Shown: piece by piece, positions 1 to 64,000 of the stretch
Position numbering within the stretch: position 1 is the first letter of the stretch
Layout of the letters: each line of letters begins with the position of its first letter
Assembly: GCF_964355755.1 (NCBI RefSeq)
Contig: NC_092672.1
Span: 37,640,437-37,704,436, forward strand
From: Antedon mediterranea
Taxonomy: Eukaryota > Animalia > Echinodermata
DNA: 64,000 nt
Direction: 5' to 3'
Made by a program: the position numbers and the translations under genes
Notes under the pieces: model-generated
What the model was told of the DNA's origin: nothing
The model's database searches: none
The model's input: the letters and a program-made list of their open reading frames with translations, nothing else

Positions 1-57
1 TAGTTAATTTTATTTGTTCAAGTAAAAAGTGAAAAGTTGTAATGGTCGTCCACTTAC

Positions 58-3000
58 GAGGTACAGTGGAGATTTTTTAGGATCAGATTCAGTTACTTTT
101 CCTCTACTAGATCTCGTTCTTCCTTTTGCCAAACTTGTCGTGCTCGTCTTTGGCGTTGTCATCGACGTAACAACAGTCGCAGCGGTTCCAGATGCTGCTT
201 TTGTCGTAATGGTATCAGACGTCGTCGTGGTATCTTTTGGTTTTGAATCCGAAGATGAAACGGATTTGGCGACATCCGTCAGACGGACGGCAGTTGCTGG
301 AGACACCACAGCCATCGGTGTTGAATCCTTACGTGACATTGTCGTGGAGACATTGGCAACAGAGTTCGTTTTAAAAGAAGGATGGCTTAAAATAAGACTG
401 GCAGCTGAGTTCTGATTAGAGCTGGGTTGTGAAGCTACCTTCAGAACTAATCCGCTTGTTGTTACAGTTTTTGAATTGGCTAATGTTACGGTTGGTAATG
501 GTGATGATACCACAGTTGCTGTGAAAGATAAAAATAATGACAAATTCATAAATATACCATAAATTCCGAAATTGGAAATATTTCTAAAATTATTTACATA
601 CAGCTTGTATGTGGCAAAGTGTGCTTTAGAAATCTGTATTATTATTAGTAGAGGCTATATATGGTTTGACCTTGAAAAAATTCTAATAAAAGGTCTTTTG
701 GTATTTTCTTGTAGCTTTAGGTGTCAATAATTACCAAAAAATTTTTGCAGCCTTCTAGTTGCTGCGTTAGTGAGATATTGAGGGTCAAAGGTCAGTCACC
801 TTTTTGTGGCATTTGATGGCTCATAACTCCTCAACTCCTGGGTTTAAAAGACAAATGTGGTTTCTACATCTATGTTTTAGTGGTCAAACAACAAAATAAA
901 GTTTTTGCAAATTTTGGGTTACTTGTGCCATTGGTCAGATAGTCGGGTCAAAGGTCATTGACCTTTATTCATTAATAACTACTGCTAGTGTAGGACCTGA
1001 GTAAGATTTGTATGCATTCAATTTAGGAGAGAATATCTCAACTGTTATAGGATAATTTGACCCCAAGGAACAACATGGGATATGTGTCAAATTCGTTATC
1101 TGGGGCGAACATGCCCAAAATCGGGGTCAAAGGTTAAAAATGTGTGGTTCTTATATCTCAAAAACCACTTGTCATACAGATTTGCTTTTGGTGTCAAATT
1201 GTTCAGAATATACATATTTATATTCGGTCTAACACAACTTTTACCCAAAAAAATGACCGGAAATGCTTTTACTGACCTTTGACCAAAAAACACATTTTCG
1301 GGTTAAATATTTAAAATGTCAATGGACACACTGTATGGTATCAAATAAAAGCATATACAATATGCTACCCATTGCTACCCAACTTGTATTTAATTATGTG
1401 ATGTTATTTTTGGAAAATATGCATATTTTATTAAATTTAGACAAAAATTAGTATAAATAATAATAAACAAATAATTCTAGCGTTGTAATGAAATATTTGG
1501 TATAAAAAAGAAAAGACTTAGTTGTAGTTTATTAAGTTCTTTATTTGGTAGACCAAACAAAATGGCATTGCAGTAGTCTAACCGTGATGTTATTAGTGCA
1601 TGGACAAGTTTAATAAGCAAGGAGTGTGTTTGCGAATTGATCTTATGTTACGAAGGTGGTAGGTATCAGATTTACTAATGTTGTTGATATGTCTGGACAT
1701 AATCGTTGCTGAGTCAAATACAACTCCGATATATCTAACCTCCAACGATGATGTGATTGATGTTTCTAGCAATGGCCAATTTCTTGAAGTGTTTTGAATG
1801 AAGAAATAAGATTTCTGTTTTACCAGGTTTAAAAAGAGCATGTTTTTAGTTAGCCAATCCTGAACATCAACAACACAAGCTTTGATAACCGATTTCGCCT
1901 CATTAAACTCTGCTGGATTAAAGCTGATGTACAGTTGTGTATCATCTGCGTACACATGATATTGGACACAATGTCTCTTAATGATATCACTCATGGGCGA
2001 GATGTAAACTAAAAACAATACTGGACCCAGTATTGATCCTTGAGGAACACCGCATTTCAGGTCGATAGAGGTGGATTTGACATTACCAATCCGGACCTGC
2101 TGCTTCCTAGAAGACAAATATGACTTGAACCAATTTAGAGCAGATCCACATATACCAATAGACGAGAGTCTTGCAATAAGAATGGAATAGTCCATGGTAT
2201 CAGAAGCTGCCGACAGGTCGAGGTACACAGAAAAAAGACAATTACCTTTATTCAGAGTTAAAATAATATCATTATGCACCTTGAGAATGGCTGACTCTGT
2301 ACTGTGGTGCTTTCTATATGCTGATTGAAGAGGGTCGAACAGATTATTGTCGTCAAGAAAATGTATGAGATCTAAAGCAACGCATTTCTCAAGGATCAAT
2401 TAGATAAAAAAGCGACATTAGAAATAGATCGAAAATTTGCCATGCAAGTATGATCCAGTGAAGGTTTCTTTAAAATAAATGTAACTAGACCCAACTTCAA
2501 ATCATCAGGAAAGGTCGTACCAGTTGATAAAGATAAATTAATAATAATTCTAAATACTGAAGTCAATTATGCACATTTTCCATAAAGTTATATTCCTAAT
2601 TAAAAATTTCAATACAAGTTGGGTAGCAATGGGTAGCATATTGTATATGTATATATGTGTCCATTGACATTTTAAAGAATAATTTAACCAGTGTTTTTTT
2701 GGTCATTTTTTTCGATCAACCAGCATCGGCCAACAGCTTAAGATCTGCATGGCAACTTGTCAAACAACTCTCAGGGAAGAGATCTCAAAGTGCCTGCATC
2801 ATGGGAGAGGATCGTCTTCTAGCATAGAAAACTCACTTCCACAAACTACTATCGGTGGAGACTTCAGTGGTAGATGACATGGATATCGTCAAAATCTTCA
2901 ACTTAACCACCAGATAAGCTCCGAGAGGTTCTCCGAGGCTGAGGTGTCAATTGCCTGCAAACAGATGAAATCTGGCAAAGCACCTGGTCTTGACGGTCTT

Positions 3001-6000
3001 CCCATCGAAATATGGAAATTACCTGGCACCCAGAAAGCTCTCACTTCTTTCTGCAATCAAATTCTTGATGGAAACAGGCCATCAGAATGGGGAATTTCGT
3101 TCATATCCCGAAAAAAGGTGATCTTTCAAAACCAGATAACTACAGGGGTATTTCATTATCAAAATTGGCTGCAAATATCTACAATCGCCTGATTTTAAAT
3201 AGGATACGTCCTGTGATTAATTAAGTTTTACGCCCCAACCAGAATGGCTTTCGTCAGGCACGATCAACAACTACGCACATTCTTGCACTGAGGAGAATTG
3301 TTGAAGAGGTTAAGAACCATCACAAAGAGGCAGTCATTATCTTTATTGACTTTCGCAAAGCCTTCGATTTCATCAATCGCAACATCATGATGAAGATCCT
3401 CTTAGCATACGGCATCCCTCATAAAATTGTAGAAGCCATCAGAGTAATGTATATCAATACATCAGCAGTTGTCCTGACTCCAGATGGTGAGACTGATTGC
3501 CTCAACATCGACTCTGGCGTAGTTCAAGGAGACCCTCTTGCTCCATTCTTGTTTATTGTCTGCCTTGACTATGTAGTGCGATCAGCAACTACATCATCAG
3601 ACGGTCTCACCCTCCGCCGTAGTAGAAGACATACAGCTGAAGTACTACCACACCTGGACTTTGCCGATGACATCGCCATTCTTGAAGATTCCATACATGC
3701 TGCCGAAAATCTACTGCACAGAATTCAACAAGCCACACAAGCTATAGGTTTATACTTAAACATCAAGAAGACCCAATTCATACATTTAAACCCCTCATCA
3801 CCTTCTATAACTCTCGCAATGGATGGATCAGCAATAGAACAAGTAGAAGATTTCAAGTATCTCGGAAGCTACTGTTCATCCACTAACCATGATGTCGAAG
3901 CAAGACTTGGTCAAGCATGGGGTGCGCTGAACAGTCTTTCAAAAATATGGGCATCTCGTATCAACAAGTCCACAAAAATCCGCCTCTTTAAGTCAACAGT
4001 TGAAGCCATTCTTCTTTACGGCTGTGAGACATGGAGTCTTACTTCATCGCTCTCAAAATCATTGGATGGAGCATACACCCGCATGCTGAGGAAAGTCCAA
4101 AACATCCCATGGTCCTCACACGCCACCAACAAGACACTATATGCCAACCTTCCCCGTTTTACGACCATCATTCAAAGACGTCGCATGGGCCTTGCCGGTC
4201 ATGTTATGAGAAGCTCTGAGCCTGCCTCAAGAGTTCTCCTTTGGGAACCAGAAGAGAAAAGGAAAGTGGGAAGACCTCAACTGACTTCGCTCGACATTCT
4301 GTTGAAAGATACCAAACTAGACCTGAGTGAACTGAGAAAGAGCATGCTTGATAGAGATGTGTGGAGACAAATTATCATGGCACCCACTTAATAGTGGGAT
4401 GACATTAAGTAAGTAAGTTTGGTCAAAGGTCAGTAAAAGCATTTCCGGACATTTTTTGGGGTAAACGTTGTGTTAGACTGAATATAAATATGTATTTTCT
4501 GAACAATTTGACACCAAAAGCAAATCTGTATGATTTGGTTGTCGAGATATAAGAACCACACATTTCTAACCTTTGACCCCAATTTTGGGCATGTTCGCCC
4601 CCCCCCCCCCCCCGATAACGAATTTGGCTCATATCCCATGTTGTTCCTTGGGGTCTAATTATCCTATAACAGTTGAGATATTCTCTCCTAAATTGAATGC
4701 ATACAAATCTTACCCAGGTCCTAAACTAGTAGTAGTTATTAATGAATAAAGGTCAATGACCTTTGACCCGACTATCTGACCAATGGCACAAGTAACCCGA
4801 AATTTGCAAAAACTTTATTTTGTTGTTTGACCACTAAAACATAGATGTAGACACCACAGTTGTCTTTTTAAACCCAGGAATTGAGGAGTTATAAGCCATC
4901 AAATGCCACAAAAAGGTCACTGACCTTTGACCCTCAATATCTCACTAACGCAGCAACTAGAAGGCTGCAAAAATTTTTTGGTATTTATTCACACCTAAAG
5001 CTACAAGAAAATACCAAAAGACCTTTTATTAGAATTTTTTCAAGGTTACATAGGATAAATGTCACATATAGCCTGTACTATATATTATTATTATTATTAT
5101 AATACAGAAAGCTTCTGGGATGACATTGCTTATAAACTATGAGAAAATCCTATCATTGGTAAACTTCCTACTTACCTTTTGAAAGAATAGAGGTAGATGA
5201 AGCAGGAAGGTTGTCCGTGTTGAGAGGAGACACGCGTACCACCGGTCTTAACGAAGCAGGTAGGTTGCTACTAAGTTGAATCTTACCAGATGATACGGTA
5301 TTCACTGCACTTAACAATTGAGTAGCTGCTGTTGAAGACTTAATTACATGACCACTACTTGAATTAACTGTTGGTAGGAAAACCACAAAATATTGATATT
5401 AAGGTTGATATAATAAATGTTGATAAGTTGATATCATTAATGTTGATATAATAAATGTTGATAAGTTGATATCATTAATGTTGATATAATAAATGTTGAT
5501 AAGTTGATATCATTAATGTTGATATAATAAATGTTGATAAGTTGATATCATTAATGTTGATATAATAAATGTTGATCAGTTGATATCATTAATGTTGATA
5601 TAATAAATGTTGATAAGTTGATATCATTAATGTTGATATAATAAATGTTGATAAGTTGATATCATTAATGTTGATATAATAAATGTTGATCAGTTGATAT
5701 CATTAATGTTGATATAATAAATGTTGATAAGTTGATATCATTAATGTTGATATAATAAATGTTGATAAGTTGATATCATTAATGTTGATATAATAAATGT
5801 TGATATCATTAATGTTGAAATTTAGTATAGGAAACCGGAAAGTATGTATGTTATACTCTAGAAGCTTTCAAGAACACATCATTTGTGAATTGCAAGTACT
5901 TTTAAAGGATGTTAATTTGTGGCCAGGTCCACAGCATGTGGGTACAATTACACCCCCGCATGCTTTGGTAATTTGGCCAATAAAAATAGCATTTATTTTT

Positions 6001-9000
6001 AAAAATATCAACAAAATTCACATTTCACTTATATTTCAAAATTATAAAAACAATCGTTACAGTTATAAGATTGATAATAAAAGAGCAACACAACAGAGGA
6101 CACTCAGAAAATTGGGGATGGGGGTTCGCAGTAAAGAGGAGGGGGTTAGACGCCCAGGGCATAGACACCAACAGACATACTAACCTCCTGACGTGGTAAT
6201 AAGAAGCTGTGTTCTCGGTGATTGTGCTGTGGTGGCGCGTAAACCTTGCGTCAACAACTGAATTTGTGATGACCCAGGTCGACTGGTTGCAAGTATTTGT
6301 TGATTGGTGGATGACTGGCCAACCTGAGTGGTCGTTGCCAGCTGGACACCTCGTAGAATTTGTTGACCGCTAGCAGTCTGAACAATTTGCACTATACCAC
6401 CTATCAATTACAAAAAACCATATTACTTATTCATAACAACATGTATTTCTTTCTCTTTCAAAGTAAACAAAATAACAATTTAAATATAAGAGGCAAAACT
6501 CAGGAAGTATTAACATTTGAAGGTCTCCCTCCAATTAATTAACGCTTTGCATATCTTTTTCAATGTTTTTTCCCTTTTAATATATATTTCTTAAATGTTG
6601 TTATTGTATCCCATTTTGAGGTCTGAGAGAACATGATCTGATTTCTCAGTTCGTGAGCAGGGATTCTGGTTGCTTTAGGCTGTAATATGCCTCAGTACAG
6701 GGGAGTAGCCTGTATGCTGCATCTTGCAAGCCATTGCAATACAACTGGATAAACAACTATCGCATGTAAAGGTCTGTCTACACTATCAAACTTTATGTGA
6801 CAAACAAATTAGTGCATATATGGACATGTCATATTTAAGCATATAACTACCATATTTTGGCACATCAGGTTTTATGTCAAACTAGCTTAAAGCTCTGTCT
6901 ACACTATCAAACTAATTTTTTTTTAAATATGTGCTCTAATATGGTAGTAATATGACATCATGTCCATATATGGACCTACCAATGGTTAAAAATACTTTTC
7001 CTGTTTTCCTACCTTGTGGCAATTGACGTAATTGACTAGCTGGCAGAGCTATCCTTGTCCCATGCTGACCCTGTAGCTGTACCGTGATTGGATGCGTTAA
7101 AAACTGAGCACGACCACCACCCTGTTAAGAACAATCAATTTACAAAGTTGAATATTGGCAATTTGTAAATAGTAACAAAGTATATTAAACCAAAGAGAGA
7201 AATGCTACATTTTTTAAAAACACAATTTTCTCATAAGAGGTAATAAGAGTACTGTACATCAACACAACAGCGATACAAGCGGTCATCAAAAGAACACAAC
7301 GGCGATACAAGCGGTCATCAAAAGAACACAACGGCGATACAAGCGTTCATCAAAAGAACACAACGGCGATACAAGCGTTCATCAAAAGAACACAACGGCG
7401 ATACAAGCGGTCATCAAAAGAACACAACGGCGATACAAGCGGTCATCAAAAGAACACAACGGCGATACAAGCGTTCATCAAAAGAACACAACGGCGATAC
7501 AAGCGGTCATCAAAAGAACACAACGGCGATACAAGCGGTCATCAAAAGAACACAACGGCGATACAAGCGGTCATCAAAAGAACACAACGGCGATACAAGC
7601 GTTCATCAAAAGAACACAACGGCGATACAAGCGGTCATCAAAAGAACACAACGGCGATACAAGCGGTCATCAAAAGAACACAACGGCGATACAAGCGGTC
7701 ATCAAAAGAACACAACGGCGATACAAGCGGTCATCAAAGAAAACAACGGCGATACAAGCGGTCATCAAAGGAACACAACGGCGATACAAGCGGTCATCAA
7801 AAGAACACAACGGCGCTACAAGCGGTCAGCAAAGGAACAACGGCGATACAAGCGGTCATCAAAGGAACACAACGGCGATACAAGCGGTCATCAAAGGAAC
7901 ACAACGGCGATATAAGCAGTCATCAAAAGAACACAACGGCGATACAAGCGGTCATCAAAAGAAGACAACGGCGATACAAGCGGTCATCAAAAGAACACAA
8001 CGGCGATACAAGCGGTCATCAAAAGAACACAACGGCGATACAAGCGGTCATCAAAAGCTCTGTCTACACTATCCAACTAGTTTGACAAAAAATAATGTGA
8101 TGTGCCCAAATATGGTCGTGATATTCCCAAATATTGTAGCGCTATAACATCATGTCCATATATGGGCACACATATAGTTTTATAGTGTTGACAGAGCTTT
8201 TAACGATTTATTGCTTAATGATCAGTTCCTGGATAGGCCAACTTCACTAAAGCTTGTATTAAATAAACAAATAAATCTCACCTGAGGCTGGAGTATAAGC
8301 CGTTGTTGTAAAACGCCACTGGAGGGTATCGTGTAGCCAGGTAGCTGCTGCAACTGTGTGGTTGTTGGAACTGTGTGCGGTGAAACCAAGGTGACTGAAG
8401 AGGGCGCACTAATGGTACTAGCAGCTGTAGATACTGTTGTGCTTGCATTTGTTACATGCTGACTAGATACAGACAACACCAAACCTTGACAAAAAAAAAT
8501 TGTAATTTATAAATGGGCCGGTTTTACAGTTTTATGTTTACTTAGTACTTGGTCGTTGTCATCTTGAATACCCCACAAGGAAGTCTGACAAGAGGTATTG
8601 GGGAGTGGCTTATTAATTGGACACTATCTATTTAAACAGTAGCTACTTATATAACATGGCAATATTTAAACAATTTACCTTGCGGCGTTGTTGACGCTCG
8701 TTGAAGGATGGTACCAGTTGATGTCTTGATTAGAACGTGACTTACAGCAGGCGAGGCTGACCGTACAACGGGCGTGGCCGGAGTAATGGTCGCACTCGCA
8801 GTGGTAGTTGTAACAGGGGTTGAAGCAGTCGGAGAAGGTGATGCTCGACCGGTTTCTTTACTTGGAATGTGACTGAAGAGTTTGCCAGGTTTCACCCTGA
8901 CTTTGTTTGGTCTCGCTGGGGGTTCAGGTAGGGAATCAATCTCTTCTATTAGAGGTCTTGGGGTCTGTAGTTGCTTGATTCTGTGTGCAGCATATGCAGC

Positions 9001-12000
9001 TAAGTTTAGTTCATGATCAGCTAAACACAGGTTAAATGATTCAAACTTTATTTGCTGCAAAAAAAAAAAATATTTATAACATTACTTGCCAAAAAAAAAC
9101 GAATCTTAATATTATAAAATGTCTTTTAAAATGGACCTGAAATGGATTTTCGATTTTTTTCATTTTAGAATGATGTTTTGGGGGCTATTAGGTGTTGTTA
9201 GAATGTATATTGTTACAAAATATAAATTGGCCCTTTTGGGGAAAGCCCCATTTGAAAATCAAAAAAATTCGCGGGTGACGTCACTTTGCGAATATATTCC
9301 TATCCCTCCAATGGACAATTTGCAGTTTTTTGGCTATAACTCTTGAAATCTATGGAGTATTTTCTAAAAAATGCTTGTGCATTTGCAGAAACGTATTTAG
9401 AATTTTTTTAGATAAAATTAGTACCGTATAAACGGTTATTCATCGAGTAAATGACGATTTAAAATCTTAAAATCAACGGGTTTTTTCTGGCAATACCGAA
9501 GTTGGCCTGGCAACGTTGTCCGGGATACAGCTCCGTGTGCAATGATGCGTATCCATATTTTCCGTTCGTGTATTTTGTATATCGTTCGTAATTTATACTG
9601 CTAAAATGTGTTAGTTTCTTTAGTTTTTAGTTTAGCAGAATTAAATTAGTAATATGAGATGATAATTAAATTAGTAATATGAGATGATAATTTATTTCGA
9701 AAACGAATTTTATTCATATTTTACTTTGGCTTGACAATGAGCGCAGCAAGTTGTTGATATCGCTTTGGTCCTTGGATGCACATGAAACGGAGCCTCGCCG
9801 CATGATGTGGGTGGTGGATCGACTCCGCGCGCTGGATTGGGGGCCTAGGCCTAGTAAAGGTTTGGGAGGTAGGCCTTCTAAATTCGGGTTTTATAACAAA
9901 CGAAGTACATTTTAGGGACCTATATTTCAACAACATTAGATATTGAATAAATTAGTATTAGTGTCAACGCTTCGCGTATCTTTCCAGGCCGTCGATCATT
10001 CACTGACTATCGGGCGGCATACACGCTCTCGATATCATCGTGTATATGTGACGTCGTGAATATAGAGGCTTCCGACGGCCGTTGAAATAGAATATTGCAA
10101 TGGCGTGAGTAATTTTCGCTAATTTACCATGGTATCTTAAAATTTCGTTTTTACTCAAAATACTATACATTTTGTTTTTATTTGTATGGGTTTGTGTTAA
10201 TTTGATACATTTAAATAACATGTGTGCATTTCTTGAAAATCGAAATTCCATTTCAGGTCCATTTTAAACAAACATACAGTACTTAATATTGTAATAACTG
10301 AACACTGTCAACTCAAAGGTTATTTATAAAATTTTCTACTTTTATATATCAAAAATGTCAAAACTATTTAGTTGTTTTAAAACTTTACAACATGGGTTAA
10401 CTTGAAAACAAACTAAATTTAATTGTTATTTAAAAAATCTTTGATTTGTATATTTATCAGACTTAATGTTGTTTCTTAGAAAGCTCATGAACAAAATTTA
10501 GTAAAAAGAGAGAAAATGAGAATAAAATACCTTAAATGGATCATACTCAAGTGCTTTGACTACCAAGGCAGCAGTCCTGTACACTATCCCTGCCATAGTG
10601 AGTGACGACACGATTGGTCTCAATTCAAACAAGTCTGGATGGTTACACACTTTTCGTAATTGCATTAAAACATTTATAACACTCAAAAACTGTCCACTAG
10701 CTAGAGTTTCTTTTGTTCTAAAAACATAAGAGAAAAACAAAATTGAATTTCTTTTTAATGTACACATCACAAACATTTTATAATTTTGGAAAAATTGAAT
10801 TGAAAATTTAAATATGTTTGAACAGATTGTATCCTTTAGCAGGTATCCGAATAGAAACATAGAATTCTTTCCAATGTTTATCCAAAGGACTGGTTAATAT
10901 CTCCCCTATGAAACGGCCAATGTGAAAATGGTTACGATCTCACTTGGTAGCTGGAGGGGATTTAAGCATCTACTTAAGTTACATGCAATAATCAACTTAC
11001 TTAGTTCTAGACATGAAATCTTCATAGAGGTAGCGTTGTCTCTTGGATAATCTACACGTTACAATATGTTCATATTTCTTTGGTAGCTGTTTTTCAACTT
11101 CAATTTTCAATCGACGTAATAGAAATGGTCGCAAAACCTAGGGAAAACAATTTATATTGCTTGAAAATTGTAATACCTTCAAAGTATGAAGAGTACTGGG
11201 CCACCTTATAAGTATGAAGAGTACTGGGCCACCTTATAAGTATGAAGAGTACTGGGCCACCTTATAAGTATGAAGAGTACTGGGCCACCTTATAAGTATG
11301 AAGAGTACTGGGCCACCTTATAAGTATGAAGAGTACTGGGCCACCTTATAAGTATGAAGAGTACTGGGCCACCTTATATTGGTCAGTTACAACACAGCAT
11401 TTTAAAGAAACCAGTAAATCTTTTGGAAGAGTAGGGGTACCCCGGTGTACTGGTCCATTCAGCCCCTGTCGCTGTGTACAAACAAACAAACAAAGGGACC
11501 CTTACTTAGGGGAGTAGAAAGTTGTGTTATGTTTCATCCACACCCGTTGGCCATTTCGCTTAGTAGGCTGCAAGTCACATTTCATTCCCCCATATACATT
11601 ACAATACTCAACAGAGAAATTAATTTATTCTAGATCCCCACCCCTACACCTTCAATTTGTTTACACCCACTCTCGGCTACACCTTCAATTTGTTTACACC
11701 CACTCTCGGCTACACCTTCAATTTGTTTACACCCACTCTCGGCTACATGCCTGAACACAACAGATAACTTGTAATGCAATCAACTACCTACCTTATGCAG
11801 CCGTTTGATCAAGCCTTCATTATAATCTGTATTCCCTTCTATCATTCCCGTCACTGGGTTTGCAAACCATTCCTTGAATTCCCGATGGGATTGGAAGACA
11901 TGGGGCATAAGGAAATGCATAAGAGACCAGAGCTCCATCAGACTGTTTTGAAGCGGTGTACCTGTGAGTAGCAGACGACGCTGACTGTTGAAATTCAATA

Positions 12001-15000
12001 ACGTTTGCCACCTACAAACCAAAAGAAAGGTATCATTGTAAATGTTCATCTGGTTTCTAAATAACAATGTGTAAATATATGACCCTGTGTGTGTGTGTGT
12101 GTTATAATCTCGTAATTCGTACCATTGGTTTGATAAAAAGAATTTTTTACACACAATGCAAGGTAATTTGTAATATCTTTAGGGCTATTCCAAGATTTTT
12201 TTTGTGTGAAAAAAAAAGAAGAAAATGCAGACTCCAACTTAAATGAGAAGTATGAATGAATAATTATCAATAAGTTCAGATTGTATCCTTTAGCAGGTAT
12301 CGGAATAGAAACATATAATTCTTTCCAATGTTTATCCAAAGGACCGGTTAATATCTCCCCTATGAAACGGCCAATGTGAAAATGGTTACGGTCTCACTTG
12401 GTAGCTGGAGGGGATGTTCTTCAATTTATTTTAGTTCCATTCAAAATAGAAGATTGATTCACTAACAATTTAAACCAAAAAATAACAAAAATACAAACCT
12501 TTGCGATTTAAAGTTTTTAATATTTTGTGCTTCATCCAATATAAGATATTTCCACTTTTTTCTTCTAAATGCTTGATGGTCCTGTATCACTAATTGATAA
12601 GAAGTGATACAAACATGAAATGCATTGCACTTTGTCCAACCCTACCAAACAAAAATAACAATATTGAATCTAATGCTCTGTCAAAAAAATGTGATATGCT
12701 CAAATATGGTAGTAATATGACATGTTCATATTTGGGCACACCACAATTTTTGTCACATAAAGACACTACAAATAGAAAATAATATTGAATCTAAAGCTCA
12801 ATCTACACTATCGAACTAGTTTGACAAAAAAAAGTGTGATGTGCCCAAATATGGTAGTCATATGACATCATGTCCATATATGGGCATATCACATTTTTTG
12901 TCACATAAATTTTGATAGTGTGGACAGAGCTTAACTTGCAATATTCTTTGAAGCAGTTTTTATATTTTAAATTAGTTACAGATTGTATAATTTGGCAGGA
13001 TCTAGAATAGAATTATAAACATCAATGTTATGCTCTCATTTTAATAATTATATATTGTTTATGTATCCTTTAGCAGGTATCAGAATAGAAACACAGAATT
13101 CTTTCCAATGTTTATCCAAAGGACTGGTTAATATCTCCCCTATGAAACGGCCAATGTGAAAATGGTTACGGTATCACTTGGTAGCTGGAGGGGATTAGTA
13201 TACAAACACCGTGAAATCTGTGGCCAGAGGCTTACTAAGTGTTTATGACTAAGTTTCTCATGATCAGCAATTTAAGCATGGTTGCAGCTCACCTGTCGTT
13301 TCTGCTTCCTTTCTTTTTGGTTGCCAAAATAAGTGAGAATTTTAAAAGCAGGACACCATTTCTTTAATTCCATCTCCCAATTTAACATTACACTAGTAGG
13401 AACAACAATTAGATGAGGTCCCCATATACCTGTACAAAACAATGCATTCAAATGATAAATAACACCATTATTATACATTTGCAAAAAGAAAACTATATAG
13501 ACTGTAAAATACTGTATAACACTATTAATCATACCTTTGCGAAAACAAAATGATATAGGTTATAAAATACTGTAATTGTTGCAGCTAAAAGAACAATAAG
13601 TATGTACTTACCTTCTTCACAAGCAAGATGTGCTAGTACTGCTATTGTTTGTATTGTTTTTCCTAAACCCATTTCATCAGCTAATATACCATTTAGTCGC
13701 TTCTCATGCATTGTTACAAGCCAGTCTAACCCAATGTGCTGGTACTCGCGTAATGTATGTCGAAGAAGAAATGGAACTTTTGTTTTAACCTGAAATGAAA
13801 TACACACCTAGAGGGGTCAGTGATCCATTAGGCGCTATATAAATACTGTTTATTATTATTTTATTATATTTGGTTATGAAATATGATTCTTGTTGCATAT
13901 ATTATAGTGTACATGCTGTAAAATCTTGATTTTATATATTTCACCTCATTATTTGTCTTTGTTTTAAATTTCCTTCGCATCGCACAGCAAGAAACTCGCC
14001 AATTACAGGATGGATAAACTATTTTATAATTTATTGTGCTTATACTAAGTTTCATTTGATGTTTTGGGAGTGGAGTAGTGAGTTACAACCCTGGCACTAG
14101 GTCAGAACCCTAAGTTTCATTTGATGTTTTGGGAGTGGAGTAGTGAGTTACAACCCTGGCACTAGGTCAGAACCCTGGACATTGGGATTGGAAGGCAAGC
14201 ATGCTATCCACCAATCCAATAAAAACAAAACATGGTAGAAAAAATGCGACACACTTGTAATAATCTCAAAAGAAAAGCAAGAACCGTACCGCAGTGGTTT
14301 CTAGTGTATATCCTGTTGGCTGGATACTCTGAGCAGTGGCTGCAAATTCTGTTATCTCATTATTTGGACTGCTATCACTTGAACTCTGACAAAACAAAAG
14401 TTTAATGACTATGAATATATATATATATGTCAAAGATAAACTTTGTCATAAAATGTAAATACATTGAGAAAAGTGTTTTTCTTGGCAAGATAAGATAAAG
14501 CCTATGTAAATACAGTTTATCACCGATGATGGTAGAAGAGTTGCAGCCATGCAATAAATGTTAACATCAGGTTAGTTTAAAAGATTTTTATCAAATCCTT
14601 TATTATACATTTCGGAAATATGTCAAAGATTTTGAAATTTTTTACATTATTCACAACATCACCTAAAAAGTTGGAAAGCTCTCCAAAAAATCCGCAAAAA
14701 CAGCAGATGATATAAACTACCGTACTGAAAACTGTTTTAATATTTAGTCAAGTCATCCATTTGTAAATATTTTAATGCATTTTAAACCTCATTACCTACC
14801 TCTTCAGTTGGTTGCTTATTTTCTTTGTCTGGATTAAGCAAGTACTCAATATCCATTGCCTCTTTACTACTTTCCTCTTTATCTTCAATATCTTCCAATT
14901 CATCATATTCATCCGATTCGTCTGTATCTTCTATAAAAACAAACATAATATTTTGATTTATGAATTATTAAATATTAAAAGATACAGGGATTATGTTTAA

Positions 15001-18000
15001 ATAAGGTTTTGTTTCCTCAAATGACAAAATCACTATGATAGATGTATCCTTTGGCAGGATCTAGAATAGAAAGATAGAATTCCTCCTAGGTTTTATCCAA
15101 AGGACTGGTTAATATCTCCCCTATGAAACGGCCAATGTGAAAATGGTTACGATCTCACTTGGTAGCTGGAGGGGATTAAACAGTCGTATGTCTCTTACAA
15201 TTTAAAATATAACAGCAAATTATCAGTACTTTACTTTGAGATAAATAAAGAAATGAATTAAAGACACTACTGTGGAAACTGAACATGTTTTACCTATTTC
15301 AATAGTTATTATTTTCATGTTGCACTGCGAGACTCCGAGCGCTATATAAATGTTGGATATTATTATAATTATTTATTACAGAGCAATGACCTCACCTTCA
15401 GTAATAGTGTCATCATCATAATCATCCTCCTCTTGTTCATCATCATCATCACTATCTAACTCTGCCTCAAACTCGTCATTATACGCTGCCGCATATTTCT
15501 TCATCAGATCTTCAATAGATAGCTCTCCCTCGGCAGCTAGTTCATCTAATTCTGCTTTGTGGTCTTGACATCCCTCTGCATCTTCTTGTTCTTCCATTGT
15601 TTCTTCGTCATCAACAACTTTTAAAAGAATTTAGTTTATTTAGGATTTAAATTATATTTCTTTATTAATAATTTAAAAGTACAACAAAACACATGTTAGT
15701 GTGTATCCTTTAGCAGGTATCAGAATAGAAACATAGAATTCTTTCCAATGTTTATCCAAAGGACTGGTTAATATCTCCCCTATGAAACGGCCAATGTGAA
15801 AATGGTTACGATCTCACTTGGTAGCTGGAGGGGATTTAAAGCAAGTTTATTGTTTTACTAATTTAACTTTTTAAGTTGAATTCATACTCACTGCTAGCCT
15901 CCTCTTCATCATCAGTTGGAACAAACTCATTGTCTTCCTTTTCTTTTGATTCCTGAAACAAATTAAAATCAAATGTAAAAATAAAAAGCAACGTAACTAA
16001 TGACAGCCGTAATTGATTCTATGCTTTGTTCTTTATTTTAATTTATTCAAGAAGACTAACAAATCGGAAATGAGGAAGAGCAACAATATAAAATAATAAA
16101 AGAAATGAAAATAAAATCATGTAATCTGTATTATTAATTCAGACATTTAGTCAGCAGTCATGGAATTCCTTAAAAAGTTAATTTTTAATTTAAAGTAAAG
16201 GTCATATATTCTTCAACAGGTCACACAATGTATGTTAATAGAAAATGAGGTTAACCATACATTGCTGTATTTTGACCATCTGGTTTTTAAATATTTGGCA
16301 GTATAATAACCCAAAGTATGTTACCTTTGTTGGGGCTTTACTTGCGTCTAATTCAGCAGGTTTTTCTAGGATTTCAGGAGGGAGACTATCTAGTAGTTCT
16401 TGTATAGGTAACTGACTTTCCTTCTCAAGCAATTGCAACTCATTCTCTTCTGATTCTACATTTGTTCCCGCCTCTTCTTCTTCCACTCGTATCGTTGTTT
16501 CATCGTCTGACTCTTCATCTTCAGGTTGGAACTCCGCATCTGAATAAATAACAAAATTAACGTGAGGGCTCCAGGAAGTCTTTCATTGCTTCCGTTTAAA
16601 AGTGTGTTATGTATTCTATAATAATGGTGATACTGTAGTGTTAGTATGTATCCTTTAGCAGGTATCAGAATAGAAACATAGAATTCTTTCCAATGTTTAT
16701 CCAAAGGACTGGTTAATATCTCCCCTATGAAACGGCCAATGTGAAAATGGTTACGGTATCACTTGGTAGCTGGAGGGGATGCTAATGAACTATGTACTAA
16801 AATGTATTTATTTTATTCAGTCCACAACCAACAGCGATCAAACCGCCACTAACAGGTTGATCTAAACATAATAAACTATAATAATATATTCATATAAGCA
16901 ACAATAACATAAACAAAGATTGGAACATTATAGAGATTTAACAATTTTATCCTTAAATACATTTAAACTATCATAAATGAATCAATAGACATTTAATTTT
17001 TCTAAAGTGAAATTGCTAGACTTACCATCTTTTGGTGTTTCACCTATAGACCTTGTAGGGCTTGATGGGACAGATCCTATAGATGAGCCAGTAGTACTGA
17101 CATTCAAGCCTTCTGTAAGCCAGGAGGAATACTTCTCAGTTTGTCCAACAATGAAATCAAGTTGTAAATCAAGAGCCTTTTTCCTTCGCTCATCTAATCG
17201 ACTTTGTTGTTTGTATTGCACTACCTATAAAACAAAAAAATGATAAAAACATGTCTGTAGTTTTTACGAGTGTGGGTGGGTACCAATTTAAACAGGATGC
17301 AAATGTTTAGTCTTGAAAATAAACATAAATAAATATCCATTATAATGTAAGATCAAATTAAATACAAAAGAAAGCAGTTGCCTTTCTTTTGAGAGTGATA
17401 ATCTATTAATTTACGAAGCATTTTACGAGCCAGGCATTAAAATGTCAATGCTAGCCCCTGCCAATGCTTCGATGGAGTACAATCATTCTTGATAAGTTGA
17501 TATAGGAATGAATCTCACTGTAAAATCTTGTTGACTACCTCCCTACCCTTCGTAAAGGCTACCCATATGAATTTCTTTGTGAGATTGCCTCTTGACCACC
17601 CTTTGTATTTGCTATACTGTACATACTTAGAATATCTTCATACGATTGCTTCTATCTAAACGAACCTTTTCAATATTTGACCAGAACTGTTTAATTTCTT
17701 TGGCAATGTTGCTGGCTATCTTCCGCATTCTGCTGGCTTCATCTCGTTCAGCTTTCAGCATTTTAGATCGCTGTTCCTGGTGATGCTTAGCAACAGCTCT
17801 TGCCATCTATCAAGAAATAGTTAACAGAGGATAGTTGCCATTCAAAAGCTTCCTTAATTTGAGAGGCGGCCATTTTGGTCACTAATTATAATCATTAATG
17901 CTTTGCTTTTATTTGAATAATTATAAATTGTTTATTTATGTATCCTTTAGCAGGTATCAGAATAGAAACATAGAATTCTTTCCAATGTTTATCCAAAGGA

Positions 18001-21000
18001 CTGGTTAATATCTCCCCTATGAAACGGCCAATGTAAAAATGGTTACGATCTCACTTGGTAGCTGGAGGGGATGACGTACTGAATTGTAATGGTTTTACCT
18101 TTCGTGATGTAGCCTTTTTCCAACGTCTCTCACCAGCAAAATCTGCAGCTAGCCATTGCATCTCCTCAAGTAGGTAATCCCAGTGAGTCTTGTGCCTTGG
18201 CGGTTCCTGGACCTTAGGCAGTCGACGGGCAGACCACACACCTTCTTTTCTTAACTGACCTATTCGCTGCATAACATGCGCCTCCTACAAATTGTAGAAC
18301 AGCAAAACACCTCGTTTGAATCACATACTATCATTTACATTATTTTAATCTTTAACATAGTTGAGATGTATATTATAATTACAAAATTAAGATATGTGGA
18401 AAATGTACAAGTAATTAAATAACCCTGAAATACGGTTACATTTTAATGGTTTTTTTTGTTATGCCTTTCTGTACGTTTAAATTTTATGTGTAGTTTGGAT
18501 GTGAATTTGTCTACTTTTGATCAGTCATTTTTAATGTTTCAATCCTTGTAATACAATATTTTCAGACTTTTTTCTGCTTTTCGTAAATGTTTTATACATA
18601 CATAAATGTTTACATTTACTTAAAAAATATTCAATACCTGTTTAGCACGTTCTACAATTTTCTCCTGTGCTCCGATGCCCACTAGAGAGTTTTGTCGTCC
18701 AAGAGGATGGCGCCCTGCTGATGGTGGCGTCAACTTTCTTATTGATGATGGCGTCATGCTTTTTTGGGACGACATGATGGACGATGTGGGCGTAGGCGTT
18801 GATATAAGATTTGTTGGCCGGGATTGAAATTGATTGGATGCATTTGTAGGTTCTATAGAACAAGGAAATCGATATATTGTAGCTTTATACCACGAGTGAA
18901 TGTAAAAATGGCAAAAAAATAGATTGTGTTTACAATCAGGTATATATTAGTTTTTGATTTAGCAACATTGTTCTAAAAAAATTAGTATTAGTATTGTAAG
19001 ATCAAATTAAATACAAAAGCAAGCAGTTGCCTTTCTTTTGAGAGTGATAATCTATTAATTTACGAAGCATTTTACGAGCCAGGCATTAAAATGTCAATGC
19101 TAGCCCCTGCCAATGCTTCGTTGTTGAATTCAGGGGTATATACACAACCACACAACCAGTGGAGGCATGAACCTTTTGATCTGTGCAACACGCTTTAATT
19201 AAAAATAAAATTCTGCAATTAAAATAGACAAATGGTTTACCAGTTTTCTTGTGTTTGGTTTCTGATGGTATAGACAGGCTTATGGATACTGGTGTGGTTG
19301 CAGTCTTTGCAACCTCTAAAGTTACTTCTAGTCGGGATTCTACAACACCTAAAACAACAGAAAGGAAATAAACATTAAAACAAGTCTTTCTACACTGTCA
19401 AACTAGGTATCCCAATGAAAAAATTCAGATTAATTTTTTTACATTTTCTTTCAGTTAACCATAAAGAACTTAATGTAATTAGCATTTTGCAATTTAAATG
19501 ATTGAAATCCGATTACCCGTTCTAAAGTTATGGTTATTTAAAGTGGTAAAAAAATATACGATTTTTTGCCTAAAAATGGTGTTTTTTGCAGTTGAAATTG
19601 GAAGCATTTTTAAAAGGTTATAACTTTTACAATAATTAGTTAAAAGTTTTGAATTTTGTTAAACCTATAGATATCACAGAGTTGTACAACTCTATTTTTT
19701 TTGGAGCCTCAACGAAACCTATTTTTTAAATTATTGGTCCGCAAAGTGGTAGGAAAGCATTTAACGCCCATTTTTGCTGGAATTCCCTAAAAAATGAAAA
19801 AACTGCAATTTTTCAATGATCTGTAACTTTTGAACTACTGTACTAATTCATTTAATTTTTTTTGTACTTGTTAGAATGTAGTGTATATTTCATTAATAAA
19901 TATATTTTAGATGTGTATATGAAAAAAAATATTTTTTTTAATGGTGAAATTTAAAATTATAAAAAAAAAAATGAAAAAGTATGTTAAAAACGGTGTGTAC
20001 TGTTTCCTTTCTTTTACACTAATTTTCGGTAAGTATAATTATTAGAATATTTTAATATACTTTATATTTATAATTTCAATCATAAATACTATTATATATA
20101 ACTTTTGAATACGTAAAACAAGATTTTAGGCCCATATGATTATGACACCAAATCTAAGCTAAGTAAGATATGCTCTTTTAAGGCAAACGCACAATATGGG
20201 TCAAAATAAACTCATTTAAAATAATCAATGTTAATTAAAACAATTAATTGTTTACCTGAATAGTATATATAACATTATAAAAATTGTTTTCTTTTCGTAT
20301 TATTACGTTATTAAATTGAAATACGGAGCTAAAGTTTAGGCCAAGTCACGGCTTACTCGCGATCAGTAGTCGCTCCCGTTAAAGTATTTCGGTCGCAGTT
20401 AATGACTTTCGGCCGCCGTATACAGAGTCAAATGTAACGTTGGTAAATTAGCTTAATAAATTTCCTCGGTACATTTTAACCTAACGCATTTGCATTGTAT
20501 ACTTGCATAATAAATCTTCCGCACATTACATCAATTTTAAGTTGTTAAATTAATGTGTAAAACCAGATATTCTGCGACGGAAAAGGACATGTCAATCTCC
20601 GACATCGCTGCTGTCATCACACATCTCGCGTCGAGCCGGTCGAACTCGAGCGAGGAAAACTAAACAACGTGTTCAAAATATGGAACGTACCATTCGCTGA
20701 TAGGGTGCATTAATGTATTTAACGGAAAACGCCACAACAAACACGCGCGTATTTTAGAGTACAATATTTTACTCACTACAATATTCACCGGATTATAATG
20801 GTTGGATCTTTAAAATTTTGAACGGGATTTACGCCTCATGCACCATTTTAAAATGTAGTTCGCACAATTACCATGCACAATACGTTTGTAAACTATGTTT
20901 TATCGATTTCAATGTAGATTTAGCTATAATTTAATACCAAAATCCATAATATTTTTCCATAAACGGTGAATCAAAATTGGATTTTTGTCACAAAAATTGA

Positions 21001-24000
21001 CTTTTCGTTACGAAAAACCTATTTATAGAAGACGATTTTCGTATCAAATTAAAGCTTATTTAAAGCCTGATAACATACAACAAAAATTAATCCGCTAGCT
21101 CCAATGGTAATCGTGCGATCGTGTTTTGAAAACTTATGGGGATTTTCCGATGAGGTTTTCAACGCGCGGAAATCGGCTCGACGGGATTTTAGAACCGTTT
21201 TAAAATCGCATTTTCTCGGCAACTAATTCATTAATTTTAATTATAAACACACTTATACATAGATTAAAACAAGTACTTTCAAACAATATAAATTTTGTAA
21301 GTATTAATTAAGATTGAATACGATTTATTTAACATCAAAGTCATACTACTTTTTCGAATTTCGTCAATATTTCAAAAGTGATACCCCTCTGTGCGCTTTC
21401 ATTGGGATACCTAGTCAAACTTTATGCGACAACAAAATTTGATTTGTTTGAACGAGTTAAATACAAAGATAGGTATCAATCCTTTCTCTGTGAATGAGTA
21501 ACATTCAATTTCTTTACGAAGCATTTTACGAGCCATACAGTACAGAAAGAAAATACTGCAACTTTACCTACGAAGTAGCTTCGTAGATAGAACGTAGGCT
21601 ACGTTGTTGGCTTCGTAGGTTCCATTGTTTGGCTTCGTAACCTCAATAAACAACTTTCAATGAGCTACGTTCTGAACTTCGTAGGGAGTTCGTAACCTAA
21701 ATAAACAACCCTACGATGTTCTTAGTGAAGTAAGGTGTGAAATTAATGTGTTAAATTTAATTGGCGGAGGACAAAGTTGTAAATTAATAAAAAATAAATA
21801 ATATTTTGTAATCGTAATATTTTCCTTCGTGCGTGTTTACCTACTCAACGGCGAATATAAATATAAATTTCCCACAATGTATAACGTAGAGAGAGACACG
21901 ATCCAACACCGGTGAACCGCAACGAACAGGCCAACTAATATAATAAACATAATATAGCGAACGTCACATCCAGAAACGATGCCGAGAAAAAAAGATCGTA
22001 AACAATTCATTCTAAATATAGCATCAGGACGTTCAATCGGTCGCTCAAAAAGACTGCCGACAGAAGACCGTAATTAATACAGACCTAGTTTTTTTTTGGT
22101 CACATGGCATGAAATGCGATACTCTCTGCTTACCGCAATCTCTCACATGTTTTTTTTACTCAGTACGAGCTCGACGAGAGAGTGGCTACCGTCTGACGAC
22201 GATAAAACAGTAATTAAGATCGTGTACCTGGATTTTGTGTCACATGACATGAAACATAATACTCTCTCTCTACTGTGCTCAGCTCACATGTTTTTTCCCC
22301 TCCAAATTCTGGTCGGGTCTTTTTCTTTATACATGTCGTAATCATTTAAAAAAAGGCCTATTTATGTATGTTAAATCTTAATATGGAATATATATTTATT
22401 TTGCATATATTTTGTTGGTGTCCTAGCGTAGGTGTCGTTGTTTTTATAATTCGCTAACCCAACAAGGTAGGAATAAATAATTTATAGTGTAGGCCTAGGC
22501 CGCCGAAACAGGCTAGGCCTAGCCTCGACTCTCTCTACGTGAGCTGAGGTCCACCGGCCCGATGTCCGTCCAAATTAGGATAACCGATGCGTAGGGCGGC
22601 TACAAAAATTGACCTACTATCTTTAGGTAGGATTTTAATTAGCAAACAATACATTGTTTGTTTGCATTGTCCATGCTTCTACGAACCACCCTACGATCGA
22701 GGCGTAGCCTAGATTTCATAACAATACATCGTAGGCTACGAACAATACATCGTAGGTAGGAGAGAACAATACATCGTAGGCTACGAACAATACATCGTAG
22801 GAGAGAACAATACATCGTAGGCTACAAACAATAGATCGTAGGCTACAAACAATACATCGTAGGAGAGAACAATGACCTACGTTCTACCTACGATCTACCT
22901 ACGAAAGCCTACGCGTAGATACGAAGCAGTAATTTCTTTCTGTACTGTACATTAGGTTATTCAATGCCAACCCCTGCCAATGCTTCGATAAACTACCATA
23001 CCAACTCTTAGCATTATTCTTCAACGGAAATAAGTTAAGTAGTATAGCAAGTACAGTAGAACCTGTGTTTTACGCACCCTAATTTTACGTACGCTTATAA
23101 AAGCTGTATAAATACTGTACTTTTTTTTTTTTAGGCCTCGCATCTTGCTAGCCTGGCCTGAATAGTCTAGGCAAGGCCTAGCTAGTGACCACCTGCATGC
23201 TGTACAGTAAAGTAGGCCTAGGCAAACACGGTAGCCTTTATAGCTACGATCTCTATGTATTTGGGGACAATTTAAGGTCAACCTGGATTTTAAAAATCTC
23301 TTGTTTTACGTACGCCTTTAGGTCACGTACCGTACGTAAAATGACGTTCCACTGTAGTATTTATTGCTTTCCAAGAACAGTACAATTTATAAAACAGCAT
23401 AAATATTTGATTGAAAATAAACACATAGAATAATACAAACATTAAACTTGAGAAATTAAACAAGCAAAGCAGGGGCCCTTTAAGCCCCCCAAAGGGGTCC
23501 CAATAAATTTAGCCTGAATTGTTTGATGGATTGGAAATGCATACCTGCTACAGGTTTATGTGTTTCCTCTTTAACCTTTGTTTTTGGCGGCTCTTCACTC
23601 TTACCGGTAGTAGAATCATCTAGGCCTGCTTGCGCAATAGTTCTCTTCCTGTCACTAGATGCCGCCGGAGGTGTCGACACAGTTGTTGCAGCTATTGTCT
23701 TTGAACTATTGCTACTAGAACTAGAGGTCTTATCTGAAGATGATGATTTTGACTAAAAAGACAAATACATTGCATGAAACTGCTTTTTCCATTGAATCAA
23801 TGAAAATATCATACAATAATTACCAAGATGTATCATTTGGCAGGATCTAGAATAGAAACATAGAATTCTTTCTAGGTTTTATCCAAAGGACTGGTTAATA
23901 TCTCCCCTATGAAACGGCCAATGTGAAAATGGTTACGGTCTCACTTGGTAGCTGGAGGGGAAGGTAAATAATTATGACATATGTTCAAAATTACTACGGC

Positions 24001-24968
24001 AATAAAATATATATTGATTTTTCCAAGACAGACATATGCTAGACCATTTTCAATGAGCAGAATCTTACCTTATGTGAATCACTGGACGACCTCCGAACTC
24101 CACCAGACCCGTCTAGAGCCTGAGCCTGAAGAAAGCTTACTAGTTGAGGCGTCGGCCTTTTTCTATACGCAACAAAATCCATCATGTTCCCATCTTTTTG
24201 CAAGAAAAATAGTTCAATTAAATTCTCAGTATAATTTTCTTTGAGTTCTTTGAGTTCACGCTCTTTTCGTAAAAGGACGCACCTTCGTAGTTCAAGTAAA
24301 TCATCACTACGAGGATTGTCTGGTAATTGTACTTGCATTTTTAACATCTTAGATGATGGATGAGAAGGCATGTGACTTGCATGGGATGGGCTCCCTGTGG
24401 CTGGACTCTTTCGGGTGTTTGAACTTCGACCTGAGCTTACATTTCCTGGTCGCTTGTGAGTGGTCAGCTGGCTTGTTGTTATCGCCACAGGTATGTTCAT
24501 TGTGCTTAACCCCTGTGTGTTTTGGAACTGCACAGTCTGAATAGTCTGCTGAGGACTGGAACTGACCACATTCACAGTTTGAGGAAGTTGCAGAAGGCGC
24601 CCGTGTTGTAAAATTAAGGGTGCCTGACCGCTCTGGACAGAAGAAGTTGCATCGAGTATGCTACCTGATGGACTAACGGGCACCTTTATGAAACTTGGCT
24701 GTGGGGTACCCTGGTTTGCGAAGTTCCCAGTTCTCCTTGGAGTTCCTTGTATAGATCTAATTTGGGATCCAGTTTGCTGTGTATTGATGGTAGCAACACC
24801 TGCTGGGTTGACCAGTTGTTGTTGGGCCATGATCAACTGGAGTTGGTTTTGAGTTGATGAGGAATTTCCTTGATTTTGATTCATCCCAGAGGCTGCAGCA
24901 GCAGCAAGCACCGATTGGATAATATCGGCCGGTTGCTGAGAGGGGGGTTGTCCATTTCCACGTTGCAT
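58..24968 (-). CDS. SRCAP: SRCAP/domino (SWR1-family SNF2 ATPase, H2A.Z exchange), 5' part; continues beyond left edge
   Basis: HSA-region exon ([33 protein letters not shown]), SNF2 motifs [58 protein letters not shown], followed by the S/T/Q-rich insertion typical of SWR1-like ATPases. GT-AG exons read by eye: 24069-24968, 23545-23752, 19241-19348, 18638-18852, 18099-18284, 17666-17806, 17026-17224, 16325-16539, 15892-15952, 15396-15617, 14800-14930, 14290-14385, 13612-13789, 13293-13429, 12499-12641, 11792-12011, 11001-11137, 10531-10717, 8679-9054, 8282-8484, 7013-7121, 6185-6400, 5176-5367, 58-518. Confidence 0.95.
1520..2560 (-). mobile_element. L2/CR1-type LINE reverse transcriptase fragment (degraded)
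   Basis: ORF 1593-2399 with [31 protein letters not shown]; frameshifted continuation [12 protein letters not shown] is typical of L2/CR1 ORF2. Confidence 0.85.
2706..4417 (+). mobile_element. 5'-truncated RTE-clade LINE with (TAAG)n tail and 8-bp TSD
   Basis: RT motifs [48 protein letters not shown] (ORFs 2944-3192 and 3387-4391, with frameshifts/stops). 3' hairpin cccacttaatagtggg, tail taagtaagtaag, TSD tttggtca at 2698-2705 and 4418-4425. Confidence 0.9.
5395..5817. repeat. 38-bp minisatellite (gttgatataataaatgttgataagttgatatcattaat)
   Basis: About 11 near-perfect tandem copies. Confidence 0.95.
5846..5980 (-). ncRNA. Candidate intronic box H/ACA snoRNA (single copy)
   Basis: Minus strand: hairpin UGGCCA..AGCAUG..CAUGCU..UGGCCA with internal loop, H box AAAUUA, second hairpin closed by CUUUA/UAGAG, ACA three nt from the end; 135 nt; sense to host. 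Confidence 0.55.
6602..6760 (-). ncRNA. Candidate intronic box H/ACA RNA (single copy, 5' end uncertain)
   Basis: Minus strand: H box AAAGCA; 3' hairpin AUCCC/GGGAU with pocket UGCUCACGAA / ACCUCAAAAU and upper stem CUGAGA/UCUCAG; ACA 15 nt below the upper stem; sense to host. Confidence 0.5.
6770..6975. mobile_element. Degenerate/partial copies of the ~150-bp agctctgtctacactatcaaact MITE family
   Basis: Two left-TIR copies (tctgtctacactatcaaact) plus internal atatggtagt / catgtccatat motifs shared with full copies. Confidence 0.7.
7260..8056. repeat. 32-bp minisatellite (aacacaacggcgatacaagcggtcatcaaaag)
   Basis: About 25 tandem copies with no spacers. Confidence 0.95.
8056..8198. mobile_element. 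~150-bp MITE (PIF/Harbinger-like family)
   Basis: TIRs agctctgtctacactat / atagtgttgacagagct. Confidence 0.8.
9130..10263. mobile_element. Non-autonomous TTAA-inserting DNA transposon (Kolobok-like)
   Basis: TTAA-aatggacctgaaatgga ... tccatttcaggtccatt-TTAA; no long ORF. Confidence 0.8.
10825..10961 (-). ncRNA. Box H/ACA snoRNA family 1, copy 1 (subtype a)
   Basis: 137 nt, two hairpins with pockets, H box AUAUUA, ACA+3; in intron 10718-11000. Confidence 0.88.
11182..11377. repeat. 28-bp minisatellite (aagtatgaagagtactgggccaccttat) x7
   Basis: Perfect tandem copies. Confidence 0.95.
11378..11520 (+). mobile_element. SINE fragment with Deu/Nin-like core
   Basis: taaagaaaccag...gaagagtaggggtaccccggtgtactgg matches the core of the SINE at 61440 and resembles the Deu-domain consensus as I recall it. 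Confidence 0.55.
11644..11746. repeat. 33-bp tandem repeat x3
   Basis: ctacaccttcaatttgtttacacccactctcgg repeated. Confidence 0.9.
12279..12415 (-). ncRNA. Box H/ACA snoRNA family 1, copy 2 (subtype a)
   Basis: Near-identical to copy 1; in intron 12012-12498. Confidence 0.88.
12795..12931. mobile_element. ~140-bp MITE with TAA TSD (PIF/Harbinger-like); partial duplicate at ~12674-12760
   Basis: taa-agctcaatctacactatc ... gatagtgtggacagagct-taa. Confidence 0.8.
12981..13012 (-). pseudogene. Remnant of a family-1 subtype-b snoRNA 3' end
   Basis: tgtataatttggcaggatctagaatagaa matches the ACA end of copies 4 and 8; the rest is missing. Confidence 0.65.
13059..13195 (-). ncRNA. Box H/ACA snoRNA family 1, copy 3 (subtype a)
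   Basis: Near-identical; in intron 12642-13292. Confidence 0.88.
14046..14217 (-). mobile_element. tRNA-derived SINE head fragment with internal ~65-bp duplication
   Basis: Minus strand ggattggtggatagcatgcttgccttccaatccc...gggttctgacc resembles A/B boxes; ctaagtttcatttgatg...aggtcagaacc occurs twice. Confidence 0.5.
15040..15176 (-). ncRNA. Box H/ACA snoRNA family 1, copy 4 (subtype b)
   Basis: Same 5' hairpin; 3' hairpin has compensatory changes (CUAGGA/UUCUAG upper stem, UUUGG/CCAAA lower stem); in intron 14931-15395. Confidence 0.88.
15699..15835 (-). ncRNA. Box H/ACA snoRNA family 1, copy 5 (subtype a)
   Basis: Near-identical; in intron 15618-15891. Confidence 0.88.
16644..16780 (-). 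ncRNA. Box H/ACA snoRNA family 1, copy 6 (subtype a)
   Basis: Near-identical; in intron 16540-17025. Confidence 0.88.
17343..17471 (-). ncRNA. Box H/ACA snoRNA family 2, copy 1 (subtype a)
   Basis: GAAGCAUU/AAUGCUUC stem with pocket GGCAGG / CGUAA, H box AAAUUA, 3' hairpin AGAUUA/UGAUCU with pocket CACUC / AUUU, ACA+3; in intron 17225-17665. Confidence 0.85.
17936..18072 (-). ncRNA. Box H/ACA snoRNA family 1, copy 7 (subtype a)
   Basis: Near-identical; in intron 17807-18098. Confidence 0.88.
18992..19120 (-). ncRNA. Box H/ACA snoRNA family 2, copy 2 (subtype a)
   Basis: Almost identical to 17343-17471; in intron 18853-19240. Confidence 0.85.
19404..21413. mobile_element. 2-kb non-autonomous DNA transposon (TAGG...CCTA termini) inserted into a MITE remnant
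   Basis: 17-bp TIR taggtatcccaatgaaa / tttcattgggataccta; flanking duplication gtcaaac(t), 7-8 bp; the empty site restores ctacactgtcaaactttatgcgac of the ~150-bp MITE. Confidence 0.85.
21442..22988 (-). pseudogene. Family-2 snoRNA copy 3 (subtype b) interrupted by a 1.4-kb transposon
   Basis: 21442-21537 joined to 22950-22988 gives a near-identical copy of 25082-25215. Confidence 0.85.
21538..22947. mobile_element. Non-autonomous TIR element with TA TSD and ctacga/tcgtag subterminal repeats
   Basis: TA-cagtacagaaagaaaatactgc ... gcagtaatttctttctgtactg-TA; superfamily uncertain (Tc1/mariner-type or CMC-like). Confidence 0.88.
23054..23354. mobile_element. pogo/Tigger-like MITE
   Basis: TA-cagtagaacc..ttttacg ... 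cgtaaaatgacgttccactg-TA imperfect TIRs. Confidence 0.65.
23826..23962 (-). ncRNA. Box H/ACA snoRNA family 1, copy 8 (subtype b)
   Basis: Matches copy 4, with one mismatch in the 3' lower stem; in intron 23753-24068. Confidence 0.85.
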
Positions 24969-25081
24969 AATTGGGTTTTTTTAACTATAAAAATAAGATT
25001 AGTTTTAACAATAACAGTAATTCTTGCAAAACCGACTAGATTGTAAACAAATAGGTGACAAACATATAATATAATCATTTT

Positions 25082-25215
25082 CAATGTTTGAATGAGTTAA
25101 ATACAAAGAAAGGTATCGATCCTGTCTCTGTGAATGAGTAACATTCAATTTCTTTATGAAGCATTATACGAGTCATACATTAGGTTATTCAATGCCAACC
25201 CCTGCCAATGCTTCG
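25082..25215 (-). ncRNA. Box H/ACA snoRNA family 2, copy 4 (subtype b, intact)
   Basis: Same pockets as subtype a (GGCAGG/CGUA; UACUC/AUUU) with rewritten stems (UUGAAUG/CAUUCAA), H box AAAGAA, ACA+3; in the intron upstream of the ATG exon. Confidence 0.85.
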
Positions 25216-25588
25216 ATAAACTAATCCATACCAGGGGATAGTATAATAACTAAGCCTCTAGCTAGCTTGTCTATACATTTACATTGCTACATCAAGCCCA
25301 CCACTTTCTTTGGTATATCAATTATCATTATCAGACAGTGAGTGACAAAAAAGGAAGCATTTTTTCACCAACAAAATGTTATAGGAGATTGAATAATACA
25401 TGCAAGCAGTATGCTACTATTCTAATGATGTACATGACCTAATTCAACAACTCTAGGTCCAGGCTTGCAAAGGTAGCCCTCCTAAAGTTAAGCCACTCTT
25501 TACCCTTAGACCTACTGTACCACGGGGTTTCCCTCTACTCATGAATGAGCCCTCTGGAGAACATACAAACCACGTAAGTCTGACTCAC

Positions 25589-25835
25589 CCTTTTTAATCG
25601 GCTAACATTACCGGTTGTAAAAAACCCATCAGCAAGTCAGTACCCTCCATCCAAAATGTGAAAAACCTTATAACACCAACATGTCTATAATTTCAGAATA
25701 TTATTCAATCGTAACGTAAATATTAGTAAAGAATCATCGACAACCTATTTCGCTCTCCAACGAAATGGCGGCTTCTTCTTGCATATTTTATGTAAATGAG
25801 CGCAATGAGCTCTTTGTGTGTAGCGCCCTCAATTT
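25589..25835 (-). promoter_or_regulatory. Probable SRCAP non-coding first exon / promoter with YY1-like motif
   Basis: Donor-like G|GTGAGT at 25589/25588 (minus); AAATGGCGGC at 25763-25772. The upstream-intron snoRNA requires a 5' UTR exon somewhere here. Confidence 0.4.
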
Positions 25836-25944
25836 TCAATTACATCGATTAAACAATACAGTACTTCAATATCACTAAAGTACTACAACTCCTATTCCTG
25901 ATTGCCAGAAAACGCATAACTTTCACACTTTTTAAAAGCAATTG

Positions 25945-26760
25945 ATGATGATAAGCCTATTGATATTGTATCGATTTGATCAAACTATAAAAACATTGAT
26001 GCTATTAATATTGTATCGAATTGATCAAACTATACAAAAAATTAATGTTATAGATATTGAATCGATTTGATCAAACTATAAAAACAATCGATGCTATATT
26101 GTTTATATTTTATCGATTTGATCAAACTATAAAAACAATTGATACTAATTACTATTTATATTGTATCGATTTCATCAAACTATAAAAAAATTTGATGCAA
26201 TTGATATTGTACCGATTTGATCAAACTTTAAACAAATTTATGTTATTGATATTGAATCGATTTGATCAAACTATAAAAACAATTGATGCTATTGTATCGA
26301 TTAGATCAAACTATAAAATAATTAATGCTATTTATATTGTATCGATTTGATCAAACTATACAAAAATATACATATTTAAAACACAATTTAAGCAAGAAAA
26401 ATAAAAGAGGATAGCATGTCCACTATTCAGTCGTGCCTTTTCAGTCAACAGCCATTGATCGATTTGATTAAACTATAAAAACAATTGATGCTAATTACTA
26501 TTTATATTGTATCGATTTGATCAAACTATAAAAAATTTATGCTATTGATATTGAATCGATTTCATCAAACTATAAAAACAATTGATGCTATTGTATCGAT
26601 TTGATCAAACTATAAAATAATTAATGCTATTTATATTGTATCGATTTGATCAAACTATACAAAAATATACATATTTAAAACACAATTTAAGCAAGAAAAA
26701 TAAAAGAGGATAGCATGTCCACTATTCAGTCGTGCCTTTTCAGTCAACAGCCATTGATAC
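25945..26760. repeat. Degenerate ~45-bp satellite (tatcgatttgatcaaactataaaaacaattgatgc) with a ~300-bp higher-order duplication
   Basis: About 14 diverged units; the block ending cagccattgat occurs at ~26460 and ~26759. Confidence 0.85.
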
Positions 26761-26819
26761 AAAACATTCACCTGCTCACAACGTATATTAATTTAACTTT
26801 CCTACTATTGACTTTTTGA

Positions 26820-29800
26820 TCATTTTTGGGATGGAAGAACTATGCTAACACTATCACTTGAATCACTGTCTTCTATACTGTTAATTAATTCATTTTCTAC
26901 TGACTCCTTGTGTTTTTTGTTGATAAGTTTTCTGTTCCTCTTCCAATGATTATCGAGAAAAGAATCAACTACAGTTTTTTGTAATCTTTTCTCATTTTTT
27001 ATATGACCATCATAAGCCCAAGTTTCTGGAATGGGTGCTGTTTTATTCTTCCAGTCTTCAGCTAAAAAAAAATATTAATAGAAAGAGGTTTATATTTTCG
27101 GGGGAAAGCAATTTGTAATAGATGGGCTATCAACAACATGCAAGCACATTTTGGAATAAATCATTTTAAAATGATTTAATAGAGATTTTTGTTTACACCA
27201 CTATGATGGTTCAAGATTTTACATTAATTTGAATAAATTGGATGGATATACTCTTACCTTTGTCGGGAAACCCTCTGGATGAAAACTTCCATTTCTGAAG
27301 AAATTCTTTGTTGCTACCACCGGACAAAAGTTTAGGTGCCACAGAGCAGCCAGTATCAAGCTGGATAATACATCGTTCTGACCTTTGACATAGGTCATCT
27401 TCAGAATCTTGCCAATTCTCAACACTTGCCACTGTTTCTTCACTGTTTTTCTTAGTTGCTAATGTTTCACTAGAATGTATATGATCACCGACAGAAACAT
27501 TATTATCAGATGAAGCTATTTCATCAATTATTAATTTACCTTCACTTCCAACACAGCTCTCATCATTATTATTTTCACAAAGTATTATATCATCTTTATC
27601 CTCATCTTCTGTCAAATTTCTTTCAAGGTTACTTTGAGACATTACCTTGTACATATTAGTAATTGGATTTTTTTGTATTATTATTTTTGTGTCATTTTTG
27701 TACACTGGATTTTTCTTCTCAATAACAGATTTTTGTTGAGATAAACTAATTTCATTATCCATATGTGATTCTACTCCTGGTAGTGACTTCATTGTCTCAT
27801 TTTGTGTCTTATTCTCTGCCATCTCCATTCCACCAACTTTATTTTCTGGTAATTTCTCTTCTTCAGGAATATTTTCTGGTAATTTCTCTTCTTCAGGAAT
27901 AGTTAAATTCATCTCACTATTTAACAACTCATTTTCTTTTCTTAGACTATTCTGTATATTACAATTGTTAATGCCGTCTATTTGGTCATCTCCAATATCA
28001 ACAACTTCTACTTGTTGTTCAGGAATCATTATATAGCTTTCATCTTCATTTCTCGGAGTTTCAATAAAGGATGGTTTTTCATCTTTCTTTTTTTTCTTTT
28101 TTGAATATCTAGATTTCTTTTCTTCGATATTACTATGATCATCAAAACTTTCTGTAACAGTTTCGTCTGAATGTTTATATTGTTCCAATTCCATTTGTTC
28201 AACATCACTAGAGCATTTATGTTTCTTTTTCCTTGTCTGTTGGTCAACCACAATGTTTTCAATAATATTGTTAATAATAGAAGTAATTTCTTCACCGTTG
28301 TCAACACTTGAAGGTGAAAACAATTCTTCTGATTCTGTATATAAATCTTGAGCATCAGTTGAGCGTTTTCGTTTCTTTTTTTTCTTCTTTTTAAGTATAA
28401 TATTTTCTTCTTCAGGAATGTTACATTCATTAGCTTTCTTAACTATTTTTTCTTCATCTAGACTTGATTTTTTGTGTTTCTTCTTTTTCTTTCGTGCAAT
28501 ATTTTCCCCAATTCCCTCCATTTCATTTGCTTTTTTTTCTTGTTCATTTTCTATTTCCTCTTCAGAAATGTTACCTTCATTAGCTCTATCAACTATTTCT
28601 TCTTCATTTGTTACTGTTTTTTCAACTATTTCTTCTTCATTTGTGACTGTTATTTCATGACTTGTTCTTTTGTGTTTCTTCTTTTTCTTTCGTGCAATAT
28701 TTTCATCAATTCCCTCCATTTCATTTGCTTTTTTTTCTTGTTCATTTTCTATTTCCTCTTCAGAAATGTTACCTTCATTAACTCTATCAACTATTTCTTC
28801 TTCATTTGTTACTGTTTTTTCAACTATTTCTTCTTCATTTGTGACTGTTATTTCATGACTTGTTCTTTTGTGTTTCTTCTTTTTCTTTTTCTTTCGTGCA
28901 ATATTTTCATCAATTCCTTCCATTTTATCTGCCTTTTTTTCTTGTTCATTTTCTATTTCCTCTTCAGAAATGTTACCTTCATTAGCTCTATCAACTATTT
29001 CTTCTTCGTTTGTTACTGTATTTTCAACTATTTCTTCTTCATTTGTCACCGTTATTTCATGACTTGATCTTTTATTTTTCTTCTTTTTCTTTTTCTTTCG
29101 TACAATATTTTCCTCAATTCCTTCCATTTCATCTGCTTTTTTTTCTTGTTCATTTTCTATTTCCTCTTCAGAAATATTATTACATTTATTAGCTCTATCA
29201 ACTAGTTCTTCTTCATTTGTCAATGTTATTTCATGACTTGATCTTTTATTTTTCTTCTTTTTCTTTTTCTTTCGTACAATATTTTCCTTAATTCCTTCAA
29301 TTTCATCTGCTTTTTTTTCTTGTTCATTTTCTATTTCCTCTTCAGAAATATTATTACATTTATTAGCGCTATCAACTATTTCTTCTTCATTTGTCTCCGT
29401 TATTTCATGACTTGATCTTTTATTTTTCTTCTTTTTCTTTTTCTTTTGTGCAATATTTTCCTCAATTCCTTCCATTTCATCTGCTTTTTTTTCTTGTTCA
29501 TTTTCTATCAAATTAAGGTTTACTTGTTTGTCATTCAAACTGTCTACTTCATGATTCTCATTTTCTCTTATTTTCTCCGATTCAATTTCAGTCTGCTCAA
29601 CTACTACAAGCAACTTATCTTCACTTTTTTGCCTTTTTCGGTTACTTTTAATAAAATCAGTTTCCTCATCTAGTTTTCGTTTTGATAGTGTTCCTGAATC
29701 TTGCTCAGTACTACAAATTTCTGTAGAAGTGTTTTTATTGTTTTTCCTTTTCTTTTTCTTCTTTTTATGTTGCTTTCCTATGATATCTTCACTTATTTCT

Positions 29801-30357
29801 CTTTCTGTTGGCAATGCTAACCCTTGAATTAATTCATGTGCATCTACATTTTCTTGTTCTTGTGTTGCCACTGTTTCGTGTTTTTTACTTTTAATTTGTG
29901 TACGCTTCGATTTCAACTTTTTAGGCTTTTTCTTAGATTTTTTACCTTTTTTAGACGTTTCTTTCTTTCTTTGATGATGTTTTTTGCGATGCGATTTTGC
30001 CAATAAAGAAACAACTTGAGTCATTATAGTATTAGCGGTACTTTTATCAAGGCGAGATTCAAGTCCACATCTTATTTCATTTAGTTTACACGTTTCCTTT
30101 GTAGTTTTTTTAACACCTTTTTTCTTTGGTTTAGAACTGATTGATGTTTGATCAGATGGTTTAGAACCAATTGCTGATTGGTCAGCAGGTTTAGAACCAA
30201 TTGCTGATTGGTCAGCTGGTCTAGAACCGACTTGTGATTGGTCTTGCATATATGTTTTGTCTAAGGAATCTTTCTTTCTTGATTTTTTATTTTTTTGTTT
30301 TTTAACAGATATTTTGTTTGATGTAGATCCACTTTTCTTTTTCTTCTTGTGCTTCAT
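26820..30357 (-). CDS. Uncharacterised ~1113-aa Lys/Glu-rich, largely low-complexity protein
   Basis: Exon 27258-30357 (acceptor before 30403, donor GTAAG) splices in phase 1 to exon 26820-27061 (AEDWKNKTAPIPETWAYDGH...PSQK*); long uninterrupted ORF with internal repeats. Confidence 0.8.
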
Positions 30358-30751
30358 ATTAATAATTTATTCACACTTTTTTAGTATGCTTTTTTAAATA
30401 AATCTGGGGAAAAAAAGAAGAAATATCATTTTTGTCAATTTCATGCCTAGTCACTACACACTTCACATACCCAAACAAAAGACCAACAAACTTGGCCATG
30501 TCACGGTCACTAGGCGCTTACAATTTTTTTTTTTAGTTTTAAGGATGGTACCGATTATAATTATATCCAAAAAAAGTTTTTAATATACTGTATTACAACA
30601 GTATGCTAGGGGCGACTTTGCGTTGGTTGGGGCGACATTGTATTCGGCGACTTTGCGATGGGGCGACTTGACTGGATCCCGTACTACTATAGGATTAATA
30701 GGCCTTAGTAATAGTAGCAGGCCTCCTAGCTACTGTAGGCTCTAGCTAGTC

Positions 30752-33700
30752 ACGAAAACAGAGACCTCGAAAACAGAGACCAGAGACCCAGTATCTCTGT
30801 TTTCGAGATTTTCTCGAAAACAGAGACCCCCACTAAAACGTCTCAATATTACGCAATATAAGGGGTCTCTGTTTTCGAGTTCTCGAAAACAGAGACCCCC
30901 AATAAAACGTCTCAATATTAAATTATATAGGGGGTCTCTGTTTTCGAGTTTTTCTCGAAAACAGAGACCCCCACTAAAACGTCTCAATATTACGTAATAT
31001 AGGGAGTCTCTGTTTTCGAGTTCTCGAAAACAGAGACCCCCACTAAAATTCTTCTAAATTAACTTATACATTTCAATTTTAAACACAAACTTACAAAAAA
31101 TCTTATGTTGATGTTTTCCTAAACATATAGACACAATGAATAAGAAAATTGAAATTAAACAAACAAATATTCTATGAATTTATGAAGACATTTTGTCTGT
31201 TAATAATAATTTGTTATTAACAATTATAGGGTAAGGGGTAACATTTTTTCTAATAACTTTGTATTTAGTGATCAAATTTGCATTTTTTTGTATTAATATG
31301 TACTGTGTAGGTTGCCTAATTGTTATATTCATGTTGAAAAAATAAAACGTAACATATTGACATCATTGTAGGTAAAAGGATCATTGAACATTACCAAATT
31401 TCTTCCAAATTTAACATTAATAAAGTTTCAATTTTAAACACAAAAAAACAACAAATCTATTACAAACTGGTGTTTTTTTTTCAAACCTATAAAGACAATG
31501 TACAAATACAAATTAAAGTTAAAGATTAAACACAAATAAACATGTATAGGCACTAACAATATGAAGAATTTTGACCGTATTAGTAATTTGTAATCCTTAA
31601 AAATTTTGGGGTAAGGGGTAACATTTTTGCTAATAACTTTGAATTTATTGAACATATTTTGCATTTCTTGGTGAAGTATGATCTTGTGCAATGTTCCTTG
31701 ACATTTTGGAATGTGATACTTTGCAAGTTTTCCGATTTTGATCAACGTTACCGGGCCGTTAATATCTTTTAAAATGTTATGAAAAAGCTGACGAAAATAC
31801 TAGAACCAAGTACACTGGTACAGCACGTTATAGTCTTCAGTCTGTATTCTCTAGAGATGTGAAGGGCATCCAACAATGGATAGAAACACTATTTGGCTCA
31901 GTGGCGTCTGTGAGCAATGAGGAAAATGTAAAATATGCATGGCAGTCTCTTCTGAAGATGTACCAGATATGATTTTTCCTTCCTGTGTAAATTGTATTGA
32001 CTGGACCTTCTCACCTAACTTTAGGTGGTTGTGTCAGAGTTATCCTCCAATATAATTGTTAATTTCCATGTCAATGTCTCTATCGACACAATATTTTGGG
32101 TCCTTTCCAGGAGTCCAGAAAATACAAAGAGACTGAAGACCGTAACATGCTGCACCAGTGTTCTTGGTTAAAACATTGGTTAATAGATATTAATGGTAGC
32201 CTTGATCAAAATGGGGAAAACTTAGAACCATCTTTGACCATGCCAAGATACATGGCACATACTTCAAACTGCGATATGAAAACATAGAGATACCCAGTTC
32301 TTTCAAACATACAGTATGTGGAAGATGTGGAACTGCAGCTAATATGAAAATCTAAAAAATTGACATACAGTATTAATGAGTTTGAATAAACTAACTGTTT
32401 TCTTTAAATCAAGATGAAGTAAAATGTAATTGTCCTGTAATATTACAATACCATAACAGTTTTGTTTAGAAAACTATCTCATTTGCATTTGCAAACCAGA
32501 TGAACAATTATAACCTTAGAATATCTTATCAGTTACAAATAAAAGATATAATTGGTAATCTAAACAATTTCTATGATTACTATAGACAATTGAATGTTTA
32601 GAATATGTAAATTATAAAAAACAAATTACAACACAGAAGCTGGATATGTGTATTATTATCAATATGTAATAACAATGAAACATCAAAGATATATTTATTA
32701 TCCTCATATTTGATGTATACCTTCCAAAAAGTCATGCATTTTGTTATTTCGTATCCCATAACAATACTAAACGGTGAATTTTTTTCTATACGTTTAATAA
32801 GTTAAAAACCACATAAATCTATTGGTAATAACATTTTGATAATTTTTTAATATATAGCAATTAAACAGTTTATATACTACTTATTGGTTCCTAGAAATGC
32901 AAAATATGTTGACTAAATTCAAAGTTATTAGCAAAAATGTTACCCCTTACCCCATAGTTTTTAATAATTACAAATTACTATTACGGTCACAATTCCTAAT
33001 ATTATTACACATATTTATTTGTTTTTAATCTTTAACTTCAATTTCTTGTCCATTGTCTTTATATTATAGGTTTAAAAGAAAAGTTAGATTTGGTGTATTT
33101 TTGCGTTAAATATTGAAACTTTATTAATGTTACATTTGGACGAAATTGCATTTCTTTAAATGTTCAATGACCATTTGACCTACAATGATGTCAATATATG
33201 TTACGTTTTATTTTTTCACAATATAACAATTAGGCAACCTACGCAGTACATATTAATACCAAAAATATGCAAATGTGATCACTAAATACAAAGTTATTAG
33301 GAAAAATGTAACCCCTTAAGGCCAATTTACACAGACGAGCGGTAACGGTAGTAAGCGGTAATTGTAAGCGAAAAACCGCGTGGCTTTTCCCATTTACACA
33401 GCGCGCGGAGTTCGCGAACAGAGTGGTGGAAAGTAGGTGCGTGTAGGCCTCGAGGCTAATGCATGTTACAGTCACTGCTGGCCTGGATGTGACTGACTGT
33501 CAGTAGGCCTAGCACACACAGACCTAAGTTTTATAGGGAATTGTTGCCTAATAACGTACTAAAATGTATATTTTCTTTTCACTATCCTTATACGAACATT
33601 AGTCAGGTCGTAGGTGTTTGTATTTCTGAATAAAAAGAAGTTGCAAACTAGGCTAGGCCTACTACGGCACTCGTATATATTGTCGTCTTTCACTCGACGG

Positions 33701-35261
33701 ACGCAAAAAAAAGTTGTTGATAGATGACGTCATATCAATTATGTCGTTGGTTGGCCAGAATCCATAAATACCGCGCGGTATTTTCACAAAATCGAATCTG
33801 TTTCGATCCTCTGAGCGGATTTCCGCTCAACCGCTCGTTCGCTCCGCGTTCTGTGTAAATGGTCATAAGAAATAACAGATTCTATTTTTGCGTTTTCCGC
33901 TCAACTTTACCGCTTACCGTTACCGCTCGTCTGTGTAAATTGGCCTTTTACACTATAATTGTTAATAATACATTACTATTAACAGACAGAATGTCCTCAT
34001 AAATTCACAGAATATTTGTTTGTTAAATTCAATTTTCTTATTTATTGTGTCTATAGGTTTAAGAAAACATAAGATATCTTGTATTTTTGTGTTTAAAATT
34101 GAAATGTATAAGCTAATTTAGAAGAAATTGCATTTTTGATTAAAGGTCATTGACCTTTGACCTCTAAAAGACATCAATAGATGTTCGATTCATTTTTTAA
34201 AAGCATATTACAATAAAGAAATCCATACACTACATACTGATAACAAGAAAATGTAAATCTGTTCACTAAATCTTAAGTCATTTGCAAAAACGTTACCCCC
34301 TACCCCATTATTGTCAAAGATTACTAATGACGAAAAAATTTCTTTACAATGCACAGCATATTCAATTTTGAAAAAATGTTAACTTCGATTTTCTTATTGT
34401 GTCTATAGGTTTAAGAAAACATTAGTTTGCATAAGATATCTTGTATTTTTGTGTTTAAAATTGAAATTTATAAGCTAATTTAGAAGAAATTGCATTTTTT
34501 ATTAAAGGTCAGTGACCTTTTGACCTCTAAAGATGTCAATAAATGCGGGATTCAATTTTAAAAAGTATATTACAATTAGGCAATCTATACACTACATACT
34601 GATAGCAAGAAAATGCAAATCTGTTAACTAAATTGTAAGTTATTCGCAAAAATGTTACCCCTACCCCATAATTGTAACCGATTACAAATTACTAAAATAA
34701 AAACAACAAATTTCTTCATAATACACAGCATATTCATATTTTGTTAATCTTTAACTTCAATTTTCTTGTTTATTGGGTCTATATGTTCATGAAAACATCA
34801 GTTTGCATAACATCTATTGTATTTTTTTTTTTTTAACTGAAAGTTATAATAAGTTAATATTAGACAAAAAATAATTTTTTACTAAAGTTCAATGACCTTC
34901 TGACCTCTAATGGCGTCAATAATTGTTGGATTTACTTAGAAAAATATATTACACTTAAGCAGTCTATACACTACATATTGATACCAAGAAAATGCAAATC
35001 TGTTCATTAAATCCCGAATTATTAGCAAAAGTGTTACTCACTACCCCAAAATTTTGTGTTGCATATTTTCCGTAGGCGGTGTTATATAATCCTAAAAAAA
35101 GACTATTATTAACCTGTACAATTGGCATTGCTATCATGGATTTCTGAAAAGTAGACATATTAAGCTTTCCAAAAATATATGGTAGCATTTGCCACCAATT
35201 TGATACTGCTTTCGCAAAAAACTGGACCTGGCCCATGGACTATCTCTGTTTTCGAGACACC
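30752..35261. mobile_element. Foldback-like composite repeat
   Basis: Array of alternating gaaaacagagac / gtctctgttttc motifs (30752-31047), with a matching motif at ~35243-35256; ~360-bp subunits at 31047-31700 are inverted relative to 32850-35050; unique core ~31750-32360. Confidence 0.65.
33319..33947. mobile_element. PIF/Harbinger-like MITE, TTA TSD
   Basis: TIR aggccaatttacacagacgagcggtaacggta / taccgttaccgctcgtctgtgtaaattggcct; removal restores the acccctta-c-c/a-ctataattg motif seen in the opposite arm. Confidence 0.88.
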
Positions 35262-36742
35262 CAGTCACTAACTCAGTCTCAGAACTGCACGTGTCATTTT
35301 TAAAGACAGCAACAAGCTGCAGCAGTAATTTTAATCAGTCAGTAGATTAGTTATTTACACAGTATGATATGATGATGATGTACTGTAGTAGTACTACTAT
35401 ATATATTGTATTAATTATTGTCTAGGCCCTAAATCAACTACGTAATTAAATTACCTGTTAAATGACAAATAACTAAATTACAACGTTCATCTTCGCCTAG
35501 CTATGACGCCTAGGCCTAGCAAGTTTACACACAGTACCAGTATACCATGTGGTCTACAAAGTCACTATGCTCTAGCTCTGTGTACGTACGTGTTGTCTTT
35601 TCGTGTCGTGAGGCTTTCGTCGTATTAAAATAAACAACATAGCGCCACCACCGTTGCATCAGGATATGGTTGCGTTTACATGTATTTTGCGTTTCGTCAA
35701 GCTGTACTAAACGCGTGTGTGTGTACTGTAATGTTATATTAAAGTACAATAAAAAACTGATTCCAGGGCTAATAAATCAATTTAGATTGTCTTACTGTTA
35801 TCCTTTAATTTTGGTTATAAAAAAAATAGAAAAGGACGACACGAACAAGAGTAATGGATTGTGAAATTATGTTTTTTATTTATGAGTTATCAATTATTAT
35901 TATTCAATATAATAATACAGTATAGTTATTATATGCTTTTAAAATGTAATAAAATAAACTTTTAAAATACAAAACAAATACAAACTGCTAAAGGCGTGGC
36001 AAAGTGTGATGATCTTCTGTAGTTTGAGAAACCAAAGTTCAACATGATTTGTTTTAGCTCTGTACTTGTGTCAACAAACAAATAAATAGATAAATTTAAA
36101 CAATCATTAATAAGACAGCTATTATTTTTACTATTGGTAATTCCTTTGTCTAAAGACATAAAATAAATACAGCATACACATATCAATAAATTGTGCAGTA
36201 GTATTAACACGTCAGGTTTAGTTTGTGACTGTTAAAATGAAATTAACAGCACTAAGGCCAAAAAAATATAACTTAACCCAACATCATTTATATGAACATT
36301 TTCTAATTCCATATGCTGTATGTTGGTAAATCACATTAAAATTGTTCTTTTCATGTTGAATTTCAATATAAAACAACATTTGTTTTAAAACATAATAAAA
36401 CAGCATGTTAAATATGTGATTAATTATTATTATCATAATATTTTTTTTCATAATTTAAAAAGATACTACAGTGTACTCCAAACAAATGTCTATCACTCAA
36501 TTACTGTAGATATAAGGTTATCAAATAGATTTTGACCTATTATAATTATTATGCCTATAAACAAAATTATTTTAATTAATTATAATATAATTATAATAAT
36601 AAATTTTAATAATACAGTATAATAAATTTTAATAATACAGTATATAATATAGATTCATGTAGTAATATGTAATTTTACTTTCTATGGGCCAGAGATTCCA
36701 AAATAAAAGATAGTAGAATGAATGCATAACACTGATATATGT

Positions 36743-39085
36743 TTATACTGGAAGTGTGTCTTTGGTAATAGTAGTTGGCACGGAAACGCACTGTATTCCA
36801 ATGATGTGATTGGACAGTTCTTTGCTTGAGATTCTTAGTTGTGCTTTCGATGCTGAAATACTCGGGATCTGTTTAATTGTCAACAAACCCGTCAAGAAAT
36901 CTGGTAAGATGGAGAACAGACTCCCTCGGCACTTTAACGGAATGCCTTGATACGCACAGTGACCTTTTGCCCACAAACCAGTGAACGTATCGTAGAAAAA
37001 AAAGTGATTGAAATTGCTGACTATGAGAAACTCGTTAAACGCTACTACTTTTGTGTCTCGTAGTTTTTGGAAAGAAGGGATACTTGTGTGTTTTCTTACA
37101 TGCCACTCATCGGTTGTAGGTTCATAAATTTGCTCACAATGTTCCTCTATAAGGAAGATCTTACCAACGCAATCTGCAAATATTGGGCGATAACTCATCG
37201 AGATTTTTGACGGTGGCGGACTCAAATCATTCCATGTTTCCCGTTCGTGGTTATAACTAAAAAACGTTCCGTAACCGCTGTCGTAAATTATGAGCAAATA
37301 AGCAATGTTGTCTAGACTGATCAGCTGGCAATAATTCTTCAGGATGCATGGTGGCGGAATTGTTTTAGCTGAGTTTGTGGCAAGATCAATTAGAAGAATG
37401 TGTCTTTGTTGAGTAACAGCTAAAAGTAAGCCATCTCCTACGCTGGCGACAGATGTCCACATTGAATGGCTTGACGTTTTCTCACTGCAATCTATTTGTA
37501 GATTGCCGTATTCGCACCAGGAGCCTCCTGATTGGTCGTTGGTGTCTGGTACAAAGCAACATGTTTGTAATCGTTGCATTGCTGGCGCTGTATTGTTATC
37601 AACCGTATTATTGTCTTTAGTGAAAGGTGTCCACACAAACATCAAAATCGTTTCATTCGGCGTGATTTGGTTCGATACGTTAGTTACGTTGACAGCGGGT
37701 CTCAATCTATTTATTGGAGATACCTGTTGATAGAGCTTAATCTGAGACAGATGTGACTGGATTTCGGGAACAAAATTTGTGGAAGCACTTATATCATCAT
37801 AGGAAGCTGGTTTCAGATGCGTTTTCAAAGTTGCCAGGATATTAGAGAGTTGCGATGTCCTATCAGTTGCATCATGTTTGCACCATTTATCAAGAGCTTG
37901 TACAAGTACCATCGGAGAATGTAGAAGAACATTCGATGTCGACACAACATCAATCAAATGCAAATCTGTCAGACGTAGAAAGCTGTCTTGTTCGCTAACT
38001 TTCACAAAATCCTGCTGGATGTATTTTTTTGTTGATTGATACAACAAACGGTAGACATGAAATTGACTTGAGAACATAAAAATGTCAACACAATTTTCAC
38101 AGCAGATTTTGTCCAATAAGCATTTTGAAATTTCTGTACAGAGGTCATCCATTTGTAACATGTCGGCCGCTTCCATCAAATCAAACAAATCTGCCATGTC
38201 AGTTGTAACATTTTGATAATAAAGAAATGAAATAATTTGTTCAAGAAGAAACGGGTTAATTTGATACAGATTGACGAACCCTTTGCGATTTTCTGCCATA
38301 TTTGATCCGAACATCGCGTAGAAGTAGTCACTTCGTACAGACAAGATTAAACGATGGCAGAAATAGGTAACAGATTTTGAAGTGATGACCACATCAGACG
38401 ATGAAGTGTCATTCCATATGCTTTTGATATGTTGCACAATTCTCTGAAAGACTTTGTAAGAATGGTCGATCATCTTTCCTTGAGATGTGCCAGTCATTTT
38501 CAGAAAGTCCTCTGAATCTTGGACTAACTCTGGCATCTGTGAATAAAAATAACAATTCATTACAATTTGTCAACATTTATCATTATCATATTGTTTATTA
38601 TCATGTCAGCATTTTTCTTGATTTATGTTTAATAACCATACAAATTTAAAGGTTAGAATGATTGAAAAACAAACTCCTGCATACAATATATGGTCAATAA
38701 ATTCAAATAGTAAATCACAACTCACCTGCAAAAATATTGCCAAATCTAATACGCATTTTGCATTCAATTGCGTTATGTGTAACTGTCCAGTATAAATATA
38801 TTCCACGAGTTGACTCAATATTGTCTTTGCGATTCGAATTTCATGTAATGGTATTTCCAAATTGCGATTGGAGTTGACAGGAATATCTCTTGCATAGCCA
38901 GACACCAATGATAGGATCAGTCTATGACAAGACAACCTGCAGTCAGCATTTCCAATGCTGATATCTGTTAGGAAACCTTGTTTTTGAGCTTCGTAAAGTT
39001 TATTCAGAAGGCTAAAATGATCTTTGCAAGTGTTCTTGATGGTAAGATTCTCTTTTGATGTTTCATTTGTAGGTAACGCATTCAT
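36743..39085 (-). CDS. Kelch-like protein with two BTB domains, BACK domain and degenerate beta-propeller (~717 aa)
   Basis: Exon 38726-39085 (LTDISI..CHRLILSLVSGY..LVEYIYTGQL..AIFLQ) spliced in frame to 36743-38536 (SDVVI..CHRLILSVRSDYFYAMF..AADMLQM..ENC..F; C-terminal YNHERETW and YEPTTDEW kelch-like motifs). Confidence 0.85.
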
Positions 39086-39286
39086 TATAACGGCATGTTT
39101 GTTTACATACTAATATTAATAATTATGTAAATTACGTCGATTCAAACGGTACGGTAAGCCAAACCTAGAAAAAGAGAATTATTAGTATTATGCACTTGTC
39201 AATTGTATGACCCACTATACGACCCCCGGGAGAGGTGCGTCATTTGTCCGATGTGCGTCATACTTTTGAATACCATGACGCACCCG

Positions 39287-42200
39287 CAGCCCACGAAATT
39301 CAGAAAAAATAAGGTCGGCAAAAAATTGCCGACCTTAAATGTGTCGAGGTCGGCAGTCTCGGCAATTTCTAAAAATAGATTTTAAATCGGTCGACAGTCT
39401 AAAATTGAAAATCGTTGTTATTCTCGACATTCTAAAAATAGATATGAATTTTTAATTCACAACATGAATTGTGAATTCTGTGTCCGATGTTTCACATCAT
39501 TAAAATAAAAACATCTTTATTCGAAAAATCTGCCGACAATTCAGATAAAAAACATCGTCAAACGCCGCCGATGTTTGCTAGGCCATAGGCCTAGGCCTAC
39601 TTATAATAACGCACGGATTGACCATGGAGTAAACTCCATAGATTGACGGACAGATTTAGCCAAACTAAGCCTGGCTTAGTTTAGTAAAATAAAGATAAAT
39701 AAAAATAAAATAAAGAGCAAATCATCACTGGGAAGTAAACGTACGTCCGGACAGAGCCGCACAAAGTCTAGACGAGAATAGTTTTGCGATTTTTTTAGCT
39801 ATCGGCCGGCAACGTAAGATATCAACCTCGCTCCTGCCTTTAGCAGCTCGTCGGCTGATTACGGTCGTCGCACATGCATCAACTGCTTTGTATGTGTGTG
39901 TGAAGGAGTGGAAGTAAGAACAGCCTTTGACCCAGAGTAAAGTCATTGACCTTTGTTGAAAACGCTGCATAGCTGCGTACCGCACGTAATTGTAAGGTTT
40001 GTATTTTTTGTTTTGTTTTGAAAGAGAAATTATATGACATTTCAAAATAATTAAAAGACAATACTGTACTGAGCCTATTTGGTGTAATTTATTATAGCAT
40101 CGTATTATTTGTATTATTTAACACAATGGCACAATTACGATAAACATCATCACACACAATTAAAGGCTAAATTGTAAAAAGAAAACACGAAAATATCCAA
40201 AACATTGAGGTACATTTCTTCAACAGTTGAAATTACTATATTGACTGACTAGTAGTATTCATCACCTGATGAATCTGACCATTCACTACCATCACTATCA
40301 GAAGATTCAGGTGTGTCGTCTTCGCTGATGACATCACTATTAGTCGCCGTTTCGGCCGAGGCTTCATTGACTGATTTTTTGTTGTATCCATCGAGACGGC
40401 GTGGGTTTTTCCGTGGTTCCCCATCTGGATACACCGTAAGAAATAACTCGATGGCCTTATTATAACGGTCAACGCTGTAGTCTCGATCGTTACGTAGACG
40501 AAGAATATCAGTCATCGTGGAATTCGTCATCGACTGACGATCTTTGGTGAATGTTCGCCACAAAAACGAAAACACACGTTCTGTTTCAGCGTTTCCAGTT
40601 GGTAGAGCCAAACACAATTCGATTACATGCAAGATGTTGCTTATGCCTAAGGGATGTTTCATCATAAACATTTGCGGCCAAACATTTTCTGGACTTCGTC
40701 CAGCCATGAATACAGAAACGTGATTGCGTAGAATATCTACTTCTGACCAAATCCTTGTCGTGTCGCACCCATTCAATCTTAAAACGACATCAAACCTCTC
40801 AATCACAGTATTTGCGCTGTGGAATAAGTCATCTGTCGTTTTAAATCGATATCCAGATGTATCTAGAAGTTGGGCAACACTGACGAAAAAATGATCTTCT
40901 GTAATACATTTAAGACGCTCATGCATAGAATCTTTTAGGACATGGATAATTGATTGAAATTGCTGCAGACATTTGGTTTTGCTTTCTTCCAACGATCCCT
41001 TGAGCAGATATCCAAAATATGTGTACTTTTGTACTGGATGGTCATTTCTTGTACCCCTCTCTGGCCATAACACAGCATCATCTTCATGGATGTCATCTAT
41101 TAGTTTGGCGGCTGTAGGAAATCGAATCCGATCAGTAAACACATCTGAGTCCGCATCATCGATAATGCTGGACAACGTCGTTATTTTTCGACATATCGAC
41201 TTGCATATCGATACCAACTCTGGTAGAATGATATCGGCTTTCTGTAAAACCTTAGTTAAAGGCCGGATTTCTATGAGTATATCGTACTTTATGGCGTTAA
41301 ATAACAGGTGATCAATGCGGGTCAACATTGATAAAATTCCCTCCAACTTTGGCTTCACTTGAACCATAGACCTGTTATGTGGGTGCGATATTTGTTGATT
41401 GCAGTAGCCTATCAAAATCGGTAAATTATGATTGTACGAGCTCAGTCCGGCAACCTGATGTTCACACCACCTGTTGATGTAATTATATTGAAAATGTAAA
41501 ACCAATATGAAATGCTTTAGAAGTGTGCAATAGGCCTACATCGTACGAAAATGAAAAAAAAAAAAAATTAATTACCTTGTACCATTTGGGCGTTTGTATC
41601 TTTTATGGTTTTGTCCGATTGCTGCCGCAAATCTCTTGAAAAGTCGCCACCTTAGGTTGGCTCGTTTAAATAAACTGTAGGTCGTTAGGACATTTTCTTG
41701 GCTTTTGTGTTCGAGGTCAGAATTTTTAAAAGCATCACGTATGGCCAGCTCTATTTATGAGACGGACACAAGACCAGCATATAGTGGTCTCCTAACTCCG
41801 TCTTTACCAACTCATGGAGTTTTACGTTAACTGCTGCACCGTCCGTGCACATTCCTAGTTCCTATACACAGAAATGAGACCAGCACAATTTTATTGAATA
41901 TTCAATTTATTATACACGCATGGACATTGATACAAAATTCCGTACAAAGGAAATAATTATATATCTTTTAAATAATAGAAATAATTTTTAAATAACCTTT
42001 TTTGCTCTTGGAAAATCCAAGTTGAGCTTTTTTAGACTCTTTTCCATAGCATCTTTCAGGCCCTCTGCCGTACATTCGTCGGGCTCTTCTATAGAAATCA
42101 CATTAAATTTTGGCCGCCCAGTGTGTGCCGTTTTCATTATGAACAACTCCTTTTCATCCATCGTTTTAGCACTTGATGACCCGTCATTTAAGATGCTATA

Positions 42201-43917
42201 GTACAGGACATCATTGCTATTAAGTGTGGTCGATATATTGGATAGCATACTTTTACTCAGGTAGTGTATCATCTCTTTACCCGCTTTCTCACTTACGTGC
42301 CCATTTCCTAAATCTACGCCATGAACGTCACGTTCAAAACGACTGAGATCACCAAAGAACTTAAACGATTTTGTGCTATTTACAATAAAATGAGCTAATT
42401 GAAACTTCATTGTCAGCTGCTTCTTTTGTTTGGCCGAGATGAGACGCAGGTACGGAGACATCGTCGTCTGAACTACTACCCGTTCATCTCCCGTATTTTG
42501 CGTGCATTTTTGAATATCTTTTAGATATGACACAGCTCTCTGATGGGTTACACTTCGTTTGAGATGATCGCTGAAGTTGTTTTTTTTAACCACTTTGGTA
42601 CCAACTATATACGTGTCGGTTAACCCGGATGCAATACCCCTGTTTGTAGTAGACTGTCGTTTACATAAAATGCTATATTCTCGACACGTCTTACACCAGA
42701 CTTTTGTCACTTGATCGTTCTCTACTTCATATTCCAACAGATCAAATTTCCACCTGTCAACAGTTTTTTTGGAAGGCATCTGTAAATTTAAAAACTAACA
42801 TTTAATAATAGGCCTACAGAATAACAATATGTTATTTTTCTTTAGATTTTGATAATATAGCCTTGACCTACGTGTATTATGTATGATATATCATTTATTT
42901 TTTTATTCACAAAAACATATATTAAGCCTAAGAAATACTTGAATATAGGCATTGTATTAGGCCTATGAATGTGTAGGCCTATTTAGAATGATTTTCATGC
43001 AATATACTGTTGTCATTGACAAGTGCTATCTCAATTCCAAATAACATATACAAAAAATCTAACTCGACAATCTAAAACCTAACTTAACGTTTAGCCTACA
43101 TGGAATGACGTATTTATAAGTCAATCGGATTTAAAGTTTTCAAGTAGATTATAAGTAGTAAAAAGTTAACGATTTACCGTTTAAAAACAAGTCAAGACCT
43201 GTGTCCACGACGTCGAACACGATTTTCAGCTTCTGATTGGTTGATAAAGTTCTCTACGTCACGGAGCAAACCATTATAAAGTGGTAACGATCACAATAAT
43301 TGAAATGTCACAAGTGAATATTCATTATATATTTAGCTTAAATTCAATTAAAATATTAATGATCTGCTTTCATCAGCAAAAACATTAAATTTGTTACCAT
43401 TTATTTGTATTTCTTTTTATCATTTCTCTTAAATTTGTTGGGTAAAACCATTTCCGTTACCCACGTACGTCGTAGGCGCGCCAAGCCATAACACATTTCC
43501 CGCTGCCGTGCTGATATCCGCCGGCTAGCATTAAGCTATGCGATGCATATACAATGTACACGTACGACGTGCGTCGCGTGTGTGTACTACTCGACTCCTC
43601 TCTCCAATCTCTGCACAAAGCAAAATATAAACAAGCAGACTGAGACGAAAGTTTTGCTGAAGATATTTTATTGTTAAATGATAGATTAAATACATGCAAT
43701 GATTAATAATATATTAAGTAGGTAATATGTTTGAAGCTTCCAGTATTGTCCTTATTATTAGTAGTAGGTCCTAGCTAGCCTAGGCCTGCCAACTGTAAGG
43801 CCTAGGCTAGCTAGCCTAGGCGTAGTTCAGGTCGGCAACAAAATGCCGTCCTGTAGCAATATGGGGTCGGCAGTAAGGTCGGCAATTGCCGATTGCCGAG
43901 GTGAAATTCGTGGGCTG
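39287..43917 (-). mobile_element. hAT DNA transposon with 6-bp TSD (hAT6-like)
   Basis: TIR cagcccacgaa / ttcgtgggctg; cacccg duplicated on both sides; gtcggca/tgccgac subterminal repeats; encodes a transposase. Confidence 0.88.
40249..42779 (-). pseudogene. hAT (ZNF862-like) transposase, 3 coding exons, one frameshift
   Basis: Exons 41997-42779, 41576-41861, 40249-41470; zinc-finger-like WCKTC..H..H, catalytic DGS, TDGA, CPSH (CxxH), GTRW, NAETERVFS. One base missing at ~41754 gives CAT AAA TAG instead of H-K-(I/L)-ELAIRDAF. Confidence 0.85.
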
Positions 43918-46643
43918 CACCCGTGCGTCAAAAAGGTGACTTACCTTTAGGTGACCATGGCGCACCCATTTTGACGCACTGTGACCATGTTGTTTATGAT
44001 ATGGTTGGTGGTAAAGTGACGGACATTGACACACCTTGTTCATTGATGTGACGTACCATCTAGGTTTTTTGACGCACCCCTGCGTCAGTAATTATTTGTA
44101 AATGACGCACCCATGACGCACCTCTCCATTACAATTGACAAGTGCATTAGTATTATATTAAAAAAAATATTGCAAAATGTGTGAACTCAATTAGGCCTTG
44201 CCTGATATAAATAGAATAGAGGCCTATAATACTATACTGTAGGCTAGGCTAGGTCCAAGAAGGCGCTCCTATATCAAATATATTAAAATGCCAGAATTAA
44301 TTAAATAACTTATTTATTCATGATTAAATCAACAGCAGTAATTCATCGCCCCTAGTATTGTTGGCAATAGACCTACAGCCTACCTAGGCCTAGGGATTCA
44401 GAGTATCATAAAAAAAATGAAAAGGGGCGGATCCTACACGGTCGGTAAGCCATTATTGGTTTTGGGAATTGCCTTGCTGTTAATTGTTGGGATCACATGT
44501 ACAATACACAGCAGCCTGGCTAGCAGCCACATCTAACTACATTTCAAGCTCCCTGTAAAAACATCATAATCCCAATTATTCAAAATCAATAAACATACTT
44601 ACCAATCAGTCTGAATCTAGGCCTAGGCTAAATAAAAACAATAGAATACTGTCTAGTAGGGCCAGGCCTAACGTACCTACATATTAATGTAAATTATGTT
44701 TTTCTTTTCTGGATTTGTGCACTCAAGTGTATCAAAATGTCGAACAGTAGCCAATCACATTTCGTTTTGTCATGACGACATTGTGATGAGTGGAGGAAAT
44801 TTCCAACATGAAAAGCTATAAAATCAGAGCTGAGTGAACTTGTCACCTGTTCATAAAATTATATTACAGTATAATTAATCTTGCTTAGATCTTCGTCTTG
44901 GCCTATGTGAAAGAACATAAATATATAGACACCTAGCTGTAATTAAAACAGTATGATACCGTGAGATCCAACACCTTTAAATAAATTAATATTAATTTAT
45001 TGTGACTAGTATTATTAAAAGTTTATAATTATTTTACTACTCAATAAACAAAAGGTGAGTTCTAATCTACAACAATAGTGTGGTGTTTGATGAGAAAAGA
45101 AGAATGATTTCATATTCACCATTAATATTCCTTTTAAATTACAATCCTGTTGGTCTGGATGACTCGATTCATTTTCTATGTGCCTAGCCCGGCCAAGCCT
45201 CTTCCTGCTGTACATACATATATTATATTATATATATGTTATCTGTTTCTATTGTATTTCCCAAATACAAGAAATATTAATAAAAAATAAAACACATGAT
45301 TTTCCTTCCTTTTATTCTCGATTTTGTAAATAAATGTTTTTTAAACACATACTTTAAAATCGAAAAAAAAAATTATAATAGAAATAAAACCGAAGTAAAT
45401 TACTATTATTATAAACACATCACTGATTTAAGCACAACATTTAATAAGTGGAATCATAAAAATGGTTTTTGGTACCAGACTTGAGAAGCAAGACTAAGTT
45501 TTTTGTTTTAGCATCATGCTCATATTACAGTGCTTACAAATATATAAATATTTATATAAAAATGTTGGTAAGATGTTGCATACTCATATGAGCGTACCGT
45601 AGGCAGAATGATTTTTCGATTGCGTGGTTGCGTAGGGTGCCATGAAACGAAAGGTCACTAAATTGAACCAAACTTGACATTAAAAATGCTTTCTGTTAAA
45701 CAGACTTGGTGGGTTGTGGTATAGATACGATTATTTTACCCTATACGTCATGAAACGATTTTACACTATTCTTCATGAATACTGTAGTAGAGCCTGCCAC
45801 ATTAAATGTACGCTATCTGTTCTTTCTCAACTTGTTTTGTAATCAGTCAATCTTCCTATCCTAAATATTCTATACTTAGTACATAACTTACAATTATAAG
45901 CACAACTATATAAAATAAATGGTAGTATTATTTAATCTAACACTTAATTACAGCGAGAGGTTGGTATAAAAAATAGCATGATTCATTATTAATAAAATGA
46001 TAAAAGCATACATTCATTTTCATCCGCCCATTTTATGAATATTCAGTGGCACTAATTTGAATATTGAATAACGTCATACGAAAAAGTGAATTATTTATTG
46101 ATAAATAATACAAAATATACACAAACAAATATCAAATAATTGTGTAAAAAAAAGTAGCATTATAAAATTGACCCATCAAGTAATTATCTTCCAAGAAGTT
46201 TGCGATTAAAATCATATGACAGTTTTAGTTTTTCCTTGGAACAGATTTGCTGACCCTGCAATGTTTTAATACATTATGTATTAATACAAAAATATTAAAT
46301 CCCACTCCAAACTCAGACACAAGAATTTGGTGATTCTTAATGCTCCGATCATCGTGCCAAATTTCATAAGTAGGCCCATGGGTCTATACTCGGGTCTTAT
46401 ACAGTAATTTGAATATCCAGGAACACTGAGAGTGACACGTCATAATTATGGAAGACCACCTGCTCCTCTTGCAATGTACAACATGATGATTTTGTCAGTT
46501 AATTTCATCAAAATCATTGTTTTGTTTAAAATTTGACAAAACAGATTCATTCCCAGCTGTCTTTATGTTCGTCTCCACCTAACAAAACACTATGTCTCTT
46601 TCAATATACAAGCTTACACTGATCTCCTTCAAGATTTCATTTA

Positions 46644-49600
46644 TCAATGTTCATCAATTAGAGGTGTTGAATCCCCACCTAGGGCTGGTGTTGATAGCGA
46701 CATAGGACTTGGTACATAGGCTGGGCTAGGCTGTGTTCTAGGGCTAGGATTAGATTTGTTCTGTCTTGTCTTTGCCCACTTGGCTGCAGCTTCAGCCCAA
46801 TCTGTAGCTGGTGTTGCGGAAGGCCTAGTAATAGAAAAATGAAATAAGTTTTACTATATCCTAAGCAATTAATGTAACTTATAACAGATGAAGACTTCTC
46901 CTTTTCTTATCACTTAACATTTTTTTAAGCCTTGTCTACACAATCAAACTTTATATATGACAAAAAAATGTGATGTGCCTATATATGGACATGATGAGGT
47001 CATATCACTACCATATTTAAGCATATCATTACCATATTTGGGCACATCAAACTTTTTTTGTCCAACTAGTTTGATAGTGTAGACAGAGCTTTAGATTAAA
47101 ATAAATATAAATTAACATACCTTGGTGTTTGCCGGGAGGACTGCCTGTTCCCACTTTGACTTGATGAGGAGCCCCAGCTTTGTCTTGGTGTTGCTTGATA
47201 ACGTGGTGTCTGTCGTGGGGTCATCCCAGGTCCCTGTCGTGGAGTCATACCAGGTCCCTGTCGTGGAGTCATACCAGGTCCCTGTCTTGGGGTCATCCCA
47301 GGTCCCTGTCTTGGAGTCATACCAGGTCCCTGTCTTGGAGTCATGCCAGGTCCCTGCCGAGGAGTCATTCCTCCAGCTGTCTGGCGGGGAGTCATTCCTC
47401 CTGCTGTGTGTCGGGGAGTCATTCCTCCAGCTGTCTGGCGGGGAGTCATTCCTCCAGCTGTCTGGCGGGGAGTCATTCCTCCAGCTGTCTGCCGTGGGGT
47501 CATGCCTGGTCCCTGTCTGGGTGTCATCTGGTAGGAGGGTGTCATTAATTGTGGAGTTGCATATGGCTAAAAAAAAGGAAAAAAATAGTTAAGAACACAT
47601 ATAGCCATGGCCTCTGAGATTCAATGAGATAAACTTTGTGAGGAGCGAAACAAAGAAATAAATTGGCTAAATCCTTATTGAAATACAATGACATAAACAA
47701 TGCCAATTCTTACATTCATTTGTGAGATACCACCAAAACCACCATATGAGGCACCAGTTCTAATCTGTGGAGTTTGTCGTGGGGTCTGACGTGGGGTGTG
47801 TCGGGGTGTTTGTCTGGGCGTCGCCCCTGGCGTGACACCCATTGCAAACATCCCACTTGGGAATGAGCTGACAGCTTTCTGGAGAAGAGCAGTATCAACA
47901 CCTGAAAGTAAATGTACAAAGTTTTATTATAAATACAAATGTTGTTAATAAAAAATTACTATAACAGTTAGAAGACTGAAAACAACATGGATGGCAAACA
48001 TCAAAGAGGAAACTTTTCACATGCAGACCTATACACATGCAGACCTATACACATGCAGACCTATACACATGCAGACCTATACACATGCTTGCTCAAAAAC
48101 GAACACAAGTGAGACGTGCAATGTCTAATGACGATTAGCGTTTTTAAGATGACTATAACATAGCATGTCACACTGTTATGAATGGGTCAGCATAAAAAAT
48201 AAAAATAGTCAATATAAAAATTGTGCAGGGTTACTTTACATGCAGCACTGCCATATAAAGCATAGTATATAGTATTCAAATAATGAATGTAAACTGTATG
48301 GAGGAAAGGAACTTACTGGCAAGGTTAAATGCAGCTGGATCATGGAATAGTATGTACTATTGCACGCCATGTGACCCACAATCGTCCACTCAAATGACCA
48401 GAATTAATTTAGTTATAATACCAACTATTAAATATAAACTGTACGGATGAAAGGTACTTACTGGCAAGGTTAAATGCAGCTGGAGTGCCTTCGTTTGCAG
48501 GAGTTCGCTGATGAGAACGAGGTGTTGGGTTCATTCCTAAAAAAGTATTAAAAAAATAATTACACAATATTATCTTTCATATAATATTGTAGTTATTTTG
48601 CTGGAAACATAACATTTCTCTCAACCCAGTAAAGTTCTGTGTTGGAACCTTGGCTTTGGGACTCTATCTGTATCTATAACGTACAATCACAATCTGTGGT
48701 TATCGCGTACGTTGGTTAAGGTCATCTGCAAAAATATTAATTTAAAGTGAAGATTGCTTTTGAGAAATTACTTTTGATGTCAATAGTGTTCAGTTGAAAA
48801 GGTGCAATATTTGGTGCACGCCGAATGTTTAATAAATAAATTGTAAAAATAGGCAAGATTGCGACTACCTACCTGGTATGGGATCCCTGAAATGTTCCTT
48901 GAACCAGCGAAGTAAAGCATTGAGTGAACTATGTATTTGTTGCCGATAGCGATAACCGTCTGGCATTAGGGATACGTATTCCATTCTTGGCTTTAATCGG
49001 GGCTGGTACGCCAAGGCTAACTTTCCGGGAAATTCCTTGGAGAAACTTAAGAAGTAGGGTATCCGGGATGGAGTTTTGTTTTTTTCTTTTTCTAAAAGTT
49101 TATAGAGGACATCACGTTTACCACCATTCGCAGCAATGAAACATTTGTGCATTAAAACATCACGAGCAAAAGATGCCATTGGCTGAATGTGGCGAGCAAT
49201 GATTTCATCAAGATCTTCAAATGGCTGGAAAAAGAACAAAAATTGTTTAAAGTTTTAAAAAAAATGTGTTGCATAATGGTAGCCAAAATAATTTTCACCA
49301 GAGTGCTTGCTACTTGATTCTCAGTGCTGTTATCTACACATCAGACAATATTTGCACAGTATCATAGGAAAAAGGAGTAACAAATCATCTATGTGTTTCA
49401 CATTGTTCTACCTGTTGGGTTAATGATTACATTATGCTCTATACTGTGTGAAACACATGTGATTCTGTATTACAGAATTGTCCTATGATACAGTATGGAA
49501 AACGGGTGCTTAATTTTTACTTTCTGATTCACACTCACCTCTTCATTAATCCACAATGACTGACCAAGACTGAAGGCATTTTCTTTTCCTTCTTCTCGGA

Positions 49601-52600
49601 CATCAATATGTTGGTAAATTCCTTCCTCTACTTTCCATGTCACCGTCAAATGATCCGAACCCTTTAAAAGAACAAAAAACAAATTGTGGATAAACAACTC
49701 TCTCACAACCGATGATACTTTGCATATTCTATCATATAATAAGTACAGTACTATTATTTAGTAGTTGCATACCAATTTCACATACTAGACAATTAAATAA
49801 ATTGAAAAAAAAGAAGCAAGTTTAAACAAATTGATTTTTGGAGAGCTGGGAGTGGTTGGTTTACCTTGCTACTTGGCCTAATAATAGCCTCTCCTTGGTC
49901 CATATCCACCAGCAGTTTCTCTGCCTGTTTGAACGTAATGTTGTAGAATGACGGATGAACAATAACCCGCTTGATATAAGCTGTGAAGAACAAATATTGA
50001 AAACGGACGTTATTCAGCGTTTGTAGCTAGCTCCTCTGTATATGTTTCTAAATGTAATTTGATGATGACAAGTGTGGAAAAATACCAGATTATATTCTAC
50101 ATATTTAGTTTTCCTGTATTTGGTGGAGCAACCAATTCATTACAAAACTGTAAACTCACTTGATTGGTTAGCTTTCTTTTTACTGTCCTCTTTCTTAATG
50201 GCCTCATCTGCTGCATCATGATCATAGTAAACATCTTTCTGTGGCGCCCATTCTCCTTTGCTATCCTGGAGGTCTGAGCTTCTGCTTGTTAGATCTACAT
50301 TAAACCTGTCAACATCTATCTTAGTCACTCTACAATGTAAGGTCATGTTCACCTTTGAAAAAACAATAAAGTTATATATTAAGCAATATCTTTAAATAGA
50401 AAAAGGATTGCTTTAAATACTAATTAAAAGACAAATGGTACTTTTGTTAAACCTACCTTCACTCTATCTTCTGGGTTTTTAACATGTTTATCACTAATTG
50501 CTTTTGTTGGAATGAATCCCATCAACGCATTATCAAGGCGCACTTTGACACCGATTGCTTGACCTGGGCAGTTACCACCATCAAAATGACTCCATACCTA
50601 CACAAAATTAAATTAAAAAAATTAAAACATGAAGAAAAAACACACCGATTACATGGACACTGCAAAATGTGCAAGGAGAGAGTAGTGTATGAATCAATAA
50701 TAATTTATGTAGATACTTCGCACAAATATTTGTTAAAAATAAATGTCTAAAGTACCTCACTTAGTTCAGGGAAGTCATCCTGTAAACAGAATGGACACTG
50801 CCACAGACCAGTATCATCTTTACGCACTGGGTTGGCATTATCAAGTTCTTCACCACGTGGACGCCGACGAGCAATTTGTATTACTTTCCCTAGCACCAAT
50901 TTTCCTGCAAACATAAAATAAGAATGACATTCTTCAAATTTCTTCAGTTTCCAGTTTAACAGAGGATGATTAATAACACATTTTTAACGGTAGCTCACCA
51001 ATATAAAATGTGGCCGGTGTTTCTTTCGTCAACATCTGGAATCGCTCCTCAGGGGTCACTTCTTGAAATAAAGATCTCAAATCCTTGTATCGATTGTTTA
51101 ATTCTGCACGGATATCGTACAAAGTAATTCTTTTGTTTCCATAATTCTAGTAAACAAAACAAAAAAAATATTTATGACATTCATATAAAATGGTAGGAAG
51201 AATAACATTATAGTAGGCGAGTTTCTATGTACTGAAAGTGCTACAAAGACTACAACTGTTACCAGTAATAAACATAACATTCATTACCTGTCTTTCTAAC
51301 TCATCTGCAAAAGCGTCCAAATCTAAATCTCGTAGCTTCTCAGGATTATCAAGAATTTCATTCAAAGCATCGGCAGGATTGGCGTCCACAGCCGACTCGT
51401 CATACTCCAACGCATCTACAGCCATCTTACGTGCCCAATCATATGTCTCCGGATGTACACGTGTACTGTCGAGTACCTCCACATACGCCTCAGTACTGTA
51501 AACATTAATTTATGAGGTTAAATTTATAAAAAAAAATGTATTTATTTATTTTATTGGCACAAACAGCCACAACAGAGGGGACTTAACATCATATCCCCTG
51601 ATATAAAAATAGATATGTTGAATGTTTACCTTTCACCTATCTTTGCTGTATCAATCTTAATAAAACCAGCACAATTTATAAATACTTTGGGACCCAAATT
51701 GCAAGTGGTCACAAGCTGTGTCCGGTTCTCAAGCCTTTGGTTTTCTTGTTTCAATGTCTGTCAAATTAAAACAGTAAATAAAATAAATATAAAATCATAA
51801 TATGAGTAGATATAATTTAAAAAAGTATTTTATAGAGAATACATGCATTCTGCATTAGGTAGGCATACCTTAATAATTGCTCCTGCTTTTCTTGGGCCCA
51901 GTCCGCACACAAACTGCATCAATGACTGTGTGTGAGGATGCTCAAGAGCACGGTTTACATCCACTCCAACCTCGTTCACACGGTAAATAAATTCTTGATA
52001 AAGTGTTTGCAGAAGGGTTTCTTTAACTAGTGATTCCTGCAACATGAGACAAAAACAATGGCAATAAAGGTCAATATTTTTCTTTTATCCATTCAATTCA
52101 ACTTTAATCCACCACGGAGGCCCAGATCAACACATTGTTATTTTTGTCTGGAGTTATGTATTTCAGTTATGCAGTTAAGTCTATACAAACCTGCATAGGG
52201 TGCAGTTTCAGACACAGGATTTCTTCATCTACATTGCAAAGACGAGAAAACTCCACCAGAGGATCTTGAAGTCTTCGTGCTATGGAGATAGCTTGACGCA
52301 GTTGGAGAGGGTATTGCCGAAATTCACTCTGTAATCGATAAGAAATATGTATAGTCATCTTACATCTTCTTACATATTAAATAATTCCAACAAAGATGAT
52401 GATAATAATTGATATGATAAAAACTTGTTACAATACCTCTGCAATATTTGAAGTCTGAAAAATCATAGCAACATTATCCTCAATGAGTTCCACATTGATA
52501 GGCGTTATCTGCTGCTCAGCTTCCAACTCACTAATACATTGTTGAATGTCTCTGATCACACCTATTGACCTTCTAAAAAACAAAACAAAATCAATTAGTT

Positions 52601-55600
52601 TTATGTGAACTTTGAAAGCAAAGCAACAATCATTATCATAACACCATTAAAATAAACAAAAATCATCTATGATTTCAATGATTTAAAATATGTGTTGATT
52701 ATAGACTTATAGACATAAGTACATTATTATTATTTATCTTAATACTGGACAGTCTTGGTCTGGCCTATTAGTACAGTCAACTATCTCAATACTGGACAGT
52801 CTTGGTCTGGCCTATTAGTACAGTCAACTATCTCAATACTGGACAGTCTTGGTTTGGCCTATTAGTACAGTCAACTATCTTAATACTGGACAGTCTTGGT
52901 CTGGCCTATTAGTACAGTCAACTATCTTAATACTGGACAGTCTTGGTCTGGCCTATTAGTACAATCAACTATCTTAATACTGGACAGTCTTGGTCTGGCC
53001 TATTAGTACAGTCAACTATCTTAATACTGGACAGTCTTGGTCTGGCCTATTAGTACAGTCAACTATCTTAATACTGGACAGTCTTGGTCTGGCCTATTAG
53101 TACAGTCAACTATCTTAATACTGGACAGTCTTGGTCTGGCCTATTAGTACAGTCACCTATCTCAATACTGGACAGTCTTGGTCTGGCCTATTAGTACAGT
53201 CAACTATCTTAATACTGGACAGTCTTGGTCTGGCCTATTAGTACAGTCAACTATCTTAATACTGGACATTCTTGGTCTGGCCTATTAGTACAGTCACCTA
53301 TCTTAATACTGGACAGTCTTGGTCTGGCCTATTAGTACAGTCAACTATCTTAATACTGGACAGTCTTGGTCTGGCCTATTAGTACAGTCAACTATCTTAA
53401 TACTGGACAGTCTTGGTCTGGCCTATTAGTACAGTCAACTATCTTAATACTGGACAGTCTTGGTCTGGCCTATTAGTACAGTCAACTATCTTAGATTAGT
53501 ATATTAAACAGATACTTGTAAAGTAAGGCAATCCCAAAATGGATGTTTGAACTAACCTGGACTCTGCCATAACACCAACCACATGGGGCTTTTTACTTGA
53601 CAAGAAGTCCTTAAGTTTTTCAATATCTACTTCCTTTAACTCCTTATCTCGTTTAAAATAACTTTTGGTACTTTTGAGAAAGTTTGGTAGACGGACAAAA
53701 TCTGACACCTCTCCTTCGCCATCCAGAAGAGCACCAAATGTTGGAACATCCCTGAAAAAATATAATATAAAATATTTATAATAAAAATGTACAAACAAGC
53801 AGTATCTGTTTGAAATGTTGTATATGGTTAAACTTACATGTCACTGGAGAAACTAATGCCCAACACACGAAGGCCAACTTTGCCAGGAATGTCCAGAAAC
53901 TCATCCTCATCATCTTGTTGCTGGTCTGCTTGGTATGGTGCTACTTTTAGGTAATTATACATTTTTAGTGAGCACATCTAGAAAAAGAAATAATCATAAT
54001 AATAAAACTTATAGTAAAGCTCTGTCTACATTATCACTAGTTTGACAAAAAATGTGATGTGCCCAAATATGGTAGTGATGTACCCAAATATGGTAGTGAC
54101 ATCATCATGTCCATAGATGGGCACATCACATTTTCTTGTCACATAAAGTTTGATAGTGTAGACAGAGCTTAAGAAAAGTTAATGCTATACCAATTCCAAA
54201 CTACCAGATTTTAGATTTTATAACGAGTGTTCTGCTTGTGCTTGTATTTTATGAATCTTTTTTGTATACCACAACCAAATGAATTTCCCAGTTTTATAAA
54301 GTTTTACTGAATTTCTTTAAAAATCAAAACCAAAAATAAATATAAACTGTAAATACCCTTGGAAAATAACTTACTCGTAAAATACATTCTTTGCATTCAT
54401 TAAGAAGTTTAATGCGTAGTTCTTTTTCAAAGACGGGATAGAGCATGTTGAGCGCCAACTCGAGGGCGGCCACTCGCTCTTTATTCCACGCTTGGACCAC
54501 GTTACTGTACTCATCACGATAGTAAAGTTGCTTGATTTCCTCAAAGTACGTCTGGAACCTAAAGAAAAAGAGTGTCAAAATATTTTTATATTTGTGTAGT
54601 AACTAGAATGAAATGCAAGTAAATAAAAAACATCTATTCTTGTAATGTTTCAGGTTGCACTTTTGTAATTTATGATGATTATTAGATGTATTTTGATAAC
54701 ATTGTGGGGGGGTTAATGGGAATACCATAAATGATTCATTCTCCTTTCACAAGTAATCACCAGTATGAAATTACTATTAAATTATGTACTTGGAATGGAA
54801 TGGAATACCATAAATAATTTATTTTATTATTCAAATGACCTTTCAAAAAATGGTCTGATTGAAACCTGACCACCCATGCTAATTTCTAAGGTTAGCCAAT
54901 TATGAGATTACTATTAAAGTATGTTGTTACTTACCCTCTACTGCTACTAGTATTTTTCATATCAATGTTCATAGTCATAGTCAAAAGCTTCTCCTTTTCT
55001 GCATTCAGCAGCTTCAGAAATTGTTCACCTTTTAAATCTTTAACTTGTTTATCTTTTAAGTACTTCATTGGAAAACATGGATGTGCTTCATCAATCTCCT
55101 ATGAAATCAAGTAAAGGGTAATAAAATAAGCTGGCAGTGAATATATTTTTTTAATTTTTTTTATTTATTTATTCGGTATATAAAAATATATTACAAAACG
55201 ACAGTCAAGGACTGAAATGAAATGTATTACAAATGACTAAAAATTAGTTAAAATTGCTATAAAGATAGAAACATCTTAATAAAATTAGATATCGTACCAT
55301 ACAATTAAAAACATACATGAATAAAAAACCTTAAAACATTGACTTATTACATATCTAAAAAAGAGCTAGTGGTGCCTATTAATTATATCCACCATGGTGG
55401 GAACTGGAGACGACCTAAGTCTGCTGGTTTTACAATGAGGTACTTACAGGTATTACAAACTACACAGATGTTCTACTAATGCATGAAGGGTCTTTTCCAT
55501 ATCTGTTCCAGCATGGTTTCTGTCCGACAGCGGCAAATCAAATGTCAATGTTTTGTTTTCACGACGATTCATGCGGTTATGCGCCAATCGATGTGTGCAT

Positions 55601-58600
55601 GGTCGCGTATTCAATAAATTTTACGTTTGATTGTATTTGCCGGTGCCGGAACAGGTGTGAAGACCCTTAAGGTTGGTTCCCACTTGGATACAATGCAACT
55701 ACAATCACAAGCAACAGTTAGGTTGATAAATCAAAATTACTTGCGTTGCGCTTACGTCCTTGTAGGGTGGTGCGTCCAAGTAGAAATCAAACTTTAAAAG
55801 TTTGTTTTATTTTTACCACACATAAAGTGAATATAATGCATAAGATTTACAACTACTGTACCTTTTGACCTTTTCTTGTTGGTTTGACACATATTTTGGC
55901 CCTTTCGTAGTAGGTCTCCCTAACTGTCTGTCGCACCAATGGATCATGGGACAGTTGTAGCGCCACCATGTAACGGGTCGCTTTTAACAAAGATTCTTCT
56001 TCTGTAAATCTCCTGAAAACCAATACATATTATTTAGGAGAGCTATAGCCTCTTAAAATGCAAATTAGAATCATAACACTATGTTAGTTTAGTTGAATGA
56101 TTTAGACAATGTAATGCGTCCTGTTAGGCTATTTACATATCAAGCAGCAGGTTCCGGGTTCGAATATTGGTTGGGACGACTTGTTCTCATTCTCACAGAT
56201 TTCCTCATCTTATCGTTTCAAATTTATTAATTAAATTTCAGTATATCACTGGGTGGTTTAGAATTAATGTTCTTTGCCTAATGTGTTTATATAATTTTAC
56301 ATATATATAATACATACGTGCTGAGATAATCCTTAGCTGCCTCTAGCGGTTCAATAGGATGTTGATCTGTATCGTTTCGTTGGTAATTATCTCGAAGATT
56401 CTCACCAAATTGTTCAGGTGTTAGACCAAACTTCTTTGCAAGGCCATCTGCAAACAAAACAATTGTACAAAAGTTAAGTAAAGATTAACACATTGCTTTT
56501 TCAGTGGAGGAGCTAGGACTTTGAAATAGGGAATGGGAAAGGGAAGGTGGTAGAGCCTTAAAAACTTGCGAAACAAAATGTCCTATCTTTTGCATTATAA
56601 ATTTCAAAATTTACTGAGCTAGCTGGAAATTTATGCTGGCTTTAATTCTCTTAGTAACTTAGTATATTTTCCATTTGATTGTATGCTTACCTAGGCCAGC
56701 ATTCTGACATGTGCTATACATAGATTTCCTAGTGGCTTGTTTAAGATAGTAACTAGTTCCTGCTTCATCTTCTATCTCCTCTTCTACTTCTTCTTCCACC
56801 TCTTCCCATTCATCCTCCTCGTCTTTGTCCTCATCGTCGTCATCATCATCATCGTCGTCATCATCAGGATCTTTTATCTTTTCCTTCTTACGTAAAACTT
56901 TGCGGATGACTTTCCTAGTTTCTTTCTTGGTTGCATTATGCATTTTGGTAAGATCACGTCCGTAGTAGAGCAGAAAGTGAGAATACACATCCTTTAGCTC
57001 CTCTATTGTCTGTATAGTGTCCAATCTAAAAATATAGGAAAAAAATAAAGATAAGTAGGCTACGCAGTAACATCAATGCCAGTAACTTTCTACAATAGAA
57101 ACACAACTTATCAGGTAAAGTTAGTTTATCATGTCAGTATTAAACTAATGGCTCTTATTTGAGACTATAAGTTATATCCAGTACCAAGCTTATGTAACTG
57201 AATTCTTATTCAAGCATGTACTTATTTCTTGATGATCTCACCTTTCAAGGTCTGTGTCACTCAAAGCTCTGAAACTATCGGGTAAAACATCATCACCAGC
57301 TTTCTGGATTTGCTCAAACTGGTAAGTCTGCATTCTCTCAAATAACTTTCTTAAATTGAACTTCCTTGTCCTCAGTTGACACCACTGCATGGAGTATTAA
57401 CATTTATATAAAATAATTAACATTTATTGTGTTTTCAGACTGTGAATGTTATCATTGTATATAACAAAAAAAGAGATTTAAAACCATAATAATGTCCCTT
57501 GTGACATATTTTTATAATCTATATAGTACATGACAAATAGCTAATCAAGCCTGCTAACAATTAGTACAAGTTTACAATACAATATTATAAATATTGGCAT
57601 GTTATATAATAACAATAACAATATTTATAATTTAGTACACATACCTTTTCGTCCCATTGAAATATCTTGTAAAGATCGTTGAAATTCAACTCTGGTTCCA
57701 CATATTCTTTACGATAAAACGCAATAAATGGAACTTCTAAATGCTCATTGCGAATGAAGTTGAGGGCCTCCTTGATCTTGCCAATTGTGCTTCGTGGTTT
57801 CGATTTAAAATGACCATGACTATCAGGTCCATCGGCAAAATCCTGTAAGAAAATTATTATTTATAAAAATTATTCTTTTTCTATTTAACAGTTGAGATTT
57901 CATCTATTGCAGTATATTTCACATTTATATTTATTTCTACTAACTTAACTTCAACCATTATGATTAAGAATTGCTTAGTTGTTTTGGGCAGTGGGCCACC
58001 ATTCTCTCCTATAGCCCTAATCAGAGCTGCTTAGTTGATTTGGGGCAGTGGGCCACCATTCTCTCCTATAGCCCTCATCAGAGCTGCTTAGTTGTTTTGG
58101 GCAGTGGGCCACCATTCTCTCCTATAGCCCTAATCAGAGCTGCTTAGTTGATTTGGGGCAGTGGGCCACCATTCTCTCCTATAGCCCTCATCAGAGCTGC
58201 TTAGTTGTTTTGGGCAGTGGGCCACCATTCTCTCCTATAGCCCTCATCAGAGCTGCTTAGTTGATTTGGGGCAGTGGGCCACCATTCTCTCCTATAGCCC
58301 TCATCAGAGCTGCTTAGTTGATTTGGGGCAGTGGGCCACCATTCTCTCCTATAGCCCTCATCAGAGCTGCTTAGTTGATTTGGGGCAGTGGGCCACCATT
58401 CTCTCATATAGCCCTCATCAGAGCTGCTTAGTTGATTTGGGGCAGTGGGCCACCATTCTCTCCTATAGCCCTCATCAGAGCTGCTTAGTTGTTTTGGGCA
58501 GTGGGCCACCATTCTCTCCTATAGCCCTAATCAGAGCTGCTTAGTTGATTTGGGGCAGTGGGCCACCATTCTCTCCTATAGCCCTCATCAGAGCTGCTTA

Positions 58601-61600
58601 GTTGATTTGGGGCAGTGGGCCACCATTCTCTCCTATAGCCCTCATCAGAGCTGCTTAGTTGATTTGGGCAGTGGGCCACCATTCTCTCCTATAGCCCTCA
58701 TCAGAGCTGCTTAGTTGATTTGGGCAGTGGGCCACCATTCTCTCCTATAGCCCTCATCAGAGCTGCTTAGTTGATTTGGGGCAGTGGGCCACCATTCTCT
58801 CCTATAGCCCTCATCAGAGCTGCTTAGTTGATTTGGGGCAGTGGGCCACCATTCTCTCCTATAGCCCTCATCAGAGCTGCTTAGTTGATTTGGGGCAGTG
58901 GGCCATCATTCTCTCCTGTAGCCCTCATCAGAGCTGCTTAGTTGATTTGGGCAGTGGGCCACCATTCTCTCCTATAGCCCTCATCAGAGCTGCTTCGGTC
59001 TGTTCATGTGTCAATTTTTTGTAACCATCGATTTTAAACTATTTTTTATTTTCAAATATTTGTTTTTATATATGTATCTTCTTTTTTTTCAATTTGTACT
59101 GTGATTTTCAGTTTGTACTGATCATTTAAAAAAGAATGTTGTAATGTTACATGCAATTTGTACTGTGATATTCAGTTTGTACTGATCATTAAAAAAGAAT
59201 GTTGTAATGTTACATGCAATTTGTACTGTGATCTTCAGTTTGTACTGATCATTAAAAAAGAATGTTGTAATGTTACATGCAATTTGTACTGTGATTTTCA
59301 GTTTGTACTGATCATTAAAAAAGAATGTTGTAATGTTACATGCAATTTGTACTGTGATTTTCAGTTTGTACTGATCATTTAAAAAGAATGTTGTAATGTT
59401 ACATGCAATTTGTACTGTGATTTTCAGTTTGTACTGATCATTTAAAAAGAATGTTGTAATGTTACATGCAATTTGTACTGTGATTTTCAGTTTGTACTGA
59501 TCATTTAAAAAAGAATGTTGTAATGTTACATGCAATTTGTACTGTGATTTTCAGTTTGTACTGATCATTTAAAAAAGAATGTTGTAATGTTACATGCAAT
59601 TTGTACTGTGATTTTCAGTTTGTACTGATCATTAAAAAAGAATGTTGTAATGTTACATGCAATTTGTACTGTGATTTTCAGTTTGTACTGATCATTAAAA
59701 AAGAATGTTGTAATGTTACATGCAATTTGTACTGTGATTTTCAGTTTGTACTGATCATTAAAAAAGAAATGTTGTAATGTTACATGCAATTTGTACTGTG
59801 ATTTTCAGTTTGTACTGATCATTTAAAAAAGAATGTTGTAATGTTACATGCAATTTGTACTGTGATTTTCAGTTTGTACTGATCATTTAAAAAAGAATGT
59901 TGTAATGTTACATGCAATTTGTACTGTGATTTTCAGTTTGTACTGATCATTAAAAAAGAAATGTTGTAATGTTACATGCAATTTGTACTGTGATTTTCAG
60001 TTTGTACTGATCATTTAAAAAAGAATGTTGTAATGTTACATGCAATTTGTACTGTGATTTTCAGTTTGTACTGATCATTTAAAAAAGAATGTTGTAATGT
60101 TACATGCAATTTGTACTGTGATTTTCAGTTTGTACTGATAGATTTAAAAAGAATGTTGTAATGTTACATGCAATTTGGCTGCTGGGCCACTATATGTAAT
60201 GGTATTTGGCGGTTGGGCCACTATATGTAATGGTATTTGGCTGTTGGGCCACTATATGTAATGGTATTTGGCTGTTGGGCCACTATATGTAATGGTATTT
60301 GGCTGTTGGGCCACTATATGTAATGGTATTTGGCTGTTGGGCCACTATATGTAATGGTATTTGGCTGTTGGGCCACTATATGTAATGGTATTTGGCTGCT
60401 GGGCAACTATATGTAATGGTATTTGGCTGCTGGGCAACTATATGTAATGGTATTTGGCTGCTGGGCAATAATATGTAATGGTATTTTTATTGTGCAATAA
60501 AGTTAATAATGAATCACAGTATTGAATTTGAGGCCTACAAATAAATTAACAGTGATAGTAAGTACATACTTGACGTGATACTGGTGGCGTGTTAAATGCT
60601 TGTCGATAAATCCAGTCAGCCTCAATATCAAGTTCCATGTCTTTAGCTTCTGTTACTGGAACTCCACGAAGCTACACAAAATAAAACATAATTAATAAAT
60701 AATATATGTGAAATGAAAAAACAGTATTTTTTAAAACACTTCTTGTTTTCTTTATCACATTACTATCTGAGGTATATGTATTCAGAGGACCTACCTTGAA
60801 TCTCTCTGGAACATCAGCTGTCCTTATTTCTTGATCCAAGTCCGTGAAATGCCCTCGTTCCAGATCACTGGGCTCAAACACCTTTAAAAACAAAAATTAT
60901 TATTGAATAAAATAATTCTTTTTTTGTCATTTAGTTTTATTTCTGTTTTTCAAATTCAGCTGAGAGAATAAATAAGACAGACAATATCCAGATGGTACAG
61001 CCTTTTCTACACTATCAAACATTATGTGACAACAAATTTGATCACTACCATATTTGGGCACATCACACTTTTTTTTTCTTTTAGTTTGACAGAGCTTTAC
61101 ACATTTTCTGGTTTATTGCATTTCTTGGCAGAAAGCCATCAACACTTTCTTTAATAACTTTAATGATGTGGTTGTAAAAATTAAGAATGCATCGTGACAT
61201 GATACTAACCTCATAAATACTTTTCTTTGTAGCACGCTTCTTTCCAGGTCGTTTGGCTCGTGGTAAGCCCTCCGCATCAACCTCTTCATCATCTTCCACT
61301 TCATACTAAGCATAAATCAAAAGGAAACACTTTTAACTTAAGACACCAGTTAAATGCACTATAATTAATTATTTATGACAACAATTATCGTTTATTCATT
61401 ATTTATGAAAATGTAATATATGATTACAGAGCCATAACATCGGCAAGGGTTCGAGGCCACTAGCTCCATGGTTCTGGTGGTAAAACAAGTATTCTTGGAT
61501 AAGAACTATAAACCGTAGGTCCAGTGCATACATCTAGCTCATGTGCACTAAAGAACCTAGTACATGTTTCGAGACGAGTAGGGGGTTACCCCGGTGTACT

Positions 61601-63504
61601 AGTATATACATAGCCATTATCACACACAGCCACTTATCATAATTGGGCTCTCTGGGAAAACAGTCTTTTACTGAAGAGGCTACCCAGTATAGAGAAAAAT
61701 AATAATAATAATATGATAAAAGAAAACTCACCTCGTCTTCTTCCTCTTCGTCATACTGGTCGTCCATCGTATCAAATTCATCAAAATCAAATTCTAATCC
61801 AAAAATATCTTGAGCTTCTTGCAAGGCTCTGATAAAAAATATGACACATTAGTGAAAGTAGCGTTGGTAACAGCACATAAACAATCATATCATGAATTAT
61901 CTTCTCCTTCTTTCTCATATTATACAAATAATAATAATTAAAAAACAAATTATATGCACCACACACTGTATTAAAAAAAAGTGGAGCAGTAGCCTTCAAC
62001 TGTGAAGTTTGCTCCTAAATGGAAGAAGAAATATCTTACGAATCCTTGATAGTTTTTTGTCCTTTTTTCTTCTTTTTCTTAGTTGCTATTGGTCGTCCTT
62101 CATCATCAACAATAAAATCATCCACATCTAAGAGAAAGTGAAACAGATTGTGTAATTGAGTTCTAATTTAAGACATGTGGAAAAAGAAGTAGGTATACAT
62201 TTTTTTTAAATCAGTTCAGTTTCAGATTTATTTCACACAAAAATAATAAATATAACACAGTAAATACATTTTTTATAAATAATAATAAAATGTGTGTGGA
62301 AATTACTATATTGGCTTTAGGTCTGAACCTCAAAACAAACAATCTTTATTTTAAAAATGTCATTGTCATTATAGTTATGTTGTAAATTTGCTGAGCATGC
62401 AGCTTGTATCAACATGCTGAACTATGTGAGTTTACAATGCAATAAAGGAAAGATAAAACCCTTATTAATAGCTTAAGCTGTGATATGCCCAAATATGGTA
62501 GTGATATGACATCATCATGTCCATCATATTTTTTGGACACATAAAGTTTGATAGTGTAGACAGAGCTTTAGGTGTATGTGTCAACAAAGCATTGGCACTC
62601 ACCAGACTCCTCCTCTGACATATCAATTGCATCTCCTGCTGGTAACTGCTCAACTTCACGTTCATCCTCCTCAATCTGATAAAATTATAGACAATATTTT
62701 AATTTTGAAAGTAAAATACGTACACAAGTATGTGCCACCCTCTGGTCTTTCATGTTAGGATAGGGCTTATGGGCATAACTGTTTAGTTTTAAAATTTATT
62801 TAAATAAAATTGGAAATCTACCTCATCTTCATCCTCGTCTCCTTCCCTCTGAAATATTTCACGAGCGATAGCATCTCGTTCCGTAAATTGATGATGGTCT
62901 TCTGTTCCACCCGCTTCCTCGTCACTCTCTTCTTCATCAGAAATTTGTCGTAAACGCCTGAACTTTTTCTAGAAAGCAAGAAAATAACATGATTTAAGAT
63001 AAGATGACAACAACATGAACCAACCAGGAATTGTATATACTCAAGTGGCAATTTGTGAAAATTGAATGTTAAAAACATAATTAATCATCATTTTTATCAC
63101 ATTATTCCTTTTTATTAGAATTTTGCAGCCATATTTGATGTATTAATAATTAATCTGATTCAATTAGTACACAGTACTTACTCTGGCTACTTTTACACCC
63201 AGGTTTTCCTCAATCAAATCATAATCTTCATCCTCTAACCGATCGTCTAGTTCTGAAAAAAAATATGATAGTACATTAGTGGCAATTTAGCTAATATTCT
63301 TTCCTTACTCTTCTAAAGCCTATATACAGAATGCTGACTGAGATAACAATATTGCATGCGCTGTACTAATATGCCAGTAAATTGAATGAGATGAACTACC
63401 TCTGCGATCTCTTTTCCTTCGACCAATCTCCTCATCTGAATCTGATGTCACTTCCTCCTCCACATCATCATTGATGAGATCAGCAATATCTTCATTTCCG
63501 TCTT
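46644..63504 (-). CDS. SUPT6H: Transcription elongation factor / histone chaperone SPT6; 5' end beyond window
   Basis: Motifs [76 protein letters not shown], tandem SH2 ([18 protein letters not shown]; [15 protein letters not shown]). Exons: 63400-63504, 63182-63252, 62822-62968, 62603-62675, 62040-62127, 61732-61828, 61210-61305, 60795-60881, 60570-60671, 57645-57842, 57242-57384, 56691-57025, 56318-56447, 55862-56012, 54935-55098, 54375-54558, 53838-53977, 53557-53751, 52437-52572, 52191-52328, 51869-52036, 51630-51757, 51288-51495, 50999-51146, 50756-50904, 50457-50597, 50160-50352, 49865-49980, 49539-49661, 48873-49224, 48462-48536, 47714-47901, 47121-47566, 46644-46824. Confidence 0.96.
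46928..47090. mobile_element. ~160-bp MITE (same family as 8056, 12795, 54018)
   Basis: tta-agccttgtctacacaatcaaact ... agtttgatagtgtagacagagct-tta. Confidence 0.8.
48017..48088. repeat. 16-bp tandem repeat (cacatgcagacctata) x4
   Basis: Perfect copies. Confidence 0.9.
52735..53492. repeat. 47-bp minisatellite x~16
   Basis: tatcttaatactggacagtcttggtctggcctattagtacagtcaac repeated. Confidence 0.95.
54018..54169. mobile_element. ~150-bp MITE, TAA TSD
   Basis: taa-agctctgtctaca ... tgtagacagagct-taa; further partial copies at ~61000-61100 and ~62475-62570. Confidence 0.85.
55669..55795. mobile_element. Short degenerate MITE
   Basis: aaggttggttcccacttgga ... tccaagtagaaatcaaactt imperfect TIRs. 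Confidence 0.5.
56080..56290 (+). mobile_element. Possible tRNA-derived SINE remnant
   Basis: B-box-like ggttccgggttcgaat at ~56150-56165. Confidence 0.35.
57972..58995. repeat. 56-57-bp minisatellite x~18
   Basis: tgcttagttgatttggggcagtgggccaccattctctcctatagccctcatcagagc repeated. Confidence 0.95.
59090..60176. repeat. 63-64-bp minisatellite x~17
   Basis: aatttgtactgtgattttcagtttgtactgatcatttaaaaaagaatgttgtaatgttacatgc repeated. Confidence 0.95.
60174..60486. repeat. 31-bp minisatellite x~10
   Basis: tttggctgttgggccactatatgtaatggta repeated. Confidence 0.95.
61440..61700 (+). mobile_element. tRNA-derived SINE with Deu/Nin-like core
   Basis: B box gggttcgagg, then ggataagaactataaaccgtaggtcc...taaagaacc...ttcgagacgagtagggggttaccccggtgt, resembling the Deu-SINE (AmnSINE-type) core; (aat)n tail. 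Confidence 0.7.
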
Positions 63505-63679
63505 CTGTGAAAAGTAAAAAAATAAGAACTTTTAAAATCAAGTGAAAAAAGGGTATTATTTAAAAAAAAAATAGGTTTTTATGGTGGCCAACAGAATTTG
63601 AATTACTTGAATTAGTATTGCTTACTGAATTAATTTAATTTCTTAAATGATGCAAGTGATGGTCAGCTAAATGAATCCT

Positions 63680-64000
63680 GCTTGGAGGTTTGGGTGCTAG
63701 CTTGGAGGTTTGGGTGTTAGCTAGGTTTGGGTGTTAGCTAGGTTTGGGTGCTACAGTAGCTAGGTTTGGGTGCTAGCTAGGTTTGGGTGCTAGCTTGGTG
63801 TTTGGGTGCTAGCTTGGTGTTTGGGTGCTAGCTAGGTTTGGGTGCTAGCTTGGTGTTTGGGTGCTAGCTTGGTGTTTGGGTGCTAGCTTGGTGTTTGGGT
63901 GCTAGCTTGGTGTTTGGGTGCTAGCTTGGTGTTTGGGTGCTAGCTTGGTGTTTGGGTGCTAGCTAGGTTTGGGTGCTAGCTTGGTGTTTGGGTGCTAGCT
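63680..64000. repeat. 15-19-bp GT-rich tandem repeat (gctagcttggtgtttgggt)
   Basis: Runs to the window edge. Confidence 0.95.

Follow-up and report, generated by a model that had tools for sequence, protein, structure and literature searches.

A probable intron-borne box H/ACA RNA repeated in the SRCAP/domino gene of Antedon mediterranea, with predicted pockets for two neighbouring 28S uridines

Why should a single gene carry nearly the same short sequence in eight of its introns, and what might an RNA cut from those introns do? The question arises in a 64,000-nucleotide stretch of Antedon mediterranea DNA (the window), in which the minus strand carries a SRCAP/domino gene with an open frame of ~1420 amino acids, 49–50% identical to the SRCAP-like P0011. 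The repeated sequence, here called unit A, runs for 136 nt from its first stem base to the third base after an ACA box, its true 3′ end being taken as the point where similarity between copies stops. A model of the unit finds eight strong matches in the 64 kb window, together with two weak ones (E 0.13 and 0.5). All eight lie on the minus strand, sense to the host gene and one per intron, in introns 1, 5, 7, 9, 10, 14, 15 and 17 of the 20-exon model. The initial annotation of this DNA had described eight copies of a 137-nt unit, one full copy per intron; number, places, orientation and intron distribution all stand, and the length is corrected to 136 nt. The host gene and the copies are as follows.

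8282..24984, minus strand: host gene SRCAP/domino, 20 modelled exons, continuing to lower coordinates
10825..10960, minus strand: unit A, six-copy form, intron 17
12279..12414, minus strand: unit A, six-copy form, intron 15
12962..13012, minus strand: unit A remnant, intron 14, variant-type, 3′ end only (a ninth, partial copy)
13059..13194, minus strand: unit A, six-copy form, intron 14, with ~50 nt of 3′ flank in common with copy 17936
15040..15175, minus strand: unit A, variant 3′ hairpin with SNORA26-type pocket, intron 10
15699..15834, minus strand: unit A, six-copy form, intron 9, reference for sub-features
16644..16779, minus strand: unit A, six-copy form, intron 7
17936..18071, minus strand: unit A, six-copy form, intron 5, the intron removed by splicing in an X1 contig
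23826..23961, minus strand: unit A, variant 3′ hairpin, intron 1, lower 3′ stem with one broken pair

The copies fall into two forms. Those of the six-copy form differ from each other at 2–8 of 136 positions; the two variant copies (15040 and 23826) are separated by 5 differences from one another and by 13–19 from the six-copy form. Across all eight, 23 of 136 columns vary, the 5′ pocket, the H box and the ACA box being invariant. In most copy pairs similarity stops at the edges of the RNA, as had been claimed, although the accompanying claim of unrelated flanks fails for copies 13059 and 17936, whose common 3′ flank scores 40 against 15 for the best of 150 shuffles. A contig of run X1, which we guess to be RNA, has intron 5, with copy 17936 inside it, spliced out (joint 17806 to 18099, CT..AC). 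None of the contigs of that run covers the copy itself, a result neutral on expression.

On the minus strand unit A folds into a hairpin, an H box, a second hairpin and an ACA box, the architecture proposed by the initial annotation, with fold z-scores of −3.0, −3.5 and −3.4 for the three copies folded, against +0.5 when one copy was folded on its plus strand. The H box AUAUUA (ANANNA) sits in the hinge and the ACA three bases before the end in 8/8 copies. Stem cells are paired in 97.9% of cases across the eight copies and most stem changes keep pairing; both sides have changed in one of 36 pairs, and covariation is slight in so young a set of eight paralogues. The sub-features, given on the intron 9 copy, are these.

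15823..15828, minus strand: 5′ pocket, left strand, CCAGCU
15784..15789, minus strand: 5′ pocket, right strand, CGUUUC, beginning 15 nt ahead of the H box
15769..15774, minus strand: H box AUAUUA, invariant in 8/8 copies
15750..15753, minus strand: 3′ pocket, left strand, AAAC
15714..15718, minus strand: 3′ pocket, right strand, ACCUG, beginning 14 nt ahead of the ACA
15702..15704, minus strand: ACA box, invariant in 8/8 copies

Unit A thus shows the fold, both boxes and the bipartite pockets around an unpaired U-N at 14–16 nt that mark box H/ACA RNAs, the six-copy form having spacings of 15 nt from the H box and 14 nt from the ACA. In a blind scan for hairpin-H-hairpin-ACA arrangements at ≤ −32 kcal/mol, the sense strand gave 13 hits across the 20.6 kb gene region, all eight copies included, and the remaining 107 kb of strand gave 8. 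Judged from its sequence, unit A is probably an intron-borne box H/ACA RNA gene that guides modification of two 28S uridines, combines pockets brought together by shuffling, and has spread from intron to intron.

In the rRNA of other eukaryotes the 5′ pocket pairs over 6+7 bp on either side of the 28S uridine that corresponds to yeast U2944. Among nine rRNA sequences from four eukaryote rDNA contigs this was its best site, scoring 12 against 7.5 for the next, and 3 of 300 shuffled pockets scored as well; the target assigned to CCAGCU/CGUUUC by the initial annotation, and its distance from the H box, are thereby borne out. In the six-copy form, the best fixed-pocket site for the 3′ pocket in those rRNAs is the equivalent of yeast U2975, with 5+4 bp and no G-U pair, 31 nt downstream of the first site in 28S. 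Both uridines lie close to the catalytic centre of the ribosome. The equivalences previously drawn, yeast U2944 with human U4491 and yeast U2975 with human U4522, agree with the guide tables. The target motif occurs in 40/40 rRNA loci; these were retrieved with the motif itself, so the count speaks for a widespread site and is not proof of universality.

Comparison with known guides points to two sources for the two hairpins. Rfam, which the initial annotation had suggested consulting, yields nothing at gathering score anywhere in the 64 kb window, and no full-length family reaches threshold with unit A; yet each hairpin separately draws a family bearing the matching pocket. The 3′ hairpin finds SNORA26 (HBI-6, RF00568) at 23.0 bits (threshold 40) and SNORA27 (ACA27, RF00443) at 14.9 bits (threshold 64), both of clan CL00032, which resemble it in hairpin and pocket type and whose listed target, human 28S U4522 or Xenopus U3651, is the 3′ site of unit A; yeast snR42 guides the equivalent U2975. 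Their 5′ hairpin is unrelated to that of unit A, and SNORA27, hosted by RPL21, has 28S U3694 as its other target. The 5′ hairpin finds the trypanosomatid TB9Cs4H2 (RF01558) at 27.5 bits (threshold 50), whose consensus pocket CCAGCU/CGUUYY is that of unit A, while SNORA10, SNORA63 and snR37 are absent among the Rfam matches at E up to 10. Yeast snR37 and Neurospora Nc ACA15 also serve the U2944-equivalent site from the 5′ (H-box) hairpin. SNORA10 (ACA10) and SNORA63 are listed for human U4491 and Xenopus U3620, 31 nt from U4522 and U3651, with partner pockets unlike that of unit A (18S U210 in SNORA10, 28S U4390 in SNORA63). The earlier statement that yeast and human use separate guides for the two sites is correct, and its list was incomplete, SNORA63 also serving 4491 and SNORA26 also 4522.

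These likenesses suggest the following course of events. An ACA10/snR37-type 5′ domain was likely joined to a SNORA26/27-type 3′ domain, and the product was likely copied from intron to intron at the DNA level, to which the shared flank and the remnant both point. A SNORA26-like form would have come first, of which two copies and the remnant are left, and a form with a neater 3′ pocket, now in six copies, would have been derived later; this order is suggested by the resemblance of the variant form to the vertebrate family. Release of H/ACA RNAs from introns, trimming and binding by dyskerin, Nop10, Nhp2 and Gar1 is an established pathway. Each copy of unit A would accordingly be freed from its spliced intron, trimmed to ~136 nt and bound by these four proteins, after which the 5′ hairpin is predicted to direct pseudouridylation of the U2944 equivalent and the 3′ hairpin that of the U2975 equivalent, 31 nt away. 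On this account unit A would add an H/ACA family absent from Rfam and offer a clean case of antisense-element shuffling and of spread, in two generations, among the introns of a single gene.

Whether eight copies are there for a purpose is another matter, and it is quite possible, if somewhat against our leaning, that most are neutral by-products of copying or gene conversion between introns, some perhaps silent, with no selection for dose; such an origin would be compatible with the guide function proposed above. The initial annotation had held that eight-fold amplification ties guide dosage to SRCAP transcription, a proposal that loses its force beside the fly. There, the region 2R 21,325,219–21,334,299 holds Psi28S-3316a-e, Psi18S-841a-d, Psi28S-3378, Psi18S-1389a/b and Me28S-A2589 copies, dom being the named host of Me28S-A2589 and the H/ACA RNAs being placed in it by their coordinates, in agreement with the further claim that fly domino introns host several snoRNAs. 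The eight copies of unit A exceed the five of Psi28S-3316 and the four of Psi18S-841, and the fly copies range from 29 to 731 TPM and from 4 to 38 TPM, up to 25-fold apart, so that the dose need not follow from copy number multiplied by host transcription. That spread favours neutral copies, as do the unit A remnant and a transposon-split copy of another family, signs of birth and death within the gene, and the high identity of the copies may come from youth or conversion. Against neutrality, both boxes and the 5′ pocket are kept in all eight full copies, most stem changes preserve pairing, and in most pairs conservation ends where the RNA does. Xenopus SNORA30 also has four copies within 8.5 kb, in a host that is presumably SRCAP; SNORA30 and the guides in fly dom are different guides, with other 28S targets than unit A. 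Shuffled pockets, dual guides and multi-copy arrays all have precedents, fly dom among them, and so does multiplication of this kind of gene in SRCAP/domino; what looks new is the pocket pair.

Even that novelty could be lost if the pair were already on record in another invertebrate guide, with unit A a homologue in a different host, which we regard as unlikely and which would leave the mechanism untouched. The nearest candidates are fly snoRNA:Psi28S-3405a-d and Psi28S-3436a/b, which by numbering address the two sites of unit A, 31 apart: old fly numbers equal the new ones minus 70 (A2589 = Am2659) and fly 3485 equals yeast 2953, which puts 3405 at U2944 within one base. They are 140–143 nt long and multi-copy, Psi28S-3405 in four tandem copies. 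However, they form two families with names of their own and occupy two loci, one at 3R 28.60 Mb and one at X 6.74 Mb, both outside dom (2R 21.33 Mb), and no full-length Rfam family reaches threshold with unit A; the fly comparison uses name, length, coordinates and TPM alone, the names giving one target each. A literature search found no guide with both targets, yeast, human and Xenopus listing separate guides and fly separately named ones, and no main-text match to the fly Psi28S names. The portions of PMC5824354, PMC7033134 and PMC8351944 available to us contain nothing on the joint pair. A degenerate pattern that joins the two pockets, a fixed distance to the H box and the ACA, run on metagenomes, matched 20 stretches, of which none had an H/ACA fold by eye and none of the 20 loci matched model R1 (in which helix 1 is set off by one column); this is chance level in a collection poor in animal DNA, and the search is therefore uninformative about homologues.

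It is more doubtful still that unit A is a genuine H/ACA RNA in which, for some copies or for all of them, the 5′ pocket alone works, the 3′ hairpin being a SNORA26-type relic or its two forms differing in activity. The 3′ pocket is certainly the weaker of the two. At 5+4 bp it is short, and 24 of 300 shuffled pockets reached its score at some point in a single rRNA set. The 9 bp of the six-copy form are not significant alone; what speaks for this pocket is its resemblance to SNORA26/27. The 3′ hairpin also holds 16 of the 23 variable columns, among them pocket positions 85 and 117, and predicted pockets that turn out inactive are reported in the available part of PMC6984369. A freer pocket scan requiring a closed upper stem, noisy on divergent rRNAs and not used in the target calls, left the U2975 equivalent outside its top 6. 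The AAAC/ACCUG pocket that the initial annotation gave for this site, 14 nt from the ACA, holds for six of eight copies and not for the variant two, which read UAAAAC/AUCCUG and whose right strand pairs over just 3 nt and then meets a bulge or mismatch. Yet the two forms keep complementarity to one site by different means; the variant pocket is that of the SNORA26 consensus (UAAAACC/AUCCUG), the six-copy pocket is one base shorter on each side, and the spacing to the ACA is canonical. Function of both pockets, as in the dual-guide reading preferred here, seems the better account.

A bolder extension, which we think very improbable, is that one RNP grips both ends of the pre-28S helix 90–93 strand at once and so clamps the peptidyl transferase centre during folding, that eight copies meet a higher stoichiometric dose, and that the joined guide is the ancestral animal form, later split by vertebrates and flies. 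On 28S the two pairing tracts are separated by about 17 free bases. If the clamp were real, two pockets would perform a task for which yeast snR37 employs additional helices and proteins; otherwise the view of how such RNAs work is unchanged. The additional internal branch of snR37 and its Upa1-Upa2 scaffolding sites have no counterpart in the plain 136-nt fold. Unit A is short and its sites are conserved in yeast, so it is directly testable there; such work would also bear on whether a simple guide can stand in for the Upa1-Upa2-dependent snR37, and on possible cooperation between pockets so near each other.

That unit A is instead a SINE, MITE or other dispersed repeat complementary to rRNA by chance is hardly tenable, despite near-identical, sharp-edged copies in a repeat-rich region: all eight copies lie within introns of one gene, in the sense orientation, with none strong in the other 47 kb, and no consistent target-site duplication was found at the copies, whose shared flank words are 4–8 nt and A/T-rich. 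In DNA runs the shared core reaches ~5–8 times single-copy depth (one sample, depth being no true copy number), against 10,000 times for a comparison bin with a high-copy repeat bearing MITE-like inverted arms. By eye, nine of ten loose-end rows at unit A match the flanks of the window's own copies, the tenth being a mixed consensus of two contigs, and depth and flanks together fit about eight copies. A SINE or MITE identity was rejected on the single orientation, the low depth and the lack of a consistent duplication; neither window, depth nor flanks show the random dispersal with target-site duplications that the initial annotation had set against its own reading.

Scans of the rest of the gene found no C/D box candidates in the SRCAP/domino introns. 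For lineage, one SPT6 exon was compared with known proteins, and its best matches, at 64–68%, were spread over hemichordates, echinoderms, cnidarians and amphioxus. A second H/ACA-like family (family B), missed in the first reading, has four copies in the same gene; for its 5′ pocket, and for a further candidate C, the rRNA target scan gave no convincing site. Together with unit A it extends SRCAP/domino as a snoRNA-multiplying host to a further invertebrate lineage.

17344..17472, minus strand: family B, intron 6
18992..19121, minus strand: family B, intron 3
21442..22990, minus strand: family B, intron 2, split by an insertion
25082..25216, minus strand: family B, second subtype, lying 5′ of the first modelled exon, in what is probably a 5′ UTR intron

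The insertion in the intron 2 copy is 1.4 kb long (~21538–22949); it ends in terminal inverted repeats and has a TA at either side.

Unit A, on the minus strand, is a genuine intronic H/ACA family and well formed. Searching the 64 kb window for repeats returned a single family of eight dispersed copies, starting as first annotated at 10825, 12279, 13059, 15040, 15699, 16644, 17936 and 23826. BLAST with one copy gave eight full matches (92-100% identity) and one partial match at 12981-13012, and a covariance model built from all eight found eight matches above 167 bits plus two weak ones. The recurrence is thus confirmed, whereas the length, initially put at 137 nt, comes to 136 nt, counted from the first base of the stem to the third base after ACA. 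Six copies, with the 3' pocket AAAC/ACCUG, differ among themselves at 2-8 positions; copies 15040 and 23826, the variant form (UAAAAC/AUCCUG), have 5 differences between them and 13-19 against the six-copy form. Of the 136 columns 23 vary, 16 of them within the 3' hairpin, and the 5' pocket, H box and ACA are invariant.

The proposed hairpin-H box-hairpin-ACA architecture is borne out by folding. All eight copies adopt the two-hairpin fold; three folded singly gave z values of -3.0, -3.5 and -3.4, with none of 200 shuffles as stable, and the plus strand of one copy gave +0.5. With the 5' pocket kept open, 97.9% of 288 cells are paired. Only 1 of 36 pairs has changed on both sides and six on one side; with copies this young, the covariation is weak. 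In a blind scan with a cut-off of -32 kcal/mol or lower, the hairpin-H-hairpin-ACA pattern turned up 13 times on the sense strand in the 20.6 kb gene region, all eight copies among these, and 8 times on the other 107 kb of strand.

SRCAP-like proteins, five chosen among 120 listed, align to minus-strand exons of the window. The resulting 20-exon model with GT-AG introns has an open frame of ~1420 aa, with 49-50% identity over the aligned part to P0011, an SRCAP-like protein. As first described, each copy is sense to SRCAP/domino and alone in its intron (8/8; introns 1, 5, 7, 9, 10, 14, 15 and 17), 73-417 nt from the 3' splice site, and none of 16 compatible splice variants displaces any copy. 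In X1, a sequencing run taken as RNA by guess, a spliced contig lacks intron 5 (joint 17806 to 18099, CT..AC ends), another carries exons 15396-15617 and 16324-16539, separated by 60 letters in agreement with the 61-nt exon, and a further one spans 24069-24985; the remaining introns are as predicted by the gene model.

The two predicted targets are the 28S equivalents of yeast U2944 (first uridine) and U2975 (second uridine), the latter at helix 93. The distance between them is 31 nt in every one of 40 eukaryote rDNA stretches from contaminant contigs; these were retrieved by the target motif itself, so the figure says that the site is widespread and nothing beyond. In nine rRNA sequences of other eukaryotes (from 4 of these 40 loci, bounds set by Rfam), the 5' pocket has the first uridine as its top site (6+7 bp, two G-U, score 12, runner-up 7.5), and the 3' pocket has the second (5+4 bp, no G-U). 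Against one full rRNA set, 3 of 300 shuffled versions of the 5' pocket and 24 of 300 of the 3' pocket scored as well at some site, and in a freer scan of the rRNAs the second uridine fell outside the top 6 for the 3' pocket. Against Rfam, TB9Cs4H2 aligns with the 5' hairpin and has an identical pocket (27.5 bits, E 0.002); SNORA27 aligns with the 3' hairpin (14.9 bits), and SNORA26 with the 3' hairpin of the variant copy (23.0 bits, E 0.024; UAAAACC + AUCCUG common to both). These alignments, all below threshold, are independent support for the predicted targets. Both target sites initially proposed are supported; the 3' pocket is weak by itself and draws its support from the likeness to SNORA26/27. 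By prediction, unit A likely serves as a dual guide, its two targets being conserved uridines that flank the peptidyl transferase centre.

Separate guides serve the two sites in yeast and human, as had been asserted. Yeast snR37 guides U2944 (human U4521 by newer numbering; helix 90, A site) with its 5' module and, with Upa1-Upa2, has an additional pre-60S scaffolding role; snR42 guides U2975 (PMC13015370). Human ACA10 targets 4491 and 18S-210, SNORA63 4491 and 4390, SNORA26 4522, and SNORA27 3694 and 4522 (PMC6984369); the ACA27 host is RPL21 (PMC6466398). The microsporidian ACA10/snR37 and ACA27/snR42 orthologues are distinct RNAs (PMC5499648), and the tables for Neurospora (PMC2780460) and Entamoeba (PMC3542256) give no second target for their first-site guides. 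Fly Psi28S-3405a-d lie on 3R and Psi28S-3436a/b on X (PMC4430873, PMC13228274); because the numbering matches, we equate their sites with the two unit A targets. Antisense-element shuffling, snoRNA movement between introns and transposon-destroyed snoRNAs are on record (PMC6984369). No guide with both targets was found in the literature available, which covered yeast, human, microsporidia, Neurospora and Entamoeba, and for fly the guide names, lengths, coordinates and expression. Dual guides, pocket shuffling and host-gene arrays are already known; it is the U2944+U2975 pocket pair that is not found in print.

The SINE/MITE dispersal that the initial annotation had set against its own call was not seen in the window or in read depth, and unit A as a mobile repeat is largely refuted: each of the eight copies lies in an intron in the sense direction, the words common to its two flanks are short (4-8 nt), A/T-rich and form no consistent duplication, and depth is far below that of a high-copy repeat. 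For one sample, depth was read in three DNA-like runs, where it does not equal copy number: the contig common to the copies stood at 73 against ~12 for unique sequence, 2123 against ~290, and 234 against 28-45, and one bin of run X2 with a high-copy repeat (MITE-like inverted arms) reached 187,437; the argument rests on this contrast of four orders of magnitude. Nine of ten loose-end rows at unit A agree by eye with flanks of window copies, and the tenth is a mixed consensus.

High-copy MITE-like repeat, used as the contrast (depth ~10,000 times background, DNA runs)
12683-12943, 6758-6981, 8050-8199, 46925-47100, 54013-54174, 62479-62570; both orientations

The flanks, initially called unrelated, are not all so: among the 56 pairs tested, copies 13059 and 17936 have ~50 nt of downstream flank in common (score 40; top of 150 shuffles 15). 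Three other pairs, downstream or upstream, score 17-19. In intron 14 the flank of copy 13059 continues without a break into a variant-form remnant.

Remnant of unit A
12962-13012, minus strand, 3' end of a variant-type copy, intron 14, ~50 nt downstream of copy 13059

From the common flank and the remnant, we infer that unit A spread by DNA-level copying that would have overwritten or displaced older copies. The variant form is likely the older, because its pocket equals the vertebrate pocket, in a comparison with no outgroup. Several snoRNAs had been said to reside in fly domino, and two papers agree: one names dom as host for copies of Me28S-A2589 (PMC11014333), among and beside which, within 9 kb, lie five Psi28S-3316, four Psi18S-841, two Psi18S-1389 and one Psi28S-3378, whose expression differs up to 25-fold between copies (PMC13228274). 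Xenopus has four SNORA30 copies inside 8.5 kb (PMC6984369). Against these arrays eight copies per family is high; the phenomenon is identical, and the initially proposed tie of guide dosage to SRCAP transcription is a hypothesis.

The SRCAP gene carries a second H/ACA-like family, B, with two subtypes and one copy per intron, and a single candidate, C.

Family B and candidate C (H/ACA-like)
17344-17472, minus strand, family B, intron 6
18992-19121, minus strand, family B, intron 3
25082-25216, minus strand, family B, upstream of the first modelled exon
21442-21537 and 22950-22990, minus strand, family B, intron 2
6602-6734, minus strand, candidate C, further probable SRCAP intron; z -1.8, score inside the background range

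Both family B copies that were folded are stable (z -6.1 and -3.5). The intron 2 copy is interrupted by a 1.4 kb element (~21538-22949), multi-copy by depth, whose terminal inverted repeats and TA on either side we take as a Tc1/mariner-like signature. In all four copies the 3' pocket pairs, 15 nt from ACA, through 4+7 or 4+6 bp with position 835 of the one 18S that carried the site, on the presumably insect-like contig L020; 16 of 300 shuffles matched the score. Position 835 is near 841, and family B and fly Psi18S-841 have four copies each in SRCAP/dom. The site may be the target of Psi18S-841, as a lead only; orthology would make the guide-host link common with insects. The top Rfam matches of family B are SNORA79 and SNORA49 (~22 bits), and snopsi18S-841 is absent from its match lists. 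Candidate C has SNORA16 as top match (E 1.3) and no target in the rRNA pocket scan, which likewise gave no convincing site for the 5' pocket of family B.

A second inverted-end element of ~2 kb, multi-copy by depth, lies at ~19402-21416 in intron 2 of SRCAP. Upstream of the gene, 27211-30366 (minus) holds a 1051-aa open frame with internal repeats of 58-68 aa, rich in K and E runs. The SPT6 gene occupies 47000-63000 (minus), its best protein matches being 64-68%, with no close sequenced relatives; its C-terminal exon bears GMTPRQ-type repeats (47096-47566), which to us recall SPT5 C-terminal repeats. Named by eye from translations are a BTB-kelch-like gene and a hAT-like transposase-type frame pair (36743-39109 and 40249-42794, minus) and reverse-transcriptase frames at 1593-2399 and 3225-4391. 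L001, a contig from a viral collection, opens with a stretch of eukaryotic 28S (1-140) joined to genes of phage type and is probably chimeric.

Follow-up and report, generated by a model that had tools for sequence, protein, structure and literature searches.

The window, by which we mean the whole stretch of 64,000 nucleotides analysed, contains an exon of an SRCAP/SWR1-type ATPase gene (13535-13789, minus strand; best match human SRCAP, E = 4e-28) and, in sense orientation to this SRCAP-like host, four intronic copies of a snoRNA family, one copy per intron. Proteins of this invertebrate have their best matches among those of hemichordates and echinoderms. Copies c1 (17343-17471, ends placed from the stem and ACA+3) and c2 (18992-19120) are intact and form subtype 1; c3, which is split, and c4 (25082-25215) form subtype 2. 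All four lie on the minus strand, and sequence likeness was 97% between c1 and c2 vs 75% between c1 and c4, which bears out a preliminary description that had placed four copies at 17343, 18992, 21442 (disrupted) and 25082 and divided them into two subtypes.

The c1 host intron (17225-17665, minus strand, GT-AG) is skipped in a contig of sequencing run X5, and the c2 host intron (18853-19240, minus strand) is bridged by an X5 contig that continues from 18853 into the sequence of the next exon. The introns of c3 and c4 were deduced from sequence only, as were the splice sites of the likely c4 host intron (24985-25588, minus strand), which probably lies in the 5' leader. From the 3' end of the snoRNA to the acceptor the distance was 118 nt for c1, 139 nt for c2 and, to the inferred acceptor, 97 nt for c4. 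Contigs covering the copies, a type of data unable to reveal a discrete RNA, had depth at intron level.

Both copies of subtype 2 are damaged in the assembly. The 3' piece of c3 (21442-21537, minus strand) retains CGUAA, the H box, the complete 3' hairpin and ACA, and its 5' piece (22948-22987, minus strand) retains GGCAGG at 22973-22978. Between them, within the upper stem of the 5' hairpin, lies a 1.4 kb element (21538-22947) with 24-nt terminal inverted repeats and TA at both flanks, whose ends appear Tc1/mariner-like. Copy c4 carries three private changes, one of them in a pocket. The window as a whole is rich in repeats.

Box H/ACA architecture of the copies

Unconstrained folding of c1 and c4 gave the hairpin-hinge-hairpin-tail shape, and the two-hairpin folds had z-scores of -5.4 (c1), -4.4 and -4.2 (c4), with 100 shuffles each. 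The hinge carries an H box (ANANNA) that reads AAAUUA in c1 (17407-17412) and c2 (19056-19061) and AAAGAA in c3 and c4 (25150-25155). In each copy the second hairpin is followed by ACA (c1, 17346-17348; c2, 18995-18997; c4, 25085-25087), from which the putative 3' end of the RNA was placed three bases on. The scaRNA CAB box (UGAG) was absent from the apical loops of c1, c2 and c4. A pattern combining 5' pocket and H box, built from these same copies, occurred three times in the window vs 0.01 expected. The predicted pockets agree with the H/ACA rule of at least 8 pairs, an unpaired U-N and 14-16 nt to the box: scored on 18S of other species, they form 11, 9 and 12 pairs at a spacing of 15 nt, the minimum for guiding being 8 pairs (PMC6049503). 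These findings indicate that the family consists of real box H/ACA snoRNA copies.

Stems rewritten by compensatory changes had been proposed for the two subtypes. As stated, this was not confirmed: double changes were found at 7 of 39 predicted pairs (three sequences, in effect a single comparison), one of them in the upper stem of the 5' hairpin and six in the 3' hairpin. No rewriting was seen in the 5' lower stem, with 8 of its 9 pairs identical across the three intact copies and the ninth broken in c4. Between the subtypes, 75% alike overall, the 5' pocket is kept, and it is kept also in organisms B and C, as is the 3' pocket of subtype 2. Compared with organism B, we counted 15 differences in 72 nt of intron flank vs 7 in the 129 nt of the snoRNA gene, 3 of these 7 being private to this assembly. 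Since B and C are close relatives, the conservation is shallow.

Predicted target of the 5' pocket

The 5' pocket GGCAGG/CGUAA (c1, 17457-17462 and 17423-17427; c2, 19106-19111 and 19072-19076) forms 6+5 Watson-Crick pairs with UUACG-U-C-CCUGCC of 18S rRNA, 15 nt from the H box, and the pairing engages the entire 6+5 nt internal loop of the 5' hairpin. The unpaired U is the U1681-equivalent (human numbering), whose E. coli counterpart we take to be U1380, a base that pairs with A935 close to the E site. It lies 11 nt upstream of the Psi1692 position and three bases from human Am1678, which is 94% modified. Pairing and position count agree with the preliminary description in assigning the pocket to U1681 rather than U1692. 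The pocket bases, said there to be kept throughout, are kept in c1 to c3; c4 reads CGUAU (25201-25206 and 25166-25170; 10 pairs), a change private to the assembly, with CGUAA in all four sequencing runs compared.

In all eight full 18S sequences from other species the U1681-equivalent was the best match of this pocket, with all 11 Watson-Crick pairs in 6 of the 8. Tested on one 18S (L020), none of 500 shuffled versions of the 18S and none of 1000 shuffled versions of the pocket gave an equally good match. The target motif was intact in 46 of 59 loci (taxa unlabelled, many near-identical). Among rival targets of the 5' pocket, none scored above 7.5 in a full 28S (L069). In any of five loci, no target of more than 6 pairs was present in ITS, in 5.8S or in the 5' portion of 28S. 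Across five 28S-bearing loci the best rival scores were 7.5 for the 5' pocket and 8 and 9 for the 3' pockets of subtypes 1 and 2, respectively; these scores, from a scan of rRNA loci, leave aside the 18S target, which is present where L081 starts.

Looked up among catalogued modifications, as had been suggested, the site was absent from each of the four maps that make up this comparison, those of human, S. pombe, Arabidopsis and fly. No pseudouridine is called at fly U1809, the corresponding position; S. pombe 18S has no modification between 1616 and 1680; and Table 1 of the Sulfolobus 16S study lists no site near this place. A literature search for U1681 and U1617 returned no report of such a site. 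In the Xenopus supplement, two of three occurrences of the number 1681 were genome coordinates. The main inference is thereby upheld, in that the pairing of the 5' pocket predicts guided pseudouridylation at the U1681-equivalent. The lineage-specific character proposed in the preliminary description stays putative, the relatives compared being close ones.

Predicted targets of the 3' pockets

A single 3' pocket, (C/U)ACUC/AUUU directed at U815, had been described for both subtypes. For subtype 1 this stands: its pocket (c1, 17393-17397 and 17360-17363) forms 5+4 Watson-Crick pairs at the U815-equivalent (AAAU-U-AGAGUG), the best match in 7 of 8 18S, although statistically weaker, being equalled by 13 of 1000 shuffled pockets. 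The U814 register gave no match under contiguous pairing. For subtype 2 the U815 assignment relied on a register shifted by 4 nt. Its 3' pocket is UUACUCAUUC/AUUU (c4, 25132-25141 and 25095-25102), with CAUUC rather than UACUC standing flush with the upper stem, and the predicted target therefore changes. This pocket, open in the unconstrained fold, forms 9+3 = 12 Watson-Crick pairs at the U557-equivalent (18S motif GUAAU-U-GGAAUGAGUA; stretch required for pairing, GAAUGAGUA). The U557-equivalent was the best match in 7 of 8 18S, with 12 pairs in 4, 10-11.5 in 3 and loss of the pairing in 1, where the base is C. None of 1000 shuffled pockets equalled this match, which was found after looking and has 3 pairs only on one side.

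The number of this site follows from position: the target U is 33 nt upstream of the A590-equivalent, a landmark matched in 2 of 6 loci, and 15 nt upstream of fly Psi531, so that it falls at about U557. Human U572 was rejected as the target, as Psi531, equated with 572 by counting, lies 15 nt downstream. The U557-equivalent is a second site unlisted in the maps compared. The two 3' pockets differ by one letter (CACUC vs CAUUC), and subtype 2 has an additional four bases of complementarity. In flush register the pocket of subtype 2 also forms 5+4 pairs at U815, one of them G-U. As far as base pairing can tell, subtype 2 likely has its 3' pocket re-aimed at the U557-equivalent, perhaps also retaining U815.

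Readings of the family and known guides

We consider it probable that the four intron-encoded copies in the SRCAP-like gene are H/ACA guides, with the 5' pocket predicted to address the U1681-equivalent and the 3' pocket likely U815 (subtype 1) or U557, perhaps also U815 (subtype 2). According to established H/ACA biology, the snoRNA would be released from the spliced intron and trimmed, would assemble with dyskerin/Cbf5, Nop10, Nhp2 and Gar1, and the unpaired target U would be isomerised to pseudouridine; this supposes that the same motifs occur in the species' own 18S, that the snoRNA accumulates and that the target U is modified. Some well-pairing snoRNAs leave endogenous rRNA unmodified (PMC8522698). 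More tentatively, we entertain as a possible reading that in this invertebrate lineage the family accounts for two 18S pseudouridines so far unrecorded among eukaryotes: the first next to Am1678, where the helix-28 neck adjoins the head, the second at the U557-equivalent. A single C-to-U change with a four-base extension would then have redirected the 3' pocket in one paralogue from the conserved U815 to a new site, with the 5' pocket unaltered.

Were the U557 match a coincidence, both subtypes would guide the U1681- and U815-equivalents. The residual U815 pairing of subtype 2 fits this, and so does the fourth base of AUUU, kept in both subtypes, needed for U815 and mismatched at U557. Yet it is only at U557 that the four further bases of subtype 2 lengthen Watson-Crick pairing (chance roughly estimated at 1 in 200), and its C-to-U change weakens pairing at U815 and allows it at U557; we find such a coincidence rather unlikely. 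The U1681 site could also be modified and catalogued already in Euglena, trypanosomes, Tetrahymena or nematodes, and be old or convergent. The near-universal 18S motif would suit this, and Euglena presumably has pseudouridines within a few bases of the U1681-equivalent. Its rRNA bears 349 modifications (PMC7672448). With no Rfam family aligning with the pockets and nothing on U1681 or U1617 in the literature search, we regard this as unlikely.

The 5' pocket might instead bind the helix-28 neck of pre-18S without modifying it, as a folding chaperone or as a rival of the C/D guide of Am1678, a base inside the paired stretch, leaving the 3' pocket as the only active guide. Non-modifying binding and competition of overlapping guides have both been reported (PMC8522698), and the unmodified state of the site in all four maps and the high modification of nearby Am1678 point the same way; set against the pairing of both pockets, we hold this to be doubtful. 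A reading of the repeats as decayed duplicates or pieces of transposons, and not as functional RNA genes, would accord with the insertion in c3 and the repeat-rich surroundings, but fold z-scores, boxes, spacing, stem double changes, two rRNA matches per copy and divergence below that of the flanks make it highly improbable.

Under the preferred reading of the copies as guides, the family reveals no new mechanism. If true, a modification in the neck between the head and the body of the small subunit would set animal ribosomes apart in a concrete way that is cheap to test. Few animals have had their rRNA pseudouridines mapped, and among the literature titles listed none dealt with echinoderm maps. 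Because yeast-type 18S shares the motif, yeast expressing the guide could serve to probe the effect of this one pseudouridine.

A search for a known guide, likewise suggested beforehand, found no Rfam family attaining threshold. The best weak match was SNORA79 (RF00600; 22.2 and 22.0 bits for the two subtypes), whose identity we rejected as the scores are far under the gathering score of 55; its 5' pocket letters differ. We also rejected ceN101, snopsi18S-1377, TtnuHACA16 and TtnuHACA23 (scores below threshold, pockets unlike) and, as a relative, human SNORA49 in EP400, which targets 28S-2826. Guides of Psi1692 (SNORA70/U70-type; we take the guide to be the one named U70) act on the same 18S stretch, modified at human 1692, fly 1820 and Arabidopsis 1630, unlike the present family with its unpaired U further upstream.

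At U815, the second U of AAAU-U-AG predicted for subtype 1 is also the position of yeast Psi759 and of Psi772 in S. pombe, the latter having been mapped to S. cerevisiae 759; snR80, which we assume to guide Psi759, has no sequence match to the family. In fly 18S the U815-equivalent is site 841, which is strongly modified. Neither subtype matched the Rfam models of SNORA28 or fly Psi18S-841 (a family we believe Rfam to include) at the gathering score or with E up to 10. We take the fly dom cluster to include Psi18S-841 and dom to be the SRCAP/p400 orthologue; on that footing, the fly guide and the present family would share their host gene and one target. A snoRNA cluster is hosted by dom (PMC13228274), and a literature search gave nothing confirming that dom hosts Psi18S-841. 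Orthology with fly Psi18S-841 is a lead only. SNORA28 (ACA28) guides 18S Psi815 in all vertebrates tested (PMC6984369), the site predicted for the 3' pocket of subtype 1, but its second target is Psi866 rather than U1681.

Vertebrates already provide described examples of lineage-specific sites and of pockets that switched through point mutation. In Xenopus, pug18S-137 (from SNORA16) and pug18S-324 (from SNORA58) switched target by point mutation, and guide hairpins evolve independently (PMC6984369). The Xenopus switches were mapped experimentally, at other sites and in another lineage, whereas ours is predicted; like them, subtypes 1 and 2 would be paralogues retargeted through very small pocket changes, offering a side-by-side case of a pocket changing its target.

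A four-copy guide family within an SRCAP-like gene

Minus-strand exons encode an SRCAP/SWR1-type ATPase (top match human SRCAP, E 4e-28), whose introns carry the H/ACA snoRNA family. BLAST within the window returned exactly four copies, the number proposed in the preliminary description: c1 (17343-17471) and c2 (18992-19120) of subtype 1, and c4 (25082-25215) and the two-piece c3 (21442-21537 and 22948-22987) of subtype 2, all on the minus strand and sense to the host gene. The c1 intron is skipped, with GT-AG ends, in one contig of sequencing run X5 and the c2 intron is bridged by a second (that X5 is RNA being our guess); the copies end 118 nt (c1), 139 nt (c2) and 97 nt (c4, for a predicted intron) from the acceptor. 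The family displays every H/ACA feature that can be tested from sequence. No Rfam match on the window reached the gathering score, and the family lies outside every Rfam family (top score 22 bits versus 55 required). Its stems had been described as rewritten by compensatory changes; double changes indeed occur in 7 of 39 predicted pairs, six of the seven within the 3′ hairpin, but the 5′ lower stem is essentially constant, in a comparison of three sequences, two near-identical, that amounts to effectively one. The guide family is real and well formed.

Copy c3 is split between the two halves of its 5′ pocket by a 1.4 kb element (21538-22947) with 24-nt inverted ends and TA flanks. In runs X5 and X10 a subtype 2 copy with c3-like flank continues through the insertion point, which makes a recent or polymorphic insertion probable. 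Another element, 2.0 kb long (19402-21415), shares the c3 intron and places c3 about 2 kb from the acceptor; its inverted ends of 19 nt are perfect, and a direct repeat of 7 nt stands on either side.

Introns of the same gene also hold eight minus-strand copies of a second H/ACA family (10828-10961, 12282-12416, 13060-13195, 15042-15176, 15695-15835, 16640-16790, 17937-18073 and 23828-23967), with weak Rfam matches to TB9Cs4H2 and SNORA26. Its 5′ pocket fits 28S GGGAACG-U-GAGCUGG (7+6 pairs, two being G-U) and its 3′ pocket CAGGU-U-AGUUU (4+5, in five of five loci, as one of nine registers tried); from the numbering we take these to be human positions 4491 and 4522, both known sites. Upstream on the same strand lies an SPT6 gene (46600-63600), one exon of which is closest to hemichordate and echinoderm proteins (68-69%) and whose C-terminal end is a long repeat of GMTPR-type units (47099-47566). 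That exon match marks the source of this animal genomic DNA as an invertebrate and, as far as a single exon can show, probably an ambulacrarian. Further minus-strand features are two long reading frames resembling a BTB-domain protein by eye (36746-39109) and a 1051-residue frame rich in lysine and glutamate with 174-204-nt repeats (27214-30366). At 2878-4388 (plus strand), 1596-2399 and 40252-42794 (both minus) are frames that by eye resemble retroelement reverse transcriptases and transposases. Tandem palindromic units at 30748-31088, scoring weakly and far under threshold against several microRNA models, are probably a hairpin-forming repeat.

Predicted pairing of the 5′ pocket with the U1681-equivalent

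The 5′ pocket (GGCAGG/CGUAA) was compared with 59 metagenome rDNA loci, retrieved through a motif downstream of the target site, with taxa unlabelled, partly non-animal and many near-identical. UUACG-U-C-CCUGCC occurs in 46 of them; in 11 the sequence deviates or the register is shifted, and two lack coverage. Among eight nearly complete 18S sequences (L054 was dropped from an original nine for its near-identity to L051) the target U was the top match in all eight, and the 11 Watson-Crick pairs proposed earlier were recovered in six, all from other species. On locus L020, 11 pairs were attained by none of 500 shuffled 18S and none of 1000 shuffled pockets. A full 28S offered no rival site scoring above 7.5. 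The target U precedes the U1692-equivalent by 11 nt and the C1703-equivalent by 22, in a count anchored by fly site 1820; U1681 is therefore its right label and U1692 is not, as had been predicted. Vertebrate 18S carries A rather than C at the second base upstream of the target U, a difference that would disrupt pairing with CGUAA.

At 25157, 25166 and 25173, in the c4 5′ hairpin, the window differs from all four runs compared, so that these three changes are private to this assembly. They include CGUAA to CGUAU, and the pocket bases are therefore not kept in all copies, contrary to what had been supposed; 10 pairs of this variant were attained on L020 by none of 500 shuffled 18S and one of 1000 shuffled pockets. 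With c3 split and c4 bearing private changes, damage affects both of this haplotype's subtype 2 copies. Four loci (L022, L042, L049, L052) read AUACG before the target U, where full pairing with the variant is expected; this match is probably coincidence. Eukaryotic rDNA at five loci (L069, L070, L072, L074, L081) within prokaryote assemblies is contamination; of L069, L072, L074 and L081, which were scanned, the first and second contain group I introns.

The U1681-equivalent is unrecorded in the human, S. pombe, Arabidopsis and fly maps, in line with the expectation of an uncatalogued site. In the available part of the complete human mass-spectrometry table, Am1678 is followed by Psi1692 (PMC6182160); the S. 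pombe entries available list no modification between 1616 and 1680 (PMC4605285, Supplementary Table 3). U1619 is absent from predicted and mapped Arabidopsis sites (PMC8351944, Supplementary Table 3), and an excerpt of the same source describes yeast helix 28 as unmodified. In fly, a very permissive Psi-seq data set that makes 228 highly reproducible calls in 18S gives a strong 1820, yet the portion available lists nothing between 1783 and 1819 (PMC9997552). Literature text search found no paper on U1681 or U1617.

Divergent 3′ pockets: predicted targets U815 and possibly U557

The 3′ pocket differs between subtypes, and the U815 target proposed for all copies holds for subtype 1. Its CACUC and AUUU form 5+4 pairs flanking the second U of AAAU-U-AGAGUG, a known site (human 815, fly 841, S. 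pombe 772/yeast 759); this was the top match in seven of eight 18S, and controls reached it in 4 of 500 and 13 of 1000 cases. For subtype 2, the pocket UACUC had been misplaced, 4 nt beneath the upper stem; the flush bases are CAUUC, whose pairing at U815 includes one G-U pair. In its unconstrained fold, subtype 2 has an open 10+8 loop, made of UUACUCAUUC and AUUUAACU, with 9+3 Watson-Crick pairs at the second U of GUAAU-U-GGAAUGAGUA. This site, 33 nt before the A590-equivalent and corresponding to about human U557, was the top match in seven of eight 18S, with 12 pairs in four, a number attained by none of 500 and none of 1000 controls; the target base is C in one of the eight. Eight pairs suffice, and may be spread unevenly between sides, according to an excerpt of PMC6049503. 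The U557-equivalent is absent from the available parts of the human, S. pombe and Arabidopsis tables, and the fly table portion has no motif match. As the match is post hoc, short on one side and drawn from other species' 18S, we give this predicted second target of subtype 2 only about an even chance.

Predicted action, relatives and known systems

By established knowledge, splicing of the host introns would be followed by trimming of the snoRNAs and their assembly with the four H/ACA proteins. With pre-18S paired to both strands of the pocket and U-N left unpaired, the U would be isomerised. The U1681-equivalent would be a target of every intact copy; U815 would be added by subtype 1, and likely U557, perhaps also U815, by subtype 2. 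The U1681-equivalent presumably lies at the helix 28 head end, where a pseudouridine would likely make local stacking more rigid. The main rival is that the guide binds its target without modifying it, as documented for other snoRNAs in an excerpt of PMC8522698. Under the modification reading, the family is predicted from its pairing to guide one, possibly two, unlisted sites, both directly testable.

The family is present in contigs of two close relatives (B and C), in which the subtype 2 3′ pocket is identical. At c4, B differs from the window at 15 of 72 nt in the intron flank versus 7 of 129 nt in the gene; a c1 overlap in one contig shows one difference in 89 nt. Since exons of B and C differ from the window at just 5 of ~200 bases, this conservation is shallow.

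One of the family's predicted targets is also that of SNORA28 and corresponds to the fly 841 site. The snoRNA cluster of the fly dom gene presumably includes the 841 guides, for which literature search gave no confirmation; if dom does host them, an old host-guide link is suggested. An excerpt of PMC13228274 names dom as host of a snoRNA cluster. Species-specific sites and target switches via point mutation are already described for vertebrates (PMC6984369, in part), and the predictions made here thus extend a known phenomenon.
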